Source: a virus. From it: 64,000 nucleotides of DNA. Made by a program: the position numbers and the translations under genes. The notes under the pieces are model-generated. The model was not told the DNA's origin, searched no databases, and saw only the letters and a list, made by a program, of their open reading frames with translations. Shown here piece after piece: positions 1 through 64,000 of this stretch. The DNA is taken from positions 3,189 through 67,188 of IMG/VR virus record IMGVR_UViG_3300024520_000062. One strand, 5' to 3'. Position 1 is the stretch's first letter. Each line of letters opens with the position of its first letter.

Positions 1-1
1 G

Positions 2-706
2 ACCAAGGGCAAGGTGTTCGATGCTGTCACTGAGTTTGGTATCATGACCATCGGCGCCGGCACTGGCGCCGTGGCGTCGGGTGGAGCCGCCGGCACTAAC
101 ACCGTAACGCTCGGTGTTGGTGAGGGCGCTGGGTTCGCCGCTGACGAGTGGGTGCGCTTCGGCGCCGCCGGCTCGGGCACGGTGGAGTTCCACCAAGTGG
201 AGTCGGTCGCCACCGACACCCTGACCATGCGGTCGCAGTTCTACCGCAGTCAGATCGCCACCACGGCGGTGGCCGGGATGGTCGAGACAGCGTTCGCCGG
301 AATTGGCACTGATGGTGTCACCGTGGCGATCGGTGGATCGGTCGAGGAGATCCGGTCGGCCACGTCACGAATCGCCATCGGTACACGGCCCGGGCAGGCG
401 CAGGTCAGTCTCGGCGCCGGGATCATCGAGGTCAACGAGGTCAACTTCGCTTACGCGCTGGGTATCGCCCAGAGCGAGATCACGGCGAACCGTCTCCCGA
501 TCACCGGAGACAACATCGGCCTGACCGCCATCGATGGCGTGTACATGAAGGGGTTGCTGCTCGACAGCACCAACTTCAGGGTGAGTGGTTGGGGCAACAG
601 CGTTGACATGGCCAACGTCGCGTCGATCCTGAACAACCAAGGCGCGATCACGGAAATTCCGATTCTGCTGAAGCCAGCGAGCGCCATACAGCTGTTGAAC
701 TGGTAA
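2..706 (+). CDS. Probable major tail (tube) protein, 5' truncated by window edge
   Basis: Frame is open upstream of the GTG at 14. Gly/Ala/Thr-rich structural composition; lies two genes before the tape measure gene. Confidence 0.6.
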   Translation, partial: TKGKVFDAVTEFGIMTIGAGTGAVASGGAAGTNTVTLGVGEGAGFAADEWVRFGAAGSGTVEFHQVESVATDTLTMRSQFYRSQIATTAVAGMVETAFAGIGTDGVTVAIGGSVEEIRSATSRIAIGTRPGQAQVSLGAGIIEVNEVNFAYALGIAQSEITANRLPITGDNIGLTAIDGVYMKGLLLDSTNFRVSGWGNSVDMANVASILNNQGAITEIPILLKPASAIQLLNW

Positions 707-713
707 ATGGTCG

Positions 714-1577
714 GTGACCGACCAGTCAGGTACTATCTCCGTCGAGGAGCTACAGCGGGATTGTGGCACCTTGGAGACTGTGGTCCTCAAGCACGGTTGG
801 GCAACTCCGACCGAGCTTGAGTCGGCGAAGCCGGGTGGGCCAGAGAACAAGGACTCTGGCCCTCGCGGCTGGCTTCGCTATTTCGGTACACTCCATCGGC
901 ATCACTCCAAAGGCGAGCGGCTGGGCTCCGCATCTTCGAGTCTGTCAGCTGACGCCGACGCCACCATTCTCAAGGTGCTTCGCAGTGAGTCGCACCCCGT
1001 CGAACGAATCTTGCCGGGCCCAGAAGGACGTCCGGCGTATCTTCACATCTACCCCAAGTCGTTCCGGTCGCTGATCGAGATCTCCAAGATCGATTACACG
1101 TTGGCGTGGCTGACGTCGAAGCTGGGCGGCTGGACCGAGAGCGGTAAATCCGAGGACGTCGCGTTGATGAACCGCGCCCTCGATGAGATCCGCTACCAGT
1201 ATGAGTTGCTGGCGTGGATCATGACCACCAAGGGCCGGGGGCTTCCCTACGACCCCGATGATGACCGTTCAGAGATCCCCGACGATATCGCCGCACTCGA
1301 CGTGATGGACATGTACCGTGTGGCGCAGGCCTACGCGATCGTTCACGTCACGCGATTGGAGGCCATCAAGCACTTGACGCATGACGTCGGTCACGACGGC
1401 AAGCGTACTCGCCCGTCGTGGTCGATCTTCCTCGATCTGGCCTCGACCAGCCTAGAGGTCGAACTACCTCGGTTGATGAACGATTGGGATTTGCCGATGG
1501 TGGTTGCCAAGGCGCAGTTGTCGGCATCGAATCGTGAAACAGCTAAACAGCAGGCCAAAGCGGAGAAGGTGAAATAG
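714..1577 (+). CDS. Putative tail assembly chaperone
   Basis: 287 aa; sits between tail tube and tape measure. Call is by synteny only. Confidence 0.5.
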   Translation: MTDQSGTISVEELQRDCGTLETVVLKHGWATPTELESAKPGGPENKDSGPRGWLRYFGTLHRHHSKGERLGSASSSLSADADATILKVLRSESHPVERILPGPEGRPAYLHIYPKSFRSLIEISKIDYTLAWLTSKLGGWTESGKSEDVALMNRALDEIRYQYELLAWIMTTKGRGLPYDPDDDRSEIPDDIAALDVMDMYRVAQAYAIVHVTRLEAIKHLTHDVGHDGKRTRPSWSIFLDLASTSLEVELPRLMNDWDLPMVVAKAQLSASNRETAKQQAKAEKVK

Positions 1578-4500
1578 ATGCCACCAATCCGTAAAGTAGG
1601 AACGCTGTTCGTTGATCTGGAGGCTCGGTCGAAGAAATTTGACGAGGCGATGCTGAAGGCGGGTGGTTCCGCCAAAAACCTCGCAGCCGTCATCCGTGCC
1701 CATCCGATCGCTGCTGCCGCTGCACTAGGCGCGGCATTCGCTTTGGTTGGAGCCAAGGCGGTCAAGATGGCGTCGGAGTTGGAGAACGCCTTTGGCGAGA
1801 TCAGCACCCTCGTTAATACCGCTGAGGTGGACGTCGGTCAGCTGAAGAAAGAGATGCTGGAGTTGTTCGCAGCCATGCCGGTTGATGAACTCCAAGACAT
1901 GAGTCGTGGTCTGTATCAGATCATCTCGGCTTCGATCCCGGCAGCGCAGTCCATCGACTTCCTCCGGGTGGCTACTGAGGCGGCGGTCGCCGGCCTGACC
2001 TCCGTCGAGGTGTCGGTGGACGGCCTGACCACGGTGGTTAATGCGTGGGCGCGCGACAACATCACGGCGACCGAGGTCGCCGATCAGATGTTTACGGCCG
2101 TGCGATTCGGTAAGACGACGTTCGATGAAATCGCCACCAGCGTTGGTCGTGTGGCCGGGCTCGCGGCGACGATGGGTATTTCGTTCAAAGACGTGTTGGC
2201 GAACGCCACGGCGTTGACACTTGGCGGTGTGGACATGGAACTGGCGATGCGCTCCATTCGCCAGACGTTGGCTAATGTCATTCGTCCGACGTCCGCACTC
2301 AAGACGCAGTTTCCTGAGATCGCCAAGACGTTCAATCGGACCAAGCTCGAGGCCGACGGCCTGACGAAGTTCATGGTCGATCTCGCCGAGGCGCTCAAGG
2401 ATAACGAAGACGCGGCCGTGTTGATGTTCCAAGACGTCAATGCCCTGAACGCCGCACTCCAGTTGACGGGTCAGGACGGCAAGCGTGTGATTCGGCTGAT
2501 GGGTGAGATGGAGAGATCCACTGGGGCGGCGGGCACTGCGTTCGCCAAGATGGAAGGCACGACCAAGAATCTGACTAAGCAGCTGAAGAATCAGTTTGGC
2601 GTCGTCATGATCTCTCTGGGTGAATCGATACTGCCGACCGTCAACAAGAGCCTGCAGGTGATGGTCAACCTGATGTCGCTTTTGAACGGCGAGGTCAGCC
2701 GGCTGCGGTTTGACAACATCAACAATGAATTGCAGTTCATGACCAAGAACTTCGATTTGTTGAGCGAGGGCAAGCGGACAGGCGCCGTCAACGAGGCGAT
2801 TGGGCGATCGACCAACTTCGCACAGACGCGGCTTGAGTTCCTGCGTTCCATCAGCGAGATAGCGCGGCAGGGGTCCAAGGACGTCTTCGATCTCAACGAC
2901 GTGCTGAAGAACTTAGAGAATTCGGCCATCAAGGGCCAAGGTTTGTTCGATCCCGGGGGCGCGCTGTCTGGTACTATCGCGCGATCGCCGGGGCTGAAAC
3001 TTCTGCCTTTCGGAATCGGAGAACGATTCCAGCGCGCCCCCGGGCAGAACATTCTGAACGAGATTCCCACCGAGCAATTGCTTGCGCTGGAGGCCGCGTT
3101 GGCCAAACTGGCGCAGACGGGTGAATTGACGGAAGACCAGATCCCGCGAGTCGCGGAAATACTCAAAGAGTTGGCGCTGGCTATCGGTGACGAGCGGCCT
3201 GAGGTGGAGGTGGAGGTCAAGATCAAGCCACTGGGTGATCAGGCGCGCATCGACTTCGGCCGGATCTTGTTGGGGCTACCGACCGATTCGGACATACAGA
3301 GAACCGTGAAGGCGTGGGAGGAGTTCACCACCACGGCAGGCATCAAGCTTCGTAGGAACATCGCCGAGAATCTTGGAGACTTTCAAGGCCTGCGCGACAT
3401 CGCAGAAGAGAGTCTCACGAATGAGATGAACGCGGCTATCGCCGAGGCCCAAGCGAAGTTTGACGCTGGAGAGGACGGTGTCGGCGAAGGGTTTATGGAG
3501 GAAATCGAAAAACTGTTCGAAGACCGTAGAATTTCACTGAAAATAAGATGGGCGGAAGAGGACGCCGCCAACTTGGCGCGTATCACCAAAGACATCAATA
3601 CACAGATTGCTCGAAACATCGGTGACTTTGAGGGCCTGCGCGATATCGCGTTTGCCAGTATACGCACTGAACTGGAAGAGGCGTTTAAGAAACTGCCGCC
3701 GGAAATGCAGAAGTTCCTCGAGCCGATGATCGCCGCTGCCGAAGACGCGGAACTGTTCAAGAACCAGCGAGAGGACGCCGACAAATTGTTCCAACTTCAA
3801 CGTGACTTGGCGGCATCGACCAAGACGTTGACTGACGATATGGAGTTGGACATCGAGGGTTTGGCTGAGACGTTCAGGCGCGACTTCGGCGAGGACATGC
3901 CGGACGATGCGCTAGAACTACTTGAGCGGATGCGCGAAATGCTGGAGATCCAGCACATCATTGAGGCGCTCGGTGAATCGTTTGAAGGGATGGGGGAAAA
4001 GGTAGAGGCGGCTCTACTGCGGCTGCAGTTCGGCTCCGCCGATCTCGCGATAGAGTTGTTGCCAGTGCTAGAGGCCATGCTTGTGAAGGCGCAGGCTAAT
4101 CTGGAGGCGGCAGACGAGACGGTAGATAACTACGATGAACTGAAAACTATCGTTAACGACATCGTCACGTTGATAGGTAAACTTGGCACTGGTATCGCGA
4201 CCGCCGGCGAGGAGGTCGGAGATACAACCAGCGATCTTGAAAAACAGCGCCGGTTGCTACAAGCCAATGCACGACAAATAGAGTCGATGGTGCGTGGTGC
4301 GTTGCAATTGGCTGAGGCGTTTGAGTTAGTCAGTGAAGCGGTGTCCGACATGGTGCAGGGATTCGCTCAAGCGTTCGCCAACGCTGGTGATCTGGCACTC
4401 CTGCTGGAGAAGGCCCGAGACGACGCAGGGAACCTGACGGGTGGACTGACTGGCAGCTTCACGCAAATACTGGGTGCGGCCTTGCCTGTGTTGGGTGGAT

Positions 4501-5654
4501 TCGCACAGGCACTTTCTGGACTGGAAGGGCTGTTGAGTGGTGGCCCCAGCCCCGAAGAGATCGCCCGTCTGGCGTTACTGCGTCAAAACAATGATGCGCT
4601 CGACAAGTTGTCGCGGGAAATCGGAGGCTTGGGGGTACTGGGTAACGTCCCAGCTTCGCGAATTAGCGCCGTGCGTGAAGCGGCGGCGGCGGGCCGCGTT
4701 GAGGATCTTGGCCCCGGTACTGTCGACCACCTCAGGGCGCTACGAGAGGCCGCCGAACGATACGACCAAACGCTGCGGCGACTTGGCCTCAGTACAGCGG
4801 AAGTGCGAGAAGTAGCTAATGGGTTAAACATCCATTTCAGGGATGGGATGTTACCCACGATGGAAGAATTGGCGCTGGTGGTTCGGGCTATCGACTTTGA
4901 AGAATTCACACAGTTCGCTGAAACGGTCCAAGGTCAAATGGATCGACTGCAGTTGGAGTTCGATTTACTGGACGTTGATAATCCCATCGACCAGTTGCGA
5001 GCGTTGCAGGAGGTCATCAACTCAGAAACCGACCTCGTCTTCGGTGGCAGTCGAGACGATTTCGATTTCGGCGTCCTTGAAGGATTGGGCGACCTAGACT
5101 TCGACACCGAGAGTGGACGCGAAGCCGCCGAGGCGATGATTCGTGAGATTGTAGCTGGTTTGCGTGACGGTTCGATCTCTCTGGACGATCTGGGCGACCT
5201 ATCACTCGACCAACTGATCGCCATCATGCGTCAGGTGGAAGGGGCGTTGGATGAGTTTGAGGCTGACGGTGGCGGTCAGGATCTTGAGAAGACGCAGGGG
5301 TTCAACGCCATCGCTCGGATCACCGAGAGTCAGGCGGGGATACTGATCGACTTGGGTGTCAGCCAACTACTGCGTCTGACACAGATCAAAGAATTACTGG
5401 AGGTGCCACCGCTACCCGGGTTCCTACCACCGATGGAGCCACCGCGCTTGCCTCCGTCGCCGGGACCGGACGGCGGTATCGACATTGAGAATATGACGGT
5501 GATAGTCGAGGGCTCGAATCTGACTGGTGAGGAGATCGGGATCGCCGTGGCTGACGGGTTCGTGGAGCGGCTGGCCGAAGAGACGGATGTGCGGATCGGT
5601 CACCGACTGGCCACCGAAGAGCGAACGCAGGGCAACACGCGGAGGACGCGGTGA
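1578..5654 (+). CDS. Tail tape measure protein (TP901-like N-terminal domain)
   Basis: 1358 aa, helical Ala/Leu/Glu-rich; N-terminal VGTLFVDLEA and FTAVRFGKTTFDEIA, typical of PhageMin_Tail-type TMPs. Confidence 0.92.
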   Translation: MPPIRKVGTLFVDLEARSKKFDEAMLKAGGSAKNLAAVIRAHPIAAAAALGAAFALVGAKAVKMASELENAFGEISTLVNTAEVDVGQLKKEMLELFAAMPVDELQDMSRGLYQIISASIPAAQSIDFLRVATEAAVAGLTSVEVSVDGLTTVVNAWARDNITATEVADQMFTAVRFGKTTFDEIATSVGRVAGLAATMGISFKDVLANATALTLGGVDMELAMRSIRQTLANVIRPTSALKTQFPEIAKTFNRTKLEADGLTKFMVDLAEALKDNEDAAVLMFQDVNALNAALQLTGQDGKRVIRLMGEMERSTGAAGTAFAKMEGTTKNLTKQLKNQFGVVMISLGESILPTVNKSLQVMVNLMSLLNGEVSRLRFDNINNELQFMTKNFDLLSEGKRTGAVNEAIGRSTNFAQTRLEFLRSISEIARQGSKDVFDLNDVLKNLENSAIKGQGLFDPGGALSGTIARSPGLKLLPFGIGERFQRAPGQNILNEIPTEQLLALEAALAKLAQTGELTEDQIPRVAEILKELALAIGDERPEVEVEVKIKPLGDQARIDFGRILLGLPTDSDIQRTVKAWEEFTTTAGIKLRRNIAENLGDFQGLRDIAEESLTNEMNAAIAEAQAKFDAGEDGVGEGFMEEIEKLFEDRRISLKIRWAEEDAANLARITKDINTQIARNIGDFEGLRDIAFASIRTELEEAFKKLPPEMQKFLEPMIAAAEDAELFKNQREDADKLFQLQRDLAASTKTLTDDMELDIEGLAETFRRDFGEDMPDDALELLERMREMLEIQHIIEALGESFEGMGEKVEAALLRLQFGSADLAIELLPVLEAMLVKAQANLEAADETVDNYDELKTIVNDIVTLIGKLGTGIATAGEEVGDTTSDLEKQRRLLQANARQIESMVRGALQLAEAFELVSEAVSDMVQGFAQAFANAGDLALLLEKARDDAGNLTGGLTGSFTQILGAALPVLGGFAQALSGLEGLLSGGPSPEEIARLALLRQNNDALDKLSREIGGLGVLGNVPASRISAVREAAAAGRVEDLGPGTVDHLRALREAAERYDQTLRRLGLSTAEVREVANGLNIHFRDGMLPTMEELALVVRAIDFEEFTQFAETVQGQMDRLQLEFDLLDVDNPIDQLRALQEVINSETDLVFGGSRDDFDFGVLEGLGDLDFDTESGREAAEAMIREIVAGLRDGSISLDDLGDLSLDQLIAIMRQVEGALDEFEADGGGQDLEKTQGFNAIARITESQAGILIDLGVSQLLRLTQIKELLEVPPLPGFLPPMEPPRLPPSPGPDGGIDIENMTVIVEGSNLTGEEIGIAVADGFVERLAEETDVRIGHRLATEERTQGNTRRTR

Positions 5655-6487
5655 TAGTTAACGGCACCGACCTGACGACGATCGGGTTCAAGGAGACGGA
5701 CCCGCCCGACCACTGGTCAACGGCGATACAAACACAGGTGAGCGCCACGATCCCGTCCCGGCCGGGCTCCATCGTTGCGGGTATCACTCCCGTGGTGGCT
5801 CAACGGCGCGTGGTCGTCAATGGCCTGATCGAGCGCACCACGGCGGCGCTTCTGCGAGACGCTCGAGACGAGTTAATCTGGCGGATGCACAGCCCCGGCA
5901 CGGCCCTGACGTACTTCAACGATCAGGGCGCCACGCAGGTCATCATGCCGGACATGGACCCCGGTGGCGGCGCAGAGCGTCACTTCTTGGTGCATACCGC
6001 CAGCGTGAGGACGCGACTACCCAACCCCGCTTTCATCGGTGCGGGTTCGACGTTGGCGTTCCTGACCATCGAGATGAACCTGTTGTACCCGTTTGCGCTG
6101 TCCACGGCGGTGACCAACGCCACGGGCATCGGCACTACTTACGTCGATGCCGACCAAGGCACCGCGCCGTCACTGGGAGTGTTCACGATTACAGGGGCTG
6201 CGACGACGCCGATCCTGCGATATCGGAACCACGCGACCACCCTACTGGAGAGTATGACGTTCGCTACGTTGGGTGGCAGCGAGGTGTACACTATCGACAT
6301 GAGCGCCGGGACGGTCGTGGGCTCGGGCGGCGCTCCGGCCGATTCGATGACGGAGATCACGGCGGGGGACTTCTTCGCGATGGACCCGAACGACGGCGAC
6401 GGCGTGTACCCGATCACGACCAACCCGCCGGAGATCAGCGTGTCGGCGGGCACGGCAACGATGAACTACTACAAGGCGTGGAGATAG
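5651..6487 (+). CDS. Distal tail protein (Dit-like)
   Basis: 278 aa, overlaps the TMP stop (GTGA); beta-rich; C-terminus YYKAWR; canonical position. Confidence 0.7.
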   Translation: MIVNGTDLTTIGFKETDPPDHWSTAIQTQVSATIPSRPGSIVAGITPVVAQRRVVVNGLIERTTAALLRDARDELIWRMHSPGTALTYFNDQGATQVIMPDMDPGGGAERHFLVHTASVRTRLPNPAFIGAGSTLAFLTIEMNLLYPFALSTAVTNATGIGTTYVDADQGTAPSLGVFTITGAATTPILRYRNHATTLLESMTFATLGGSEVYTIDMSAGTVVGSGGAPADSMTEITAGDFFAMDPNDGDGVYPITTNPPEISVSAGTATMNYYKAWR

Positions 6488-9400
6488 ATGCCAAAGTTTG
6501 TACGGCTGGAGGCGTGGGATGACTTTGAGGCTGCGAGCGGTACGCTCCAGTCCGTGTTCACTCAGATCATCAGCCTGACCGACACCATCGAGGTGATGGG
6601 CACCGACCGCCTGACGGCGACCGTGGCGTCCACTGACCCCGCTCTGGCGGCACTGCCGGCGCGAGGTGTCCTGCGTTTGGTGTACAACGATGGCGCGGAG
6701 CAGGTAACTGAGTGGCGGCTGGCTGTGCGTAACACCCAGCGCAAGGGCGACCAAGTGATCGTGCGGCTGGAGGCCGACCCGGTCCTCTTGGAGTTGGCTA
6801 ACGAGACGATTGTCTTCGAGGAGACTGACAGCGCAGCGCGGCTCCACGACTTCCAGTTGATTGGCGTGGACACAGACGAACAGTTGGGGCAGATACTTAA
6901 CGCGATCAACGACGACGCTGCGATGACGTGGACGGCAGGCACCATTGATGTGACCCAAGAATTGGATGTGGTCTACGGCTGGGACACGCCGTTGTCGGCG
7001 CTGCGGAAACTGGCTGCTGCTAATGAAAGTGAAATTAGTATTAGGAAGAATGGTGCGACAGGGTACTTCATCGACCTCCTGACGACCATCGGGTCGGCTG
7101 CGGCACAGGTGGAGTTGCGGACCAGCGTCAACCTGCCGGAGATCGACCGCCGCGAACTGTTCCGCGAGCAGGCGACTATCGTGATTCCACGCGGTCAGCC
7201 AGTGAACGGGTTCCACGGCAGCATTCGTCGTGCGATATGGGGCACTCTCGGCGCTGTGACTAGCACGACGGTAGATGCGCGAGGTCAATTTACTGGCGAT
7301 ACGTCAGGGCAAACTGGGCCGATTGCGTTCGATGACCAGTATGTCGGTGCGGCACAGGGCGGCTACGGGCCGTCGATGTACTTGAAATTCTACGACCCAG
7401 TGGACGACGCGATGGAGTGGGTTGGACCGATCACGGCGACCACCGTCACCAATCAGCGAATCACGATGGCTTCGACGGGCGACCTAACCGCAGGTAGGCC
7501 GTTCGCTATTACCCCTAGCAACACCGATGACCGTGAAGGGTTGCGCGAGATTATCAACCCCGCTGGCGTGACAACCTTTGGGCCGATTCGTAAAGTATTG
7601 GACTTACCTGACATTATCGGTGTTCAGAATTTGCTGGTGTATTCTTCGCTCAGTCGATGGGTTTCGGGGCTGTCTGCTGGAGGGAACGCTTTTGGCCCCA
7701 CGCCATCCACAGTGACCGAGAACACCGATCAAGCGTTTATCAAGTTTGGCACTGGTAGCGCCAAGGTGGTTTGCACCGCTGATGGTGACGGATACCAGAC
7801 GGGGTGGACACAATTCCAAGGCTCGGGTGTTAACTCAGGGCTTGGTATAGAGCCGGGGACCACCCTCGATGATCTACTTTCAGGGTTTTTCGTGTTCTGG
7901 AACGACAACGCCGGGACGGGACGGGTGCGGATGGACATCGGCCTCGGCGGGGGGCTGACGCCGGGTGGAGTGTTGTCGGAGTTCTACTACTTCCCGTTAA
8001 GTACCAGCGACGACACGAAGGCTTTTAGCACCAAGACGAAGCAATGGGTTACACTCGGTGTGTCGGGGATCGACCCCAAGAAAAATCTGTTCACCGACAC
8101 GTCGCTTGCTGTCACGCATTACTCTATGCGGATCATGCAGGATGGGGCCACGGCAACGACGTTCTACGTTGATGCCATGCAGTTGACGCGGACAGCCGCC
8201 CATGTGCCTTACGTTGAAGCGAACGGATCGAACATGATGGTGGTCGAGGCCAATAAGTATCTGACCACTCACGCTGCCGCCGACGTGGAGTACCGTCTGA
8301 AGGCAATCGACTTAGAGGGCATCGACGCTGGAACGTGGTCGATGTTTGAGTTTCTTCTAGGGCAGACGGCGCGGGTGATCGATGTGCCCAATGGTATTTC
8401 GGACACTGTACGTTTGGTGAGTCTGTCACGCGATTGGCTGCATCCCGGCAACACGGCACTCCAGTTGAGTACCAACGCGAGGACGTTGTCCAACGCGGTC
8501 GCGGTTGCTGGCAATCCTCAGTTGGGACGCACAGTAGACATCGACCCAGATGATTCCGTCGTAGCAGCGGTCAGTCCCGGCGGTGGCGGCTCGGGCGGCA
8601 GCGGTGGCAGCACACTTGGTAGTTATGGGATTGATGGGTGGGAGTTGGGTAGCCAGCCAACGCAGAACACCGCCAAGACGGTCGCGATAGTCATTGGTAG
8701 ACCGACTACCAACGAATCCTACCTGACATCACATGATTTGGGTGTGACGAAGTTGGTGGTGCGGGTGCCGAGCAACGCTACGCTCACGGTGGGGACAGTC
8801 ACCATCTCGGTGGTCAAAGAGGCCAACCTCGTCACTGCAACGACCGCCGACGCCACCGTGGACACGGTGCTTGAAATCGCTCTTAGCAGCGCGAACATCG
8901 CGCAGGCGGCGTCAACAGGTGGCCTTGAAGTGTCGGTGGATTCGACGGCGTTCACGTTGCCGAGTGGTCATGGTGTCTATGTGGCGTACAGCAGCACCGC
9001 CACTCTCACCCAAAGTAATATGGACATTCGGGCTGCGGTGGTGGTTGTCGGGGCAGCGGTCGTACCCGTTCCACTAGAAGGTGCGGGGCCGTCTGGTTTG
9101 TTCGACTCGTCGTTGGCTTCGGCTAATTCCGGCACGGGTCCACATATGAGCCCAACGGGCGACACCGATATCAGTGTAGCGGTCTGGTTCAAGCGCGATC
9201 AAGACAACGGTACGGCGTTCAACTACATCTGGCTCGACGGTGCGACTGACAACATGTACCTGTCATGGGATGTGACGAACAACTACTACCGTCTCTATCA
9301 TCGAGGCGTGACAACGAATCACATCGAGAGCATCGACCTCGGTGAAGACGATGCGGGCACTTGGGTGGGTATCGCGATCAGTTGGTCACGGACGGGCACC

Positions 9401-9775
9401 AATCGACCAAACATCACCGTACTGTGGCCGTCGCGGAGCTTCGACGCCTACCCGGCGACCATCACTGAGGAGACGGCGATCTCGGGTGGCTTCTGGGGCC
9501 ACGGTTTCAACGGCTACACTATCGGCGGCAACGAGAGCGATGCGACTACGGCGCGGTTCGATGGCAACATCCATCACTTCATCTGTGAGATGGGGGCTGT
9601 CTGGAGCGCGGCGGATCGGCTGGCCCAACTAAAGGTTCCCGGCTCAGTGGCAGGATACGATGTGTGGCAAGCTGGAGATGACGACTGGCTCGATGAATCA
9701 GCCAATAACAACGACTGTGGTGTGCGGAATCCGACGAACTTCTCCAATATTGGCGCGCCCGTTCCAATCCCGTAG
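6488..9775 (+). CDS. Baseplate hub/Tal-like tail protein with C-terminal LamG-like domain
   Basis: 1095 aa after Dit; N-terminal tail-endopeptidase-like region (TPLSALRKLAA...ATIVIPRG); C-terminal ISVAVWFKR...FDGNIHHF concanavalin/LamG-like pattern. Confidence 0.7.
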   Translation: MPKFVRLEAWDDFEAASGTLQSVFTQIISLTDTIEVMGTDRLTATVASTDPALAALPARGVLRLVYNDGAEQVTEWRLAVRNTQRKGDQVIVRLEADPVLLELANETIVFEETDSAARLHDFQLIGVDTDEQLGQILNAINDDAAMTWTAGTIDVTQELDVVYGWDTPLSALRKLAAANESEISIRKNGATGYFIDLLTTIGSAAAQVELRTSVNLPEIDRRELFREQATIVIPRGQPVNGFHGSIRRAIWGTLGAVTSTTVDARGQFTGDTSGQTGPIAFDDQYVGAAQGGYGPSMYLKFYDPVDDAMEWVGPITATTVTNQRITMASTGDLTAGRPFAITPSNTDDREGLREIINPAGVTTFGPIRKVLDLPDIIGVQNLLVYSSLSRWVSGLSAGGNAFGPTPSTVTENTDQAFIKFGTGSAKVVCTADGDGYQTGWTQFQGSGVNSGLGIEPGTTLDDLLSGFFVFWNDNAGTGRVRMDIGLGGGLTPGGVLSEFYYFPLSTSDDTKAFSTKTKQWVTLGVSGIDPKKNLFTDTSLAVTHYSMRIMQDGATATTFYVDAMQLTRTAAHVPYVEANGSNMMVVEANKYLTTHAAADVEYRLKAIDLEGIDAGTWSMFEFLLGQTARVIDVPNGISDTVRLVSLSRDWLHPGNTALQLSTNARTLSNAVAVAGNPQLGRTVDIDPDDSVVAAVSPGGGGSGGSGGSTLGSYGIDGWELGSQPTQNTAKTVAIVIGRPTTNESYLTSHDLGVTKLVVRVPSNATLTVGTVTISVVKEANLVTATTADATVDTVLEIALSSANIAQAASTGGLEVSVDSTAFTLPSGHGVYVAYSSTATLTQSNMDIRAAVVVVGAAVVPVPLEGAGPSGLFDSSLASANSGTGPHMSPTGDTDISVAVWFKRDQDNGTAFNYIWLDGATDNMYLSWDVTNNYYRLYHRGVTTNHIESIDLGEDDAGTWVGIAISWSRTGTNRPNITVLWPSRSFDAYPATITEETAISGGFWGHGFNGYTIGGNESDATTARFDGNIHHFICEMGAVWSAADRLAQLKVPGSVAGYDVWQAGDDDWLDESANNNDCGVRNPTNFSNIGAPVPIP

Positions 9776-9792
9776 TGTTTGGACGAACTGAC

Positions 9793-10281
9793 ATGAATAC
9801 TTACCTTAGACGCGGCGACACGAATGACCTACCCGATGCTGCTCTGCGTGTCGTTGGCAACGAACGCCCTCTTCTTGGGAGCAATGACATGGATTCTACG
9901 CCGCCAGCGAAGAGTGGCGCGAGGCTGGGAGGCCAGCGCGCTCGCATGGAATGCAGTGGCCGTCGAGGCATCGCGCCGTTCCTTATCGTCGGGGGACTCA
10001 CCCTCACAGGTGGCGTGATCGCTCTCTCTTTGGCGCTACTGGGACCACCTCAAGACGTCGGCGTGGCGCTGGCCGCAGACCCGTGGGCTCGGGTAGCGGT
10101 AGGTATCCAATTTGTGATGTCGGTCTTTATGGTAGGGATGGCGTGGGCGCAGGTTCGTGCCTCGATGAAGACGCAGGACGAACTAAAACGCACTCTCACG
10201 GCGATTCAAGAACAGCAGCACAGGGACAACGAAACTCTTGCTCGGCATGACGAGCGCCTGAACCACTTGGAGGGGACATGA
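9793..10281 (+). CDS. Membrane protein with two TM segments and C-terminal coiled coil (holin/XhlA-like)
   Basis: Two hydrophobic segments, then LARHDERLNHLE; first gene of the lysis cluster. Start uncertain. Confidence 0.5.
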   Translation: MNTYLRRGDTNDLPDAALRVVGNERPLLGSNDMDSTPPAKSGARLGGQRARMECSGRRGIAPFLIVGGLTLTGGVIALSLALLGPPQDVGVALAADPWARVAVGIQFVMSVFMVGMAWAQVRASMKTQDELKRTLTAIQEQQHRDNETLARHDERLNHLEGT

Positions 10282-10520
10282 TGTTTCTACAAGAAGTGGG
10301 TTTCATCGAGAAGGCGCAGAACGCCGGGCACCTCGTCGTTATGGGGTATCTCCTCGTCGTCACGGCCGTGGCGATTGTCGCTGTTCGGGCTTACCGGGAG
10401 AAGCCATTCACCGCGCAGTTTTGGAAGGTGATGGCCACCCTCATCGTACTCGGGCTGGCGGCGGCGGCTGGATTGGTGGATGAGGCGATCGACGCAGCGA
10501 AGGGTTGGATTGGTAAATGA
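10278..10520 (+). CDS. Putative holin
   Basis: 80 aa, two TM helices, directly upstream of the endolysin. Confidence 0.6.
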   Translation: MMFLQEVGFIEKAQNAGHLVVMGYLLVVTAVAIVAVRAYREKPFTAQFWKVMATLIVLGLAAAAGLVDEAIDAAKGWIGK

Positions 10521-10975
10521 AACCACCTCTCGAGGTAACACCGTGGACGATGGCCATGCGCTTCCTCGGATTGACCGAGGTGGCCGGCAGCGTGGACAAC
10601 CCCACGGTCATGGCGATGCTGACGCTCGACAACGAGTGGCCACAGAACGATGAGACGCCATGGTGCTCGGCGTTCGTCAACTACATCTGCTGGCTGCTCT
10701 ACTTGCCGCGCACGTCGAGCCTGATGGCGCGGAGTTGGCTGGAGCTACCCACCGAGGTGGCGCTGGCGGACGCGGAGAGCGGCTGGGACGTGGTGATCCT
10801 GAAGCGCGGCACAGGGGATCAGCCGGGGCCGGAAGTTACGCGGGCGCCGGGACATGTCGGGTTCTACGGCGGGCTCGAGGGCGACAAGATCAAGGTGTTG
10901 GGCGGCAATCAGGGCAACGCGGTATCGGTGAGCGAGTACCCGGTAAGCAGGCTACTAGGCATTCGGAGGATCTGA
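10517..10975 (+). CDS. Endolysin, TIGR02594-type NlpC/P60-like peptidase
   Basis: DETPWCSAFVN (Cys), ARSW, GHVGFY (His) and VLGGNQGNAVS motifs. Confidence 0.88.
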   Translation: MKPPLEVTPWTMAMRFLGLTEVAGSVDNPTVMAMLTLDNEWPQNDETPWCSAFVNYICWLLYLPRTSSLMARSWLELPTEVALADAESGWDVVILKRGTGDQPGPEVTRAPGHVGFYGGLEGDKIKVLGGNQGNAVSVSEYPVSRLLGIRRI

Positions 10976-11817
10976 TGGAGGATCGCCGTGAGGGTGAAGA
11001 CGACCGACGGGGTGGTTTCCATCTCCGCCTACCACGTATCCGATTCCTGCGCCCGCTGGTGTATCTGGCGGTCGCAGCGGTCGTGGCAATGGTTGTTCTT
11101 GGATGGTGGAATTACTGGAAACTGGGTGCGGAGATTGTAGAACGCGACAAGGTCATCGCCGTGTTCGAAGACTCCGTGGCGGCGCAGGCCGACACCATAG
11201 CGGGACTGAGGGTGATCGTCGTTGAGACGGACACCGCTCTGGTGCGCTCGAGACGAGAGACGGCGAGGGTCAACAAGAGGGTGTCGGTATTACTGACCAC
11301 CCTCAGTGAGCGCCCAACGCAAGTGATTCGCGTCCCCGGTCAGCCTCCAGTGATCGTGATCGACGGCGAGCCAGCTACGCCGGAGCAGATCGCCACTAAG
11401 GTCGAACGGTGCAACACACTGGCGATTGCTTGCGCCGACCTACAGGTGCGGTACTCGCTGGATTCGATCGCCGCTGATTCGACCATCGCGGCACGGGACG
11501 ACGTGATCGAGGGACATGTAGAGAAGGACCGGCTGCAGGCGCAGGTCGATAGCACGAAGGACGCGCAGATCGCGGCACTCAAGAGGCGGAGCGCGGGCCG
11601 ACCGTTCACCGTGGTGTTGGGGCCGGGGTTGTTGTACGACCTTGGAGGGTGTCCCGAGACGACGGTGCAGACGGAATATTACGATGGGTTCACGGAGACG
11701 ACGACTAGTAGTGGGTCGTGCGACAAAATCAAATACGGGGTCGGCATCACGGCTGGATTGGATCTGGTTTGGTTGACCGATAAGTTGGTTAAAGGGTTCA
11801 AACTCATCGGAGGGTGA
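10975..11817 (+). CDS. Putative spanin (N-terminal TM, coiled coil, C-terminal amphipathic beta strands)
   Basis: ATG at 10975 overlaps the endolysin stop. TM PLVYLAVAAVVAMVVLGWW, helical middle, C-terminal FTVVLGPGLLY / YGVGITAGL. Confidence 0.55.
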   Translation: MEDRREGEDDRRGGFHLRLPRIRFLRPLVYLAVAAVVAMVVLGWWNYWKLGAEIVERDKVIAVFEDSVAAQADTIAGLRVIVVETDTALVRSRRETARVNKRVSVLLTTLSERPTQVIRVPGQPPVIVIDGEPATPEQIATKVERCNTLAIACADLQVRYSLDSIAADSTIAARDDVIEGHVEKDRLQAQVDSTKDAQIAALKRRSAGRPFTVVLGPGLLYDLGGCPETTVQTEYYDGFTETTTSSGSCDKIKYGVGITAGLDLVWLTDKLVKGFKLIGG

Positions 11818-12845
11818 CCATGGAAGCGAACGTCAGCCCAGCCGGATTCCTGTGGGGCTTCGGCATCTGCGCGGTGTTGTACACGATCTTGATGTGGCGA
11901 GTGCCCAAGTTCCGTGAGAAGGTGCTGGGCTTCAAGGTGTTCGGCAAAGCGATGACGAAGATAGCACCGCTGGTTCTTCTAGGCGCGGTGCTGGTCGCTT
12001 GTACGCCAGTAGAGGCCGAGGATGGCAAGCCCACGTTTGTCCCCGAGGCGTCTGCCGTGGGGGTTAACGTCGCCGTGGTGATTACATGGCATCCCGGCAC
12101 TACCGACTCCATACGATTCGTTGCCCTGTCCGGCGTTGATACAGCAGCGGTGGCACAGTTGGCACGACCGTTCACGGAACCTCAAGTTGACACAATGGTG
12201 TTGGGCGCTCGGCCAAACCCCGGCGAGACAAAGACGTGGGCAATCGGTGCAGCGTACTGGTGGGACGACCGTGGTACTAGTACTCCCGGGATCGGATCGC
12301 TCGGCAACGTCAGCTACACCGAGCCGCTTCCTGCTGGCACGCCGCCCGGCTTTGACCCGCTGCCGCCACCCGACACGACCGCTTCGGGGCCACTGCCGCC
12401 CGGCGGTTCGTTGACGATGGCGAGCATCACCGTACTGCCGCCTGATACGACCCTCAATACTGATTTATGGGAGTCGTTGAGATGGTGTGTGGTCTACGCC
12501 TACGACGATGGGGCGAAGGGAATCAAGACCGTTGAACAGGCGAACTGTCAGACGGCCTTTGATGGATTCCATCCGGTGCCCGGTGCTCGACTCGACGCCG
12601 GACAGCAAGCTCACACCGACGCCGACTGCACCGACTGGATGGTGCAGGACTCGGTGGGCGCTGTGGTGCATGAAGAATTTTGCAGTGCGCGGGCTATGGC
12701 TGTAGTAACGGACAGCGTTACCGGGATGGCGTTCTGGGGTTCTGACCAACTTGCTGTACGCCCCGGCGCGTTCGGCGCTCCACCGGACACTCGTCAAGCC
12801 TTGGTGATGCCAAGTCCGCGTGTCGTGTGGCTGGCGAGTCGATAA
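11814..12845 (+). CDS. Membrane/lipoprotein of unknown function
   Basis: Lipobox-like LLGAVLVAC after MTKIAP (alternative start 11952); Pro-rich linker. Confidence 0.5.
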   Translation: MTMEANVSPAGFLWGFGICAVLYTILMWRVPKFREKVLGFKVFGKAMTKIAPLVLLGAVLVACTPVEAEDGKPTFVPEASAVGVNVAVVITWHPGTTDSIRFVALSGVDTAAVAQLARPFTEPQVDTMVLGARPNPGETKTWAIGAAYWWDDRGTSTPGIGSLGNVSYTEPLPAGTPPGFDPLPPPDTTASGPLPPGGSLTMASITVLPPDTTLNTDLWESLRWCVVYAYDDGAKGIKTVEQANCQTAFDGFHPVPGARLDAGQQAHTDADCTDWMVQDSVGAVVHEEFCSARAMAVVTDSVTGMAFWGSDQLAVRPGAFGAPPDTRQALVMPSPRVVWLASR

Positions 12846-13208
12846 GGGATGAACGGGCGTTCTTCGAATGGCTCCAAGCAGTCGGGGAAGAGCACCGGAC
12901 TGGACGATTTTCGGGCTACCTCCCGACGACCCGCTCCACCCCCGGCGCGGGGTGTCGTCCCGGCTGGAAGACGCGGCGGCGCAAAGCGGCGCAAGTCGAG
13001 CGTCGTAAAGGGCCAGAATTTCTGGTGGCTTAGGTGAAGTCGAGACGCGGCGGCGATCCACCATCATCTCGTAGCCCGGAGCGGTGGGACAAGATTGAGC
13101 ACGAATACCAGCGGACTCTTGGGGAGATCGCTTTGGTTGACAAGTATGGCTACAATGAAGCCATGCATCGGATCGAAGCCGTTGAACGAATGAATCGAGA
13201 GAGTAAGC

Positions 13209-13655
13209 ATGGCAAAGAACATCGAGGTTAACGACTTCCTGCGGTTGGACGGCGGGTTGTATATTGTAGAAGGCGTGGATGTCCGCTATGACCCGAGGAC
13301 GGGCAAAGGGCAATACGTCGTATTCTTCAACAAGTGGCCGAAGGACGCCATCAAGGGTAGCCACACCCATCGGCGCGGCAAGATACTGATGTCGGACATC
13401 GTACAAGCGCCGAAGTACAAGTTCGAGGAAATCGTCGGGGACGAAGTCGAACGACTAGTGAGGTCGTTTCCAGACTTAGCGGACTGGGGTGAGTCGGAGA
13501 AGGTGCTGTTGCCGATCCACTTCACTAATTCGCCAGAGCTTGGGGATGACTTCTATTTCGCTCCCGGTCGCGTTCTGTCAGATCGCCCCGGTACGACGCC
13601 CACGGTGGCAGACTACGGTCGCGATCCGTTGGCGCCGGATAATCCTTTCGACTAA
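13209..13655 (+). CDS. Hypothetical protein
   Basis: 148-aa ORF with GAGAG RBS, in operon context. Confidence 0.55.
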   Translation: MAKNIEVNDFLRLDGGLYIVEGVDVRYDPRTGKGQYVVFFNKWPKDAIKGSHTHRRGKILMSDIVQAPKYKFEEIVGDEVERLVRSFPDLADWGESEKVLLPIHFTNSPELGDDFYFAPGRVLSDRPGTTPTVADYGRDPLAPDNPFD

Positions 13656-13665
13656 GGGGAGAATC

Positions 13666-14139
13666 ATGGCAGCCTATCAGAACGGTATTGCCGAGTTCCT
13701 GAACGGGGACGTGGACTACCTCACCAACGCCAACATCAAGTGCATTTTGGTCGGCACAGCTACGGCGTACACCTATGCTGTGGACGACACGTTCGTTGAC
13801 ATGGCTGGCGCCAACGACGTGATCGACGCCGAGTTGACTGGTGTCGCGAACTACACTCGCGGCTTCGGCAACTCAGGGCGCAAGGCGCTGGGGACCAAGA
13901 CGGTCACCATCGTTGATGCCTCCGACCGTGTGGAGATGCGGGCGGCTGCGTTGACGTGGACCGCTCTCGGTGCGGGAGACACGATTGACGCAGCGGTCAT
14001 CGCCGTCGAACTGACGAACGACACGCTGTCGAACATGTTTAGTCACCACGACCTGACCAACACGCCAACGAACGGCGGGGACATCACGGTCAACTGGGCG
14101 GGTGGCGGCAACAACGAGATTCTTTACTACACCTGCTAA
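13666..14139 (+). CDS. Putative virion structural protein (fibre-module anchor)
   Basis: GGGGAG RBS; ends TPTNGGDITVNW, a pattern I associate with small structural proteins preceding repeat fibres. Confidence 0.55.
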   Translation: MAAYQNGIAEFLNGDVDYLTNANIKCILVGTATAYTYAVDDTFVDMAGANDVIDAELTGVANYTRGFGNSGRKALGTKTVTIVDASDRVEMRAAALTWTALGAGDTIDAAVIAVELTNDTLSNMFSHHDLTNTPTNGGDITVNWAGGGNNEILYYTC

Positions 14140-14162
14140 CCCAGTAGGGGAGGAGGCCTGTT

Positions 14163-14612
14163 ATGGCTATCGACCCTGCTGCATTCAAGACGGAGTGCGA
14201 GACTGACCCCTCGGGGCTCGGTCTTGCCGCTCCGTTTGCTGCGGGCCAGAACCAAAGCGTGGTGGACATACTGAATCTCCCCCGCGCCAGCATCCAGTTG
14301 CCGCCGCCGTTTGTCAAACGGTCGGACGTAATTGGGGCTGTCCTACATACCGATCTTCCTGCGGCCGTGGGGACACCGACCGAGAAGGAAATCAACGAGC
14401 AGCGGTGGTTTGAGAACGGCGTGTTGGCCGATGAGGTCATCCCCAACACAGTCGAACTGCGAGCCTTCATCACGGCGGCAATCGGCAACACCGGGAACAC
14501 TCGGACACGCCTCGCCGCTCTGGTCGCTGATGTGGATACCAGCCGTGCGCAGGAATTGTGGACCGAGGACGCCACTTTAGATGTGGCGCGGAAAGCGCAG
14601 GTGCTCCCATGA
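14163..14612 (+). CDS. Hypothetical protein (fibre module)
   Basis: GGAGG RBS; 149 aa. Confidence 0.6.
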   Translation: MAIDPAAFKTECETDPSGLGLAAPFAAGQNQSVVDILNLPRASIQLPPPFVKRSDVIGAVLHTDLPAAVGTPTEKEINEQRWFENGVLADEVIPNTVELRAFITAAIGNTGNTRTRLAALVADVDTSRAQELWTEDATLDVARKAQVLP

Positions 14613-15055
14613 GTGTTGTTTATGCGACGAAGGCCGCTATTACGATCACGCTGACTTCGATTGCCGACGACAGTGCGCGTGAGAGTACCGTCATCGACAA
14701 CACCAGCAATCTCTACGACGACGTGTTGGTCCGTATTCGGATGAACGGGCAGAGCGGCGGCACGGGCCTCTGTGAGTTCTATGTCTACGCGGCGTTGGAT
14801 GACACTGAATACTCAGATGGTGCAACTGGCACTGATGCTGCTTTCACTGCTGCCAATCGGCGTAACAGCCCTCACCTTGTCAGTATCCAGATGAATGCAG
14901 CAACAGGTGTGGAGGCCGCCCCTGTTTCCGTTGCTTCGGTATTCGGTGGCGTAGTGCCGCCCAAGTGGGGATTGATCTGCATTAACAGGAGCGGTGCCAC
15001 CCTCAGCGCCACAGGTGGGGACACCGACATCGACTATCAAGGCGTAACCTACTAA
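14609..15055 (+). CDS. Putative structural protein (fibre module)
   Basis: ATGA overlap with the previous gene; beta-rich, Thr/Ala/Gly-rich. Confidence 0.55.
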   Translation: MSVVYATKAAITITLTSIADDSARESTVIDNTSNLYDDVLVRIRMNGQSGGTGLCEFYVYAALDDTEYSDGATGTDAAFTAANRRNSPHLVSIQMNAATGVEAAPVSVASVFGGVVPPKWGLICINRSGATLSATGGDTDIDYQGVTY

Positions 15056-15065
15056 GGGGGCGCAG

Positions 15066-16076
15066 TTGTCTTACCGATACCGCGCTCTCCCCCGTCGCCT
15101 GTACGGCATGGACTACGAAGGTGTGGGGGCCACTGGCTCACGCATGTCAAGTGCTTGGACTTCCGCTGACACATTGACAGTGGCGGTCCTTTTGCGTTTC
15201 CCTGAATTGTCGGATGGCACCGGGGTTGGAATCATACAGCCCACGGGTGGTGGCCCTACGGGCACGGAAATGTTTTCCGACAACTATTCCGCGTTCAGTA
15301 TCGTTGATTCCATTGGGATGATTCGCAACCGCGCCACCACTGACACCGCCATGACGACGGGCAACGGCTGGATGACTGCATACCGTGGTCGTTTGATGTG
15401 GTGGTTCTTCATGGATTACGGTGATACCGTACTTAACCCTGACATCTGGTGGGCAGAGCCAAACCCATTAGGCAAGGGTGTGAACAAGCTGAACTATGTG
15501 ACCAGTTATGCTGACCGCGTTATGGGAGTGGGCGCGTTGTCCACGCCGGACTCCACTCTTTCGGTCGGCATGAAAGCAAACGAGGGTGGCCCGTTTCCGG
15601 CCAGCGGCCTTTACGGGCTGTTCGCGTGGCCCAAAGTAATGAGCGACACGGAAATGATACAAATAGCCAACTTCGACATCATCGGTGGGGCGTCTTGCGC
15701 TCATTGGTTGGGGCTGCATGGTGGCCTGATCTCACCAGACCTGAGTGGGAATAATCAGCCCATCACTTGGAACGACACTCCGATGGGGGATGTTAGCGAG
15801 GACTTCGGCCCGGTCATCCTGCCAGCCACCAACTACAGGGTGCGTCGTCGGTCGCGTGTCAAGAAGTTGCGGCCCAACGCGACGGTGGCGGCGGGCAGTT
15901 GGACGGCGAAACCGAGTGGCACACTGCATGGCGTTACCAGCGACGAGGATGATGCGACCTACGCCGAGAGCACAGCCACGCCCGACACCAGTGAGATCGC
16001 CAAGCTCGGTATGGATAACCCGGCCACAGGGGTAGGGGAGCCCGTGACCGTGCGCGCCAAGTGGCGGCAGGACTAG
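15066..16076 (+). CDS. LamG/concanavalin-like structural protein
   Basis: TLTVAVLLRF ... FAWPKVMSDTEM ... PDLSGNN pattern; AAGGGGG RBS before a TTG start. Confidence 0.5.
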   Translation: MSYRYRALPRRLYGMDYEGVGATGSRMSSAWTSADTLTVAVLLRFPELSDGTGVGIIQPTGGGPTGTEMFSDNYSAFSIVDSIGMIRNRATTDTAMTTGNGWMTAYRGRLMWWFFMDYGDTVLNPDIWWAEPNPLGKGVNKLNYVTSYADRVMGVGALSTPDSTLSVGMKANEGGPFPASGLYGLFAWPKVMSDTEMIQIANFDIIGGASCAHWLGLHGGLISPDLSGNNQPITWNDTPMGDVSEDFGPVILPATNYRVRRRSRVKKLRPNATVAAGSWTAKPSGTLHGVTSDEDDATYAESTATPDTSEIAKLGMDNPATGVGEPVTVRAKWRQD

Positions 16077-19000
16077 ATGGCGGTCGGCTCACTCTACACC
16101 CGCCTTGCCCACGCCAGCACGGGCCTCGTCACGAACCTCGGTGCGTCCGAGACAATTCTGACATGGGACCAAGCTGGCGACACCTCCGCTGACGTAACAG
16201 TTCAGTCGGGCAACACCGCCCATCGCATCCAGAACAGCGGTCGGTACTTGATCTTTTCCAAGGTCGGCATGAACTACGTCGATATTGGGAACAACAACCG
16301 TCATGTCGTGCGGTCGGTGGTGAAGATCGGCGGCACGGCGCTCCCCGGTATCACAGGGATGGCGTCGGGGTACGGGCGCGACTCAGGCAGCGCCGACGAG
16401 TCTCATGTTGTCACGATGTCCTATGTGGATCACACCGTCGTTGGCAGTTCCGCCGATGACGTTGAGATTTACATCCAAAATTTCGGTGACACCTCCGTCT
16501 CACTCTGCGACCAGATGGCATCGCAGTCCAGCATCCAGATCATTCGGCTGGATGATGACGCCGATTGGTTGCAGGTAACTCGTACCGCCAGCACCACGGT
16601 CACGCCGGGCGGCTTCACCACCACGCGCCCAGTGGACGGTGACTACCAGACGGTGACGTGGGCGAATCAGATAGTCGAGACGGATTCGGCGGTCATCGAG
16701 TGGACGAGCGGGACGGACGTAACCTGTAAGGTGGCCGGACGCTACATGGTCTTTGTCCATGTCGAATGCCTGAGTACATCGTTGCGAACGGGCGTCGTGT
16801 CGAAGCTCATGGTGAACGACGGCAACATCAACGGTCAGAGCCATGTGGTGAACTTCGGTCGAGCTTCTGACGGCGCGAATGAATCGTGGACGGCAATGGG
16901 CATTGCCCTCGATCTCGCCGCCAACGATGTGCTGACCGTCGATCAAGTGAACGACTCCGAGACGACGACCGATCCGACCTGCGAAGAAGTCGCGTTGACC
17001 GTCATCAAGATTCCCGATGGCGTCACGGTGGTCAGCACTTACCACGATGCGGCGAGGGCGGGTGAGACGACGGGCGCGTACCCGATGGACGCGGAGAACC
17101 GAGACGTTGACGGCCAGCACTCGGTCGCCACCAACACCAGCCGGATCAATGGCACCGCCGCCGACGATGCGTGGTTGTTCTTCGCGGGTTACCTCGCGGA
17201 AACGAACAGCGCCACCGACAGCACCCGCGTCAGCGAACACTTCCGTTTCGAGCACTCGACGGGCGGCGTTCAGGCAATCGGTTCGTTCCTTGGTTATCAC
17301 CGGGGCGACCAGTCAACGACGGGTGTGTTTGTTGCTGGTCGGCACGGCGCATTCGCGGAACCCGGCATTGACGAAACTGAGTGGATTCAAATCAACCTGA
17401 CCCAAGAGTCGGGGACGGGTGACCAGAACAGGGACTTCCTCGCCAACCGCGTCGGCCTGCAAGCGATCAACCTTACGGAGTTCGGTGGTGGCGGTCCTGC
17501 TACCCTGACCGCCACGGCCTCCACGGTCGCCGTCAGCAGTGGCGCGGCCACAATCTCAGTTGGTGACCCGCCCGCCCTGTCGGCTCCAGCCAGCACCGTG
17601 GCCGTCACCTCGGGTGTCGCTACCCTCATAGCGTACTCGACTCTTCAGTTGGAGATCCGCGAGGGCGCGACACTGAGGGCCACCAGCCCGGTGTTTGTGA
17701 ACGTCACACAGACGGAGGCGTGGGCTGAGTTCACGATGTCCACGGCGGAAGTGGCGAGCGTCGGTGACTGGGACAACGTCGAGGTGTGGGTCATCGGCAA
17801 CGGTGGCACACGGGTCCGCGCCAACGAAGTCGAGATTTGCTACAAGTCAGCCGCTGCCGCCGGAGGAGCCACCCTGACGGCCACGGCATCGACCGTTGCG
17901 GTGACTAGTGGTGCGGCGTCGATCTCGGCGGGTGCGTCCAGTCAAACTGCTACGGCATCGACCGTCGCCGTCAGCACCCCTGCCACGGCGATTGCAGCGG
18001 GTGCGGTCAGTCAAACTGCCGGGGCCTCGACCGTAGCGGTGACGACACCAGCGGCAGCGATCTCCGCCGCCGCCGTGTCGCTCTCCGCTCCGGCCAGCAC
18101 AGTACCAGTCACCACCCCAGCGGCTACCGTTGCAGCGGGTGCCGTGTCACTGCCAGCGACGGCAAACACGGTGGTGGTGACTACCCCGGCAGCGACTATC
18201 GCACCGTCAGCCAGCCTGACGGCACCTTCCAGCACGGTCGCGGTGACGTCCGGTGCGGCGACTGTGGCGGTGGGGAACCCGCCCGCCCTGACGGCGCCGT
18301 CGAGCAACGTGCTGGTGACTGCCGGGGTAGCGGCGCTGGTGGCTGGCGCGAGTGTTTTGAGTGCCACGGCATCAACCGTCGTGGTCAGCACCCCAGCGGC
18401 GGACATCGATCAGGACATTGTCCTCGCCGCCCCCGCTGCGACGGTTGTAGTCACCAGCGGTGCTGCCACCATCGCGCAGGGAGCGGTCAGTCTCTCCGCG
18501 CCCGCTGGAACCGTGGTGGTCACCAGCGGTGCGGCCACGATCCTCGCGCCTCAGATCCTGACTGCCTCAGCCTCAACCGTTGTCGTCACGTCCGGCGCGG
18601 CCACCCTAGCGGCTGGTGTCTCCGCCCAAACGGCGCCGGCTTCGACCGTAGCGGTCACCACCCCGGCCACGGCCATAGCCGTAGGCAATCCGCCCGCCCT
18701 GACGGCCACGGCCTCCACGGTGGTGGTCACCAGCGGAGCGGCAACGCCGGTGGCTGGCGACCCAGCACTCAGCGCCACGGCCTCGACCGTGGTGGTCACC
18801 ACCCCGGCCACGGGGATCTCCTCCGGCCTCGCCCTGACGGCCACCGCCAGCACCGTGGCGGTCACCAGCGGAACGGCGACACTAGCTGTCGGGAATCCTC
18901 CGGCTCTGGCGGCGCCGGCCGGAACCGTAGCTATCAGCACCCCCGCCGCCGCCATAGCGGCTGGCGCGGTCACCCTGACGGCCCCAGTCAGCACCGTGGT

Positions 19001-20348
19001 AGTCACCACGGGCGTTGCGGACATAGATCAGGCCCAAGTAATCGCAGCCCCAGCCAGCACCGTGGCGGTGACCTCAGGGGCAGCGACCATCTCAGCGGGC
19101 GGATCGGCGATCGGCGCTCCTGCGGCATCTGTGGCCGTTTCTACCCCAGCAGCCACTCTAGCGGCTGCGACCACCCTGACGGCCCCCGCTGGGACCGTAG
19201 CGGTCAGCACCCCTGCGGCGGCGCTGGTAGCTGGTGTATCCGCCCAGACGGCCCCAGCGGCGACCGTAGCGGTCACCACCCCGGCGGCGACGATAGCCGC
19301 TGGCGGAGCCACTCTGAGCGCCCCTGTCTCTACGGTGGTGGTCACCACGGGTGTGGCCGACATAGACTTCGGGCAGGTGCTGACGGCTCCGGCCTCCACA
19401 GTGGTGGTCACCTCGGGCGCCGCCACGATCGCCGCCGGCGCGGTCAGTCAAACTGCTGCGGCCTCCACGGTGGCTGTCACCACCCCGGCCACGGCGGTGG
19501 CGGCTGGCGCGCTGACGTTGACGGCGTCGGCAGGCACGGTGGTGGTCACCACACCAGCCGCCAGTATCGTCGCGAGTGGGGCGCCCCAGACCCTGACTGC
19601 CCCGGCCTCGACGGTGGTGGTCACCAGCGGAGCGGCGGCGACCGCCTCCGGTGCGGCGACGGTAAGCGCCACGGCGTCCACGGTGGTGGTCACGACACCA
19701 GCGGCGTCGATCACTCAGGCCAGTCAGCTGACGGCACCGGCGGCGACGGTGGTGGTGACGAGCGGAGCGGCGACGATAACGGTGGGCGTGTCAGCGGTGA
19801 CCGCCCCCGCTGCGTCGGTCGTCGTCACCACACCGGCCTCGAGTGTCGCTGTCGGCAACCCGGCGCCGCTCACGGCACCGGCGGCGTCGGTGGTGGTGAG
19901 CACACCGTCGTCCACACTGCAGGCGACGGTCGCTCTGGCGGCGCCGGCGTCCACCGTGGTTGTGACCACCCCGGGCGCGAGTCCGTCAGCTGGCGCGGTG
20001 ACCCTCAACGCCCCGGTGGTGATCGTTCCTGTCACCACACCGGCTGTGTCGGTCGCCAGCGGAGCGATCACACTCGGAGCCTCGGCCAACACGGTGGTGG
20101 TGACCAGTGGTGTGGCCAGTCTGTTCTCGGGACGACTACTGGCGCTGTACCTCGACTGTCGGTCGGCACCGCACCTGTTGCTCTCGGTGCTGTCTGGCCC
20201 GACATTATCCCTAGAGTGTTTGTCGTCGGCGCATCGCATCACGATGCTCTCGGGACCGACGCTGGAGGTGGAGAGTAAGTCGGGTCCGTCAGTGATCGTG
20301 GACCGACGAAGTGACACTGATTTCTTCCCGGGAGGGAACGATGGCTGA
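16077..20348 (+). CDS. Large repeat fibre/decoration protein
   Basis: 1423 aa; N-terminal beta-sandwich-like domains, then about 35 degenerate ~23-aa repeats like LTAPASTVVVTSGAATIAAG. Confidence 0.75.
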   Translation: MAVGSLYTRLAHASTGLVTNLGASETILTWDQAGDTSADVTVQSGNTAHRIQNSGRYLIFSKVGMNYVDIGNNNRHVVRSVVKIGGTALPGITGMASGYGRDSGSADESHVVTMSYVDHTVVGSSADDVEIYIQNFGDTSVSLCDQMASQSSIQIIRLDDDADWLQVTRTASTTVTPGGFTTTRPVDGDYQTVTWANQIVETDSAVIEWTSGTDVTCKVAGRYMVFVHVECLSTSLRTGVVSKLMVNDGNINGQSHVVNFGRASDGANESWTAMGIALDLAANDVLTVDQVNDSETTTDPTCEEVALTVIKIPDGVTVVSTYHDAARAGETTGAYPMDAENRDVDGQHSVATNTSRINGTAADDAWLFFAGYLAETNSATDSTRVSEHFRFEHSTGGVQAIGSFLGYHRGDQSTTGVFVAGRHGAFAEPGIDETEWIQINLTQESGTGDQNRDFLANRVGLQAINLTEFGGGGPATLTATASTVAVSSGAATISVGDPPALSAPASTVAVTSGVATLIAYSTLQLEIREGATLRATSPVFVNVTQTEAWAEFTMSTAEVASVGDWDNVEVWVIGNGGTRVRANEVEICYKSAAAAGGATLTATASTVAVTSGAASISAGASSQTATASTVAVSTPATAIAAGAVSQTAGASTVAVTTPAAAISAAAVSLSAPASTVPVTTPAATVAAGAVSLPATANTVVVTTPAATIAPSASLTAPSSTVAVTSGAATVAVGNPPALTAPSSNVLVTAGVAALVAGASVLSATASTVVVSTPAADIDQDIVLAAPAATVVVTSGAATIAQGAVSLSAPAGTVVVTSGAATILAPQILTASASTVVVTSGAATLAAGVSAQTAPASTVAVTTPATAIAVGNPPALTATASTVVVTSGAATPVAGDPALSATASTVVVTTPATGISSGLALTATASTVAVTSGTATLAVGNPPALAAPAGTVAISTPAAAIAAGAVTLTAPVSTVVVTTGVADIDQAQVIAAPASTVAVTSGAATISAGGSAIGAPAASVAVSTPAATLAAATTLTAPAGTVAVSTPAAALVAGVSAQTAPAATVAVTTPAATIAAGGATLSAPVSTVVVTTGVADIDFGQVLTAPASTVVVTSGAATIAAGAVSQTAAASTVAVTTPATAVAAGALTLTASAGTVVVTTPAASIVASGAPQTLTAPASTVVVTSGAAATASGAATVSATASTVVVTTPAASITQASQLTAPAATVVVTSGAATITVGVSAVTAPAASVVVTTPASSVAVGNPAPLTAPAASVVVSTPSSTLQATVALAAPASTVVVTTPGASPSAGAVTLNAPVVIVPVTTPAVSVASGAITLGASANTVVVTSGVASLFSGRLLALYLDCRSAPHLLLSVLSGPTLSLECLSSAHRITMLSGPTLEVESKSGPSVIVDRRSDTDFFPGGNDG
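17870..20120 (+). repeat. Coding tandem repeat, ~66-72 bp unit
   Basis: Recurrent ACCGTGGTGGTCACCA-like units encoding STVVVT(S/T)(G/P)A. Confidence 0.85.
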
Positions 20349-20691
20349 TCTAGTACGTGAGGTGCCACTCGGCACCGACTGGGATGTGTTCTACGAAATG
20401 AAGAGACGGAACGCCTCGACCGGATTACTCGAGGCGGCGGCTGGTGTCGGCCCGTTCACCGGGTACTTCAGTCTCACTCGAGGTGGCGGTGCCATCGACG
20501 CCGCCGTGTCGGTGACGGTGAGTGAGTTGGCCGGCGCACCCGGTTCGTACCTTGGCCTGATCCAAGCGGCGGGCATCGACACCCACCTCGGCCCTCTGGA
20601 GAACCAGTTGATCTACGAGGTGATCACCAAGGCGGGTGACGTGATGCGTTCTACTCCGGTTCGTCCGGTGAAGTGGACGTCGTCGGAGTGA
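20341..20691 (+). CDS. Hypothetical protein (end of fibre module)
   Basis: GGAGGG RBS, ATG at 20341. Confidence 0.6.
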   Translation: MADLVREVPLGTDWDVFYEMKRRNASTGLLEAAAGVGPFTGYFSLTRGGGAIDAAVSVTVSELAGAPGSYLGLIQAAGIDTHLGPLENQLIYEVITKAGDVMRSTPVRPVKWTSSE

Positions 20692-21001
20692 GTTCGATCT
20701 CTGCGGCTGGTCCCGATGTGGTTGAGTTGGGACCAGACGGTAACGGCAAACCCTTGTCGTGGGCGTACCCCAGAATACGCAACTCGGCTGACGCCGACTG
20801 GAACAGACAACCCATCTTCTGAAGCTCCTCGGCTAGGCTGTAGGCCTCAGCCGGCCTCATCCCCGATCGGTTCAGCTGCTGCCACAGGCGGTTGTATGGT
20901 ATCTCCATGCGATCGGCGATTCGTTGGATTGTAAGTTCTCCCCGTTTCAACAGGGCCAAGCCTTTGATTTGGTCGAGTCGATTTCGGTGGATTCTTGGCA
21001 T
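20651..21001 (-). CDS. Putative HTH transcriptional regulator
   Basis: LTIQRIADRMEIPYNRLWQQLN resembles a helix-turn-helix; transcribed divergently from the 21215 promoter. Confidence 0.5.
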   Translation of the reverse strand: MPRIHRNRLDQIKGLALLKRGELTIQRIADRMEIPYNRLWQQLNRSGMRPAEAYSLAEELQKMGCLFQSASAELRILGYAHDKGLPLPSGPNSTTSGPAAEIELTPTTSTSPDEPE

Positions 21002-21075
21002 GATCAGACACCCATATAATAAGGAAAGGGTTGGGTTGTTTCTCAGTACAGTATGAAGATAGAATAAAGGCAGAA

Positions 21076-21208
21076 AAAATACAACTCGCCCGACAAAAAT
21101 AAAAAGCTAGGCCCCCAGCTGCGGCCACGCTGAACACTTTGGAAGAAAATTCTGGCACGGCCCGGCCGGGAGCCTAGCTTTTTTATTGTGTCGGGCGAGT
21201 TGTATTTT
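21076..21208. repeat. Inverted-repeat element 1 (37-bp arms, 34/37 match)
   Basis: AAAATACAACTCGCCCGACAAAAATAAAAAGCTAGGC (21076-21112) pairs with 21172-21208. Confidence 0.9.
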
Positions 21209-21214
21209 GGGGGG

Positions 21215-21243
21215 TTGACGCCGGCATGTCCTGTGGGTACTTT
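21215..21243 (+). promoter_or_regulatory. Sigma70-type promoter for the large ncRNA
   Basis: TTGACG-17 bp-TACTTT. Confidence 0.7.
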
Positions 21244-21249
21244 CTTCCC

Positions 21250-22131
21250 TCGCAAGTATGCAGCGAATACGTCGGGGTGACCCGGCGAAAGGGGACTGGG
21301 TGTCTCAACTCACTCCCGCCTGACTTCGGTCGGGTTATCGCATACAAGTCTCGTCCGGCGGGAGCGATCTCGCGCCTCTACTCACAAGGTGGGGACTACA
21401 ACGGAAAGACGGTGAAGGGTAGGAATGGAGTCGGGCTGGGAAACTCTGGGCCTGACGAGCGGTGTCGAAACCGCACCCCTCGCATGAAGCGTCTGACGTG
21501 AGACGGATAAGGGATGTGATGTTAGTCCGAACCGCGAGGTTAGGGCGGCATTGAGTTCGAACGGTGGTCGCTGACCGAAAGGGAGCGACAGTCGCGAAGA
21601 ACGGTGGAGTAGCCGCGAGGTGAAACACAGACGAAGAGTGGCATTCTGTGCCCCAAAAAGGCATGGAACCACGGACCCGCTCTCCGTCTTGGGACACGCC
21701 AATTGCTTTGTAGTTCAGTCTGGTTAGAACAACTGACTATAGATCAGTGGGTCGCGGGTTCGAATCCCGCCAAAGCGCCGACAGGCTAAAAACGGAAAGC
21801 CGGGTCCACCGTTCGCACGAAAATGGCTTAATGCTCTGGCCCCTCGGGGTAACAGAGCGACAATCACTCTCCCAAGGAGTGGATGTCTCAACGGCGAGTT
21901 GCACGGTTGGCTGCAACCATTCACTGTCCGATAGGGTAGACGGAATACGAATCGTTGAGTAGCGCGGACGGGATAGAGGCTCCGCCACCTCTCTAAAAAA
22001 GGCAGTCATGCGGTTGTACGTCATCGCTTTTAAGGGTGGCGTGGACAAAGGGGCAAGGCCGGTGGGGACATCGCGCCGTAATCCCAGCAAAGCAGTCGCG
22101 CAAACCGGGTGTAGTCTCAGCCCGGTTTTTT
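21250..22131 (+). ncRNA. Large structured RNA, GOLLD-like
   Basis: No credible ORF over ~880 nt. Many UUCG/GNRA-capped hairpins (CCTGAC-TTCG-GTCGGG, AACC-GCGA-GGTT, GTCGCT..GAAA..AGCGAC); GAGTAG, CCAAAAAGG and AAGGAGTGG blocks; terminal hairpin CCGGG-TGTAGTCTCAG-CCCGG plus U tract; embedded tRNA. Size, phage context and tRNA association fit GOLLD. Confidence 0.65.
21704..21778 (+). tRNA. tRNA with anticodon ATA (Tyr-like), embedded in the large RNA
   Basis: TGCTTTG/CAAAGCG acceptor, GTTC/GAAC D stem, ACTGA-CTATAGA-TCAGT anticodon arm, GCGGG-TTCGAAT-CCCGC T arm; short variable loop. Confidence 0.75.
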
Positions 22132-22139
22132 CACGCCCA

Positions 22140-22168
22140 TTGCCCATGTGGCATGGATATGCTATATT
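22140..22168 (+). promoter_or_regulatory. Sigma70-type promoter with extended -10
   Basis: TTGCCC-17 bp-TATATT with upstream TG; followed by GGTTACTG at 22180 and a GGAG RBS. Confidence 0.6.
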
Positions 22169-22212
22169 GATACCACGAAGGTTACTGTTCACATCTAGCA
22201 GGAGAGTTTTGT

Positions 22213-22677
22213 ATGGCGGTAGCACTACTAGTAGACGTGCCCGGCGGCGTCCTCTTCATCAAAGAGGCGGCGAATTTGAAACAGAACGAAGTCGCCGTGG
22301 CTGACCCACAGGCGATGCTCCGGTTGGCAGGACTGATCACCGGGAAGAACGGCCAGCCAACGTCGAAGGCGGTTGCTCCCAAAAAGGGAAAGCGGAAGTA
22401 TCGCAGGCGGTTGCCCTCGGCGCGGAAGAAGGGCCCCGGGAAGACCATGGTCGGTTACTGGGGTGACGTGGCCGTGAACCAGAAGAAGGTTCTCGACGCC
22501 ACCAACCTGACCTCCGACGAGCAGATCGTCATGAACATGACGTTCGGCGTTGGCAAGGTTGGTCCCCTGTCGGCTGTGGCGATCGCCAAGCGGCTGGAGG
22601 GTGTGTCCGCCATCAAGGTGTCGGAGATTCGCAAGTCGGCGTTCACCAAGCTCGACATCCACCGCCTCGGCCGGTGA
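22213..22677 (+). CDS. Regulator with C-terminal sigma70 region-4-like HTH
   Basis: LTSDEQIVMNMTFG..LSAVAIAKRLEGVSAIKVSEIRKSAFTKL matches the region-4 pattern; basic linker upstream. Confidence 0.6.
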   Translation: MAVALLVDVPGGVLFIKEAANLKQNEVAVADPQAMLRLAGLITGKNGQPTSKAVAPKKGKRKYRRRLPSARKKGPGKTMVGYWGDVAVNQKKVLDATNLTSDEQIVMNMTFGVGKVGPLSAVAIAKRLEGVSAIKVSEIRKSAFTKLDIHRLGR

Positions 22678-22870
22678 CCGATCGGACGCTGGCGGTTCGA
22701 CACAAGGTTCAGGCGCTGGACAAACTGATCGCCGATGTGGAGCGATGGCATGGCCGGCGCCACGACCTGAACACGGACCCCGTTCGCACTGGGCGACGGC
22801 TTCGCATGGACACCCTAGCGAAGGTCACCATGGCCCTGCGGGACTACCGTGCGCTGTTGAGGAAACAGCC

Positions 22871-23053
22871 ATGAAAAAGTATGAGTACGTCAAGATGGGG
22901 TGGAATAATCAGAACCAGTTCTCCAGCGACGATCCCAACTGGAATGGTATGGGGAAGCTGGGCTGGGAGTTGGTGTCGGTCGTGATAGAATCCAGCCGCA
23001 CCATGATGGGCAATGCATTCATCACTGGATTCTTCAAGCGAGAGCTTCCATGA
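22871..23053 (+). CDS. DUF4177-like small protein
   Basis: KYEY...MGKLGWELVSV...FFKR signature. Confidence 0.7.
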   Translation: MKKYEYVKMGWNNQNQFSSDDPNWNGMGKLGWELVSVVIESSRTMMGNAFITGFFKRELP

Positions 23054-23844
23054 AATACCGCGTGGTGGTGACGATCACCAAGGTACACCGAGGAACGATC
23101 GAGATAGCAAACATCGATCCAATGACAGGGAAGCCTTACAAAGAGCATGAGATCAAGAGCAAGATCTTCAGGGTGGTCGCAGGGCACGACAATATGGCGT
23201 GGGACACGCCGGAAGCCGTACCGCTCGAAAATATCGGCCTCGACGTGAAGAGGGTAGACGAATGAGAGAAACCGAGAAGTACCAAGTCGAGCACAGTCGA
23301 GTGCTACGGTGGCTCTGCGATCTCTGTGGTAAAGAGTTCAAAGAGGAAGAAATTATCGGAGGCGGCGTCGAGAGGCACACCAACGAAGTGCGGATCGAAG
23401 CCAATGAGTTCAAGGGCTGTCATGTTGACGGGTGCTGGGGCGGCGGCGTTGTCACCAGAGTAGACGTGTTGCCGTTCCTCCAGAAGCGAGCGCGACAGGT
23501 AGCGGGGAAAGAACTTCCCAAGGGTGCGGAGTGGGATATATGAACCGCCGCTCGATCTGGACGACGCGCACCGGCCGGATGGTGCGGGTGGGCGACATGG
23601 AGGATTCCTCGTACATCGCACCATAAATCGGCGTGGTGTGCTCGGGGTCCGTCGCAGCCAGCGCAGCCATCTCGTCCTCCCACGCCCATCTCGCCATCTC
23701 ACCAGTCGGTCCCGGCCTCTGCACCTCTGCGAAGATCATGGCTTCGTGGTGCCTCTGGAGGAAGTGGATCGCGTTGACCAGATGGTCGTAGCGGCACGAC
23801 GGAAGTTGAAATTCAAATCACATTACTATGAAGGGGTGGTGTAA

Positions 23845-24174
23845 ATGGTAGCACCGAAGAAGTTCAAGAAGAAGAGTCAGGTCCAAGTGGCTCGAGAAAA
23901 GATCGGCTGGAATCAGACCCAGTTGGCCGAGTGGCTGGGCTGGAGTCAGACGATGGTGTCGTACCTCGAGACGGGACGCGCGCCGTCGCCACTGCAGCGC
24001 CGGCGCCTGCGTGCGTTCGAGACGTTGGTGCAGGCGGACATCCGGCTGGGCAAGAACAAACGTCAGCCGTGCCCGTGGTGGAATAAACACCTCAACCGTT
24101 CGGCGTTCGACGTGTTCGCACACCTCGAGAGTTGCCCGGCCTGCACGGCCTTCGTCGTGAAACTGACGCGATGA
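23845..24174 (+). CDS. XRE/Cro-type HTH protein
   Basis: AREKIGWNQTQLAEWLGWSQTMVSYLETG; Cys/His-rich C-terminus. Confidence 0.8.
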   Translation: MVAPKKFKKKSQVQVAREKIGWNQTQLAEWLGWSQTMVSYLETGRAPSPLQRRRLRAFETLVQADIRLGKNKRQPCPWWNKHLNRSAFDVFAHLESCPACTAFVVKLTR

Positions 24175-24772
24175 AGGAGTATCTCGGAGACGCGGTGTAC
24201 GCGGAAGTTGACCGATGGGGTGGTATCGTTCTCACGACAGAGAACGGCTATAGCACGTCCAACACCATCGTCATGGAACCGCAGGTGATCACAGCGATGG
24301 AAGCCTTCATCAAACAAGCGCGAGAGAAGGGTGTGCTCCGATGAAGATCAACCGCATCGAATTACGTGGCGGTGGGCACCTTTGGCCCGAGTCCATTGAG
24401 AACGTCACTTCCGGCTGCACCATCAACATTGAGGGCGTGATCGAAGCGCACGTTCATGTGAGTGGCGTTGATGCTCACATGGATGACATCAAACTCAGTC
24501 GCCGCCTCACTCTCACCGTCGAAGGTAAGACGCTGGTGGTGACACTAGGGCCAACACGGGGTGTTGCCAACATGCTGCGGTTGGCGGCAGAAGTGTTGGA
24601 AGCGAGGGAGAACGAATGAAGGCACACGCCGAGCAGGTTGCAGAATTGAAGACCGCCGTATGGAAAGCGGTCAAGGAACAACGCGCCGAGGGGAACATCG
24701 GTCGTGGCGACAGCCGCATCTTCGTCATGCAGGCGTTCGATGATGCGTGGCCTTACATCAGGGAGGAGAAAG

Positions 24773-25138
24773 ATGGCAAGTGAGTTCTACGACGACGTGG
24801 ACCGTGCCAGTCGTCAACCACTATCGAAGCGCGGCATTGATCTTGATGCCATCGAGGCACGATGCGCCAAACGACTTGCGCCCGCGCCGTGGGTAGTGTC
24901 GGAGAGCGGGGAAGAGCGACCAGACCCACATGGCCCTCCGATACCCTACGCCTTTTTCGCTTGTGGTCCGACAGGTTCAGGCTCGATGTCGATGGAGGGG
25001 CGTGAGTTTGAAGACGCCGAGTTCATCGCCCATGCCCGCGAAGACCTCCCAGCATTGGTGGCCGAGGTCCGGCGACTGCGTGACCAGCGAGACACCCTGA
25101 TGGATAAACTGGATGCCGCGACAGGAGGGGAAGGGTGA
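24773..25138 (+). CDS. Ead/Ea22-like protein
   Basis: DAEFIAHAREDLPALVAEVRRLR signature. Confidence 0.65.
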   Translation: MASEFYDDVDRASRQPLSKRGIDLDAIEARCAKRLAPAPWVVSESGEERPDPHGPPIPYAFFACGPTGSGSMSMEGREFEDAEFIAHAREDLPALVAEVRRLRDQRDTLMDKLDAATGGEG

Positions 25139-25318
25139 TCGGACTCTGGTTGATCTGGCGTCACCGTTGGTTCGGGTGGCACTGGTGGTACGAACATCGT
25201 CTCGACGGGAAGGATGTGCGGCTGTGCCACCTGTGTCCCATCATTCAGGAACGCGAGCGCAACTACGATCCGCGTACCGGGCACTACTACACATGGACCA
25301 CGATCACGGAGATTCCAA

Positions 25319-26683
25319 ATGAGTGACCCGAAACGGTGCCCAACGTGCCGACAGGCTATGCCGGGGTTTGATGGATTTGACCCCGACACAGGTAAGCCAC
25401 GCCCTTGTCTCGACGCCTTCCACGGCACCCCGGCCAGCGAGCCGATAGACGACACGGGTATGGCACAACCAGAGAGCAACCTAGTCCTCTGCGATTTTCG
25501 GAGCGTTGGCTTCCGATGCACCGAACCGGAGGGGCACACGCCACCACACCGTCAGAATGAGGAGCCGTGGCCCCGGTGCGCTAGTCACAACCCGACACAA
25601 GAGATGATGCAGTGCCAGCTATACCAGCACCATCCACCTCCTCACGAGTACGACGGGATTACTTGGACCGACGCTATCGCTCAGTGGGCTCGTAATTGGT
25701 GGACGGGACTTAGGGGCGCGGGCCAACAGGCCAGCCTCGACTATGCGAAAAGAAAAAACCTCAAGATAGACTATGGCACTCCACAGGAGGAACGGGAGCG
25801 ATACGCCGTGTGGTATGAGGCGTCTGATGGTTGGTGGGACGCCGTTATGCCAGTGCTTGTACAGTACATCAGGGAAAACGGTGGACTAAAAAGCATCGAC
25901 ACCACACCGAAAGGACCGACAACGTGGACACTAGGGACTTCCGTGGTGACGAAACGGTGCCCCGTGTGCGACAGCGCAGACCCCGAGGAGTACGGCAGGA
26001 AGGACATAGATGGAATCATTTCATGGTGTACGCCATCTCACCATGACGTCTTCCACGACACCCCGAGGGCCGAGGAATCACAGATTCCTGACCCGGCCAG
26101 CGAGCCGGACGAGAAAGCCGCAACCACTGGGGCCAAGACCGGGCAGCCGACCTACTACGAGGTAACGAAATACCCCGGCGTCCGGTTTGTGCTTGCGTCC
26201 GAGGCTGACCGCATGGTGCGGGAGGAACGGGAGGCCGGGAAGGTTGAGGGTGCCGACCTTGCACTCGACGGGTTCGGTGGGGCTCCGGTAAGTGAGGGCG
26301 AGGGCTGGTACGTCTGCATCAACGAAGATGGGGATGTGCGGGAGTACGACACCGCGAAGGATGCCGTCCGTGGCGTGTTCGACTACGGAATGGAGCTTGG
26401 TAAGCAGGAGGCTGACAAGATGGTGCGGGAGGCACACGCACAAGGATGGACTGACTGTATGCTGTCCGATCCATGTGGAGATGCGGTGCGGGAGGCGATG
26501 GATCAAGCCCTACAGAACAGCTTGGAAGCGGTAAAGAACGCCAAGGCAGGGGCGGCGATGGAGGAACGGGAGGCTTGTGCGAGGGTGGCCGATGGATACG
26601 ATCAGGGTGGTCTTATTGGTGCCATCCCGCAAGTGATCGCCGCTGCCATCCGAGCGAGGAGGAACGATGGCTCGACTGATTGA
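25319..26683 (+). CDS. Mosaic hypothetical protein with Cys/His modules
   Basis: Two KRCPxC...FHxTP..PASEP modules, repeated ADxMVRE segments, C-terminal EREACARVAD. Confidence 0.55.
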   Translation: MSDPKRCPTCRQAMPGFDGFDPDTGKPRPCLDAFHGTPASEPIDDTGMAQPESNLVLCDFRSVGFRCTEPEGHTPPHRQNEEPWPRCASHNPTQEMMQCQLYQHHPPPHEYDGITWTDAIAQWARNWWTGLRGAGQQASLDYAKRKNLKIDYGTPQEERERYAVWYEASDGWWDAVMPVLVQYIRENGGLKSIDTTPKGPTTWTLGTSVVTKRCPVCDSADPEEYGRKDIDGIISWCTPSHHDVFHDTPRAEESQIPDPASEPDEKAATTGAKTGQPTYYEVTKYPGVRFVLASEADRMVREEREAGKVEGADLALDGFGGAPVSEGEGWYVCINEDGDVREYDTAKDAVRGVFDYGMELGKQEADKMVREAHAQGWTDCMLSDPCGDAVREAMDQALQNSLEAVKNAKAGAAMEEREACARVADGYDQGGLIGAIPQVIAAAIRARRNDGSTD

Positions 26684-27507
26684 CAACAAGGGTTACTTGC
26701 GCGAGCTAACTGCGGTGAAAGAAATCGTTCAGGAAGAAGTGGAAGAGTTTGCCGAGTTGTATGGCAAAGCGCAGGGTGACGACGGCCTGTGTTTGGCCGC
26801 TGCGAAACGGTGGGGGAAGCAACGAGATCTGGCCACCACAGAACGATGGGGGAACGATGATCAACCTGCGTGACTACGACACCGTCGCTCCAGAGCGAGT
26901 GCAGGTCGCTTCCAATATGCAAAACCCCGTGAAGATCGCGGAGTGGTGGTCGGACACCCGGCTCTACATCGACAGCATGAGGGGTTTGGATCGGGTAGTG
27001 ACCATCTCGCACGATCCAGACGAGAACGTATTCTACCTGTCTTCCCTGCCCGAGGAGTTGCCATGACCGTGGCCGAGTTAATCACCGCGCTACAGAGCAT
27101 TAACCCACAAGAGGAATTGGTTGTTCTGTGGGATAATGAGACGAACAGCGACGACTTCCGGTTCACTGTGGTGGACGGGTGTAGGGCGGGCTCGGCCCAC
27201 GAAGAGGGGGCCGACTACGAAGGCGAGGACGTGGACGAAAAACCCGTAATCATTCTTTCAGGAGACTTGGTATGATCGCTGGATACCTGCCGTGCGAACG
27301 GCCAGACTGTAGCAACGTCATGCCATTGTGTCTTGATGAGCAGAACACTAGCATGATGGACGTAATGTGCGGTCAATGCGGGCAGCTACACTATGTGTAT
27401 CCCAACTCATTGGCGTCGAACGCTTGGGTGGGCAACACCCAAACAGCAGACTCCACGCCTTCGCGGCTCTTCGGTTTCTTGGAGATGGTTCAGGCGTTTT
27501 TCCAACG

Positions 27508-29223
27508 ATGAGGACACCCGTCGTCAAGATCGCCGTGGCCTACGGCCGGCTCTACGTGTCCGGCCCCGACAAGCAGCGCGTCCAGCACCTACCCGGCGCC
27601 GTCTACAACAGGCGGCGGGACTGGTACGAGATATCGCTGACCATCCCCACCCTCAATCGTATTCGCAAAGCGTTAGGCGTTGACAAGGCCACCCTGCGCT
27701 CCATGTGCGCCGACACCGTCGTTAATTGGGTGGAAGCAGCGAACCAGAGCAACGCGCTGGTGACCTCCGTACACAGCCAGCTGGAGGCCGGAGGATACCG
27801 AGAACTTCCGTGGGACGACGCCGCCGAGGGTAAGCCGCCATACGAGCACCAGCTAGTGATGGGGACGGTCGCCACCACCCTCGACGGGACGATGTTCACC
27901 GGAGAGATGGGTACGGGTAAGACCCGGCCGGCCATCGAGGCGATGCGGTATCAATTAGACAACGGGCTCGACATCATTGTGGTGCTGTGCCCCAAGGGGG
28001 TGATGCCTACATGGCGCGCCCAGCTGAATCGCTGGGCGCCCAGTCTCAAGTACTTCATACTGTCTGACATGGCGATGGCGAAGCGCCGGCAGGTGCTGCG
28101 GCTGGCCCCAAAGGGTTCGATCGTCGTCATTAACTACGACGTGATCGAGAAGATGAGCGGGGTGATCCTCGAGCGGTTCGACAAGGAGTCGGGTGGACTG
28201 GCGATGGATGAGATCCACCGCATCCGCAACCCACAAGCGAAGTGGTCGAAAGCCACTATGAAGATCGCCGCGCACGCCGACTGGCGGCTGGGGATGACGG
28301 GGAGTCCGATCCTCAACGGCGCCGAGAACGTGTGGTCGCAGTGGTACTGCATGGACTTCGGTGTGACGTTCGGCGCCAACTACGTGCAGTTCAAACAGGA
28401 GTTCTTCGAGACGTCCTTCGACGGGTTCAAGTTGTTACCCAAACAGGGAACACTCGAGGAGATCGGCCATCGGATGCGTCGGCGTGGGCTGCGGTACACC
28501 ACCGACGAGTGTCTGGATCTACCACCCAAAATCTACGAGTCAGAGGAGGTCGAGCTTGGAAAGGAACAGGGGCGAATTTACGAAGAGATGCGTGAAGAAC
28601 TCGTCGCTCGGATTAGAGCGGCGGAAGCCGGGGACGAGGAAGAAGAGGGTTTGGCAACAGCGGCAACTCAACTTGTCGCGATACTGCGGCTCGCGCAAAT
28701 CACCAGCGGTCATGTTCCCGACATCGAAGGACGCATTGTCGCGTTGTCGCCAAATCCTAAACTCGATGCCTTGGACCGAATCGTTCGCGAGAACATTCGA
28801 GATCGCCAGATCATCGTCTGGTGTTGTTACCGTGAAAATTACCGGGCCATCTCTGTGCGACTGGCCGATCTTGCCCCCGAGTTAATCGTAGGCGGGATGA
28901 CAACGGAGGAACGGAGTGACGTGGAGCAACGGTTCAACGCCGGCAAAACACGGCTGCTGATCAGCAACCCCGCCGTCGGTGGCCTCGGCCTGAACCTACA
29001 AGCGGCGTCACTGGCGATCTACTACTCGATGAATTACAACCTCGAGCACCGACTGCAGTCGGAAGCGCGGTGCCATCGAGCGGGAAGCGAGATCCACAAG
29101 AGCGTGACGTATGTTGACCTACTGGCCAAAGGGACCATCGATCGAGTGATCATGGGTGCGATCAGCGACAAGAAAAACGTGGCCGACGCGGTGGTCGATC
29201 TCAAGGGAGCGATAGGCGTATGA
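27508..29223 (+). CDS. SNF2-family helicase
   Basis: EMGTGKT Walker A, DEIH, MTGSP, GLGLNLQ, QSEARCHRAG motifs. Confidence 0.92.
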   Translation: MRTPVVKIAVAYGRLYVSGPDKQRVQHLPGAVYNRRRDWYEISLTIPTLNRIRKALGVDKATLRSMCADTVVNWVEAANQSNALVTSVHSQLEAGGYRELPWDDAAEGKPPYEHQLVMGTVATTLDGTMFTGEMGTGKTRPAIEAMRYQLDNGLDIIVVLCPKGVMPTWRAQLNRWAPSLKYFILSDMAMAKRRQVLRLAPKGSIVVINYDVIEKMSGVILERFDKESGGLAMDEIHRIRNPQAKWSKATMKIAAHADWRLGMTGSPILNGAENVWSQWYCMDFGVTFGANYVQFKQEFFETSFDGFKLLPKQGTLEEIGHRMRRRGLRYTTDECLDLPPKIYESEEVELGKEQGRIYEEMREELVARIRAAEAGDEEEEGLATAATQLVAILRLAQITSGHVPDIEGRIVALSPNPKLDALDRIVRENIRDRQIIVWCCYRENYRAISVRLADLAPELIVGGMTTEERSDVEQRFNAGKTRLLISNPAVGGLGLNLQAASLAIYYSMNYNLEHRLQSEARCHRAGSEIHKSVTYVDLLAKGTIDRVIMGAISDKKNVADAVVDLKGAIGV

Positions 29224-29504
29224 AAAACAAACGCTACATGACATGGGAAGAGAAACTAGACGACGGGGACAGTTCTTATCTGGTGCTAGACGCGACAAAG
29301 GGCGACAAACGACGGCACGTTCACTGGTCTGGCTACATGTGGAAGTTCGTAATACCGAGCGGGTAATTGTGCCCGCATCATTCAAGGGAGGTAGAGTATG
29401 AGGTATGGAGGGTTGCGTGGCGTTTGAGGGTTGACGCCACCCCCGAAGTCCATAGATTTGTACCCTCGGATACTGACAAACCCACCTACATCAAGGACTG
29501 GACA

Positions 29505-30281
29505 ATGCCCAAGAAAGAGACTGAGCCCTCCAAGAATCTGCCCGTCAGCATCAGGGAAGACCTCCTCGCCGCACAGGCCGAGTCGATCGAGAATGTCACC
29601 CTTCCACGGGTGAAAATTATGGGGGCAGCCGCCTGTCTCTACGAATTCGGAGACACCAACGACACCGAGCGGTCGTTCACCGGAGTTATCCTCAACTACC
29701 ACCCACGGAACGTGATGTGGGACAAGCCATACGGAGAGGAACGCGCCGAGGGAGAGGACTCTTCCCCGGCCTGCTCCAGTGTGAACAACGTGGTGGGTCA
29801 CCCACGGCGTGGGTTCGAGCACAAGATGTTGGAGGAAACCGCCAACGGCACCGAATCCATCAACTGCAAAGAGTGCAAGTACGCGCAGTGGGGATCGAAG
29901 CGATTGATCTCCGAGAAGGGGAACGCCAAGGGTAAGGCGTGTACCAACCAGCGCAGTTTGTACATCATGATGGACGACCGCGCCACACCCGTCGAGTTGA
30001 CGTTGCCGCCGACCAGTCTCGCCGGCTACGACGAGTACCTGATGTCGCTCGTCAACAAGACGCTGCCCGTCCAGTCAGTTGTCACCAAGTTCAGTCAGGA
30101 GAAAAAAGAGAAGAAGGGTTTGGAGTGGGCGCAGGCGACGTTTGAAATGGTGGCGGAGTTGGACGGCGAGCAGTTCACCAAGATCATGGAACTACGGGAG
30201 CAGTTCTCCGCTGTGATCGCGCCTGAGGATGTAGTGCCCGTACTCAGCGAAGAAGGCAAAGATTCTGACCTGCCCTTCTGA
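29505..30281 (+). CDS. Putative single-stranded DNA-binding protein (Zn-containing)
   Basis: PACSS, CKEC, GKAC, LTLPPTSL; acidic C-terminus DSDLPF; lies between helicase and primase. Confidence 0.6.
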   Translation: MPKKETEPSKNLPVSIREDLLAAQAESIENVTLPRVKIMGAAACLYEFGDTNDTERSFTGVILNYHPRNVMWDKPYGEERAEGEDSSPACSSVNNVVGHPRRGFEHKMLEETANGTESINCKECKYAQWGSKRLISEKGNAKGKACTNQRSLYIMMDDRATPVELTLPPTSLAGYDEYLMSLVNKTLPVQSVVTKFSQEKKEKKGLEWAQATFEMVAELDGEQFTKIMELREQFSAVIAPEDVVPVLSEEGKDSDLPF

Positions 30282-33274
30282 TGCCATCAGAAGCGGTCAT
30301 CCATGAAATAAGACAGCGGCTGGACTACGCTGGTGTGTTCGGTGATCTGCTTCCCTCAATGAGGGGGAGCGGCACCGAGCGCACGGCGCGGTGCATCTTC
30401 CACAACGACAAGTCTCCGAGCATGTCGATCAACGTGGAGGAGGGATTCTTCATATGTCACAACCCCGAGTGCGCTGCCAAGGGCGATGTGTTCACGTTCG
30501 TCATGCGGGTGCGGTCGCTCACCTTCCCCGAGGCGGTGCGCGAACTCGGCCGGCGAGTGGGCATCGATATCGACGCCCCGGAGCACCGCCCCGACTCTGA
30601 CGCGATCGCTCGGCAACAGGAAGAACTATTGGCACGCTATCAGGCCCGGGCGCAGAAAGAGCCCGAGCCCGAGCGATACGTAGACGAGGCGCTCGTACTG
30701 GCGCACCACACCAAACTGATGAAGACCAAGTCAGTGGTCGAGGCGTTAACCGAGAAGCGGGGCCTGACTAGCGAGACGATGGAGGCGTACACCATTGGTT
30801 GGGACGGGGCCCGGTACTACATCCCGATCAGGGACGTCGAGGGCCGGTGCGTCAACATCCGGCGCTACCGACTGAGCAAGGGCCGGCCGCAGGACAAGAT
30901 GATCAGCTGGCGTCAGGGCTTCGGGCAGGCGCGGCTGTGGCCGATGGAGGCGCTCGACCCCGACGTGGTGTGGTTGGTCGAGGGAGAGATGGACTGCCTG
31001 TTGGCGCTGCAGTACGGGATCAACGCGGTCACGACCACCGGGGGCGCCGGGACGTGGAAGGAGGCGTGGAACGAACTGTTCAAAGGCAAGACGGTTCACA
31101 TCTGCTACGACCGGGACGAGGCCGGGCGCGTGGGTTCGCATCACATCGCCCACCAGCTACTGCCCTACGCCGAGGAGATTCGGATCATCCAGATTCCGAT
31201 CACCGAACCGGCCGGGGCCGACCTCACTGACTACCTCCACGGTCACGGTCACGGCGTAGATGATCTACACCAGTTAGGAGAGGACGCTCCGGTTTTTACG
31301 GTCGAGGTGAATCGGGAAGAGATTGAAGAACCACCAGTCGAGATTCATCTCAGTGAGGCCAGCGAGGCGCAGTACTACAACAAGAAGATCAGAACTGAGA
31401 CGATCGTAATCGGCAAAACCATGAGCCCGTACTACATCCCGAAGCGGGTGGAGATGCGGTGTTCGCTGCCGGGAGTCAAGATGTGCGAGCGGTGCCCCAT
31501 GGCGGGAGAGGGGTACATAGAAAAAATTTTTGACTTAAAGGACGAGGAGGTCGCACAGTTCATCAAGATCACCGACGTTAAACGTGACCAGCAGGTGCGC
31601 CGTCATTTCGGTGTCCCGGCCAAATGCACTTACGTCAAACAGAACATCAAACAGGCTGAGAACCTCGAGGAATGCTCGGTGATCCCTGAGGTGCGCCGGA
31701 CAACTGAGAAACACGAACACGTCACACGGCTGGGGTACTTCATCGGTCACGGCCTGCAGGCGAACCGTTCGTACATCATGACGGGGAAGATGGTGGCTGA
31801 CCCGCAGACACAGCAGGCCACGCTGGTGATCCGGTCGGCCGACGAGAGTCAGTCAAACATCGACGTGTATCAGCTGTCCACCGAGGGCAAGGAAGAACTA
31901 CGGAAGTTCCAACCCGATCGCCCTGACAGCGTCCACGCTCTGTGGCAGAAGGTCGATGAGATCTACGCCGACCTCGAGTGGGCCACTCGCATCTACCAGC
32001 GGCGCGATCTGATGCTGGCGGTGGATCTGGGCTACCACTCTCAGTTGGCGTTCGTGTTTCAGGGGGCGATGGTGGAGCGCGGTTGGATTGAGACACTGGT
32101 GATCGGCGACACGCGGACGGGTAAGAGCGAGACGGTCAAGCAGATGATGCGACACTACGGCGCCGGGGAGGCCACCAGCGGAGAGAACTCCTCACTGGCC
32201 GGGCTGATCGGTGGACTCCACCAAGTGGGCACGACGTGGCAGCTGCGCTGGGGGCGCATCCCACTCAACGATCGGCGGCTGCTGGTGATCGATGAGGCCG
32301 GCAACCTCCGCACTGAGCACATCGGGGCGATGTCCTCGATGCGCTCGAGCGGCGTGGCTGAGGTGACCAAGGTACACACCGAGCGCACCAACGCCCGCAC
32401 GCGCACGATCTGGATCGCGAACCCCCGGTCCAACCAGCCGCTGTCCACATTTCCACAGGGGGTGTTGGCGGTCAAGGAACTGATCGGCGCACCGGAGGAC
32501 ATCGCCCGGTTCGACATCGTGGTTCCCACGGCAAGCTCCGACGTCGGCGCGGCGGTGGTGAACCAACCCAAAGAGGTCGGCCTACCCAAGGTGTTCACAC
32601 CGGAGCTTTGCTACCAGCGAGTGATGTGGGCGTGGTCCCGACAGCGTGACCCGACCGACATGGCGGTGGACTGGGTAGGCAACGCGGAGAGGCTGATCCT
32701 CAAAAGGGCGATGGAACAGGGGGCCGAGTACCAGTACGCCATGGAGATCCCGCTGGTCGAGCCAAACGAGCAACGAATCAAACTCGCTCGGCTGGCCGTG
32801 AGCGCGGCGGCGATGTTCTTCTCGACCGACGAGGCGTGCCAGCGGGTGTTGGTGCGGGAAGAACACGTCGAGTTCGCGTTCCAGTATCTGGAGCGAATGT
32901 ACAAACGTCGAACGATGGGATTCTCTGACTACGCCCGATCGAAGACTCGGTTGTACGTACTGCGGAGTCCCGAGAAGATCGACTTGATCGTCAGCCGGAA
33001 ACACGGTGCCGACGAGCAGCTGTACGAGGGACGGCAGTTCACGCAGCGCGACCTGCAGGAGATTCTCGACTACGACGACAGAGACGAACTGCGTGACGCG
33101 ATGACGACGTTCAGGGACTGTGGGTTCTTTTCCCGACAGGGGTCATCGTTCTATATCAAGACGCCAGCGGCGAACCGCTGGTTGCAGGACAGACTCAACG
33201 GGCCGGATGTGATCGACACGTTGACGGGCGCCATGTCAAATGGCGATGTGGCACCGGAAAAACCACCCTTCTAG
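30281..33274 (+). CDS. Primase-helicase fusion: CHC2 Zn finger + TOPRIM + MCM-type AAA+ helicase
   Basis: CIFHNDKSPS..CHNPEC; VEGEMD and CYDRD (TOPRIM); GDTRTGKS, SLAGLIGG, LLVIDE, ARTRTIWIANP and ARFD (MCM-like motifs). Confidence 0.85.
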   Translation: MPSEAVIHEIRQRLDYAGVFGDLLPSMRGSGTERTARCIFHNDKSPSMSINVEEGFFICHNPECAAKGDVFTFVMRVRSLTFPEAVRELGRRVGIDIDAPEHRPDSDAIARQQEELLARYQARAQKEPEPERYVDEALVLAHHTKLMKTKSVVEALTEKRGLTSETMEAYTIGWDGARYYIPIRDVEGRCVNIRRYRLSKGRPQDKMISWRQGFGQARLWPMEALDPDVVWLVEGEMDCLLALQYGINAVTTTGGAGTWKEAWNELFKGKTVHICYDRDEAGRVGSHHIAHQLLPYAEEIRIIQIPITEPAGADLTDYLHGHGHGVDDLHQLGEDAPVFTVEVNREEIEEPPVEIHLSEASEAQYYNKKIRTETIVIGKTMSPYYIPKRVEMRCSLPGVKMCERCPMAGEGYIEKIFDLKDEEVAQFIKITDVKRDQQVRRHFGVPAKCTYVKQNIKQAENLEECSVIPEVRRTTEKHEHVTRLGYFIGHGLQANRSYIMTGKMVADPQTQQATLVIRSADESQSNIDVYQLSTEGKEELRKFQPDRPDSVHALWQKVDEIYADLEWATRIYQRRDLMLAVDLGYHSQLAFVFQGAMVERGWIETLVIGDTRTGKSETVKQMMRHYGAGEATSGENSSLAGLIGGLHQVGTTWQLRWGRIPLNDRRLLVIDEAGNLRTEHIGAMSSMRSSGVAEVTKVHTERTNARTRTIWIANPRSNQPLSTFPQGVLAVKELIGAPEDIARFDIVVPTASSDVGAAVVNQPKEVGLPKVFTPELCYQRVMWAWSRQRDPTDMAVDWVGNAERLILKRAMEQGAEYQYAMEIPLVEPNEQRIKLARLAVSAAAMFFSTDEACQRVLVREEHVEFAFQYLERMYKRRTMGFSDYARSKTRLYVLRSPEKIDLIVSRKHGADEQLYEGRQFTQRDLQEILDYDDRDELRDAMTTFRDCGFFSRQGSSFYIKTPAANRWLQDRLNGPDVIDTLTGAMSNGDVAPEKPPF

Positions 33275-34457
33275 AAAGGTTACTGACAATGGAGGCAATC
33301 GCAGTGGCGTATGGAGTAATGGTCGCGTTGACGTTGGCATTCAATTTTGGAGCGGCGGCGTTCCTTGATGAGCGTGACGACAACGAAGAAGGCTTGGCGG
33401 ACCTGCTGGTTGAAGACGATGGGAAGTCTAAGCGGTTCGTTGAGGTGTTGGAGATCGACAACCCTGCTTGGCAGCGTCGGCTGATGGCGGGAACATGAGA
33501 ACCAACGACGAGTTGTCCGCGTTGGTACTGCCGTGGGCCTACGAAGAACATCGCGACTGGTACGATGCTACGCTGGCTGTCGCGTCGAACGCCAAGTCGT
33601 TCCGTGTCTACCTACTGCGACTGGTCGAACGTCGCGTCGAGGAAGAGTCGGGGTTCATTCGCACGGTGCCGCTATCTGTGTTGGACGAGACGACCATCAC
33701 GCGAACGGTTAAGTTCCACGGCAAGGAAATAGTGGTAGGTGGCATCAACCCGGTATCGTGGATGCAGTTAAATCAAGACAGCGATGCACTCGAGGCGTGG
33801 CTCGAGACGATAGACCTGTTTGATTTGGAGAAGATGTGATGTACACAGCGAGCTTTCCTCACGCGAACTACCTGCAGGTGGGTGAACTGGAGGAGACGGC
33901 AGTCACGGTGACCACGACGGGGCCACGGTTCGCCCGGGTGCAGTGTATGCGGTGCGGAATGCTCTGGGTTCCGGCGATCCACACGGTCACGGTGCCGGCC
34001 AGCTTCAAACTGAAAAACCTCCCTGCCGGAGCGGAGCTATCGACCATGAACATGGAATTGTCTCACGGGATCGATGGCTGGGACGCGATAGGAAGTGCGA
34101 CCGGCAAACGTATAGGAATCACAGAACCTGAAACGTGGCGTTGCTGCCACCGTGGAGAACGACATTGATCACACAACCGTTGACGAGGGACGTGCGGGAA
34201 CTAGTGGATGCGCTGGCGATAGTCGAGGCGGAACTCGGATTCCAAGTCTCGAGACTGCGTGTGCAGAACAGCGGCGACTCCGATCAGGAACGCGACCACC
34301 TGTTAGATCTGATGGGTGGCTACCTCGTCAGTTATCGATACATCGGCATCCTTAAGCGGTATCATGGCGGTCGCGTCGATCGACGCGAGTCGTCGGTGCC
34401 GCAAGCGGACGGTGACGGGCTCCGGCCCGCCGCCGTCGTTACTGACGAGGTGGAAGA

Positions 34458-35411
34458 ATGAATACAGAAGTCACAACGAACGCGCCACTAGCCATGACCG
34501 ACGAGGGTTACGCCGAGTGGCTCGCCACGCTGGGCAACGCCAGTATCGGTGGTAACGACGTCGCCGCTATCTGTGGACTGAACCCGTGGGCCAAGCCGGC
34601 CGACACATACGACCGGATCATGCGAACGGAGACGCGCCGGGTGAACCCCGCCATGCGACGGGGCATCATGCTGGAGCCGATCGTCGCGCACCTGTACGAG
34701 GAGCAGACCGGCCGGATGCTGCGAACGGCGGAGCATCGGATCAAGACAACCGACTCGGGTGTCCACCTGAGGGCCAACATTGATCGTGAGATCATCGCCC
34801 CCGGCAAACACCGTCCGCTGGAGATCAAAGCACAGGGCATGTCGGCGTACTCCAAACTGGAGGTCGATGGCATCCCGGTCTACTACTGGCTCCAAGGGCA
34901 GCATTACTCCTACGTCTGGGGCTCAAGTTCGTGGGCGTTCTGTTCACTCAACGCCGAGCGGTGGGAGTTGTGGTACAAAGATGTGGAGTTCGACGCCAGC
35001 CAGTACATGGCGGCGTTGGTCAAGGTGGAGGAGTTCTGGCACGAACACGTCGTCCCCCGCAAGAGGCCCGGTGCGTACCTGAAGCTGAGTGTCCAGATGC
35101 CGGTGACGGGCGACCAAACCATCGTCCAGCGAGAAGACCCCGACTGGGTAGCGGCGGTCAGTCACCTGAAGTACGCTCGCAAGGAAGCCGACGAAGCGGC
35201 CGGCCTCAAGAAAGAGGCGGAGCGGGACGTCAAGGAACTGATGGGTGACGACGAGACGGTCGTCGGCGGCGGAGCACGGATCACATGGAAACCGGCGCGG
35301 CGCCGGAAACTGGACGAGAAGCGCCTGCGGGCGGCGCACCCTGAGATCGAGTTGGATGAGTTCTTCGATGTCACGGAGAGTCGGACGTTCCGCCCGACGT
35401 TTGACGAATGA
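34458..35411 (+). CDS. YqaJ/lambda-exonuclease-like viral recombinase nuclease
   Basis: IGGNDVAAICGLNPW, RGIMLEP, ANID, LEIK, YYWLQGQHY. Confidence 0.88.
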   Translation: MNTEVTTNAPLAMTDEGYAEWLATLGNASIGGNDVAAICGLNPWAKPADTYDRIMRTETRRVNPAMRRGIMLEPIVAHLYEEQTGRMLRTAEHRIKTTDSGVHLRANIDREIIAPGKHRPLEIKAQGMSAYSKLEVDGIPVYYWLQGQHYSYVWGSSSWAFCSLNAERWELWYKDVEFDASQYMAALVKVEEFWHEHVVPRKRPGAYLKLSVQMPVTGDQTIVQREDPDWVAAVSHLKYARKEADEAAGLKKEAERDVKELMGDDETVVGGGARITWKPARRRKLDEKRLRAAHPEIELDEFFDVTESRTFRPTFDE

Positions 35412-35553
35412 TCGCCAAACTGCGGGACATGTGGGCGCGGAGTGAGCCAGAGGATCGTGAGGTAGCGCGGCTGGGTATTATGATGATCCTAGTCATGTGG
35501 TTCGGAATGATAATCCCTCTGGCGCTCATGGCAGCCTTCGGGCTGATCAAGTG

Positions 35554-36366
35554 ATGGGGTGCCTCAATAGTGGTGAGGCGTCTTACTGGTTCGGGAACAT
35601 CCACCTCAGTGGCCCGTGCAATCGGTCGTGCTACTTCTGCATCGGCCAGCACATGATGGCGCTCGACAAACTCAACGTCCTCGACACATGGCCGCTGCCG
35701 GGCCTCGATGATTTCGTGGAGCGGTGTCACCATCACGACGTTAAGCAGGTCAATCTGACCGGGACCAACACGGACCCGCTGTTGTACCGCCACCTGACAG
35801 ATTACGCTTTGTGGATGCGACTGAAGATGCCGGGTGTGTCGCTGGGCCTCCGCACCAACGGGGTGGCAAACAAAAAAGCCATCGGCCTGTTCGACCGGGT
35901 CAGCCTGACGATCTGTAGTCTCAACCCGGCCACGTACCGTGAGATGATGGGGCAGGGTGACCCGCCCGACCTCGCAGCCTACGTGGCACACACCGACTTA
36001 AAGGTGAACGTCGTGATGGGACCGGAGAACTGGCAGGAGTTGCCGGGCTTAGTCGCGCAGTGCGAAGCCGCTGGAGTTCGGCGCATGAACCTGCGAGAGC
36101 CCTACGGTCAACCGCACGTCGGCAACCCGATGGAATACTGCCCGGTCGTCGGTGAGGTGTACGGGATGCCGACGTACCAGATCGGCAATCTACTGGTGAC
36201 GTACTGGGACGTTCACTGGTGCGAAGTGGAGTCGGTCAACTTGTACGCCGATGGTCGGATCAGCGAAGAGTACGGGATCACCAAGGGGTGTTCGCCTGAG
36301 GGGATCGTCATGGATCAGACGCACTTCATTCACGGACGCCAGAGAGAGCAGTGGGTGACCACATGA
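35554..36366 (+). CDS. Radical SAM protein
   Basis: CNRSCYFC (CxxxCxxC), LTGTNTDPLL, LRTNG. Confidence 0.85.
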   Translation: MGCLNSGEASYWFGNIHLSGPCNRSCYFCIGQHMMALDKLNVLDTWPLPGLDDFVERCHHHDVKQVNLTGTNTDPLLYRHLTDYALWMRLKMPGVSLGLRTNGVANKKAIGLFDRVSLTICSLNPATYREMMGQGDPPDLAAYVAHTDLKVNVVMGPENWQELPGLVAQCEAAGVRRMNLREPYGQPHVGNPMEYCPVVGEVYGMPTYQIGNLLVTYWDVHWCEVESVNLYADGRISEEYGITKGCSPEGIVMDQTHFIHGRQREQWVTT

Positions 36367-36819
36367 ATTGCGACATCTGCGGCGACGGCGCGAACACCTA
36401 CATTTGTGGGAGGTGCGGCAACCACATCATCGGTGAGCCCGCCTCTTGCAAGAGTTTCGTCGGGACCAACGCGCGGACAGGGGCGGAGGAAGAGGCCGAC
36501 GAGGAATTGTGCCCGCACTGCGTCAGGGAGATCACACCGAACAAGGGCCGCCCAGCATGATCGTCATCACGGTCGAGCACCTGCCCGGCGGTGACGCTCG
36601 CCGGAAGACCGTTATCGGTCGCGCCACTATCTCCAACGACGAGACTGGCAGCGAGGAACTGGGCAACTACCACGCCCATTTCTGGGAGTGGCGCAAGCCC
36701 GGCATGGGGCTGGTCAGACGGTCGCACGTTCTACAATTCGAGCGTATGGTTTACGGTGTCTGGGATCTGGTCAGAGTGGCCCTCTCAGACGCCAAAAAAG
36801 CGGGGGAAGAAATACAATT

Positions 36820-37155
36820 CTGACCGAGCACGCCCTCACCAACAAGGTGAAGAAATGGCTCGATGCGGAGCCTGACCTGTGGTTCGTCAAGATCGCCGGC
36901 GGCAAATTCCAGCGTCCCGGCATCCCAGATCTCCTGCTCTGCGTCCGTGGAGTGTTCGTTGCACTGGAATTGAAGGCGCCCAGCGGCAAGGGGAAATTGT
37001 CCGAATTGCAGAAATTGGAATTGGTGAAGATCCAACGAGCGCATGGCATGACCTATGTTTGCAACAGCTTAGAGGCGGTGAAGGCGGCGGTGCAGGACGT
37101 GAGAGATACAAAAATGGCGACAGAAAATAAAAACTGGGGGCACGGCCGGGCCTAA
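36820..37155 (+). CDS. VRR-NUC domain nuclease/resolvase
   Basis: GIPDLLLC..FVALELK..LSELQ. Probable CTG start at 36820; start uncertain. Confidence 0.82.
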   Translation: MTEHALTNKVKKWLDAEPDLWFVKIAGGKFQRPGIPDLLLCVRGVFVALELKAPSGKGKLSELQKLELVKIQRAHGMTYVCNSLEAVKAAVQDVRDTKMATENKNWGHGRA

Positions 37156-37234
37156 CGAGAATTTTTTTTTGAAAAGTTCACAGCATCTGGAGACACCCCC
37201 CTCCAGTTTTTATTTTCTGTCGCCATTTTTGTAT
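37106..37234. repeat. Inverted-repeat element 2 (32-bp perfect arms)
   Basis: ATACAAAAATGGCGACAGAAAATAAAAACTGG (37106-37137) is the exact reverse complement of 37203-37234. Confidence 0.92.
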
Positions 37235-38703
37235 TCGGTGCAACGGATGGCAGGGTGGCGAAGATCGGTACATTGGCGTACTTTGAAATACAATTGAGGT
37301 TACTGGCATGAATGAGTTAAAGAACCCTGACTTCCACGCTCAAGCTGCGTGGGTTGGCTGGTGGTGCGGGGCCCGAAACCCGCCTGACATGATGGCGCAC
37401 ATGTCCGTGGCGGTCTGGGGGCAGCTGCGGAAGTTCTACCACATTTTCCCGACTCCATTCGCTGACAAACAGCAGCGAATGCATGAAAAAATGATGGCGA
37501 AGCAGACGCCGTCGCCGGTTAACAAGCCAAAGCGAGTCAAACGCCAACGGAGTGAGCACATCAAATAAAGGAGGAAGACGTGAGCTTGTGTGAACGTGCA
37601 TTCTGTGTGAATGAGGCCATCGAGGGGACGGAGACGTGTGAGTGGCACACCGAGGGTTCGCTGAAGAGTCGGGCCCCTGAGTTGGAGGAAGAGCATCGTG
37701 GCTCGCGCCGGGTAGGCGCGGAGGACGTCGCGCTCGACGCGCCGCCGTCGAGGGTTGAGGTGTCGGCTGCTGCTGCCAAGGTGCTGGGCTTCGAAGACGC
37801 CGAGTTACTCCGACGTCAGGTCAAGGCAGAGGTGGAGGCGGAGATCGGCAACGCCAAATTGCTAATCCAGCGCGACATCGACAACGTCCGCTACTACCTC
37901 AAAGAGATCGAACGGGATTTGGAGCGGTTGCCATGACCCCCGAAGACCACGCCGATAAGATCGGAATCAAGGCCGACGAATTAAACAAGCTGATCGCGGA
38001 GGCCTGTGTGGATCACCCACACCTCAAGGTTGAGTTGTTCACGACCGATGTTCGCTCTGCCGTCTCTCGTTACCCCCGCCCGGCAGTACGGGTAGAAATA
38101 TCGGTGGTCTTATGATCCGCAATATTTTCTACGGCAGTCTCATCGTTCTCGCGATCCTACTTGGCATCCAAGGCACGATGATGTTCCTCAAGGTCAACCG
38201 TCAGGTGATCGCCGCCTGTCAGTTGATCGACTCGACCGTCACCACGATGGCCGAGTGCGAGGTGCAGCGTGACTCGCTCAAGGTCGAGGCGAAGCGACGG
38301 CTGGCCGAGGTCCGCGTGATGGTCGGCGCCGAGTTAGACACCCTTGCGGCCAGCTTCGACTCGGTTACCTCACGGGCGGGCTCGACGGCGGTGCGGATCG
38401 AAGGGCTAGTGCGAAGGTGGGCCGATACGACGAAGGCAAAACCATGAGCCCGAAGCTCCGGTTGCGTCTAATCCAGTGCGACGATGGCTCCCGCCGGGTA
38501 GAGAAGGCTGGCGATAAAGAGCGCCACCAAGCCAAAGCGGGCGCGGCCTTCTATGCGACTTGTATGGTGTGCCAGCAGAACATTGGCCACGAGCCGTTCG
38601 ATGAAGTGAAGCCGCGCTCGGCGACGAGTAGTCAGATGGCTCACCGGGACTGCGCCCTCAACCCAGCTACCCACACCAAGAAAATTCAAGACGGGAGGAC
38701 GAT

Positions 38704-39243
38704 GTGAGGAAGGTTCTCTCTTACGACGTTCTCTCCAATCTCTCGTTCGCTCTCATCGGTGGCGCGGTGCTGTGGCAGGCGCATCCGATACGGGGTTGGA
38801 TCGAGACTGGCGTCTACGATTTCACGCCGCTGTTCTTCATGCTGTTCATGGTGGCGGTGGCGCTCAGTAGTGGTGAGTACCACACCGATGATTCGCGCCC
38901 GGCGCACTACGACGTGATGTCGATGTACGCCATCGGTATGTACCTGTTCCTGTACGCGATCCTTGGGCCGGGTTGGTGGCCGCTGGTGGCTGCGCCGATC
39001 ATCGTTGTCGCCTCACGGTGGCTCCGTATGAAGCAACTCGACGTCCCGATGGAGAACAAAATTGGTGGGATGTTCCTCGCTGTGTACGGTATTGCGTTTC
39101 TGTTTCACTGGCAGGAGTGGCAGCTACTCCTCCTTAGTGTGGCTACGTTTTTCATAGGGTTGCAAGTCAGACCTAAACATCACGCCGAATGGCACTTCTT
39201 CGCCGCTGCAGGACTGGGGGCCTTATGGACCGGATTAAGCTGA
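38704..39243 (+). CDS. CREST-superfamily (ceramidase/PAQR-like) membrane protein
   Basis: Multi-TM; SNLSF, SSGEYH (SxxxH), HYDVMSM (Asp) and HAEWH (HxxWH) motifs. Confidence 0.65.
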   Translation: MRKVLSYDVLSNLSFALIGGAVLWQAHPIRGWIETGVYDFTPLFFMLFMVAVALSSGEYHTDDSRPAHYDVMSMYAIGMYLFLYAILGPGWWPLVAAPIIVVASRWLRMKQLDVPMENKIGGMFLAVYGIAFLFHWQEWQLLLLSVATFFIGLQVRPKHHAEWHFFAAAGLGALWTGLS

Positions 39244-39508
39244 AACTTCTTCTCTTCTACGGGGGCGCTGGCGCCGTGGGTTACCTCGTCGGTGGCCCGT
39301 GGTGGAAGTCGATACTAGCCGGGGCTCTCTGGGCCGTCATGTTTCTGGCGGCGGAGGCCCTCTTCTCCAAACCCAAGGCCAAGATCGTGGTGATGCACGG
39401 CACCGACATCGAGCCGGGCGACACCATCTGTATCCGCGACCGGGAGTACACGGTGCTCGCCTCCGAGGGCGACATCATCACCATCGACAGGCCGCTTGAA
39501 CCTGAGGC

Positions 39509-39558
39509 TTGACAGAATATGTACCTTTGATTAGGTTGCTTGGTAGATGGTTACTGGC
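39509..39558 (+). promoter_or_regulatory. Cassette promoter + leader motif
   Basis: TTGACA-17-TAGGTT, then GGTTACTGGC at 39549. Confidence 0.8.
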
Positions 39559-40919
39559 TTAGAGAGGAGCAGGGAATGAGCGTAGAGATCATGAAGGACG
39601 AGCGGAGTGGGCAGCAGATCATGTTCTGCAACACCAGCGACTGGGCCTTCGGCCCCGTCTTCTCCGACGACGAGAGTGCCGAGGGGTTCATCGCATGGCT
39701 GCACGTTGACCCGCGCTCTCTAGATGAGGCCGAGTTGTCGCGCAAGGTGGCCGATTGGCGGGCGGCGAAGCCCCGGTGGAAGTGCGAAGACTGCGACACC
39801 AAGTTCAAGTCTCCCTTGGACGAGTGCCCCGAGTGCGGCGGGTCCGACATTTTCCCAATCGTTCCCAAGGAAGTATCGGACGACGTCTCTCGTAACATGA
39901 CTGGCGTCATGCTGGGCCAGCGGGGGCCACGCCGATGATCATCCAAGTCTCACGTCTGATTCTGCGAGCGAACACCGACCGCCTCATGGCCGACGTCGAG
40001 CAACACATCGTTTCGAACGCCGAGGATTCGGCTGAGTTCTACAACGTGAACTGGGACAAGGTGTCCGACTACATCAGCAACGTGACCGACGCCATCGGTG
40101 GCCTGCCGATAGACGAGCGAGGCAACACCGTGCTGTGGTCCGACCACCCGGTCGCCAAGCTCATGGAGATGGACGAGCCCTGCTACGATTGGTCCGACGT
40201 TCTGGACGAGTATCGCAACCGGGCCCGAAAAGAATTTTTGGATTTTCGAACCGAGTTTCTCCGTATGGTATCAGACAACGGACGTGAATTTGCGAGGTCT
40301 GTATGAACAAAGATGCTCAGAGTCTTCTCTTTGAGGCGGCGAGCGAGTTAAAGGCCGCAAGCCCTGCTGGTCCGTTCGAGATCGGCATGGCGATCACCAG
40401 CGCCGTCACCGCGCTCTGCCTCGCGCTCGAAGACATCCGAGCGCAGCTGGCTGTATCGGACAAGAAGATCGAAGTAACCAACCGGGATGGGAACAAGATT
40501 CTTCTTTCGTCTGACACTATTCAATCTGTCAAGCCGAGCATCATGGTCGTTGACACCGACGTGGTGCCTGACTGCAAGAAATCTTTTCCAGAGGCGGACG
40601 CCGGGGTGCATGACGGTTCGGTGATTTCGTTCAAGCGAGACGTAGATAACGTCTTGGCTCTTGAGACGGTCGAGGAGATCAAGGGGTTGATCAATGGGTG
40701 AACAGTACATGATTTGGTCGCACGAACATCGCATGTGGTGGCGACCGAACCACCAAGGGTACACGAAGAACGTCAAAGAGGCTGGCCTCTACGACGACGT
40801 GGCCGCATTGAGGATTCACGTCAACGCTGTGCCGCACGGCATCGAGGTCGCCGTGCCGGAAGTGACGGCCCGTCGTCATGGCACGAACGTCGTGTTCAAC
40901 GCTGACCCATGGCCGTCCA

Positions 40920-41096
40920 ATGGGTGAGGTCGCTAACGATATGCTCGATGGCCTGATGTGTTCGTGGTGCGGTACGTACTTCGAGAAGGCCCATGGCTTC
41001 CCCGTCCTGTGTGTGGCGTGCGACGACACACGCCGGGCCGACGTCCCCGAGTTATCGCCCGAGGTACAGCGGGCGACCGTGAGGGAGATCCGATGA
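40920..41096 (+). CDS. Small Zn-finger protein
   Basis: MGEVANDMLDGLMCSWC...LCVAC. Confidence 0.6.
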   Translation: MGEVANDMLDGLMCSWCGTYFEKAHGFPVLCVACDDTRRADVPELSPEVQRATVREIR

Positions 41097-41666
41097 TCCG
41101 AGTCAAACTAGTGCCTGAAACGAAGGTGGGTGGTGGAGACTTCGAGGGCGAGACTCCCGCTGTCTTCCGGCCGGCGCACACAATCATCACGGTGGACGCC
41201 GCCGGGCACGCCGATTTCGTCGCCATCCTGCGCGAGGCTCGGTACGGTACGATGCGGAAGCGAGTCGGCAAGCAGACATTCGACGCCGAGGCGATCACCG
41301 AGTTAAAGAGAGTTGAGGAGGCGAGCGCGTCCATCATGGGGTTGCTGGCTTCCCTCGCCCTGACTGACGAGGAAGAGGGGACGGCATCATGACAGCATGG
41401 CGCGTGACGTACTATCATGCAAACGGGAGGCACATGGGGCCCGATACCGACATGTTTTACACGGACAAGGAACGGGCGTTCAAGTGCGGCCTGATCTGCA
41501 CCAAGGACGTCGAAGGCACTACCTTCAAGGTGGACGAGATCTCGATCGCGAGTTAAAGACCTAAGCCAAGTCTCTAAACTGGCCACTCGAGGGGCGCCGG
41601 AGTCGGGCGTTCATCCATAAAATTCGACCTGTGCTGGGCATCACATCCTCTGCCCACTTTCCCCTC

Positions 41667-41782
41667 TTGACAGAATATGTGCCATTGATTACCTTGTGCC
41701 TAGCGTGAGGGGCGGGCCTTTGATTGGACTGCAAAGCCTTGACGGGGTTCGTCACTCATCGCACTGATGGTTACTGACTTAC
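41667..41782 (+). promoter_or_regulatory. Cassette promoter, structured leader and GGTTACTGAC motif
   Basis: TTGACA-17-TACCTT; hairpin 41705-41759; motif at 41769. Confidence 0.8.
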
Positions 41783-41801
41783 TTAACAGCAAGGGGGCAC
41801 G

Positions 41802-42305
41802 ATGTTTTCACTCGAGCAGGTACACGGCAACGGCGCGATCGTCCTGAAGGTGGAGCCGGGCACGATCCTCCGGCTGGCCGACGGGATGCGGTTGCGGCGC
41901 GGCACCAGCGGCTATCAGGTCACCTCAAACGGTGACGGCAAAGCCGTGATCTTCGCACTGGCTGGCGTCATCTGCACCGGACCACATCCTGACGCGAACA
42001 AGGCGTTCATCAGGGTAGAGTACAAGCAGCAGGTGATTGACCTCGACGGGACCGTCAGTGAGATCGTCCCCGACCACAACCGCAACGTGAAAGTGGCCCC
42101 GGTGAGACAGTTCGTCCGGTACGGCGAGGACACGACGCCTGCGGTGATGTTGTTCGACTACAGCGACATCGGTATGCCGAATCAGTGGAAGGTGTCACCA
42201 CACGGACCCGACCGGCCGGACGAGGACATGGATTGGTATGACAGCGAGGAAGAGGCGCAGGGCGCGGCGAATTTCTACGTCGCACAGATGGGAGGTACGT
42301 CGTGA
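41802..42305 (+). CDS. Hypothetical protein
   Basis: AAGGGGG RBS after the cassette motif. Confidence 0.65.
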   Translation: MFSLEQVHGNGAIVLKVEPGTILRLADGMRLRRGTSGYQVTSNGDGKAVIFALAGVICTGPHPDANKAFIRVEYKQQVIDLDGTVSEIVPDHNRNVKVAPVRQFVRYGEDTTPAVMLFDYSDIGMPNQWKVSPHGPDRPDEDMDWYDSEEEAQGAANFYVAQMGGTS

Positions 42306-42658
42306 CCGAGATCACCACTGGCCAGCTGGAGCAGCAAACTGTCCAGCACTATGGCAAGAACGAGAATGTCACTCAGCACATCGGGTTCCGTGTCCATTCG
42401 GACCACACGGTGTCATTCAGCGCCGTCGAATCGATCAAGCCATACGGCGAAGAGAGAGAGACTAAGCGTGTCAACACGTTTGCCGAGGTCAACGGGATGG
42501 AGGCACACTATGCTGTGGAGTTCGCGACTAAACTCCTCAAGGCTGCGATCATTGCCGAGGCCAAGGCGGACGAGGCCCGTAAGAACAAGGGCTGGGAGGA
42601 CACGATCACGGAAACGTCCGAGGTCGCTCGCTACGGCCGGGCGCACAAAACGAGTTAA
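42302..42658 (+). CDS. Hypothetical protein
   Basis: GGAGG RBS; GTGA overlap. Confidence 0.6.
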   Translation: MTEITTGQLEQQTVQHYGKNENVTQHIGFRVHSDHTVSFSAVESIKPYGEERETKRVNTFAEVNGMEAHYAVEFATKLLKAAIIAEAKADEARKNKGWEDTITETSEVARYGRAHKTS

Positions 42659-42679
42659 AGGTTCGAGTCAAAGTCCTGA

Positions 42680-42750
42680 GAGGTTGGGGGGCCAGAGCAA
42701 GCGCACTGGGAATGGGTGGGTTCGATTCCCCCCTCTGGTTCCTCAACTTC
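42680..42750 (+). ncRNA. tRNA-like mini-RNA 1 (18-bp stem + T arm)
   Basis: GAGGTTGGGGGGCCAGAG pairs with CTCTGGTTCCTCAACTTC; T arm GTGGG-TTCGATT-CCCCC (one mismatch). Confidence 0.6.
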
Positions 42751-42757
42751 TCCTCCC

Positions 42758-42806
42758 GGGCCGGTACACGCGACTGGGAAGGCGGGTTCGATTCCCGTCC
42801 GGTCCA
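42758..42806 (+). ncRNA. tRNA-like mini-RNA 2 (acceptor + T arm, no anticodon arm)
   Basis: GGGCCGG/CCGGTCC-A acceptor with G3.U70; GCGGG-TTCGATT-CCCGT T arm. Confidence 0.7.
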
Positions 42807-42823
42807 CTCGAGGAAATTGGGGG

Positions 42824-42878
42824 TTGCGCTGGTATGCACCATTGATTACCTTGTGTGTAGCAACGGTTACTGACTCAA
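42824..42878 (+). promoter_or_regulatory. Cassette promoter + leader motif
   Basis: TTGCGC-17-TACCTT; GGTTACTGACTCA at 42865. Confidence 0.75.
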
Positions 42879-42895
42879 CACTCGAGGGGGACACG

Positions 42896-43114
42896 ATGGC
42901 ACTGGTACAATTGGACTACGAACGGTTGCAGGCCGAGGACGTCAGGGGCGTTACGGTGAACACGCTGAATCACCTCTGGAGAAGTTGTCACAATCGGATC
43001 TTCCATGTCAGCGGAACCTCCGAATCGATTCGACAGGCAAGGCAGGACATCGACGTGGTCAACGCCGAGTTCAGCCGGCGGTACGCAGCAGGGATGAGCA
43101 CCGTAGTAGTGTAA
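42896..43114 (+). CDS. Hypothetical protein
   Basis: GAGGGGG RBS after the cassette motif. Confidence 0.6.
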   Translation: MALVQLDYERLQAEDVRGVTVNTLNHLWRSCHNRIFHVSGTSESIRQARQDIDVVNAEFSRRYAAGMSTVVV

Positions 43115-43121
43115 GTAAGGA

Positions 43122-43192
43122 GGGGGCGAAGGTGACTGACCGCGCGACTGAGTAGTCCTCGCCCGGTGTGGGTTCGATTCCCACCGCTTCCA
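43122..43192 (+). ncRNA. tRNA-like mini-RNA 3 (resembles the tmRNA tRNA-like domain)
   Basis: GGGGGCG/CGCTTCC-A acceptor with G3.U70; stemless D-like loop; capped helix; GTGGG-TTCGATT-CCCAC T arm. Confidence 0.7.
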
Positions 43193-43322
43193 TTAGCAGC
43201 AGGTGGTTCATTGTTGGTGGCTAGGGGACTTTCCATCAGGGCTCCCATACGGGAGATTCCGGTGCCTCGTAGACTGAGAAAGCAGTCGTGTCACCAGCAG
43301 TCAACCACCTCCAAAATTGGCC

Positions 43323-43376
43323 CTTGACAAGATATGCACTATTGATTAGGTTGGTTGCAGATGGTTACTGACTCAC
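43323..43376 (+). promoter_or_regulatory. Cassette promoter + leader motif (54-bp direct repeat, copy 1)
   Basis: CTTGACAAGATATGCACTATTGATTAGGTTGGTTGCAGATGGTTACTGACTCAC, identical to 44110-44163. Confidence 0.9.
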
Positions 43377-43395
43377 TGTAGCAAAGGGGAACACA

Positions 43396-43635
43396 ATGAA
43401 GATCAAGATCCACTGGCTGTTCACGGGCGAGCCCGGTGATGCGACAGAGGGCGGTTACTGGGAGAGCATGGAAGGTCGCTTCACGATTTCACCGAATTTC
43501 CGTAGCACGGTGTACCCCGATTCGTATTCGGTACGGGACAACCTGAAGGATCAGGATTATCGGTATCAGGACACGGTGCGGGAGTGCAAGGAATGGGCAA
43601 CCAGTTTGATCGAGCGGGAACAGCAGGGCAGGTAG
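43396..43635 (+). CDS. Hypothetical protein
   Basis: Cassette motif + AAGGGG RBS. Confidence 0.65.
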   Translation: MKIKIHWLFTGEPGDATEGGYWESMEGRFTISPNFRSTVYPDSYSVRDNLKDQDYRYQDTVRECKEWATSLIEREQQGR

Positions 43636-43673
43636 ACGAAGGTTACTGACTCACTGTGGCAAAGGGGAACAAA

Positions 43674-43874
43674 GTGGACAAGCTAGACGAACTCAGGGCC
43701 GAAGTGCTGCGGACGAAAGCCATTTACCGGGCAGCGAAAGCGCGCCACGCCGAAGCCTTCAGCCTCGGCCAAGGCAAGCTGGCGGCGAGGGCTGCACTGA
43801 GTGTCGCGACTAGGAATTGCAACAACGCCATCACGGCGAGAGATGAGTACAAACGGTCACTCGAAGGTTACTGA
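43674..43874 (+). CDS. Hypothetical protein
   Basis: Motif at 43641 + AAGGGG RBS; GTG start. Confidence 0.55.
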   Translation: MDKLDELRAEVLRTKAIYRAAKARHAEAFSLGQGKLAARAALSVATRNCNNAITARDEYKRSLEGY

Positions 43875-43900
43875 CTCACCACAGCGAAGGGGAACACGAC

Positions 43901-44101
43901 ATGCCGATCCACCTCACCGCCTTCATCAACGAGGCCAAGACCTTCGACAGCATCGACGCCGTCCAAGGCTATCGCATCCGGCACCGCATCAGCTACGCCT
44001 TCGATGCCGCACTAGGGACCGACGACCTGTACCGCCTGTTCCGCCCGGCGACCAACCCGGTAGACAATTACCCCGGTCACTACATCGTCAAAGGTGGCTG
44101 A
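43901..44101 (+). CDS. Hypothetical protein
   Basis: Motif at 43866 + AAGGGG RBS. Confidence 0.6.
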   Translation: MPIHLTAFINEAKTFDSIDAVQGYRIRHRISYAFDAALGTDDLYRLFRPATNPVDNYPGHYIVKGG

Positions 44102-44109
44102 AGAGAACA

Positions 44110-44163
44110 CTTGACAAGATATGCACTATTGATTAGGTTGGTTGCAGATGGTTACTGACTCAC
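44110..44163 (+). promoter_or_regulatory. Cassette promoter + leader motif (54-bp direct repeat, copy 2)
   Basis: Identical to 43323-43376. Confidence 0.9.
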
Positions 44164-44184
44164 AACAAAGTAAAGGGGGCAAGA

Positions 44185-44388
44185 ATGGTACTGATGGAGA
44201 TCGTGGTGCGGCTCGAGGTTCCCTCTGGGCTGATCACCGATGAGCAGGCCAACGAGGCCGATGACGCGCTCACTGAACTCAACCTGAGTGATGTGGTGTA
44301 TCAGACGGTGCGGTCGGCGGTGAACACACGACGTGGCCTCGAGAACGTGCTGGTCAACGTGTCCAGCGTGGACGAGGGGGGCTTCTAA
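44185..44388 (+). CDS. Hypothetical protein
   Basis: Cassette + AAGGGGG RBS. Confidence 0.6.
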   Translation: MVLMEIVVRLEVPSGLITDEQANEADDALTELNLSDVVYQTVRSAVNTRRGLENVLVNVSSVDEGGF

Positions 44389-44801
44389 TGAGCGTACTCC
44401 AACTTGGCCTCAGCGATCAGGCGTGGGCCGTGGCGCACTTGGTCGTCCCTCGCATCGAGGAAGCGATGACGGAGTGGGACGAGCCGGGTCTGGCGATCAC
44501 GGAGTTCCTAATCCGGCCGTGGTCTAACGGCAGGGAGAAGGGGCTGACCTTCATGCGGCGCCGGCCCGGCTACACTCAGGCACTGGCGGTGTTCCAGCAT
44601 CGGATCAGCGACAGCATCATCGTTTGGGAATTCAAACTGCCGAGCCACTTCTGGGAGGACGTGGTGCGGCCGGAAGATCTCGAGGAAGGCGTGGCGGACC
44701 AGCAGTACCGCAACCCGGCCCTCGAGGCAACGTGGGGCAACATCGGACAAGCGGCGGAGTACATCATGCGGACGCTGGCGCCGGGAGAGATCTATATCTG
44801 A
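44388..44801 (+). CDS. Hypothetical protein
   Basis: TAATG coupling; GAGGGG RBS. Confidence 0.6.
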   Translation: MSVLQLGLSDQAWAVAHLVVPRIEEAMTEWDEPGLAITEFLIRPWSNGREKGLTFMRRRPGYTQALAVFQHRISDSIIVWEFKLPSHFWEDVVRPEDLEEGVADQQYRNPALEATWGNIGQAAEYIMRTLAPGEIYI

Positions 44802-44805
44802 GGGG

Positions 44806-44860
44806 TTGACAGGATATCAACCATTGATTACCTTGTATCCAGCAACGGTTACTGACTTAC
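44806..44860 (+). promoter_or_regulatory. Cassette promoter + leader motif
   Basis: TTGACA-17-TACCTT; GGTTACTGACTTAC at 44847. Confidence 0.85.
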
Positions 44861-44880
44861 TACGAAGCAAGGGGGACACA

Positions 44881-45351
44881 ATGGGCATGGCACAACAGAT
44901 ACGGCTCGAGGCGGAGATGGACATCATCGAGGCACTGACCCCGCCGGCCGACTGGGACAACCAGAGCGAGACGGCCTTCAACAAGCAGGCCCGGTTCATG
45001 GGCGCCGTTGTCGGTCGCATGGCGACTAGGTCAGACGCTCGAGAACGGAAGAACGCGCTGGCGCGGTTGATGAAGCGGGGCGAGGTGGTGTCGTGGCGCA
45101 ACTACGGCAAGCGTAGTAACTACGCACTGGCCGAAGAGAACGCCCGCGCTCGTCAGGTGATCAGGCGGCGCGTCCGGCGAGAGTACGAAGAGTCGCGCGA
45201 TCAACAGGTCGAGGCGCTGGCACTGGCGACGAACCTCAACGATAGAGCGGGCGAGATCGTCAAGGCGCTCCATAAGGCCGGCTACGCCATCGTGCCGCGC
45301 GACAACATCCGGCACACGCAGTACTACCTCCCGAGGAGGGATGAGGCGTAA
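44881..45351 (+). CDS. Hypothetical basic protein
   Basis: AAGGGGG RBS; ATG at 44881. Confidence 0.65.
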   Translation: MGMAQQIRLEAEMDIIEALTPPADWDNQSETAFNKQARFMGAVVGRMATRSDARERKNALARLMKRGEVVSWRNYGKRSNYALAEENARARQVIRRRVRREYEESRDQQVEALALATNLNDRAGEIVKALHKAGYAIVPRDNIRHTQYYLPRRDEA

Positions 45352-45466
45352 GGCACACGACGGTCGGCCTGAGTCACCGATCGTCTCCCCCGGGGCCAGT
45401 GGCGGAACATGGCGCTGGTCCCAAGGCGCCTCAGCTGGGGCGCCAGACTCGAGCAGGATTGGAGGC

Positions 45467-45519
45467 TTGACAGGATATGTGTAGTTGATTAGGTTAGTCG
45501 TAGATGGTTACTGACTCAA
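45467..45519 (+). promoter_or_regulatory. Cassette promoter + leader motif
   Basis: TTGACA-17-TAGGTT; GGTTACTGACTCA at 45506. Confidence 0.85.
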
Positions 45520-45536
45520 CACTCGAGGGGGACAAA

Positions 45537-45758
45537 ATGAGATACTACATGACGGTCAACAACGACGCGATCGAAGTGTCCGACATCGACACCAACAAAG
45601 TGCTGGCGCGGATCACCACGGTCGAAGAGTACAACGCATTCATCGTCTTCCGCCGGCCGGACTACTTCATGTGCTCGAGTTCGCTCGACTTCCCCGAGGA
45701 CAGCACGAACGATCAAGACATCATCGCGCTGTGCCGGTCGCTGAGAGAGAGGGGTTGA
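45537..45758 (+). CDS. Hypothetical protein
   Basis: GAGGGGG RBS. Confidence 0.6.
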   Translation: MRYYMTVNNDAIEVSDIDTNKVLARITTVEEYNAFIVFRRPDYFMCSSSLDFPEDSTNDQDIIALCRSLRERG

Positions 45759-46793
45759 CCAATGAGATACGCTGAATGGACACGCCACAAGGCGCTGGCC
45801 CGAGGTTTCCCCAGTCATGAGGACGCGATCAAGTACGGCCGGGGGCTGGGTAACATCATCGGCCACAGCTGGCGCGTGGAGCCACGGCGCAACGTGGACG
45901 TCCAGACCGGCATCGGCCGGCAGACGTTCATCATTCATAACTACGGCACGCCGGTGTCGCTGTACCTCGAGTGCGTCACCACCGAGCCGGCCGAGGTCGA
46001 GCCCGACGAGCCCGAGTGGGCCGACGTCGAGGCCGACCAGCTGGCGCCGGGGGACTGATGACCACGCAAACCAAGCCGGCACGCGACAAGACTCGAGTGT
46101 ACCTCGAGTACTGGGGCAAGCAGATGCGCGCCGGCGTGCGGTGGTGGAGCATCACGGTAGAGTGGTGGGGCGAGAATCACCACACGGGCCCGCAGTGGTG
46201 CGGCCAGTGCTTCTGTGTGACGAGTGAAGAGATCGCCCGGCGGTGGCCGGACGCGATCGAAACGTGGGAGGCTTGATGGCAGCGGATCAAGTGGCGATCA
46301 CCTGTCCCGACTGCGCGACGAGCTACGCCATCGAGCGGTGGATATACGACAACATCACGTCCGTCTACTGCCCGACCTGTGGCAGGGACATCCTGCTGCC
46401 ACTGGGCAAGCGGATCGAGGAATCGAGGAAGTCTGATGGCTGATCGAGAAATGACCGAGGCGGAGTTCGAGGCACTGAAACGCAAGTGCTTCAATCTGGG
46501 GATGCAGGTCGGCGAGAGTGAGGGCCTACTGCAGGCGAGCATGATTGTCAGTGAGGTGCTGACTGAGCAGGTCGGCGGGCTGGGCGGCGGACGCCTCGCC
46601 ACTGAGGTGGCCCGCCGGATACAGGAGCGGAGTCAGGCGGTGCAGACGCTGACGATGCTCTGAGGATCGCGTGTAACGAACGATCGCGCGATCGCGCGAC
46701 TCGATGGTTGCCGGCGTTGTTCGTGTCGAGTTAAAGGCGACCTCGAGTTAAAGGCGAGTTAAACCCATCCGAGTTAAACCCGAGTCAAAGTCC

Positions 46794-47043
46794 TGTGGCG
46801 TTCCCACCACACTTTTATGTTGCGCCGACGCCACGGCAAAACGCGAGGGTGTCGCGCCGCCGCCACGGTATTTTGCGAAGTTGTTGCGTGAGCACCACAT
46901 ATGGCGTCGATGCAACATTGTCGCATTCTGCCGTGGCGCTCGAGCCACACTTTCGCATTTCGCCGTGGGATCGACGCCACACCGATGTTGCGTCGGCGCT
47001 ACGTTGCGTCTCCGCCACATAGCCCTGTGGTTTCGACGCTACA
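46794..47043. repeat. Array of ten 18-bp pseudo-palindromes (consensus YGTKGCG-N4-CGCCACA)
   Basis: Copies start at 46794, 46818, 46850, 46882, 46900, 46932, 46964, 46986, 47002 and 47026. Confidence 0.85.
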
Positions 47044-47070
47044 TGTGGTGCCGGCGCGGCACTTTCCCTG

Positions 47071-47167
47071 CACAAGATTCGTGCCACATCTATGGCACAT
47101 ACCTTGCAATAGCCAGAGCAAGTTCTATGCCATAGTTAAGATATGCATAGTTGGCACGCCTCTTGCT
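47071..47167. promoter_or_regulatory. Cluster of four sigma54 (-24/-12)-type sites in alternating orientation
   Basis: (-)TGGCACGAATCTTGTG 47071-86; (+)TGGCACATACCTTGCA 47093-108; (-)TGGCATAGAACTTGCT 47117-32; (+)TGGCACGCCTCTTGCT 47152-67. Consensus is TGGCAC-N5-TTGC. Confidence 0.75.
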
Positions 47168-47441
47168 TCGCGCGTTCATTATATACAGCAGGCGCCAGCC
47201 GGCGCCAGCAGGCGCCAGCCGGAAACCGCCTAGGCAATGGCTTTGCGGCTGGTATACCCCTAGAACGCCCGAGGTTGCCGTCTAACGGATGTTTATGTCC
47301 TACCCATACTAGTACACCAACCTCCTGCCGTTCGGACAAGTCGTTACAGGGCAATGACTTACAAGGCCGTATTTTCGGGACATAGTATATTTGTGACCCA
47401 TAACCCGAAATAGCCTATACCTAGGCCTTGAAACTCAGGTA

Positions 47442-47470
47442 TTGCGTTATCAGCCATGGATAGTTAACTT
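47442..47470 (+). promoter_or_regulatory. Sigma70-type promoter upstream of the ArdC island
   Basis: TTGCGT-17-TAACTT. Confidence 0.5.
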
Positions 47471-47650
47471 ATTCCCTCACAGAATAGGCCCGGTCCCATG
47501 GTGGTGAAACACCGACAGCCGCGCCGCTTGAAACGCCCCCCGACTCTCCGCCTCACTCGAGGCAATGTTTCATCCTTCGTTCATTATATGCCGGCGCCGC
47601 TTGCCGGCTGTGCCCTAGCGTTAGCCGCTAAGGCGAAAGGCTACTGACCT

Positions 47651-47914
47651 ATGACTGACTACGACAGCAACGGCGCTCCCGAGTATTGCTACCCTGACGG
47701 TACCGGCGCGCCGCTCGATTACTTCGGCCAGCGAAACGACTTCACGCTGATGCCGGCAGAACGGGACCACCCATGCTACGCGCTGACGGTTGGACCGCGC
47801 GGTACCATAGAAACAATGGATTGGGAAACGCGCGGCACTGGCTCGCAAGCAATGCTTTCTCTTATCGGCTCCCTGATGCGCAACGGCACTATCCCAAACG
47901 GCTGGGACTTCTAA
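47651..47914 (+). CDS. Hypothetical protein
   Basis: AAGGCTACTGAC variant motif just before the ATG. Confidence 0.55.
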   Translation: MTDYDSNGAPEYCYPDGTGAPLDYFGQRNDFTLMPAERDHPCYALTVGPRGTIETMDWETRGTGSQAMLSLIGSLMRNGTIPNGWDF

Positions 47915-47940
47915 ACTCACTACACTCGAGGGCGCCTATC

Positions 47941-48825
47941 ATGGCTACTGTTTACGAGATCATCACCGACAGAATTATTGCAGCAATCGAGACTGACGGC
48001 ACGCTACCATGGCACAAGCCATGGCGCGCCGGCACAGCGGCGCCGGCCAACTTGAAAAGCGGCAAGGCGTACCGAGGGATAAACGTCTTCCTGCTGGGAA
48101 TGCTTGGCTACTCCTCGCCTTACTTCGTTTCCTACAAGCAAGCGAAGACGTTAGGCGGTCAGGTTCGGAAAGGCGAGAAAGGTTCGCCCGTTGTCTTCTG
48201 GCTGTGGCCCGATGAAAAGAAAAAGGCCGCAGCAGCCGCAAAGGGAAAGCAGGCCTTCCCCATTATGCGCTACTACACAGTGTTCAATGTCAGCCAGTGC
48301 GACGGCATAAGCCACAAGCGGCTGACGGAATGGCAAGCGGCTGAAGATGCTGCAGCCGGTCAGACCCATGATGCCATCGAATCAGCAGCCGCAATAGCAG
48401 CCGGCTGGGAAGACGGCTGCAAAGTAGAACATGGCAAGAGTCAGGCGTATTACTCGCCATCGGCTGACGCTATCGGAATGCCGAACCTTGACGCATTCGA
48501 AACGGCGCCGGCGTACTATTGCACGCTCTTCCATGAGATGGTACACGCTACCGGCCACAGCAGCCGGCTTGACAGGTTCCCAGCCGACAGCGGCGCACAG
48601 CCGTTCGGGTCGGAATCATATTCGCAGGAAGAATTGACTGCAGAGATGGGCGCCAGTTTCCTAGCAGCAGAAGGCGGCTTGCCGCTTGATAGCTTCATCG
48701 ATCAGTCAGCCGCCTACGTAGCCAACTGGCTGCAACGGTTGAAAGGCGACAGCAAGTTGGTAGTAACAGCAGCGGCGCGCGCACAGAAGGCCGCTGATCT
48801 CGTACTGGGTCGCACGTTTGAATAA
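47941..48825 (+). CDS. ardC: ArdC-family antirestriction protein (DUF1738 + zincin-like domain)
   Basis: YEIITDRII, PWHKPW, YRGIN, GGQVRKGEKG, YYTVFN, TLFHEMVHATGH, EELTAEMGA, SAAYVANWL. Confidence 0.92.
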   Translation: MATVYEIITDRIIAAIETDGTLPWHKPWRAGTAAPANLKSGKAYRGINVFLLGMLGYSSPYFVSYKQAKTLGGQVRKGEKGSPVVFWLWPDEKKKAAAAAKGKQAFPIMRYYTVFNVSQCDGISHKRLTEWQAAEDAAAGQTHDAIESAAAIAAGWEDGCKVEHGKSQAYYSPSADAIGMPNLDAFETAPAYYCTLFHEMVHATGHSSRLDRFPADSGAQPFGSESYSQEELTAEMGASFLAAEGGLPLDSFIDQSAAYVANWLQRLKGDSKLVVTAAARAQKAADLVLGRTFE

Positions 48826-49244
48826 TCTTCACCATGGGCGCGCCGGCAACGGCGCGCCGGGAGTTCCTACCGTGTCTGTTCCTGTCTTCGCGCTGTTCAT
48901 TGTTCTACTGGTATGTTTTGCCGCTTGCGTTATCGCCTTAGCTATTCGCGACTGACTCACTCAAGAAAACGGCGCGCCATGATGCGCGCCGGAAAGGTTA
49001 CTTGACTCATGTTTTCAATCGCCCTGACTCTCGCTGCTGCTGCTTTCTTCCACATGCTTCGGACTGTCATCGTGCTGGCTGATGACCGGCGCATCGCGCG
49101 AGCCGCGCGCCCTGCTGGCCGTTGCCTGACTCGCGCCGTCCGTCCCGCTGGCAGGATTAGCCGGCGCGCCGTTTCTAGCCTGACCGGTACCTTTCATACG
49201 GTCGAGCCGTTCAAGCCATTCGCACGACCGCTGCAGTCGTTCTA

Positions 49245-49946
49245 ATGTCAAACGACAACAGCGTGATTGCATACGAGGGCGTCAGCCGGATTAACGGCGC
49301 GCCCATTGTCGTCATCATATCCGGCATACTCGAGCCATCGAGCAACGGCAAAACTGGCGACATGCTACAGGCGTATATCCTACGGTCCGATATACCGCCC
49401 CTCGAGGCGCTCGAGACTGGGAAAGATTCCGCCATTTGTGGTGGCTGTCCCTTTCGCAAGGCGCTGCGTGGTGGTTGTTATGTGAACGTAGGACAGGCGC
49501 CGCGCGGCATTTGGGAATGCTACAAGAACGGCGCCGGCTACGAGTATTGCACTGACCCGGCTTCTCTCTTCCGGCGTACTGATCGCATCAGGCTAGGCGC
49601 CTACGGTGACCCGGTAGCGGCGCCGCTCGAGATGTGGCAATCTCTCGTCAGTCATTCCGCTGGCTGGACTGGGTACACACATCAGTGGCGCGCGAAGATG
49701 GCGCGCGGCTTCTCTTCCATCCTGCAGGCATCGTGTGACAGTATAGCCGATCAGGAAGAGGCAACCGCGCGCGGCTGGGGAACCTTTCGAGTCTCCGCCT
49801 TAGGCGATCGCGACACAGTGCCCGGGGAATTCTACTGCCCAGCGCCGGCCATCGATTGCCGGGATTGCCTCCGTTGCGACGGCGCCAGCGGCGCGGCCGT
49901 ACTGATAGAGGCACATGGCAGCGGCGCCGGCAAGGTGGCGCCATGA
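49245..49946 (+). CDS. Cys-rich putative Fe-S protein (DUF7227-like, radical-SAM-related phage family)
   Basis: SSNGKTG, ICGGCP..CY, IRLGAYGDP, WTGYTHQW, ASCDS, CPA..CRDCLRC, EAHG. Confidence 0.65.
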   Translation: MSNDNSVIAYEGVSRINGAPIVVIISGILEPSSNGKTGDMLQAYILRSDIPPLEALETGKDSAICGGCPFRKALRGGCYVNVGQAPRGIWECYKNGAGYEYCTDPASLFRRTDRIRLGAYGDPVAAPLEMWQSLVSHSAGWTGYTHQWRAKMARGFSSILQASCDSIADQEEATARGWGTFRVSALGDRDTVPGEFYCPAPAIDCRDCLRCDGASGAAVLIEAHGSGAGKVAP

Positions 49947-50276
49947 CTCCCTACTATAGCCGCTGGCTCGGCATCCCTTACCCCGCTGCGCGACACATAG
50001 AACGGCGCGCGGCCCACACCACCACTACGGCGCCGGTGGAGGACCGGCGCCCAATACGCCCCCGTAACGCGCGACCCGCGCGCCGGGTCACAATCCTACC
50101 GGCGCCGCCACTACCGGCGCCGTGTGGCCAGCAAGGCGTCGAGCGGCGCGGGCTCGACCGACTGGCTATGTACTATGGGCCTTGATTAGTCGCGCGAGAT
50201 GCGGCGCCGGAATGGACCCGGCGCCGCCCGTGCGTCTCCACCTTTTTCGCGGCGCCGCTCGAGGACCGGCGCCGTC

Positions 50277-50314
50277 TGGCACGCCCCTTGCATGCTACAG
50301 CAAGGGGCGTGCCA
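50277..50314. promoter_or_regulatory. Inverted pair of sigma54-type sites
   Basis: TGGCACGCCCCTTGC-ATGCTACA-GCAAGGGGCGTGCCA: perfect 15-bp inverted repeat whose arms match the -24/-12 consensus. Confidence 0.75.
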
Positions 50315-50559
50315 CAGGCTCGAGATTGGACAAAGTCCAATCCCAGCATTTTTTTTGCGCGGAGCGGGGGGCCCAGCTGGGCGCAAAAATAGTGGAATTC
50401 TTGGATTGGGGGTTGCGAAAAATTTGAGTTTTTATGAGTCTTATGTATCTGGGATGACTCTCTCTTCTCTTCTTCTATTGGATATGTATAGTATATAAGG
50501 GTAGTGAGTAAGTTGTCTTTCCTTATATAGAGCGAAAAAGTTGCACCCCTAGATCATTT

Positions 50560-50736
50560 AGGGCAGCGCCTAGTTGCGAACCGGGTTGAGGCAAGGAATG
50601 TGCACCCCGTGGAAACCGCCCGGCCAGCAACGAAGAGGTGTGAGGGAAGGGCTGAGATAGCATACCTTACACGGAGGCGATTCGGCGGGATGGATGCCAG
50701 AAGTAGATCCCCTCGCCGGACGTAGTGCTGGCCCAC
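50560..50736 (+). ncRNA. Unassigned multi-stem structured RNA
   Basis: Nested pairs CGCCT/AGGCG, GTTGC/GCAAC, CCGGG/CCCGG, GTGTGAGG/CCTTACAC, CGGCG/CGCCG; no + strand ORF. Confidence 0.45.
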
Positions 50737-52625
50737 TTGGAGGGCTCGGTTGGAGTGCCGGGTTACCGTGTACGACCAGCTAGGGAACGGGGAACAGCCG
50801 TGGATATGACCCGAGGGCGGTGGCGTGTGGACGAGAAGAAGACGGAGGAGGTGGCACTGGCGACCGATCAGCCCCGAGCGTGGGAGGGGGCGGATGGGAG
50901 TTGCTTCAAGGGTGTGCCACGGACGGTGATGTCGTGGGACGAACGGTTACTGATGAACCTGTGGGCGATAGCGGAGGAGTTTGACGATGATGACGACTAA
51001 GCAGTTGGCTGAGATCGAACTACGAACGAACTCGGCCAAGCCGGGCCCATCGTCAAGCCGACTCAGAGACACGAGATCACGAGTCGGTACGGCCCGGAGA
51101 TAGGAGACGGATGATGTCAGAGGAGTTCGTAAGAATCGGAATGCACGGCACATGGTATCCCGAACACGGGACGCTGTACGTGGAAGGTGGCAAGGTGTCC
51201 TTGCCTCGAACGAAGCACCGGGACGCTGCCGTGTCTTTGGTGAAGCAGTACGAGGATAACGGGTTGCTACCTTGCTGTGACTGTGGGATCGTGATGACGA
51301 AGACGGATGTGGCCGGGAGTCGATTCGCAGGACGGTACTGCCCGATCTGTTGGGCGAAGTACCAGAAGGCGAACAGTCAGAAGTGCCTGATTTGCTCGGC
51401 CCCGAGATGGCGTTGTTGCTGCTGAACAGGAGGAAAGCCGATGTGGAGCAGAGGAGACGTAGCATACGTGACGCTGCCGGATGGAACGGTGTGCGAGGGA
51501 GTGATCTCCTGCATCTCCGACGCCCACCTGCCACAGGACAGGGTGACACGATGATGCCGGACTTCACATCGATGCCGCTGGGAGCCGTCACCGTGACGAA
51601 GCCGATGAGGCAAGCGATCCTGAGTCACTCAGATTTCGAGTGGGCGGTCAGGTCGCTGGCGCTCAGACTGACAACGTGGCTCCCGCCGCACAACGCGGGG
51701 CCGGAGTGGGTCACTCCCCCGAGGAAGATGGGGCAGAACCAATGACAACAATCCACGATGAGCTTTTCGGGTTGAATTTCTGCCCGGCGTGTGGCAAAGA
51801 GGCGAAGAAGGCGGTGGCGCACTGTGTGTCATGTGGCGTGGACTTCAGTTCGGTCCTGCGGGTGCTGGACGACTCGACGCCGGACCCGGTTGAGACAGGG
51901 ATACTGCGACTGCGGGAAGCGGAATACAAAATGTTGGAGGAGCGAGTGGAGACACTGGAAACGCGAATGCTGGGGCTACTAGCGAAACTTATCGAAATGG
52001 GAGTGGACATCCGATGAGTCAGAACGCGAAGGTGTTTCTTGGGTTGATGGCTATCGGGCTCCCGTTGTTGCTCATGGTGTTCTTCATGTTCTGGATAGAG
52101 TGGCGTCGATGGGAAGGTGGGACGCGGAGAAATCCGATGACCGATAAACCACGTCCGCCAAGGGTCGAATGCCCCGACTGCCATCTGAAATATGCCAACG
52201 ACAAAGTGTTGGCTATGCACCGGGAGCATTGTGACGGGCTTGACCGATCACTGAGAGAGTCCGCGGTGATCATCCCGCTCGGTGAGGAGGCCCACGTTCC
52301 GCTGTCGGTTGCTCGCAAGGCGCTGGAACGCGAACGACGGCTCGACTGCGAGGCGATGTGCGTGTTCTGCGCCGATGGCGACGTGCCGGAGCGGCATAAG
52401 CGCGGCTTCTGGATACACGGTGGGTACAGCATGGTCTGTCGCGCCAGCCCTATCCGTGAGAGGAAGACCGGATGACCGCCGCCACAGACAGGACTCTCCG
52501 CACCGCCTATGTGCGCTACGACCGCCTGACAGCGTGGGGCTGTACCCAGCGTGGGCGCCCGTTCGATGCGGGCCAGATGAACATGGCGTGGGAGATCTAC
52601 CAGTGGGAACTCGAGGAGGCGGGGT

Positions 52626-53216
52626 ATGGACGGATCGCCTGACAAGGACATCGGCAAGGCGATGGAGATCCGCACGGGCGCCGGCCGGCCGCGCAAGCTG
52701 ACGGAAGAGAAACTGGAAGAGGTCGTCGCCAAGGTACTGGAGGGGAACTTCGTCGCCACCGCCGCGCGGGCGTGTGGGATCAGCGAAGGCGGATTCCACC
52801 ACTGGATGAAGTTGGGCCGCGAAGTGTACGCGCGTCTCGAGAACTACGAGATAAACCGCCAACCACTGGTGGAGAGCGAGGTCATCTACATGGACTTCGC
52901 CGTGGGTGTGGAGACAGCACGGGCGATGGCCGAGACGGACATGGTCAACAAGGTCACGACGTCGGCGATCGAGGACTGGCGGGCGGCGGCGTGGTGGCTC
53001 GAGCGGGTCCACGCCGGCCGGTTCGCCCGGCAACAGCGACTCGAGACGACGGTCAAGGGTGACCCGGACAACCCGATACAGGTCGAGGTCAGCGCCAAGG
53101 ATACATTGGTCGAGCGGCTGACGGCGATAGCGGAGCGCCGGACGGCGGGCGAGGCACTGATGCCCCCGCGAGAGGACGATGTGACGATCGAGGATGCGGA
53201 GATAGTCGATGAGTGA
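52626..53216 (+). CDS. terS: Terminase small subunit
   Basis: GRPRKLT, HTH (ATAARACGISEGGFHHW), DWRAAAWWLER, C-terminal DNPIQVEV. Confidence 0.75.
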   Translation: MDGSPDKDIGKAMEIRTGAGRPRKLTEEKLEEVVAKVLEGNFVATAARACGISEGGFHHWMKLGREVYARLENYEINRQPLVESEVIYMDFAVGVETARAMAETDMVNKVTTSAIEDWRAAAWWLERVHAGRFARQQRLETTVKGDPDNPIQVEVSAKDTLVERLTAIAERRTAGEALMPPREDDVTIEDAEIVDE

Positions 53217-54378
53217 CAGGAAGCCCCCGGCGCTCTGCCCACACTGCGGCGGCTGGCATTCGACGCGCCCGGCGCCACCCGAGTACGAGTGGGACTTTCA
53301 CTGTATCTTTTGCGGACTGGCCTCAGACGGAGTAAAACATGGACGAATTCTGGATCGTGATGATCGATGGGACGCAGTTCGCGGTGGCCAACGACCAGAT
53401 GCCTCGCGAGTTGCAGCGAGTGTGGAGTCACGTCAACCCAGATCCAGATCAGATGGTTTGGATGACCGACCTTGATGGCAGCGACGTGGGGTTCAGGATG
53501 GGATCGTCCGTCGTAGTGTGGTGGAGCACCCCCGAGATCCGCGCCAGCAACGCGAAGATGGCGGCGGACTCAGAGCCAAAGGACTGGGAATGATCACTTG
53601 CGGACGGAAATGGCGAGGGATGCGGGCAGGCTGTGCGTTGAGCCTAGGGCACGACGGCGATTGCGACGGATTCCCGCCCATAGAGATGTCGCCGCTGGGT
53701 AAACTGTACGCGGAGGGAACGGCGCGGACGTTCCGGTGTACTTCAACCGGGCATGTCGAGATGGCAGCGTACTGGGTGCAGCCGGGCGACACAGTGGAGG
53801 TGCCGAGCGGCATGACGCTGCCCCGAGGTAAGATGGTGCCGGGCGTGGAATACCGGGTGGCGTCGTGATCGGCCCACCGCAAGACCCGAACGAGAAGTGC
53901 GCGTACTGCGGGCACACCCACGCCCAGCATGAATTGGGTGAGTGCGGGTGCCAGTTGGAATGTACGATGTGTACCTGTACCGACTTCACGTATCAGTTGG
54001 ACTGGCCGGGCTGGACGAGAATGACGCCGACAACGCCGAAGGAAGACGCGCACCGCGTGGCTCGCGACATGACACTATCAACGGATTGGCCCGAATGAAA
54101 AAGATGACGGCGGTACTGGCAGGGAACACTCTTCAGGCGGCGAGTTGGTTTAGGAATAAAGCCGAGAGAGAGACGGGCACGTTCGACTCGCTCCGTTTGG
54201 AGTTCCTCGACATGCAGGGCAATAGGTGGCGGTACGTGCCGACCGCCCACGCGGCGAGAGGTATCGACTGGACCGACATGAAGCTGATAGGGACGTGGGG
54301 TGAGCGCACCGACGAGGCGGCGCACGAACTGTACGACGTCGTGTACGACGCTTGCCGCCGGACGGAATTGCTGGCGAA

Positions 54379-54738
54379 GTGAGGGTATGGCTCCTACTGG
54401 CTCTACTGGGCTGCGGCCCGTCACAGCCACTACCCGAAGGCGCGGTCGCGATGGAGGCTCCGGCGTGGTACGCGGCGTGGTGGGAGCGGACGGAAGAGTG
54501 TTCGGGATTGACGGGGGACTTCGAAGCGATAGACTGGTACATCATACCGGGCCAGACTTTTGAGTTGGACGGCGCGGAGTGGGTGGGTCACTGGATACAG
54601 AACGTCGGCATAGTGATCGCCGGGTTGTACCGGAACCATGAGGTGGTGGTGCGGCACGAGATGCTGCATGAGTTACTGGGCGCCGAGGGGCACCCACCAG
54701 AGTTTGACGAATGTCGGTTAACGTGGGAGACACAATGA
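54379..54738 (+). CDS. Putative lipoprotein zinc metallopeptidase
   Basis: LLLALLGC lipobox and HEMLH zincin motif with a downstream His. Confidence 0.6.
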   Translation: MRVWLLLALLGCGPSQPLPEGAVAMEAPAWYAAWWERTEECSGLTGDFEAIDWYIIPGQTFELDGAEWVGHWIQNVGIVIAGLYRNHEVVVRHEMLHELLGAEGHPPEFDECRLTWETQ

Positions 54739-55224
54739 ATCACTGTAGGAAGTGCGACAGCGACTACGAGCAGCCGGGGACGTGCAACTGTTTCGCGGAG
54801 GAGGGCGCGGTCGTGGTGCATCACCACTACCACCACCACAGCCATCCGCTACCGTACAACAACTATCCGTACCAGTACCCGATCCACCCGGTCCCGATCT
54901 ATCCGTGGTACGGCGACATGACGATCACCTGTGATCCGGTGACTTACGGTTCGCAGACGATCACCAATACGGACGGCGAGGTGACCACGAACTCAGTGCC
55001 GTTGGTGAACAACCAGAACTTCGGCCCGATGGTGATCGAAGCGGCCCGGCAAGCGGTCGAGTACGACGAGACGCACTAGGACGGCGTTCGCACCACGGCC
55101 ACGCTGTGAAGCCTGAGTAGTGGGCAATAATCGGCGCGAGGGGTTGTGGGAGCCTAGCGTGGAATTGGATGGTAAGTGGGCCACGCGAACTGGGTACGGT
55201 CTGGCGGTGGGGGCCGTGCCCCAC

Positions 55225-55299
55225 AGGGACGTAGCGCAGACAGGTCAGCGCACCTGCTTTGGGAGCAGGGGGCCGTGGGTTCGAATCCCACCGTCCCTA
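55225..55299 (+). tRNA. tRNA-Pro(TGG)
   Basis: AGGGACG/CGTCCCT acceptor; CCTGC-TTTGGGA-GCAGG; GTGGG-TTCGAAT-CCCAC. Confidence 0.88.
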
Positions 55300-55303
55300 T
55301 GAA

Positions 55304-55387
55304 GGCCAGACCACGGTAGGGTCAGCGACGGCTGATTGCCCGTTCGACTCGGGCAGGGGAACGTGGGTTCGAATCCCACTCTGGCTG
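55304..55387 (+). ncRNA. tRNA-like RNA with two T-loops and no anticodon
   Basis: GGCCAGA/TCTGGCT stem; GTCAGC-GACG-GCTGAT; TGCCCG-TTCGACT-CGGGCA; GTGGG-TTCGAAT-CCCAC. Confidence 0.6.
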
Positions 55388-55956
55388 TATGAGTAAACTG
55401 GAAGAGTTGCGGGCTAAAGGAATCGTCTTTGACGACGACGATCTCGACGGTTTCTGGGTCAACATGAACGACACGTTCGGCTGGGCCTGCGCGGACGGCG
55501 AAGAGATCACAGAAGCAGAGGTAGATGAAGTACATGCCGTCTACTTCGGTGCCCCAGAGGGAACGGGGTGGCATGCAGTGACGCGGTGGGTGTGTGCCCG
55601 GCGCGGATACGAGCCATTCGATCTCTGGAAAGAGCGATTCGGATGGCCGGAACCCAAAGGAAAGGATGGTGTGCCATGACAAAGTGACCCCAACTAGGAG
55701 TCAGTCATGGCAGGCGAGAAGGCAAAGGGTAGCAAGAAGAACCGGAAGCACGGTCGTGGTGCCCGAAACGGTGTTCGTGCGCGGTACTGGTCGAGTCATC
55801 GACTGGAAAAGCGCAAGGTTAGGAATCTGATGCGGTGTTGTGGAATGACCCGTGCCGCTGCGGAGGCGCACTGGCGCGAGGTCCGAGTGAAGCGCATCAA
55901 GTAAAGGTTCCACCCCACTGTCGAAAAACCCATGGGGTTTCAGGTGGGGTGGTCAT

Positions 55957-56023
55957 CGCAGGGCCAGCGGTGGCACGGTGGGCCCATAACCCATCAAGCC
56001 GGGTTCGATTCCCGGCCCTGCTA
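55957..56023 (+). tRNA. Initiator-type tRNA-Met(CAT) with reduced D arm
   Basis: C1:U72 mismatch; GGG/CCC in the anticodon stem; loop CCCATAA; normal T arm; 67 nt. Confidence 0.7.
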
Positions 56024-56030
56024 TGTAAGC

Positions 56031-56123
56031 GGTGTCTGTGGTCGTAATTGGTAACGATCCCGCCCCAGACGAATGAATGTCGATAGATGGCGGTCATGCG
56101 GGTTCGAATCCCGTCAGGCACCC
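56031..56123 (+). tRNA. tRNA-like gene with a 24-nt expanded anticodon loop (identity undetermined)
   Basis: GGTGTCTG/CAGGCACC; D arm GTCG..CGAT; CCGCC/GGCGG closing CCAGACGAATGAATGTCGATAGAT; GCGGG-TTCGAAT-CCCGT. Confidence 0.65.
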
Positions 56124-56125
56124 AC

Positions 56126-56199
56126 GCTCCGGTGGCGAAATTGGCAAACGCGCCAGATTTAGGATCTGGAGACTCAGGGTTCGAATCCCTGCTGGAGCA
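56126..56199 (+). tRNA. tRNA-Leu(TAG), short variable loop
   Basis: GCTCCGG/CTGGAGC; CCAGA-TTTAGGA-TCTGG; CAGGG-TTCGAAT-CCCTG. Confidence 0.85.
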
Positions 56200-56200
56200 T

Positions 56201-56287
56201 GGCAGTGTGGCGGAGCGGCGAACGCGGCTGACTGTAGATCAGCTACCCGAGCGGTGAACACCTCAGGTTCGAGTCCTGACGCTGCCA
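56201..56287 (+). tRNA. tRNA-Tyr(GTA)
   Basis: GGCAGTG/CGCTGCC; GCTGA-CTGTAGA-TCAGC; long variable arm. Confidence 0.88.
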
Positions 56288-56289
56288 TC

Positions 56290-56364
56290 GCGTCCGTGGC
56301 GGAATTGGTATACGTGACCGCACTCAAAATGCGGAGGTTGCTGGTTCGAATCCAGCCGGGCGCA
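56290..56364 (+). tRNA. tRNA-Leu(CAA), short variable loop
   Basis: GCGTCCG/CGGGCGC; CCGCA-CTCAAAA-TGCGG; GCTGG-TTCGAAT-CCAGC. Confidence 0.85.
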
Positions 56365-56800
56365 CTTATGAACGATCAAGAACGTGAGACGGTGTTGGCC
56401 TACGAGCAGGGCAGGAAAGATGGGCACCAAGAAGCGAAGAAGCCGGACGGGTGGGCGACCTACGCCTTGAGTCGAGGGTACGTGGGTCCACGGAAGGCGC
56501 AGGAGATGCGAGCCAAGGCGGTGATGAAATTCGCTAAACTGCTGGATGAACTATTTGAGGGTTCTGGTTTGTACGCGAGTATCGCCAAGGATTGGTTGAA
56601 TGGTGTTCCACTAGATGGAGAGAAACGATGAGAAAGCTACTGCATCGATGGTTCGGTTGGCACCAATGGGACGGCTGCCATTTTCGGGCGGAGGGTAGCG
56701 GACGAACGAGCTACCATCGAGGAACGAAGTGCCGCCACTGCGGGATCGTTCGAGATGCTGTGGGCCAGACGATCCCAGAGTGGCGGATCACACACCAGAC

Positions 56801-57247
56801 TTAGGCTTCTTCCGGCAGTACGACCGGCGGCGGATACCACTCGGGCAGTGGCTGTTGGCGGTTGCGTCCCGGCGCAGTACTGCCGTCGCCGTCGCAAACA
56901 ACCGCCGTATCGTTACCTAGACCCAACCCGAGTGAGACACCCTCAGGGAACACCCACAACCAGTACTGATTGCTGGTGTCCAGCAACTTGCTCATGGGAG
57001 GGAAGATTTCGACGGCCTCGCATTCCTCTCCGCAGAGTTGGTTTTTGATCCACAACAAATCGCGCCACGACCGGATTGGTTTCTTGTCGCGGCGCTTGAT
57101 TGACAGACTGGTGATTGGCTTGCCATCCACGATCGCGGCTTTGCGGAGACACACTTGATAACGATTGTTCATTACAACTGTGGTGCCGGGTAGGGTATAC
57201 TTATCCATCCACGACGGTGGGAAGTAGGCGGGCTCAAAGGGAGTCAT
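56801..57247 (-). CDS. Conserved phage protein (DUF7694-like)
   Basis: LSIKRRDKKPIRSWRDLLWIKNQLCGEECEAVEIFP..NQYWLW pattern. Confidence 0.65.
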   Translation of the reverse strand: MTPFEPAYFPPSWMDKYTLPGTTVVMNNRYQVCLRKAAIVDGKPITSLSIKRRDKKPIRSWRDLLWIKNQLCGEECEAVEIFPPMSKLLDTSNQYWLWVFPEGVSLGLGLGNDTAVVCDGDGSTAPGRNRQQPLPEWYPPPVVLPEEA

Positions 57248-57408
57248 ACAGATCTCCCAGTGAGAACTTTGAAGGGTTGGAAATCGGCGTCGTCGTGTTG
57301 ACGCTCAAACGGAATGCCGTCGCGCTCGAGTTTCTTTTCGAGTTCGGCGGCTTCTTCGCGGGTAGCAAAATGAAAAGTCATCCGACGTTTGCGAGGTGTG
57401 AGTTTCAT
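57244..57408 (-). CDS. Small hypothetical protein
   Basis: GGAGG RBS and cassette motif upstream of the ATG at 57408. Confidence 0.6.
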   Translation of the reverse strand: MKLTPRKRRMTFHFATREEAAELEKKLERDGIPFERQHDDADFQPFKVLTGRSV

Positions 57409-57422
57409 GCTTCCTCCAAAAT

Positions 57423-57473
57423 GTGAGTCAGTAACCGTATATGAATAATACATAAGTGTACCACGAAAGTCAA
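57423..57473 (-). promoter_or_regulatory. Minus-strand promoter + GGTTACTGACTCAC motif
   Basis: On the minus strand: TTGACT-17-TATTAT, then GGTTACTGACTCAC (57436-57423). Confidence 0.8.
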
Positions 57474-57475
57474 GT

Positions 57476-58810
57476 GTGACTTTATCAACTGCTGAAGAAA
57501 TTGCTAGTAAATCTCGCGAAGACATCCTCGCAACGCTCGACACAATGAGTGAAGCGGATGTCGAGAAACTTCTATTTGATTGGAGTTTCTGGGCGCGTGA
57601 AAATCAGAAGTTGCCGGAGGGTGAGCCGGGCACCCCAGAGGAGGACTGGGTCATCTGGCTTCGCCTTGCGGGTCGAGGCGAAGGCAAGACGCGCACTGGT
57701 GCCGAGACGGTACGCGAGTGGGTAGGTGAGGCCGACGATCCCCCGGTGCGTGTCGCGCTGGTCGGTGAGACTGGTCCCGACGCTCGCGATGTGCTGGTCG
57801 AGGGTGAGTCCGGTATCCTCGCGACAGCACCGCCGTGGAACATGCCACTGTACCAGCCGGGCAACCGCCGACTGGTCTGGCCGAATGGGAGTGTAGGTAC
57901 CACGTACAGCGGGAAGGAACCCGACCAGCTACGTGGACCCCAACATCACTACGCTTGGGTCGATGAGTTGGCGAAGTACGACTACCCTCAAGAGACGTGG
58001 GACAATCTTGAGTTCGGACTCCGCCTCGGGAGCAAGCCCCGCGTCATCGTGTCCACCACCCCCCGTCCGATCCCCATCATCAAAGAGCTACTGAAAGACC
58101 CCGGCGTTTACGTCACTCGCGGCTCGAGTTACGACAACATCGCCAACCTGCCACCGAAGTTCATCGAGCGAGTGATCCAGAAGTACGAGGGCACCAGACT
58201 CGGCCGGCAGGAACTGTACGCCGAGGTGCTGACTGACTTCCCGGGTGCCCTGTGGGCGCTGGAGATGATCGAGCGTAATCGAGTGGCGAAGATGACCGTG
58301 GCTATCGTCCGGCTGGTGATCGGCGTGGACCCCGCCATTTCCTCGCAGGACAACAGCAACGAGAGCGGGATCATCGTGGCCGCGCTGGGTTCAGATAACC
58401 ACGCCTACATCATGAAGGATCTGTCGCTGGTGGGTTCGCCGGATCAGTGGGCCCGGCGGGTGGTGGGAGCGTTCTACGACTTCAAGGCCAGCCGGATTGT
58501 TGCGGAAAAGAACCAAGGCGGCGACCTTGTAGAATCGGTCATACGGACAATTGATGAAAATGTCAGCTATCGGGGTGTGTCAGCCGCCAAACACAAGGGG
58601 CGGCGGGCGGAGCCCGTGGCTGCTTTGTATGAGCAGAACCGGGTGCATCACGTAGGGAATTTCGCTAAACTGGAAGACCAGATGCTGGCCTTGACCGCCG
58701 ACGAGTATCTGGGAGGTGGATCGCCTGACCGGGCGGACGCCATGGTGTGGGCAGTCACAGAACTGATGTTCGGCGCCAAAAAGTGGAAGACCTCCAGATG
58801 GAACCTTTAA
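57476..58810 (+). CDS. terL: Terminase large subunit
   Basis: AGRGEGKTR Walker A, LRGPQ, WVDE Walker B, STTP, IGVDPA, SPDRADA nuclease motifs. Confidence 0.95.
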   Translation: MTLSTAEEIASKSREDILATLDTMSEADVEKLLFDWSFWARENQKLPEGEPGTPEEDWVIWLRLAGRGEGKTRTGAETVREWVGEADDPPVRVALVGETGPDARDVLVEGESGILATAPPWNMPLYQPGNRRLVWPNGSVGTTYSGKEPDQLRGPQHHYAWVDELAKYDYPQETWDNLEFGLRLGSKPRVIVSTTPRPIPIIKELLKDPGVYVTRGSSYDNIANLPPKFIERVIQKYEGTRLGRQELYAEVLTDFPGALWALEMIERNRVAKMTVAIVRLVIGVDPAISSQDNSNESGIIVAALGSDNHAYIMKDLSLVGSPDQWARRVVGAFYDFKASRIVAEKNQGGDLVESVIRTIDENVSYRGVSAAKHKGRRAEPVAALYEQNRVHHVGNFAKLEDQMLALTADEYLGGGSPDRADAMVWAVTELMFGAKKWKTSRWNL

Positions 58811-58858
58811 TAAAGGCGTGACGTCGCGGGGCGACCGAGAGGCCGGGGAGACGGCACG

Positions 58859-60289
58859 ATGGCAGGAAACGACACCCCAGACTACGAGAGTCAAGCATAC
58901 ATCGACCAGACGCCGGACTGGATCGTATTGGACGATGTTTCCCGTGGAACAAGGTGGATGCGTAAGCGCAGCACCACTTACCTACCGAAGAACCCCTCCG
59001 AAACAGATGATGAGTACGATCGCCGGATAGCGGCCAGCGAGTTCTTCAATGGGCTCAACCGCACTATCAAGGGTTTGGTCGGGATGGTCTTCCGCCGGAA
59101 TCCCGTGATGGAAGAGGACGTCTCGGAGGGCTTCAAGCTTCACTGGGAAAACATCGACAACGCCGGCACCCACGGCGACGTGTTCTCTCGTCAGGTATTC
59201 GAGGAGGGCTGGAGACTAGGGCACTCCTGTATTCTGGTGGACTACCCCGAGGTGCCGACCAACACCAACGGCGCTCCGCTCTCGATAGCCGAGGAACGCG
59301 AGACGGGGGTCCGGCCATACTGGCTCCACATCTCCCCACTGGACATCATCAACTGGCGCGTCGAGGTCATCAACGGCCAGAAGGTATTGACTCAGGTGAC
59401 CATTCGGTTTGTCGAAATGGTGCCGGACGGGGAGTTCGGAGAAGAGAACATCACCACCTACCGGGTGTACAAGAAGGTTGACGACGAGATCACTTGGGAT
59501 CGCTGGGCCCCCGACGCCAAGAGCAATCTGACGATCACCGACTCAGGTGTTCTGACCAACCAAACGTCGATCCCGCTGGCCGTCATCTACACGGGTCGGA
59601 AGATCGATGAACTGGTCAGCGCCCCGTCGTTGCTCGATCTGTCTTACACCAACATCGCTCACTGGAACGTCCAGTCAGACCACCGCCACTCCCTTCACAT
59701 CGCCAGCGTGCCCATCCCGATCTTCAAGGGTCGCGACACCACCGAGGGCGAGCAGGAGATGGGGCCAAACATCGGGATCGACATCGACGTCGATGGCGAT
59801 GTGTTCTACTTAGAGCACACGGGCGCGGCGCTGGGCCAAACCCGTGACGAGCAGAAAGATCTCGAGCAGCGCATGGCGATTCAGGGCCTCGCTATGCTGC
59901 AGCGGGAGACGCGATCGGCAGAAACGGCGGAGGCCAAGAAGATCGACAAGAGTGAGCAGGATTCCAGCCTCGCCGCGTCCGCTCGATCGCTACAGGACGG
60001 CCTCGAGTTGGCTTTAGTCTTCCATGAACGGTATCTGGGCAACGACACAGCGGGCTCGATCACGATCAATCAGGAATTCGAGCGGCTGACCATGAGCCCC
60101 GAGGACATCAACGCCTACAACAACTTGGTGGCGTCCGGCAATATCAGCCGTGAGACGTTCTGGAATGTCATGGTACAGGGCAACTCCATGCCCAATGGGT
60201 TCGATCCGACCAAGGAGTTGGCGCGACTGGAGGCCACGACGCTGCCGATGCCAGATGAGGGCGACGACGACGATCCGCTGGGTGAGTGA
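58859..60289 (+). CDS. Portal protein (DUF4055-type)
   Basis: Follows TerL; YLPK..E..YDRR, ENIDNAG, PSLLDLSYTNIAHWNVQSD, ETAEA. Confidence 0.88.
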   Translation: MAGNDTPDYESQAYIDQTPDWIVLDDVSRGTRWMRKRSTTYLPKNPSETDDEYDRRIAASEFFNGLNRTIKGLVGMVFRRNPVMEEDVSEGFKLHWENIDNAGTHGDVFSRQVFEEGWRLGHSCILVDYPEVPTNTNGAPLSIAEERETGVRPYWLHISPLDIINWRVEVINGQKVLTQVTIRFVEMVPDGEFGEENITTYRVYKKVDDEITWDRWAPDAKSNLTITDSGVLTNQTSIPLAVIYTGRKIDELVSAPSLLDLSYTNIAHWNVQSDHRHSLHIASVPIPIFKGRDTTEGEQEMGPNIGIDIDVDGDVFYLEHTGAALGQTRDEQKDLEQRMAIQGLAMLQRETRSAETAEAKKIDKSEQDSSLAASARSLQDGLELALVFHERYLGNDTAGSITINQEFERLTMSPEDINAYNNLVASGNISRETFWNVMVQGNSMPNGFDPTKELARLEATTLPMPDEGDDDDPLGE

Positions 60290-61107
60290 TGCCCGCCGAT
60301 CCCATCAAGCGTACCCTGCGCCGCGTAGCACAGCGCAGGAAGATCGAGGAAGCCACCAAGGTCAGGGTCCGACGTCGAATGGCGAAGACCCAGAAAGACT
60401 TGGCTGAACTGATACGCGACAACCCCATAGCCGACATCTCTCCCGGCCGGCGACAGCAGCGCGTTAATTCCGTGGTGCGGCGCGGTCAAACCATGATCGC
60501 CAACATGTACAGCGATCTCCGGGCCGTTACCAATAGAAGCCTCCGCTCCCTGTCCATGGGAGAGGCCCGTGAAGTGCGAGCGGCGATCGCCGCCATGGTG
60601 GAAGTCCAGATCGCACGGGTCCGTATCCCCAGCGACAACCAATTGCGAGCCATTGTGTCGTCCGATCTGGTGCAGGGGGCGCCGCTGGGTAAGTGGTGGG
60701 GCCGGCACAACGCGGGCGCCCAGTTGGCGTATCAGGCTCAGATCCAGCAGGGAATGATCCAAGGGGAAGGGGTCGATGCTCTGGTGACCCGCATCAGAGG
60801 GGTGCGAGGCCCGAAAGGCAACATGGTGCGTGGGGTGATCTCCATCGGCCAGCAAGCGGCGGAATCGCTGGTCCGCACATCGGTTACTCAGGTGGCGAAC
60901 AAGGCCGCTGCTCTGACTTACCTCAAGAATCCGAAGCTGACAGAGGCCTACCAGTACTGGGCCGTGCTGGATGAGCGCACCACCGATATCTGTCTGGGCT
61001 TACACACTTTGACGTGGCGTTACGATGATCCGGCGCAGGTACTGCCGCCCCAGCATTGGGGTTGTCGCTCGACCATAATCCCCATCCTGCTTGCGGATCG
61101 GGGCTGA
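60286..61107 (+). CDS. Head morphogenesis protein (SPP1 gp7/Mu F-like)
   Basis: LVRTS, AVLDERTTDIC, PPQHWGCRS. Confidence 0.88.
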   Translation: MMPADPIKRTLRRVAQRRKIEEATKVRVRRRMAKTQKDLAELIRDNPIADISPGRRQQRVNSVVRRGQTMIANMYSDLRAVTNRSLRSLSMGEAREVRAAIAAMVEVQIARVRIPSDNQLRAIVSSDLVQGAPLGKWWGRHNAGAQLAYQAQIQQGMIQGEGVDALVTRIRGVRGPKGNMVRGVISIGQQAAESLVRTSVTQVANKAAALTYLKNPKLTEAYQYWAVLDERTTDICLGLHTLTWRYDDPAQVLPPQHWGCRSTIIPILLADRG

Positions 61108-61169
61108 GTTTCCTAACTTGGGCCTATCCAGCAACATTCATGCCAACCGTCTCTGGGAGACTACCCACC

Positions 61170-61988
61170 ATGCCGCAACTGACCGCCATAGTAGAGTCGT
61201 TGGACGACGTAGCAGAGGCGCACCGAGATTTGTATGTCGAAGACGAAGAGAACGGAGTCTTTCGGTTGGACGTGGAGCCAACATCGGCGGAGCAGGCATT
61301 CGCGGCGGGGTTGAAGAATAGTCGCGACACGTTGCTCAAGGAAAAGAAGAAGATCGAGAAAGAACTCAAGGGTCGGATGACCACTGAGCAGCGCGAGGCG
61401 CTTGAGACGGAGCGCGACGAACTGCGAGAGCAGTTGGCGGGCAAAAAGAAAGACCCTGACGGCGAAGACATGGTGTCGAAGTCTGAGGTCGAGCGGGTAC
61501 GGCTGCTGACCATCGAGGAGAAGGACAAGGAAGTCCTCACTGAGAGAGAGGCGAAAGCCGGAGCCGTTTCAGAGGTGGAAAGACTTCTGGTTGAGAACGC
61601 TGGCGTGATGGCGTGTCAATCGGAGAAGGGATCGGCGCGGTTGTTGATGCCGGAGATTCGTGCCAACACCAAAGTCGTTCGGAACGACGACGGCACGTAT
61701 CGAGCAGACGTCCTCGACGCACAAGGACATCCACGGATCAACGTGGCGGACGGCTCGCCGTTCACGATCCTTCAGTTGGTGCAGGAGTTGAAGAAAGACC
61801 CTGATTTCCAAGGAGTGTTCGAGGGAGCAGGGTCGTCCGGCAGCGGGGCTGGCGACAAGAAGCGTTCCGGTGGGGCCGGACAATCGAAGAAGGCAGCGGA
61901 CATGTCCGTGTCCGAGAAGGTCGCCTTCATTGGAGAACATGGCAACGAGGCGTGGGAAACAAAAGTCCACGCAGAATCGGGGCCGTAA
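61170..61988 (+). CDS. Capsid scaffolding protein
   Basis: SLDDVAEAHRDLYVE..FRLDV, coiled coil, FEGAGSSGSGA; directly before the MCP. Confidence 0.75.
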   Translation: MPQLTAIVESLDDVAEAHRDLYVEDEENGVFRLDVEPTSAEQAFAAGLKNSRDTLLKEKKKIEKELKGRMTTEQREALETERDELREQLAGKKKDPDGEDMVSKSEVERVRLLTIEEKDKEVLTEREAKAGAVSEVERLLVENAGVMACQSEKGSARLLMPEIRANTKVVRNDDGTYRADVLDAQGHPRINVADGSPFTILQLVQELKKDPDFQGVFEGAGSSGSGAGDKKRSGGAGQSKKAADMSVSEKVAFIGEHGNEAWETKVHAESGP

Positions 61989-62005
61989 CCACCGGAGCGT
62001 GACTC

Positions 62006-62992
62006 ATGGCAATTGGTAAAGGATCTGACTTCGTCATCTATAACGAGGAATTCTACGGTGGGATGGCCGAGGCCATCGCCCAGAACCTCGCAGTTTTCAA
62101 CGCCGCGTCGGCCGGCTCCGTCCGGCTGGTCGCTAACAAGCTGATTGGCGACTACAACAAGGAATCCTTCCTGCAGGACGTGGCGAACCTGATCACCCGG
62201 CGTGATCTGACCTCCGTGTCGGCAGCGACCGACCTCGCGATGACTCAGGCTGAGTTCATCGGCGTCAAGGTACACCGGAAGATCGGCCCGGCTACTCAGA
62301 CGCTCGATGCGTGGAGAAAGATCGGGAAGGATCAGCGGGAAATGTCCTTCAAGCTCGGCGGGATGATCGGCGAGCGGAAGACGCAGGACATGGTCAACAC
62401 TTCCATCATGGCAGTTGAAGCCGCGCTGGAAGGTCAAGCCTCCCAGAACCACGACGGCACAGGCAGTACCCTCACTCATGGCTTGCTGAACACCGCACTG
62501 TCGAAGATGGGCGATGCGGGCAACCGTGTCGTGGCGTGGGTAATGCACTCCTCTTCGTGGTATCAGTTGGCTGGTCAGTCGATCACCGACAAGATCACCA
62601 ACGTGGCCGACGTGCAGATCAAGGAAGGCACCGCCTTCTCGCTCGGTCGTCCGACCATCGTCACTGATGCCGCCTCGCTGTTCGAGGTTGGCGCCACCAC
62701 CACAGGCGACGACGCCTACGCCGTACTCGGTCTGGTAAGCGGCGCGGTGGTGTGTACTGAGTCCGAGGATCAGGATCTGGTGTCTGAGGTCGTGACGGGT
62801 CTGGAGCAGCTGTCCTTCAGAATTCAGGGGGAGTACGCTTTCAACCTGAACATGAAGGGTATGCAGTGGGATATCGGCAACGGCGGGGCCAACCCGCTCG
62901 ATACCGCGATCGCCACCACGACCAACTGGGACAAGATCGCGACCGACGCGAAGGATCTGCCGGGCGTCCGGCTCACGGTAGACGCCGCGTAA
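62006..62992 (+). CDS. Major capsid protein
   Basis: 328 aa after the scaffold; FNAASAGSVRL, WVMHS, LGRPTIVTD, NWDK..KDLPGV. Confidence 0.88.
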   Translation: MAIGKGSDFVIYNEEFYGGMAEAIAQNLAVFNAASAGSVRLVANKLIGDYNKESFLQDVANLITRRDLTSVSAATDLAMTQAEFIGVKVHRKIGPATQTLDAWRKIGKDQREMSFKLGGMIGERKTQDMVNTSIMAVEAALEGQASQNHDGTGSTLTHGLLNTALSKMGDAGNRVVAWVMHSSSWYQLAGQSITDKITNVADVQIKEGTAFSLGRPTIVTDAASLFEVGATTTGDDAYAVLGLVSGAVVCTESEDQDLVSEVVTGLEQLSFRIQGEYAFNLNMKGMQWDIGNGGANPLDTAIATTTNWDKIATDAKDLPGVRLTVDAA

Positions 62993-63004
62993 GCGGAGTC
63001 CACG

Positions 63005-63847
63005 GTGCATGTGGGTCTGTATGGCAGGTCCACTGACGATGCGATGGCTGCACTCGCGCAGGGTGTGAGTGCAGCCGGGCATCAGGTGACCTTCCGACGG
63101 GTTGAGGTGTTTAAGCCAGATCAGGTCGAGGACTTTGATTTGGTGGTCGTGACGGGTATCGGCACTTCGCTGACAGAGGCACCACGCCTCTGCCAGCGTA
63201 CATACCACGATCGTGGCACTCCGACTCTGGTGTACGACCTCGGGCACGTTCGGCGAAAAGAGTATCACCGTCTGGGCGTGAACAGACTGTACGCCATCCC
63301 CCTTGCACCCCTGCCGAGGGATCGGTTCGACCTTTTGGGGTTCGACTCGATTCGCCCACTTGGTGATCAGGTGCTGATTTGCCAAGACCTTCCACTGGGG
63401 TTGCCCCAGAACCAGAGCGCGTCTTTGCACGCGCAGTGGGGGTGGGAGGTGTACGGTAAGTTGAAAAACGTCACGGATCGGACGATACGGTATCGCCCAC
63501 ATCCGTTCACAGTGAGTAGGGGATCGTTGCCGGGTGATGAAGTCAGCAATGCCCGCGACGAACCGATGCAGGAAGCGTTGCGTCAAGCAGCGGTGGTGAT
63601 CACCCGATGGGGAGGTTCGGGAACCGATGCGATCCTCCACGGCGTCCCGGTGGTCTGTGACCCCGAGGCGTTCTATGCCGAGTATGCGGAGACGGATCTG
63701 TCCATGGTGGATGATCCGATGCTGTTGCCAGAAGCCAAGCGCGTGGAATTCGGTAGTCGCTTGGCATATACCCAATGGACGCTCACCGAGCTATCGGAGC
63801 GCCAGAACGCGGAAATAATCTTGCAACAGGCATTGGTCGCCGCATGA
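63005..63847 (+). CDS. Glycosyltransferase-like protein (KpsS/KpsC-like C-terminal domain)
   Basis: IRYRPHP and VIT..G.GTDAILHGVPVV motifs. Confidence 0.6.
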   Translation: MHVGLYGRSTDDAMAALAQGVSAAGHQVTFRRVEVFKPDQVEDFDLVVVTGIGTSLTEAPRLCQRTYHDRGTPTLVYDLGHVRRKEYHRLGVNRLYAIPLAPLPRDRFDLLGFDSIRPLGDQVLICQDLPLGLPQNQSASLHAQWGWEVYGKLKNVTDRTIRYRPHPFTVSRGSLPGDEVSNARDEPMQEALRQAAVVITRWGGSGTDAILHGVPVVCDPEAFYAEYAETDLSMVDDPMLLPEAKRVEFGSRLAYTQWTLTELSERQNAEIILQQALVAA

Positions 63848-64000
63848 GTAACCCGGTTCGCGGGGGCTTTGCATTCGACTGGTTGATGAAGTATCACCAG
63901 TTCGAGACGGTGCTGGACGTTGGGAGTGGCGGGGAAGTGCATCAGAACGACGTCGGCAGCTACTTCCAGCGGGCGGGGGAAGTAGGGAAAACGGTGAACC
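63844..64000 (+). CDS. SAM-dependent methyltransferase, 3' truncated
   Basis: My translation MSNPVRGGFAFDWLMKYHQFETVLDVGSGG contains class I motif I (VLDVGSG). Confidence 0.6.
   Translation, partial: MSNPVRGGFAFDWLMKYHQFETVLDVGSGGEVHQNDVGSYFQRAGEVGKTVN

Follow-up and report, generated by a model that had tools for sequence, protein, structure and literature searches.

Eleven 18-bp dyads with a mirror-symmetric core beside sigma-54-type motifs in an uncultured seawater siphophage

Accounts of phage transcription nearly always centre on sigma-70 promoters, RNA polymerases encoded by the phage or phage sigma-like factors. Repeated initiator sites, some of them dyad-symmetric or bi-oriented, lie beside an easily melted stretch at iteron/dyad origins such as lambda ori, the SV40 core origin and P4 ori/crr. 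According to the available portions of the papers cited here, NtrC at Escherichia coli glnAp2 has two main sites centred at -108 and -140, 32 bp apart (PMC1865078), and QseF (GlrR) acts at glmY through three UAS with the consensus TGTN12ACA, at the sigma-54 promoter of a non-coding RNA (PMC6075780). In photosynthesis gene clusters, the operators of the oligomeric repressor CrtJ/PpsR, known also from marine roseobacters, are tandem 18-bp TGT-N12-ACA palindromes (PMC10890935), and the small zinc-finger activator Ogr of P2-like phages has a TGT-N12-ACA activator site (PMC3931495). For Pseudomonas phage YuA, reliance on both sigma-54 and sigma-70 has been stated (PMC10914365).

The locus described here lies in a 64,000-bp stretch of DNA (the window) from the ~67-kb (67,188-bp) record of an uncultured seawater siphophage. 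The record is linear and fragmentary, lacks end repeats and is 84% complete; its mean GC is 0.60, and five tRNAs make up all its Rfam matches at gathering score. Matching pieces of the phage were found in four of four seawater metagenome runs examined, each from a separate study; the contigs from these runs are of low depth and near-identical to the record, and none of the runs listed with matches is recorded as RNA. Both this phage and YuA are siphophages that carry all their genes on a single strand in a similar order, the portal identity of the phage to the YuA group being only ~32%. The YuA record (NC_010116) annotates '-24/-12 consensus' promoters; unlike the promoter motifs at the array, the sigma-54-type promoters of YuA lie in the structural region, and YuA has no annotated dyad array. 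The pattern TGGCAY-N5-TTGC gave 0 matches in the first 50 kb of YuA.

A dyad array occupies part of a 987-bp non-coding gap (46664-47650) of the phage. As at glnAp2, dyads lie 5' of a sigma-54 motif, here with 32-bp steps and sites near -108/-146 and -126/-144; unlike glnAp2, where two main sites serve a cellular gene with a known activator, the array has eleven sites, a different half-site, mirror triads and a postulated activator only. As at glmY, TGT-N12-ACA dyads stand 5' of sigma-54 motifs that are followed by a non-coding leader, here of ~470 nt and matching no Rfam family at gathering score; the two systems have only the outer triplets in common, the phage sites number eleven against three at glmY, and QseF is enterobacterial. 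The likeness to the Ogr system is a 55-aa zinc-ribbon ORF located 350 bp 5' of the array. Ogr_Delta was not among the best 25 of 49 Pfam rows for this ORF, and generic zinc ribbons fell below the cut-off (Zn_ribbon_4 at 27.6 bits, under 30.3 bits). In the Ogr system each late promoter has a single site, near -55, the sites being dispersed through the late region, and transcription is sigma-70 dependent, whereas all eleven phage sites are at one locus and none elsewhere.

Layout and sequence character of the array

Direct reading bore out the ten dyads described in the earlier note and added an eleventh, starting at 47044, just beyond the end given there for the array. The sites (U1-U11; Table 1) start at 46794, 46818, 46850, 46882, 46900, 46932, 46964, 46986, 47002, 47026 and 47044, span 268 bp, and follow a full dyad made of TGTGGCGYC and GRCGCCACA, of the shape TGT-N12-ACA. 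From U1 to U11 the start-to-start spacings are 24, 32, 32, 18, 32, 32, 22, 16, 24 and 18 bp, four steps being exactly 32 bp. The mirror symmetry earlier claimed for six sites about 46899/46900 at 32 bp is exact by coordinate sums (46818+46981 = 46850+46949 = 46882+46917, placing the centre at 46899.5); the two central sites abut, and CATATG occupies the centre. A repeat search found 70-nt arms (46818-46887 and 46912-46981) complementary at 71%, and TRF gave a period of 32 at 46902-46982. The second motif, AAATGCGA-like, does flip at the array centre as had been noted, with two of its four copies forward and two reverse. That spacing is kept while sequence diverges also holds within the array, where pairs of sites share 9-16 of 18 bases. 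One contig of run X8 (depth 3.3) carries two differences inside the array, 46924 C>T and, where the fourth base of U5 is degenerate, 46903 G>T; these may be errors. To the left, the array is flanked by direct repeats partly at an 11-bp period (GC 0.48), within which lies the window's sole TTAA-N7-TTAA, at 46748.

Table 1. Positions of the array, the neighbouring motifs and the genes discussed (window coordinates).
Feature	Position	Strand	Remarks
Basic protein, 156 aa	44881..45351	+	Weak candidate winged-helix DNA binder, 1.4 kb 5' of array; lead only
Zinc-ribbon ORF (CxxC...CxxC), 55 aa	46276..46443	+	350 bp 5' of array; lead only
Direct repeats, CGAGTTAAA-type (n=5)	46727..46791	+	Starts 46727, 46744, 46755, 46770, 46781; left flank of array
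Dyad array U1-U11	46794..47061	none	Eleven degenerate 18-bp dyads, half-site consensus TGTGGCG(Y)C
Mirror-symmetric core	46818..46981	none	U2, U3, U4 forward and U5, U6, U7 reversed; 32-bp units; centre 46899/46900
Spacer motif, forward copies	46835..46846 and 46867..46878	+	GGCAAAACGCGA and GGTATTTTGCGA; direct reading
Spacer motif, reverse copies	46921..46932 and 46953..46964	-	TCGCATTCTGCC and TCGCATTTCGCC; direct reading
Pa, sigma-54-like	47071..47087	-	GTGGCACGAATCTTGTG; -12 element TTGT; points into array
Pb, sigma-54-like	47092..47108	+	ATGGCACATACCTTGCA
Pc, sigma-54-like	47117..47133	-	ATGGCATAGAACTTGCT; convergent with Pb
Pd, sigma-54-like	47151..47167	+	TTGGCACGCCTCTTGCT; perfect TGGCACG-N4-TTGCW; faces ArdC cassette
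GGCGCC palindromes (n=3)	47186..47222	+	10-bp period; just 3' of Pd
Acidic ORF, 87 aa	47651..47914	+	First gene past gap; without family match
ArdC-like anti-restriction protein	47941..48825	+	ArdcN and zincin-like metallopeptidase; likely start ATG 47941
233-aa protein	49245..49946	+	Large phage and metagenome family
Hub 2 dyads, CGGCGCCG-N9-CGGCGCC	50028, 50202, 50250 (span 50028..50274)	none	Three copies and shorter-spaced pair 50100/50115
Hub 2 sigma-54 palindrome	50277..50314	none	Perfect 15-bp inverted repeat; Pe CTGGCACGCCCCTTGCA (+), Pf GTGGCACGCCCCTTGCT (-)

Significance against shuffled sequence, on which the earlier claim depended, was checked with TGTKGCGNNNNCGCMACA. At up to three mismatches it matched 26 times in the 64,000 bp, 11 of the 26 within 46794-47061, and at up to two mismatches eight of nine matches were inside the array; 100 shuffles gave a mean of 14.4 matches and a maximum of 25, so that none reached 26. 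Other loci (129, totalling 1,115,103 bp) held at most three dyad matches per 300 bp against 11 at the array, and a single match, at three mismatches, lay in the record's initial 3,300 bp, beyond the window. The best PWM score outside the array was 12.8 bits against 15.9-22.5 bits inside, the PWM having been trained on the array sites themselves. The array is unmatched elsewhere in the record or in the 1.1 Mb of other viral loci.

The non-coding status of the region was likewise examined. ORFs overlapping the array have GC1/GC2/GC3 of ~0.58/0.58/0.59, flat over codon positions, compared with GC3 of 0.63-0.80 and GC2 of 0.40-0.55 in ten confident genes; by this measure there is no coding signature in the array. 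RNA folding of 46790-47070 gave a z-score of -7.8, with 0 of 200 shuffles folding equally well, a strong fold that arises because one near-palindrome is repeated; U1, which is followed by a T-run, scored as terminator-like. Excess pairing within sites was absent (64 of 99 complementary, against 65.7 +/- 2.8 for re-paired half-sites; P = 0.78), and mirror partners (14, 13 and 12 of 18) were not more complementary than non-partners (9-14). Mismatches between arms were G.T in 8 cases, A.C in 7 and other in 10, with no wobble-pair bias on either strand. Strict 7-N4-7 palindromes were not enriched (4 per 300 bp at the array against up to 5 elsewhere), and stems within sites reached only 4-6 of 7 pairs. 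Selection therefore acts on the dyad consensus and not on pairing. Since the sites match the consensus and show neither hairpin covariation nor a coding signature, they have the appearance of binding sites of a dimeric protein.

Sigma-54-type motifs, neighbouring genes and relatives

A cluster of sigma-54-type motifs (Pa-Pd) begins 10-30 bp right of the array and forms hub 1 with it. The pattern TGGCAYNNNNNTTGC matched six times against 0.31 expected, with three matches at 47093-47166, and the strict consensus TGGCACGNNNNTTGCW matched perfectly at 47152, 50277 and 50299 (-), although matches in the palindromic arms of motif pairs are not independent. Pd reads TGGCACG-N4-TTGCT, and arms at Pb/Pc (47090-47107 and 47118-47135) are complementary at 83%. 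The TTGT -12 element of Pa is also found in E. coli pspA (Table 1 of PMC4591121, in the portion available). Relative to the predicted starts of Pb (near 47119) and Pd (near 47178), dyad centres range from -66 to -146 for Pb, including about -108, -124 and -146, and from -126 to -206 for Pd, including -126 and -144. A bEBP enhancer would be expected to have a -24/-12 promoter at roughly 70-200 bp and two or more dyad sites of 16-18 bp on one helical face; Pb and Pd are + strand motifs at such distances, and the array comprises eleven sites of 18 bp with four exact 32-bp steps.

The arrangement of a dyad cluster next to a sigma-54 consensus occurs again, with a different dyad, at 50028-50314 (hub 2). 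The hub 2 dyad matched six times against 0.08 expected and is formed from the GGCGCC hexamer that is also seen at 47186-47222, and both arms of the adjoining palindrome read as strict sigma-54 consensus. Pf agrees at all but one of 17 positions with the prpB site of E. coli, bound in ChIP, in the available part of PMC4591121 (Table 1). Hubs 1 and 2 could not be aligned with each other. A sigma-70-like promoter/leader motif occurs at about eight early sites and is missing from 45506 to 50945, and + strand sigma-70-like promoters were found neither in 46300-48000 nor in 49900-50800. With no sigma-70-like signal around it, the cassette between the hubs would need other signals.

The leader of ~470 nt separates the promoter cluster from the first ORF. 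The predicted fold of its sequence (47170-47650) does not surpass those of shuffled controls (z = -1.6), and a search of 45500-49000 against Rfam returned two sub-threshold rows, P11 (19.6 bits against 70) and isrG (15.7 against 100). Beyond the ArdC-like gene, the 233-aa protein belongs to a family present in many unrelated phages; DUF7227 is matched by some of its relatives and not by the protein itself. Searched for at E<=1, Sigma54_activat (PF00158) was absent from the 67,188-bp record, a result that concerns the phage side only, the record being 84% complete, and no activator family was named by Pfam among 61 ORFs. The phage also encodes an XRE protein (23845-24174). The 156-aa basic protein is a possible binder. 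Its AF2 model is weak (pLDDT 62.6 from a 4-row alignment), Foldseek against the PDB gave 0 matches at E<=0.001, sub-threshold rows (E 0.013-0.1, TMq 0.18-0.36) were mostly winged-helix regulators, and Atlas rows also fell below threshold; these are leads only. A relative of this protein at 65% identity (P0125) is encoded on a 62,861-bp contig that is not among the viral contigs.

The array itself was not recovered in other genomes. With 46664-47772 as query, blastn returned no match among 50,697 phage records, and array patterns gave 0 matches in viral, metagenome and genome contigs; relaxing the pattern to 15 bases yielded at least 118 matches, all single and due to chance, and no cluster. 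The phage's own promoter-leader pattern had 0 matches in viral contigs. The ArdC query found seven viral loci (37-39% identity), ten genome loci from mixed phyla (31-46%) and 42 metagenome loci, with best-segment identities of 25-70% and no more than 48% where most of the protein was covered; the dyad cluster was absent from all of these ArdC-bearing loci. A sigma-54-like match in one of them (L171) proved unrelated. Comparison of ArdC with plasmids as a host clue gave best matches in Hymenobacter (~47%), which are not informative on the host. Other queries found a single 53% relative of the major capsid protein on a 5.9-kb contig, three portal relatives at 38-41% on short contigs, and no relative of the primase. 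Across 401 sampled genomes of one phylum, TGTGGCGNNNNCGCCACA at up to one mismatch matched in 106, with at most four matches per genome; this is no enrichment, since the reversed control was equal or higher (up to 10).

Proposed control of the ArdC cassette and competing readings

We favour, with a probability of roughly 45%, a role for the array as an enhancer/operator region controlling the sigma-54-type promoters of the ArdC cassette. Each 18-bp dyad would take one dimer of a single DNA-binding protein, and with the 32-bp (three-turn) phasing all three dimers within a mirror arm would share a helix face, from which they could join into a higher-order oligomer; five further sites would extend the array toward the promoters. 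Pd, and perhaps Pb, would transcribe the ~470-nt leader, the 87-aa ORF, the ArdC-like gene and the DUF7227-like gene. The bound protein, by activation or repression, would time this anti-defence cassette because sigma-54 holoenzyme is silent until an ATPase activator acts. As no activator is encoded in the record, the binder would be a host enhancer-binding protein or a phage protein of unrecognised kind.

The earlier note had also read the sites as enhancer (bEBP UAS)-like. That reading is the best fit to the testable evidence in so far as sigma-54 motifs adjoin the array and the dyads have the TGT-N12-ACA shape, and, according to the available text of PMC4591121, sigma-54 and bEBP sites are very unlikely to lie close together by chance. 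It fares less well on other points: no phage bEBP was found, two of the four hub-1 motifs point left, into the array, and the pairs Pb/Pc and Pe/Pf are odd for promoters, being convergent overlapping palindromes that could equally be hairpins or sites for other dimers. Eleven sites exceed the two to three UAS of the bEBP enhancers described in the available parts of PMC6075780 and PMC1865078. TGT-N12-ACA fixes six bases only and is common to unrelated binders, the record holds no second strong copy of the dyad, and mirror symmetry is not required of an enhancer.

A more elaborate form of the enhancer reading, which we consider distinctly unlikely, is a phage-borne sigma-54 'super-enhancer'. 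Each of the two mirror triads would take up one hexamer of a host bEBP that senses stress or nutrients, the five extra sites serving as backup, such that a host signalling ATPase would be borrowed for silent promoters bracketing the ArdC cassette; hub 2 would supply a second input, and the 11 sites could drain the regulator at high copy.

The main rival to a regulatory array is a replication origin, a serious one even if on balance somewhat unlikely. The array would be of iteron type, with an initiator, either the 997-aa primase/SF3-type helicase or some origin-binding protein that went unrecognised, loading head-to-head on the mirror core and melting its AT-richer neighbour, and the adjacent promoters would provide transcriptional activation. 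The phage encodes its own helicase and primase-helicase and hence needs an origin, its replication module (24.7-36.5 kb) holds no iteron-like array, and the dyad array is the sole one of its kind in the record. Double-hexamer loading is known from SV40 and papillomavirus origins, where SF3 helicase initiators load symmetrically, and the mirror symmetry, the abutting central sites and the CATATG centre would suit it. Lambda ori has dyad-symmetric iterons, and the repeated octamers to which P4 alpha binds occur in both orientations. The flanks are also lower in GC (0.48 at 46727-46791, 0.38 at 47100-47149 and 0.40 at 47374-47473, against 0.60 for the genome), and the left flank has five tandem repeats of 11-bp type that resemble those of a DUE. 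Unlike iteron/dyad origins, however, the array has no evident linked initiator and lies far from the replication genes: the primase-helicase gene (30281-33274) is 13.5 kb away, and no O/Rep-like initiator family was recognised by Pfam among the 61 ORFs or in further profile scans. Sigma-54 motifs take the place of an evident strong DUE nearby, the flanks being only moderately AT-rich and the most AT-rich 100 bp of the window (50430-50529, GC 0.32) being in hub 2 and not at the array. GC skew, proposed earlier as a check for an origin, gave no sign of one; the cumulative curve rises monotonically and flattens over 46-50 kb with no turn at the array, a weak test where all genes are on one strand. 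Sigma-54 promoters would be an odd choice for origin activation. A single origin leaves hub 2 unexplained, whereas the repetition of the layout there with a second dyad suits transcription control better.

Other DNA-protein scaffolds, namely a small-terminase packaging site, a plasmid-prophage partition centromere or a DNA-entry pause or roadblock before the anti-restriction cassette, are improbable. Phased repeat arrays are typical of centromeres and terminase sites, as in sopC, parC, cosB and P1 pac. A TerS with an HTH is encoded at 52626-53216 (phrog_4102, 3.1e-25; weak HTH_29), and U1 with its T-run has its terminator-like score. Pac sites are usually in or beside terS, however, which here lies 5.6 kb from the array, and nothing ties the array to the genome ends; no accumulation of molecule ends was reported, a signal to which contigs would be blind. 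Neither a ParA/ParM/TubZ-type nor a ParB-type family was found in the 61 ORFs by Pfam or in other scans, and Pfam found no integrase among these ORFs.

We know of no CrtJ/PpsR operators in phages, and give very little credence to the array as an operator or decoy for a host TGT-N12-ACA regulator independent of sigma-54, such as a CrtJ/PpsR-type repressor in a marine phototroph, with a light/redox link or titration. Tandem TGT-N12-ACA binding extends to the marine Dinoroseobacter shibae (PMC10890935, in part), the phage DNA is found in seawater metagenomes, and the gene order is YuA-like, as is, according to the available part of PMC3070671, roseophage RDJLPhi1. Against this, the outer TGT/ACA triplets alone are shared: inside the phage sites lies a strong GGCG/CGCC core, where the inner sequence of CrtJ/PpsR operators is not GGCG-rich in the available part of PMC10890935. 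In the same source the operators overlap sigma-70 -35/-10 boxes, with four candidate motifs in the bchF promoter, and there are 0 sigma-70-like promoters in 46300-48000; nor was the dyad enriched in the 401 sampled genomes. Finally, a single-stranded structure or REP/BIME-like relic, in which an RNA or DNA hairpin run would stabilise or terminate an early transcript, is barely credible, the strong fold and terminator-like U1 that speak for it being offset by the automatic origin of that fold, the lack of covariation, G.U bias and palindrome enrichment, the short stems, and the absence of dyad enrichment in the 401 genomes.

The use of sigma-54 by phages is sketchily documented and has been claimed for YuA. 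The array is compact (268 bp) and unique in its genome. If the regulatory reading is true, it would provide a directly testable case of a phage coupling counter-defence with a signalling ATPase of its host; were it an origin, it would be a rare defined origin for a widespread, poorly studied SF3 primase-helicase replication module.

Architecture of the dyad array

The 987-bp gap between the stop of the ORF at 46436-46663 and the start of the 87-aa ORF contains eleven 18-bp dyads (U1-U11), with start-to-start spacings of 24, 32, 32, 18, 32, 32, 22, 16, 24 and 18 bp. U2-U4 and U5-U7 are placed in exact mirror image about 46899/46900, with CATATG at the centre, and the 14-bp spacers hold four copies of a second motif (GCAAAACGCGA and GTATTTTGCGA, then TCGCATTCTGC and TCGCATTTCGC) whose orientation flips there. 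A period of 32 was reported independently by TRF. Since the sites, their mirror placement, the flipping spacer motif and the period were all found, the mirror-symmetric, 32-bp-phased array of the earlier note was correctly described, except that it has eleven sites rather than ten, the extra one being at 47044.

The motif TGTKGCGNNNNCGCMACA has 26 matches in the window at three mismatches or fewer, 11 of them in the array, and this total was reached by none of 100 shuffles, bearing out its expected significance; at two mismatches or fewer, eight of nine matches lie in the array. The half-site consensus (22 half-sites) is T-G-T-G-G-C-G-(T/C)-C, most informative at positions 1-3 and 5-7. Further support comes from controls lacking comparable clusters: 129 other loci (1.1 Mb) show at most three dyad matches per 300 bp, and the 3.3 kb of the record beyond the window contain one poor match.

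A coding reading was rejected, in line with the non-coding status expected earlier, as ORFs crossing the array have flat codon-position GC (GC1 = GC2 = GC3 ~0.58-0.62), unlike ten confident genes (GC3 0.63-0.80, GC2 0.40-0.55); their translations are rich in arginine, cysteine and histidine. The RNA folding energy is very low (z = -7.8) because any series of copies of one near-palindrome folds in this way. Selection for hairpins was also rejected, there being no excess complementarity either within sites (64 of 99 positions, versus 65.7 +/- 2.8 for halves of other sites) or between mirror partners (14, 13 and 12 of 18 positions; non-partners 9-14). Strict 7-N4-7 palindromes are not enriched in the array, and arm mismatches (G.T 8, A.C 7, other 10) favour no strand for wobble pairing. 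With neither a coding signature nor pairing selection, selection acts on the consensus half-site in both orientations. Judged from its sequence, the array has the hallmarks of duplex binding sites for a protein with two-fold symmetry, presumably a dimer, and the three-turn spacing would set the putative dimer sites on one helical face. As a non-coding array of protein sites it is real and statistically unambiguous, and its mirror-phased geometry is unusual.

Coordinates of the array, its surroundings and other features of the phage genome
Feature	Position	Strand	Sequence or remark
Direct repeats left of array	46727-46791		five, CGAGTTAAA-type, partly 11-bp period
Dyad array U1-U11	46794-47061
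Pa, sigma-54-type	47071-47087	-	GTGGCACGAATCTTGTG
Pb, sigma-54-type	47092-47108	+	ATGGCACATACCTTGCA
Pc, sigma-54-type	47117-47133	-	ATGGCATAGAACTTGCT
Pd, sigma-54-type	47151-47167	+	TTGGCACGCCTCTTGCT
87-aa ORF	47651-47914
ArdC-like gene	47941-48825
233-aa gene	49245-49946
Second regulatory hub	49900-50725
Hub 2 dyad cluster	50028-50274
Pe/Pf inverted repeat	50277-50314
Weak hairpin + T8	about 50322-50356		seen by eye; no call by terminator scan
Promoter + leader units	22140-22215, 39480-39640, 41700-41830, 42800-42900, 43300-43400, 44090-44190, 44780-44890, 45440-45515		cTTGACA-N17-TAGGTT/TACCTT, then GGTTACTGACTCA, then AAGGGGAACA ribosome-binding region, then ATG
Leader-only copies	33278, 43641, 43866
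156-aa basic protein	44881-45351
55-aa zinc-ribbon ORF	46276-46443
XRE-type HTH protein	23845-24174
Tape measure	1578-5654
1423-aa ORF	16077-20348		no PHROG match
Non-coding stretch (1.2 kb)	21000-22212		tail genes on one side, early genes on the other
Long inverted repeat with A/T runs	about 21083-21205		inside non-coding stretch
tRNA	21704-21779		called Tyr, unusual anticodon ATA
Helicase	27367-29223
Primase/helicase	30281-33274
RecE-like exonuclease	34458-35411
Small terminase (terS)	52626-53216
Large terminase	57476-58810
Portal	58859-60289
Major head protein	62006-62992

Sigma-54-type elements and possible functions

Four sigma-54-type elements (Pa-Pd) lie to the right of the array, all within 100 bp of it. 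The window contains 6 matches to the motif TGGCAYNNNNNTTGC (0.31 expected) and three perfect ones to the strict form TGGCACGNNNNTTGCW, namely Pd, Pe and Pf. The phage elements resemble bound E. coli sites such as prpB (GTGGCACACCCCTTGCT) in Table 1 of PMC4591121, and Pa shares TTGTA at -12 with pspA of the same table. Dyad centres lie at -108, -124 and -146 from the predicted start of Pb and at -126 and -144 from that of Pd. A further match, TTGGCATGAATGTTGCT (61130-61146, minus strand), lies between head genes and could be fortuitous or mark an antisense promoter.

We tentatively infer (probability about 0.45) that the array is an enhancer/operator controlling the sigma-54-type promoters of the ArdC cassette. 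Dimers would load onto the phased dyads and then oligomerise, the oligomer's target would be sigma-54 holoenzyme already sitting on the neighbouring -24/-12 elements, and the anti-restriction cassette would be silent until the activator fires. The 32-bp steps match the 32 bp given for NtrC sites at glnAp2 (PMC1865078), and three TGTN12ACA upstream sites for QseF, an activator of sigma-54, are described at the glmY sigma-54 promoter (PMC6075780). According to PMC4591121, sigma-54 absolutely requires an activator and fortuitous closeness of sigma-54 and activator sites has a low chance. The TGT-N12-ACA shape alone names no protein, however, since CrtJ/PpsR repressor sites (PMC10890935) and P2 Ogr sites (PMC3931495) are reported with the same shape. 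Phage YuA is stated to depend on sigma-54 (PMC10914365), yet the promoters annotated in YuA itself fail to match the strict form of the motif. The earlier proposal of enhancer-like sites next to sigma-54 motifs stands as regards the adjoining -24/-12 motifs, but the linear record (67,188 bp, estimated completeness 84%) encodes no Sigma54_activat domain. Eleven sites and mirror symmetry also exceed an enhancer's needs, and against promoter use, every second sigma-54 motif either points to the left or is part of a convergent palindrome; these could be hairpins or another protein's sites.

The enhancer/operator interpretation ranks ahead of its main rival, a replication origin for the phage primase/SF3-type helicase, which we consider less likely. 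The phage needs an origin and no second iteron-like array was found, the replication module included, but the array is far from the replication genes and no initiator was recognised. Mirror symmetry would, by analogy, fit head-to-head helicase loading, and the array flanks are less GC-rich; GC skew, suggested earlier as a pointer to an origin, nevertheless does not turn at the array, and the dyad and sigma-54 layout is duplicated. Transcription can activate origins, so the enhancer and origin readings are compatible. Packaging, partition, decoy or hairpin roles have less support.

Candidate binders, as leads only, are the 156-aa basic protein, the 55-aa zinc-ribbon ORF and the XRE-type HTH protein. 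The 156-aa protein has a weak model (pLDDT 62.6) with a predicted helix-helix-helix-strand-strand core and, after it, one long helix; most of the Foldseek matches listed are to winged-helix regulators, all with E of 0.013 or higher, and Atlas matches were under threshold. A 62.9-kb contig encodes a 65% relative of this protein. Three more small CxxC...CxxC zinc-ribbon ORFs occur at 51111-52017 and 39540-39938, two of them between hub 2 and terS.

The window's sole TTAA-N7-TTAA, with what we take to be the spacing of CtrA boxes, sits within the left-flank repeats. A two-copy version of that repeat (CGAGTTAAAGGTTCGAGTCAAAGTCCTG, cf. 46770-46797) occurs at 42650-43200; after it come three fragments resembling a tRNA T-arm/acceptor (GGTTCGATTCC...), which neither ARAGORN nor Rfam calls as tRNA.

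The ArdC cassette and the second hub

Downstream of the hub 1 sigma-54-type elements are three GGCGCC at a 10-bp period and a leader of ~470 nt in which no ORF or Rfam match is convincing, and then the 87-aa ORF, the ArdC-like protein (ArdcN 1.5e-33, zincin peptidase 5.6e-35) and a 233-aa protein that belongs to a large family. A sigma-70-like promoter with a conserved leader (TTGACA-N17-TAGGTT ... GGTTACTGACTCA ... AAGGGGAACA-ATG), found ahead of many early genes and recalling YuA's annotated repeated 'promoter requiring a phage cofactor', is present in about eight promoter-bearing copies and was not found between 45506 and 50945. Over 46-50 kb, GC skew is 0.012 and -0.008 and AT skew 0.041 and 0.002, versus about 0.08-0.16 in the flanks. 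Given this absence and the near-zero skews, the cassette looks like a module carrying its own signals.

Hub 2 repeats the layout with a different dyad, CGGCGCCG-N9-CGGCGCC, present three times with one further pair at shorter spacing (6 strand-wise matches, 0.08 expected). Directly adjoining is a perfect 15-bp inverted repeat, both arms of which are strict sigma-54 consensus (Pe, Pf), so that a dyad cluster is paired with sigma-54 consensus twice, flanking the cassette. The 8-mer TAGTATAT occurs twice in 64 kb (47383 and 50489), once per hub. The first copy follows Pd by 231 bp and precedes the next gene by 268 bp; for the second, the distances from Pe and to the next gene are 212 and 236 bp. 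The two hubs, not otherwise alignable, may share this 8-mer as a -10-like element. Past the hub 2 hairpin, before the genes leading to terS, comes the window's most AT-rich 100-bp segment (50430-50529, GC 0.32).

Genome setting and relatives

The window covers bases 3189-67188 of the IMG/VR virus record. The genome is of siphophage type (window GC ~0.60), with almost all genes on the plus strand and six tRNA genes. Five of these (55225-56365) lie, with small ORFs, in the 4.3 kb separating terS from the large terminase gene (span 52626-57476). Within the 1423-aa ORF, 18-20 kb has a GC of 0.715 and negative GC skew, far off the genome mean, and several hundred bases of the 1.2-kb non-coding stretch are without an ORF or Rfam match.

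No close cultured phage was found, portal identity being at most 32.7% (cyanophage, Stenotrophomonas, Xanthomonas and YuA-group siphophages). Seawater metagenome runs carry near-identical DNA, with matching pieces in all four runs examined, each a separate study. No scan for relatives (phage records; viral, metagenome and genome contigs) recovered a region homologous to the array. The near-zero skews over 46-50 kb and the lower GC3 of ArdC (0.64) suggest that the array and the ArdC cassette are a separately acquired module. The array belongs among the known operator, enhancer or iteron arrays, in a phage without close relatives.

What the first reader, a model, noticed from the sequence alone, without database searches (positions are those of the whole stretch)
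47071..50314. Six sigma54-type sites and an IHF-like dyad bracket the ArdC island
Seen: four TGGCAY-N5-TTG(C/T) sites in alternating orientation within 100 bp (47071-47167) and a perfect inverted pair at 50277-50314. A dyad AAGTCGTT-N7-AATGACTT lies at 47338-47360, and CGTTCATTATAT is repeated at 47173 and 47577. Established: UAS + IHF + -24/-12 is sigma54 promoter architecture, and sigma54 holoenzyme forms stable closed complexes without an activator. Inference: convergent, tightly packed sites are unlikely all to be productive promoters. They may recruit RNAP-sigma54/IHF as a roadblock protecting a genome end or first-injected DNA, or may sponge sigma54.
Basis: partly seen in the sequence, partly recalled or inferred. 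Interest (0 to 1): 0.78.

Follow-up and report, generated by a model that had tools for sequence, protein, structure and literature searches.

The report
Sigma-54 binding-site clusters around ArdC
Two tight clusters of near-perfect binding sites for the bacterial sigma-54 RNA polymerase flank an anti-restriction gene block in a marine phage, and larger arrays of the same sites recur in many unrelated phages, which points to an undescribed way for phages to engage this host factor.

Summary
The six sigma-54-type sites are real and far beyond chance. TGGCAY-N5-TTGY occurs 7 times in the window against 0.46 expected, and six copies lie in two non-coding gaps (47072-47166; 50277-50314) that flank a compositionally odd ArdC gene block. 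The "IHF-like dyad" is an ordinary short inverted repeat, and no IHF consensus is present.

The element is not peculiar to this phage. A convergent-pair pattern finds 83 viral loci, against 0 for the reversed control and 36, mostly perfect hairpins, in a far larger bacterial collection. Many viral hits are arrays of 4-13 sites in mixed orientation. In six further array-bearing phage records checked whole, nearly all sites of the genome sit in one array.

Conservation falls on the -24/-12 blocks, not on hairpin potential, and positions I did not specify fit the sigma-54 consensus. No phage-encoded activator, sigma-54 DNA-binding domain or shared candidate binder was found. Site direction relative to flanking genes is about 50:50.

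Best reading (about 0.45): a docking or titration array for host sigma-54 RNA polymerase, selected for binding rather than direction, placed beside early anti-defence genes. Ordinary sigma-54 promoters are the main rival (0.30). A T5-like vibriophage carries the same sites next to DnaA boxes in its terminal repeat. I found no description of such arrays in print.

The parts
46728..46789 (+). Five direct copies of GAGTYAAA. This strand-specific motif has 13 copies in the genome, all on the + strand between 37314 and 46782.
46794..47050 (.). Iteron-like field: 11 copies of CGCCACR-type boxes on both strands, partly at 32-bp spacing. Density is 27.5 per kb against 4.9 per kb in the window.
47072..47086 (-). 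Sigma-54-type site 1, TGGCACGAATCTTGT. It is the weakest site (TTGT at -12). It overlaps the window's only TGCAC-N7-GTGCA-like dyad (47069-47085, 1 mismatch).
47093..47107 (+). Sigma-54-type site 2, TGGCACATACCTTGC followed by A. It faces the ArdC block.
47118..47132 (-). Sigma-54-type site 3, TGGCATAGAACTTGC followed by T. It is convergent with site 2, with 10 nt between the -12 boxes.
47152..47166 (+). Sigma-54-type site 4, TGGCACGCCTCTTGC followed by T. It is identical at 14 of 15 positions to sites 5 and 6. The inferred start lies near 47178, about 470 nt before the first ORF of the block.
   Evidence: the -24/-12 spacing rule is recalled
47173..47184 (+). First copy of the 12-mer CGTTCATTATAT. 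The second copy is at 47578-47589. The two copies bracket the non-coding leader.
47167..47650 (+). Non-coding, lower-GC leader with no codon signal. Its RNA fold is not significant (z = -1.9). Only a weak Rfam match was found (P11, E = 0.39).
47338..47360 (.). It is present but not distinctive and not IHF-like.
47651..47914 (+). ORF of 87 aa, first gene of the block, with no family match.
47941..48825 (+). ArdC anti-restriction protein (ArdcN plus zincin-like MPTase-PolyVal domains; phrog_7245).
49009..49245 (+). ORF of 78 aa with no family match.
49245..49946 (+). Phage-specific protein of 233 aa (phrog_2554). A homologue (38.6% identity) lies about 1.7 kb from the array of phage G001. Only the Atlas links it to GP88/DUF7227.
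49943..50185 (+). Last ORF of the block. Its ATG overlaps the preceding stop (ATGA). The ORF list starts it at 49856 from a TTG.
50277..50314 (.). Sites 5 (+) and 6 (-), both TGGCACGCCCCTTGC, forming a perfect 15-bp inverted repeat with an 8-nt loop. No T-run follows on either strand.
50315..50724 (+). Second non-coding leader. It is AT-rich (GC 0.48 in 50350-50649) and has no codon signal.

Best explanation
The six sites are genuine binding sites for the host's sigma-54 (RpoN) RNA polymerase. They are a small example of a recurrent phage element: an array of near-consensus -24/-12 boxes packed into the main non-coding region, beside early or accessory (anti-defence) genes and usually upstream of the terminase operon.

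What appears to be selected is binding, not the direction of transcription. I infer that the array holds sigma-54, free or as holoenzyme, in silent closed complexes on the phage DNA. It would then act as a docking or titration device, in some phages together with DnaA boxes. In a T5-like vibriophage the same sites sit on the DNA that T5-type phages inject first.

In this phage the three right-facing sites (47093, 47152, 50277) could additionally fire as activator-dependent promoters with leaders of about 420-550 nt. The three left-facing sites have no gene to serve.

Shown: the motif, its enrichment, its recurrence, the pattern of conservation, and the absence of a phage-encoded binder or activator. 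Inferred: that sigma-54 binds, and what the binding achieves.
For: 1. Local enrichment. The window holds 7 sites against 0.46 expected. All 4 exact sites of the genome lie in the two clusters.

2. Recurrence. The convergent-pair pattern finds 83 loci in viral contigs, 0 with the reversed pattern, and 36 in the bacterial genome collection of 596 billion bases.

3. Not hairpins. Among 70 distinct viral pairs the 5-nt spacers are complementary at 0-2 positions in 63, and none is fully complementary. Among 37 bacterial pairs, 20 are perfect hairpins, some from Actinobacteria.

4. Arrays. About 42 loci form one GC-0.46 family with 4-12 sites per array and a 47-bp unit, which is not a multiple of three. 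Of the 41 other loci, 24 have at least 3 sites within 400 bp.

5. Concentration in one place. Sites inside the array, out of all sites in the record: G001 8 of 9, G002 13 of 13, G003 13 of 14, G004 10 of 10, G010 7 of 7, G011 7 of 7 (a record rated 48% complete). The reversed control gives 0-1 per record.

6. Constraint on the boxes. In 15 distinct arrays of the GC-0.46 family, 79 of 90 box columns are invariant, against 21 of 45 spacer columns and 21 of 114 linker columns.

7. Unspecified positions fit the sigma-54 consensus. In 161 distinct sites from the other lineages, G follows TGGCAC in 78% and A or T follows TTGC in 79%.

8. Conserved position. The G001-G003 clade keeps an array at the same syntenic place although TerL identity falls to 38-39%.

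9. No phage-encoded partner. PF00158 gives 0 of 6 genomes. PF04552 gives 0 of 5; it was not run on G006. No protein family is shared by all six array-bearing genomes; the widest families reach four.

10. Direction is not favoured. In seven lineages 30 sites point toward the terminase gene and 31 away (my tally).

11. Same kind of neighbours. ArdC homologues (36% identity) lie directly beside arrays in L016, L028 and L050, and a homologue of the 233-aa protein lies beside G001's array.

12. Vibrio phage VF16. All 6 exact sites are in the terminal repeats, next to DnaA boxes, in two inverted non-coding regions that bracket genes 006-011.
Against: - No binding or expression data exist. No RNA run holds the stretch.
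- The host is unknown, so the presence of rpoN is unverified.
- The search pattern was built from the sigma-54 motif, so arrays of other motifs would have been missed, and convergent pairs are over-represented by ascertainment.
- About half of the viral loci belong to one family.
- No benefit to a phage of titrating sigma-54 is known.
- A single infecting genome carries only six sites here.
- Sites 18-35 bp apart cannot all hold holoenzyme at once (footprint size recalled).
- The nearest complete relative by TerL (G007, 53% identity) has no site at all. Nor do YuA, Caulobacter phage RLK or the terminal-repeat region of T5. The element is therefore dispensable and patchy.
- The downstream pair in this window, unlike all 70 viral pairs, is a perfect hairpin. 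It may owe its form to RNA or DNA structure, or to a recent inverted duplication.
- Over all loci, DnaA boxes with up to 1 mismatch are only 1.6 times denser near arrays (35 in 106.8 kb against 139 in 667.5 kb). This window has none.
Confidence: 0.45

Rival explanations
1. The sites are ordinary, productive sigma-54-dependent promoters. The right-facing sites drive the ArdC block and the downstream block through long leaders. In phages with divergent modules, the array is a bidirectional promoter cluster for the early and the packaging operons. Host activators such as NtrC or PspF would switch them on; naming these activators is a recalled idea.
For: - Phage YuA has three experimentally active -24/-12 promoters that depend on host sigma-54. 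They are annotated in its record and cited in bioRxiv 10.1101/2023.10.13.562163 (passage read). YuA-like phages are among the nearest isolates by portal, at about 32% identity.
- Leaders from the right-facing sites (about 420-550 nt) fall mostly within the 360-760 nt range reported for many E. coli sigma-54 transcripts (PMC4591121).
- In the GC-0.46 family and in G001 the array lies between divergently read modules.
- Its place before an anti-restriction gene recalls the T7 early promoter cluster before gene 0.3 (recalled).
- One NtrC-like dyad lies about 100 bp upstream of the inferred start of site 4 (consensus recalled).
Against: - All genes of this phage are on the + strand, yet 3 of 6 sites face left.
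- Across lineages, direction is 30 toward the terminase gene and 31 away.
- Neighbouring sites overlap each other's inferred start regions. Convergent pairs most often lie 21-22 bp start to start (27 of 43).
- No activator is encoded.
- Early genes that depend on a conditional host activator would be risky for the phage.
- No other operon in these genomes has such a site.
Confidence: 0.3
2. The motif is read by another protein or process. It could be part of a replication origin, of a packaging (pac or cos) site, or of the operator set of an unrecognised phage protein. The likeness to sigma-54 sites would then be secondary.
For: - Arrays lie 0.4-2.7 kb upstream of TerL in several lineages: the GC-0.46 family, G001-G003, L008, L069 and L080.
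- Iteron-like repeats abut the cluster in this window.
- 22-bp DnaA-box iterons abut the array of G001.
- The only perfect DnaA boxes of G001 (3) and G006 (2) lie at or in the array.
- The protein next to the GC-0.46 arrays has an AT-hook motif (for its position, for the motif).
Against: - Unrelated phages, with GC from 0.33 to 0.65 and no shared candidate binder, keep exactly the same 6+4 boxes. Even unspecified positions fit sigma-54. Phage-specific binders normally have lineage-specific sites.
- In this phage TerL is 7 kb away from the nearer cluster.
- Cumulative GC skew shows no switch at the clusters, apart from the odd composition of the block itself.
Confidence: 0.15
3. The element has no function of its own. 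It is a chance resemblance, a hairpin terminator at 50277-50314, or a remnant of recombination at the borders of an acquired cassette.
For: - The downstream pair is a perfect 15-bp hairpin placed 92 nt after the last ORF of the block.
- The block has atypical composition: negative GC skew, weak GC3 signal, and a five-fold excess of GGCGCC.
- Sites 4, 5 and 6 are near-identical, as a duplication would leave them.
Against: - Enrichment is far beyond chance.
- No T-run follows the hairpin, and the terminator scan does not list it.
- The upstream cluster is not a hairpin.
- The boxes are conserved in other lineages.
Confidence: 0.05

Closest known systems
Sigma-54-dependent promoters of Pseudomonas phage YuA (Ceyssens et al. 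2008; seen here through the record's annotation, and a passage of bioRxiv 10.1101/2023.10.13.562163)
   Same: A siphovirus with all genes on one strand, distantly related by portal (about 32% identity). It uses host sigma-54 at -24/-12 elements.
   Different: YuA has three single, dispersed, right-facing promoters inside the structural region. It has no site within 1 mismatch of TGGCAC-N5-TTGC in its first 50 kb and no exact site in the whole record. It has no clusters, no mixed orientation and no near-consensus boxes.
Untranslated repeat regions of the first-step-transfer DNA of T5-like phages, proposed as the injection stop signal (Davison, bioRxiv 10.1101/866236; abstract and section 3.3 read)
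   Same: Non-coding fields of binding sites for a host protein (paired DnaA boxes), present as two inverted copies that bracket a few kb of pre-early genes on the first DNA to enter. The T5-like Vibrio phage VF16 carries sigma-54-type sites inside these regions. Some arrays elsewhere carry paired DnaA boxes.
   Different: T5 itself has no sigma-54-type site there. This window has no DnaA box. The six array-bearing genomes have no A1, A2 or dmp homologues. The ends of this phage are unknown. The function of the T5 region is itself only a hypothesis.
Orphan and intragenic sigma-54 binding sites of E. coli (Bonocora et al. 2015, PMC4591121; passages read)
   Same: Sigma-54 holoenzyme sits on many sites in a transcriptionally inactive state. 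Antisense and orphan orientations are common, and leaders are long.
   Different: The E. coli sites are single and scattered, often deviate from the consensus, and lie mostly inside genes. The phage sites are near-consensus, clustered and non-coding.
Decoy or titration arrays for DNA-binding regulators (the datA locus for DnaA is recalled; synthetic decoy arrays appeared in the listing, not read)
   Same: Many high-affinity sites packed into DNA that regulates nothing locally, with an effect through the free concentration of the factor.
   Different: No decoy for a sigma factor, and none carried by a phage, turned up in my searches. The effect here is untested.
Early promoter cluster A1-A3 before the anti-restriction gene 0.3 at the entering end of T7 (recalled, no call)
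   Same: A cluster of host-polymerase sites directly before an anti-restriction gene at the start of the early region.
   Different: The T7 promoters are sigma-70 type, all face one way, lie about 100 bp apart and need no activator.

Membership tests
Sigma-54 (-24/-12) promoter element | GG and GC doublets ten bases apart within TGGCAC-N5-TTGC | tested here: met
   Four exact sites and two single-mismatch sites in the two clusters.
Sigma-54 (-24/-12) promoter element | Flanking consensus (recalled): G after TGGCAC, and A or T after TTGC | tested here: met
   G follows in 4 of 6 sites and A in the other 2. A or T follows the -12 box in 5 of 6. In 161 sites of other lineages the figures are 78% G and 79% A or T.
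Sigma-54 (-24/-12) promoter element | Placed upstream of a gene and facing it | tested here: inconclusive
   Three of 6 sites face genes, across non-coding leaders of about 420-550 nt. Three face backwards in a genome whose genes are all on the + strand.
Sigma-54 (-24/-12) promoter element | An enhancer-binding activator (AAA+ domain, PF00158) with upstream binding sites | tested here: inconclusive
   The phage encodes none, nor do five other array-bearing phages. A host activator cannot be checked. One NtrC-like dyad lies at 47069-47085, and given site 1 it is only a 1-in-64 coincidence by my estimate.
Sigma-54 (-24/-12) promoter element | The host encodes rpoN, and transcription or binding depends on it | not testable with these tools
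   The host is unknown (seawater metagenomes). No RNA run holds the stretch.
IHF binding site | Asymmetric consensus WATCAANNNNTTR (recalled) | tested here: not met
   No match in 46663-47651 or in 50185-50725. The dyad at 47338 is one of 48 of equal quality in the window.
T5-type first-step-transfer repeat regions | Paired DnaA boxes in the non-coding repeats | tested here: not met
   The genome has no perfect DnaA box, and none with up to 1 mismatch lies within 600 bp of the cluster.
T5-type first-step-transfer repeat regions | Two inverted copies of the element bracketing a few kb of early genes | tested here: met
   Site 4 (+) and site 6 (-) are identical at 14 of 15 positions and lie 3.1 kb apart around the ArdC block.
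T5-type first-step-transfer repeat regions | A1, A2 and dmp pre-early genes | tested here: not met
   tblastn with the T5 and VF16 proteins gave no hit at E <= 0.01 in six genomes.
T5-type first-step-transfer repeat regions | Location in a terminal repeat or at the entering end | not testable with these tools
   Only assembled contigs are held, so no read ends are available. The ends of the contig overlap, as in a circular assembly.
Intrinsic terminator | GC-rich hairpin followed by a T-run | tested here: not met
   The 15-bp stem is present, but no T-run follows on either strand, and the scan does not list it.
ArdC anti-restriction protein | N-terminal ArdcN domain plus C-terminal zincin-like metallopeptidase domain | tested here: met
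   PF08401 at E = 1e-33 and PF18818 at E = 4e-35. phrog_7245 at E = 5e-78.

The most novel reading that the evidence does not exclude
Phages of several unrelated lineages carry a DNA-level device aimed at a host sigma factor. It is an array of consensus sigma-54 sites, in some phages interleaved with DnaA boxes, on the first-entering or early control region. The array would either soak up sigma-54, and so shut the host's sigma-54 regulon, or capture host proteins to anchor and time DNA entry and the expression of the first anti-defence genes. Neither action would need any phage protein.
Probability: 0.35. Interest if true: 0.85.

Novelty: new variant of a known kind. Interest (0 to 1): 0.72.

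Why it matters
Sigma-54 is the one bacterial sigma factor that parks polymerase on DNA without transcribing. If phages exploit this with dedicated arrays, that would be a new type of phage-host interface, encoded purely in non-coding DNA.

Such an interface would bear on three questions: how early anti-defence genes such as ardC are timed, what the long-unexplained repeat regions of T5-like first-step-transfer DNA do, and how the sigma-54 regulon (motility, nitrogen, envelope stress) fares during infection.

The arrays are easy to recognise, so they could serve as a marker for the control region in uncultured marine phage genomes. The hypothesis can be tested directly with gel shifts and with plasmid-borne arrays.

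Tried and rejected
**Close relatives.** The ArdC search in viral contigs found none. Nine TerL relatives at 47-53% identity carry no array. The complete relative G007 has no site. Conservation within the phage's own lineage therefore could not be tested.

**DNA similarity to GenBank phages.** No match for 46500-51000. No match for one GC-0.46 array. The G001 array query hit only through its DnaA boxes.

**RNA evidence.** No RNA holder is listed for the stretch.

**Reads.** All four runs laid are contigs, so they give no molecule ends and no starts. No form lacking the block was seen. One 11.9-kb contig bridges 44150-54000. A joint 49119 to 53109, with 7 letters between, in three runs was left unexplained.

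**Structured RNA in the leaders.** Rfam gave only two sub-threshold matches. The folds gave z = -1.9 and -1.0.

**Sigma-70 promoter scan.** One weak site against 1.9 expected.

**Family of the 233-aa protein.** The link to GP88/DUF7227 rests on the Atlas alone. BLASTP, hhalign (probability 1%) and Pfam at E <= 10 were all negative, so I do not claim it. A literature search on those family names found nothing relevant.

**Sites in other phages.** None in T5 1-12000, in YuA or in Caulobacter phage RLK.

**Host identification.** Not achieved.

**Literature.** Five searches and one follow-up paper (PMC3391216, passages) gave no description of sigma-54 site arrays in phages. Subscription journals are not covered.

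Full report
**What the window is.** The window is 64 kb of a 67,188-bp IMG/VR virus contig whose two ends overlap imperfectly, as in a circular assembly. It is a siphovirus with every recognisable gene on the + strand:
- tape measure at 1578;
- helicase at 27367, primase-helicase at 30281, RecE-like exonuclease at 34458;
- terminase large subunit at 57476, portal at 58859, major head protein at 62006.

Near-identical DNA is held by seawater metagenome runs. Six runs hold at least half of the sampled words, and one of them may be the source. The nearest isolates by portal, at about 32% identity, include YuA-like Pseudomonas phages and Xanthomonas and Stenotrophomonas siphoviruses.

**The observation.** TGGCAY-N5-TTGY occurs 7 times in the window, against 0.46 in shuffles. 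Six copies form two clusters:
- 47072(-), 47093(+), 47118(-) and 47152(+);
- 50277(+) and 50300(-).

All four exact TGGCAC-N5-TTGC matches of the whole contig lie in these clusters, against 0.2 in shuffles. Both clusters sit in stretches with no codon-position signal, roughly 46.6-47.65 kb and 50.2-50.8 kb.

Between the clusters lie ArdC, a phage-specific 233-aa protein (phrog_2554) and small ORFs. This block differs from the rest of the genome in three ways: negative GC skew, weak GC3 periodicity, and a five-fold excess of GGCGCC.

The dyad is ordinary and no IHF consensus is present, and the 12-mer repeat lies at 47173 and 47578.

Upstream of the first cluster lies a field of 11 CGCCACR boxes, preceded by five copies of a strand-specific GAGTYAAA motif.

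**The same element elsewhere.** I searched for a convergent pair, TGGCAC-N5-TTGC, 6-12 nt, GCAA-N5-GTGCCA.

| Collection | Loci matched |
|---|---|
| Viral contigs | 83 |
| Viral contigs, reversed pattern (control) | 0 |
| Bacterial genome collection (596 billion bases) | 36 |

The bacterial hits are mostly single perfect hairpins (20 of 37 distinct pairs), some from Actinobacteria. Only two small contigs there look array-like.

The viral hits differ. Among 70 distinct pairs, none has complementary spacers, so hairpin formation is not what is kept. Many of the hits are arrays:
- About 42 loci form one family with GC 0.46. Their arrays hold 4-12 sites built from a 47-bp unit.
- Of the other 41 loci, 24 have at least 3 sites within 400 bp.

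Where whole records were checked, almost every site of the genome lies in one array:

| Record | Sites in the array / sites in the record |
|---|---|
| G001 | 8 / 9 |
| G002 | 13 / 13 |
| G003 | 13 / 14 |
| G004 | 10 / 10 |
| G010 | 7 / 7 |
| G011 (rated 48% complete) | 7 / 7 |

**Evidence that the boxes are what is selected.**
- In an alignment of 15 distinct GC-0.46 arrays, 79 of 90 box columns never vary, against 21 of 45 spacer columns and 21 of 114 linker columns. My search pattern fixed only 20 of those box columns, and only in one pair per locus.
- Positions I never specified follow the sigma-54 consensus as I recall it. In 161 distinct sites from the other lineages, G follows TGGCAC in 78% and A or T follows TTGC in 79%.
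- G001, G002 and G003 keep an array at the same place, upstream of a gene of about 300 codons and TerL, although TerL identity falls to 38-39%.
- None of six array-bearing genomes encodes an activator AAA+ domain. None of the five tested encodes a sigma-54 DNA-binding domain.
- No protein family is common to all six genomes.

A conserved host protein with sigma-54's specificity is therefore the most economical reader of the motif.

**Genomic context.** In the GC-0.46 family and in G001 the array lies between divergently read modules.
- On one side are small genes followed by TerL and portal.
- On the other side are early or accessory genes.

The first genes on the accessory side vary:
- ArdC (36% identity to the ArdC of this window) in L016, L028 and L050;
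- a GP88/DUF7227 protein in 14 loci;
- in G001, a homologue of this window's 233-aa protein.

ArdC in general has no such neighbours. In 42 metagenome ArdC loci (180.5 kb) there is one site and no array. The link is therefore to the place in the phage genome, not to ardC.

Site direction shows no preference. In seven lineages 30 sites face the terminase gene and 31 face away (my tally).

**DnaA boxes and the T5 parallel.** Paired perfect DnaA boxes lie inside the arrays of nine GC-0.46 loci. Three perfect and two near-perfect boxes, arranged as 22-bp iterons, abut G001's array. These are the only perfect boxes in G001 and in G006. Over all loci the excess of DnaA boxes near arrays is weak, at 1.6-fold, and this window has none.

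A BLAST search with one array hit Vibrio phage VF16, a 121.8-kb phage with 7.4-kb terminal repeats and T5-type pre-early genes. All six exact sites of VF16's genome lie in the repeats. They sit next to DnaA boxes in two inverted non-coding regions that bracket genes 006-011. These regions share T5's palindrome D and its DnaA-box pairs.

Davison's preprint describes these T5 regions as conserved, untranslated and unexplained, and proposes that they form the injection stop signal. T5 itself has no sigma-54-type site there. The six array-bearing genomes have no A1, A2 or dmp homologue.

The layout in this window is similar. Near-identical sites in inverted orientation lie 3.1 kb apart around early anti-defence genes. 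That is a resemblance of layout, not membership of the T5 family of elements.

**Mechanism.**

*Shown:* a recurrent, conserved, non-coding array of sigma-54-type boxes, with no phage-encoded partner and no preferred direction.

*Inferred:* host sigma-54, free or as holoenzyme, binds the sites. Because the sites overlap each other's inferred start regions and face both ways, binding itself is the selected property. The array would then dock or titrate sigma-54, possibly on the first DNA to enter. I put this at 0.45.

*Main rival (0.30):* ordinary activator-dependent promoters. This is supported by the YuA precedent and by leader lengths close to those reported for E. coli.

*Less likely:*
- A transcriptional roadblock, which is weakened by the negative E. 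coli test in the same paper.
- An origin, a packaging site or another binder (0.15).
- No function of its own (0.05).

**Novelty.** Five literature searches and the papers I read show sigma-54-dependent promoters in a phage, but no arrays of this kind. Supplementary files and subscription journals were not visible to me. I rate the finding as a new variant of a known kind, with interest 0.72.

Noticed in passing
window 37314-46782: GAGTYAAA, usually as CGAGTTAAAG, occurs 13 times. All copies are on the + strand and none on the - strand, in the small-gene region, with five tandem copies at 46728-46782. It may be a phage-specific promoter or regulator site.
   Followed up: partly
window 46794-47050: Eleven CGCCACR boxes on both strands, partly at 32-bp spacing, lie directly upstream of the first sigma-54 cluster. 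They look like iterons or activator sites. They are not DnaA boxes.
   Followed up: partly
window 46663-50725: The palindromes GGCGCC (23 of the window's 67 copies) and GGCGCGCC (7 of 9) are concentrated in and around the ArdC block. The block also has negative GC skew and weak GC3 periodicity, which suggests foreign origin.
   Followed up: partly
window 47069-47085: The only TGCAC-N7-GTGCA-like dyad (NtrC-type, consensus recalled) in the window overlaps the weakest sigma-54-type site. It lies about 100 bp upstream of the inferred start of site 4.
   Followed up: partly
window 50277: In one seawater run (X8) a contig reads C instead of T at the first base of the perfect palindrome, at depth 5.8.
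   Followed up: no
window 49119 and 53109: Contigs of three runs join these two places with 7 other letters between them. This could be a deletion variant or an unrelated sequence sharing short GC-rich words.
   Followed up: no
window 21704-21779 and 55225-56365: Six tRNA genes. Five of them are clustered between the ArdC block and the terminase gene.
   Followed up: no
L172 (Vibrio phage VF16, record positions 4473-4700 and 6697-6967): Sigma-54-type sites lie beside DnaA boxes in both inverted non-coding regions of the terminal repeat. T5 lacks them at the homologous places.
   Followed up: yes
hits H47-H55: Tandem DnaA-box-like repeats lie close to the record ends of several unrelated phages: Shigella phage A7 at 78-136, and Arthrobacter phages Tiff81 and Seahorse within 100 bp of the right end.
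   Followed up: no
L174 8661-9542 (G001): The 293-aa gene between the array and TerL gives only a weak LAGLIDADG-like match (E = 7e-4, below the family cut-off). The 130-aa protein next to the GC-0.46 arrays has an AT-hook motif. Either could be a small terminase subunit.
   Followed up: no
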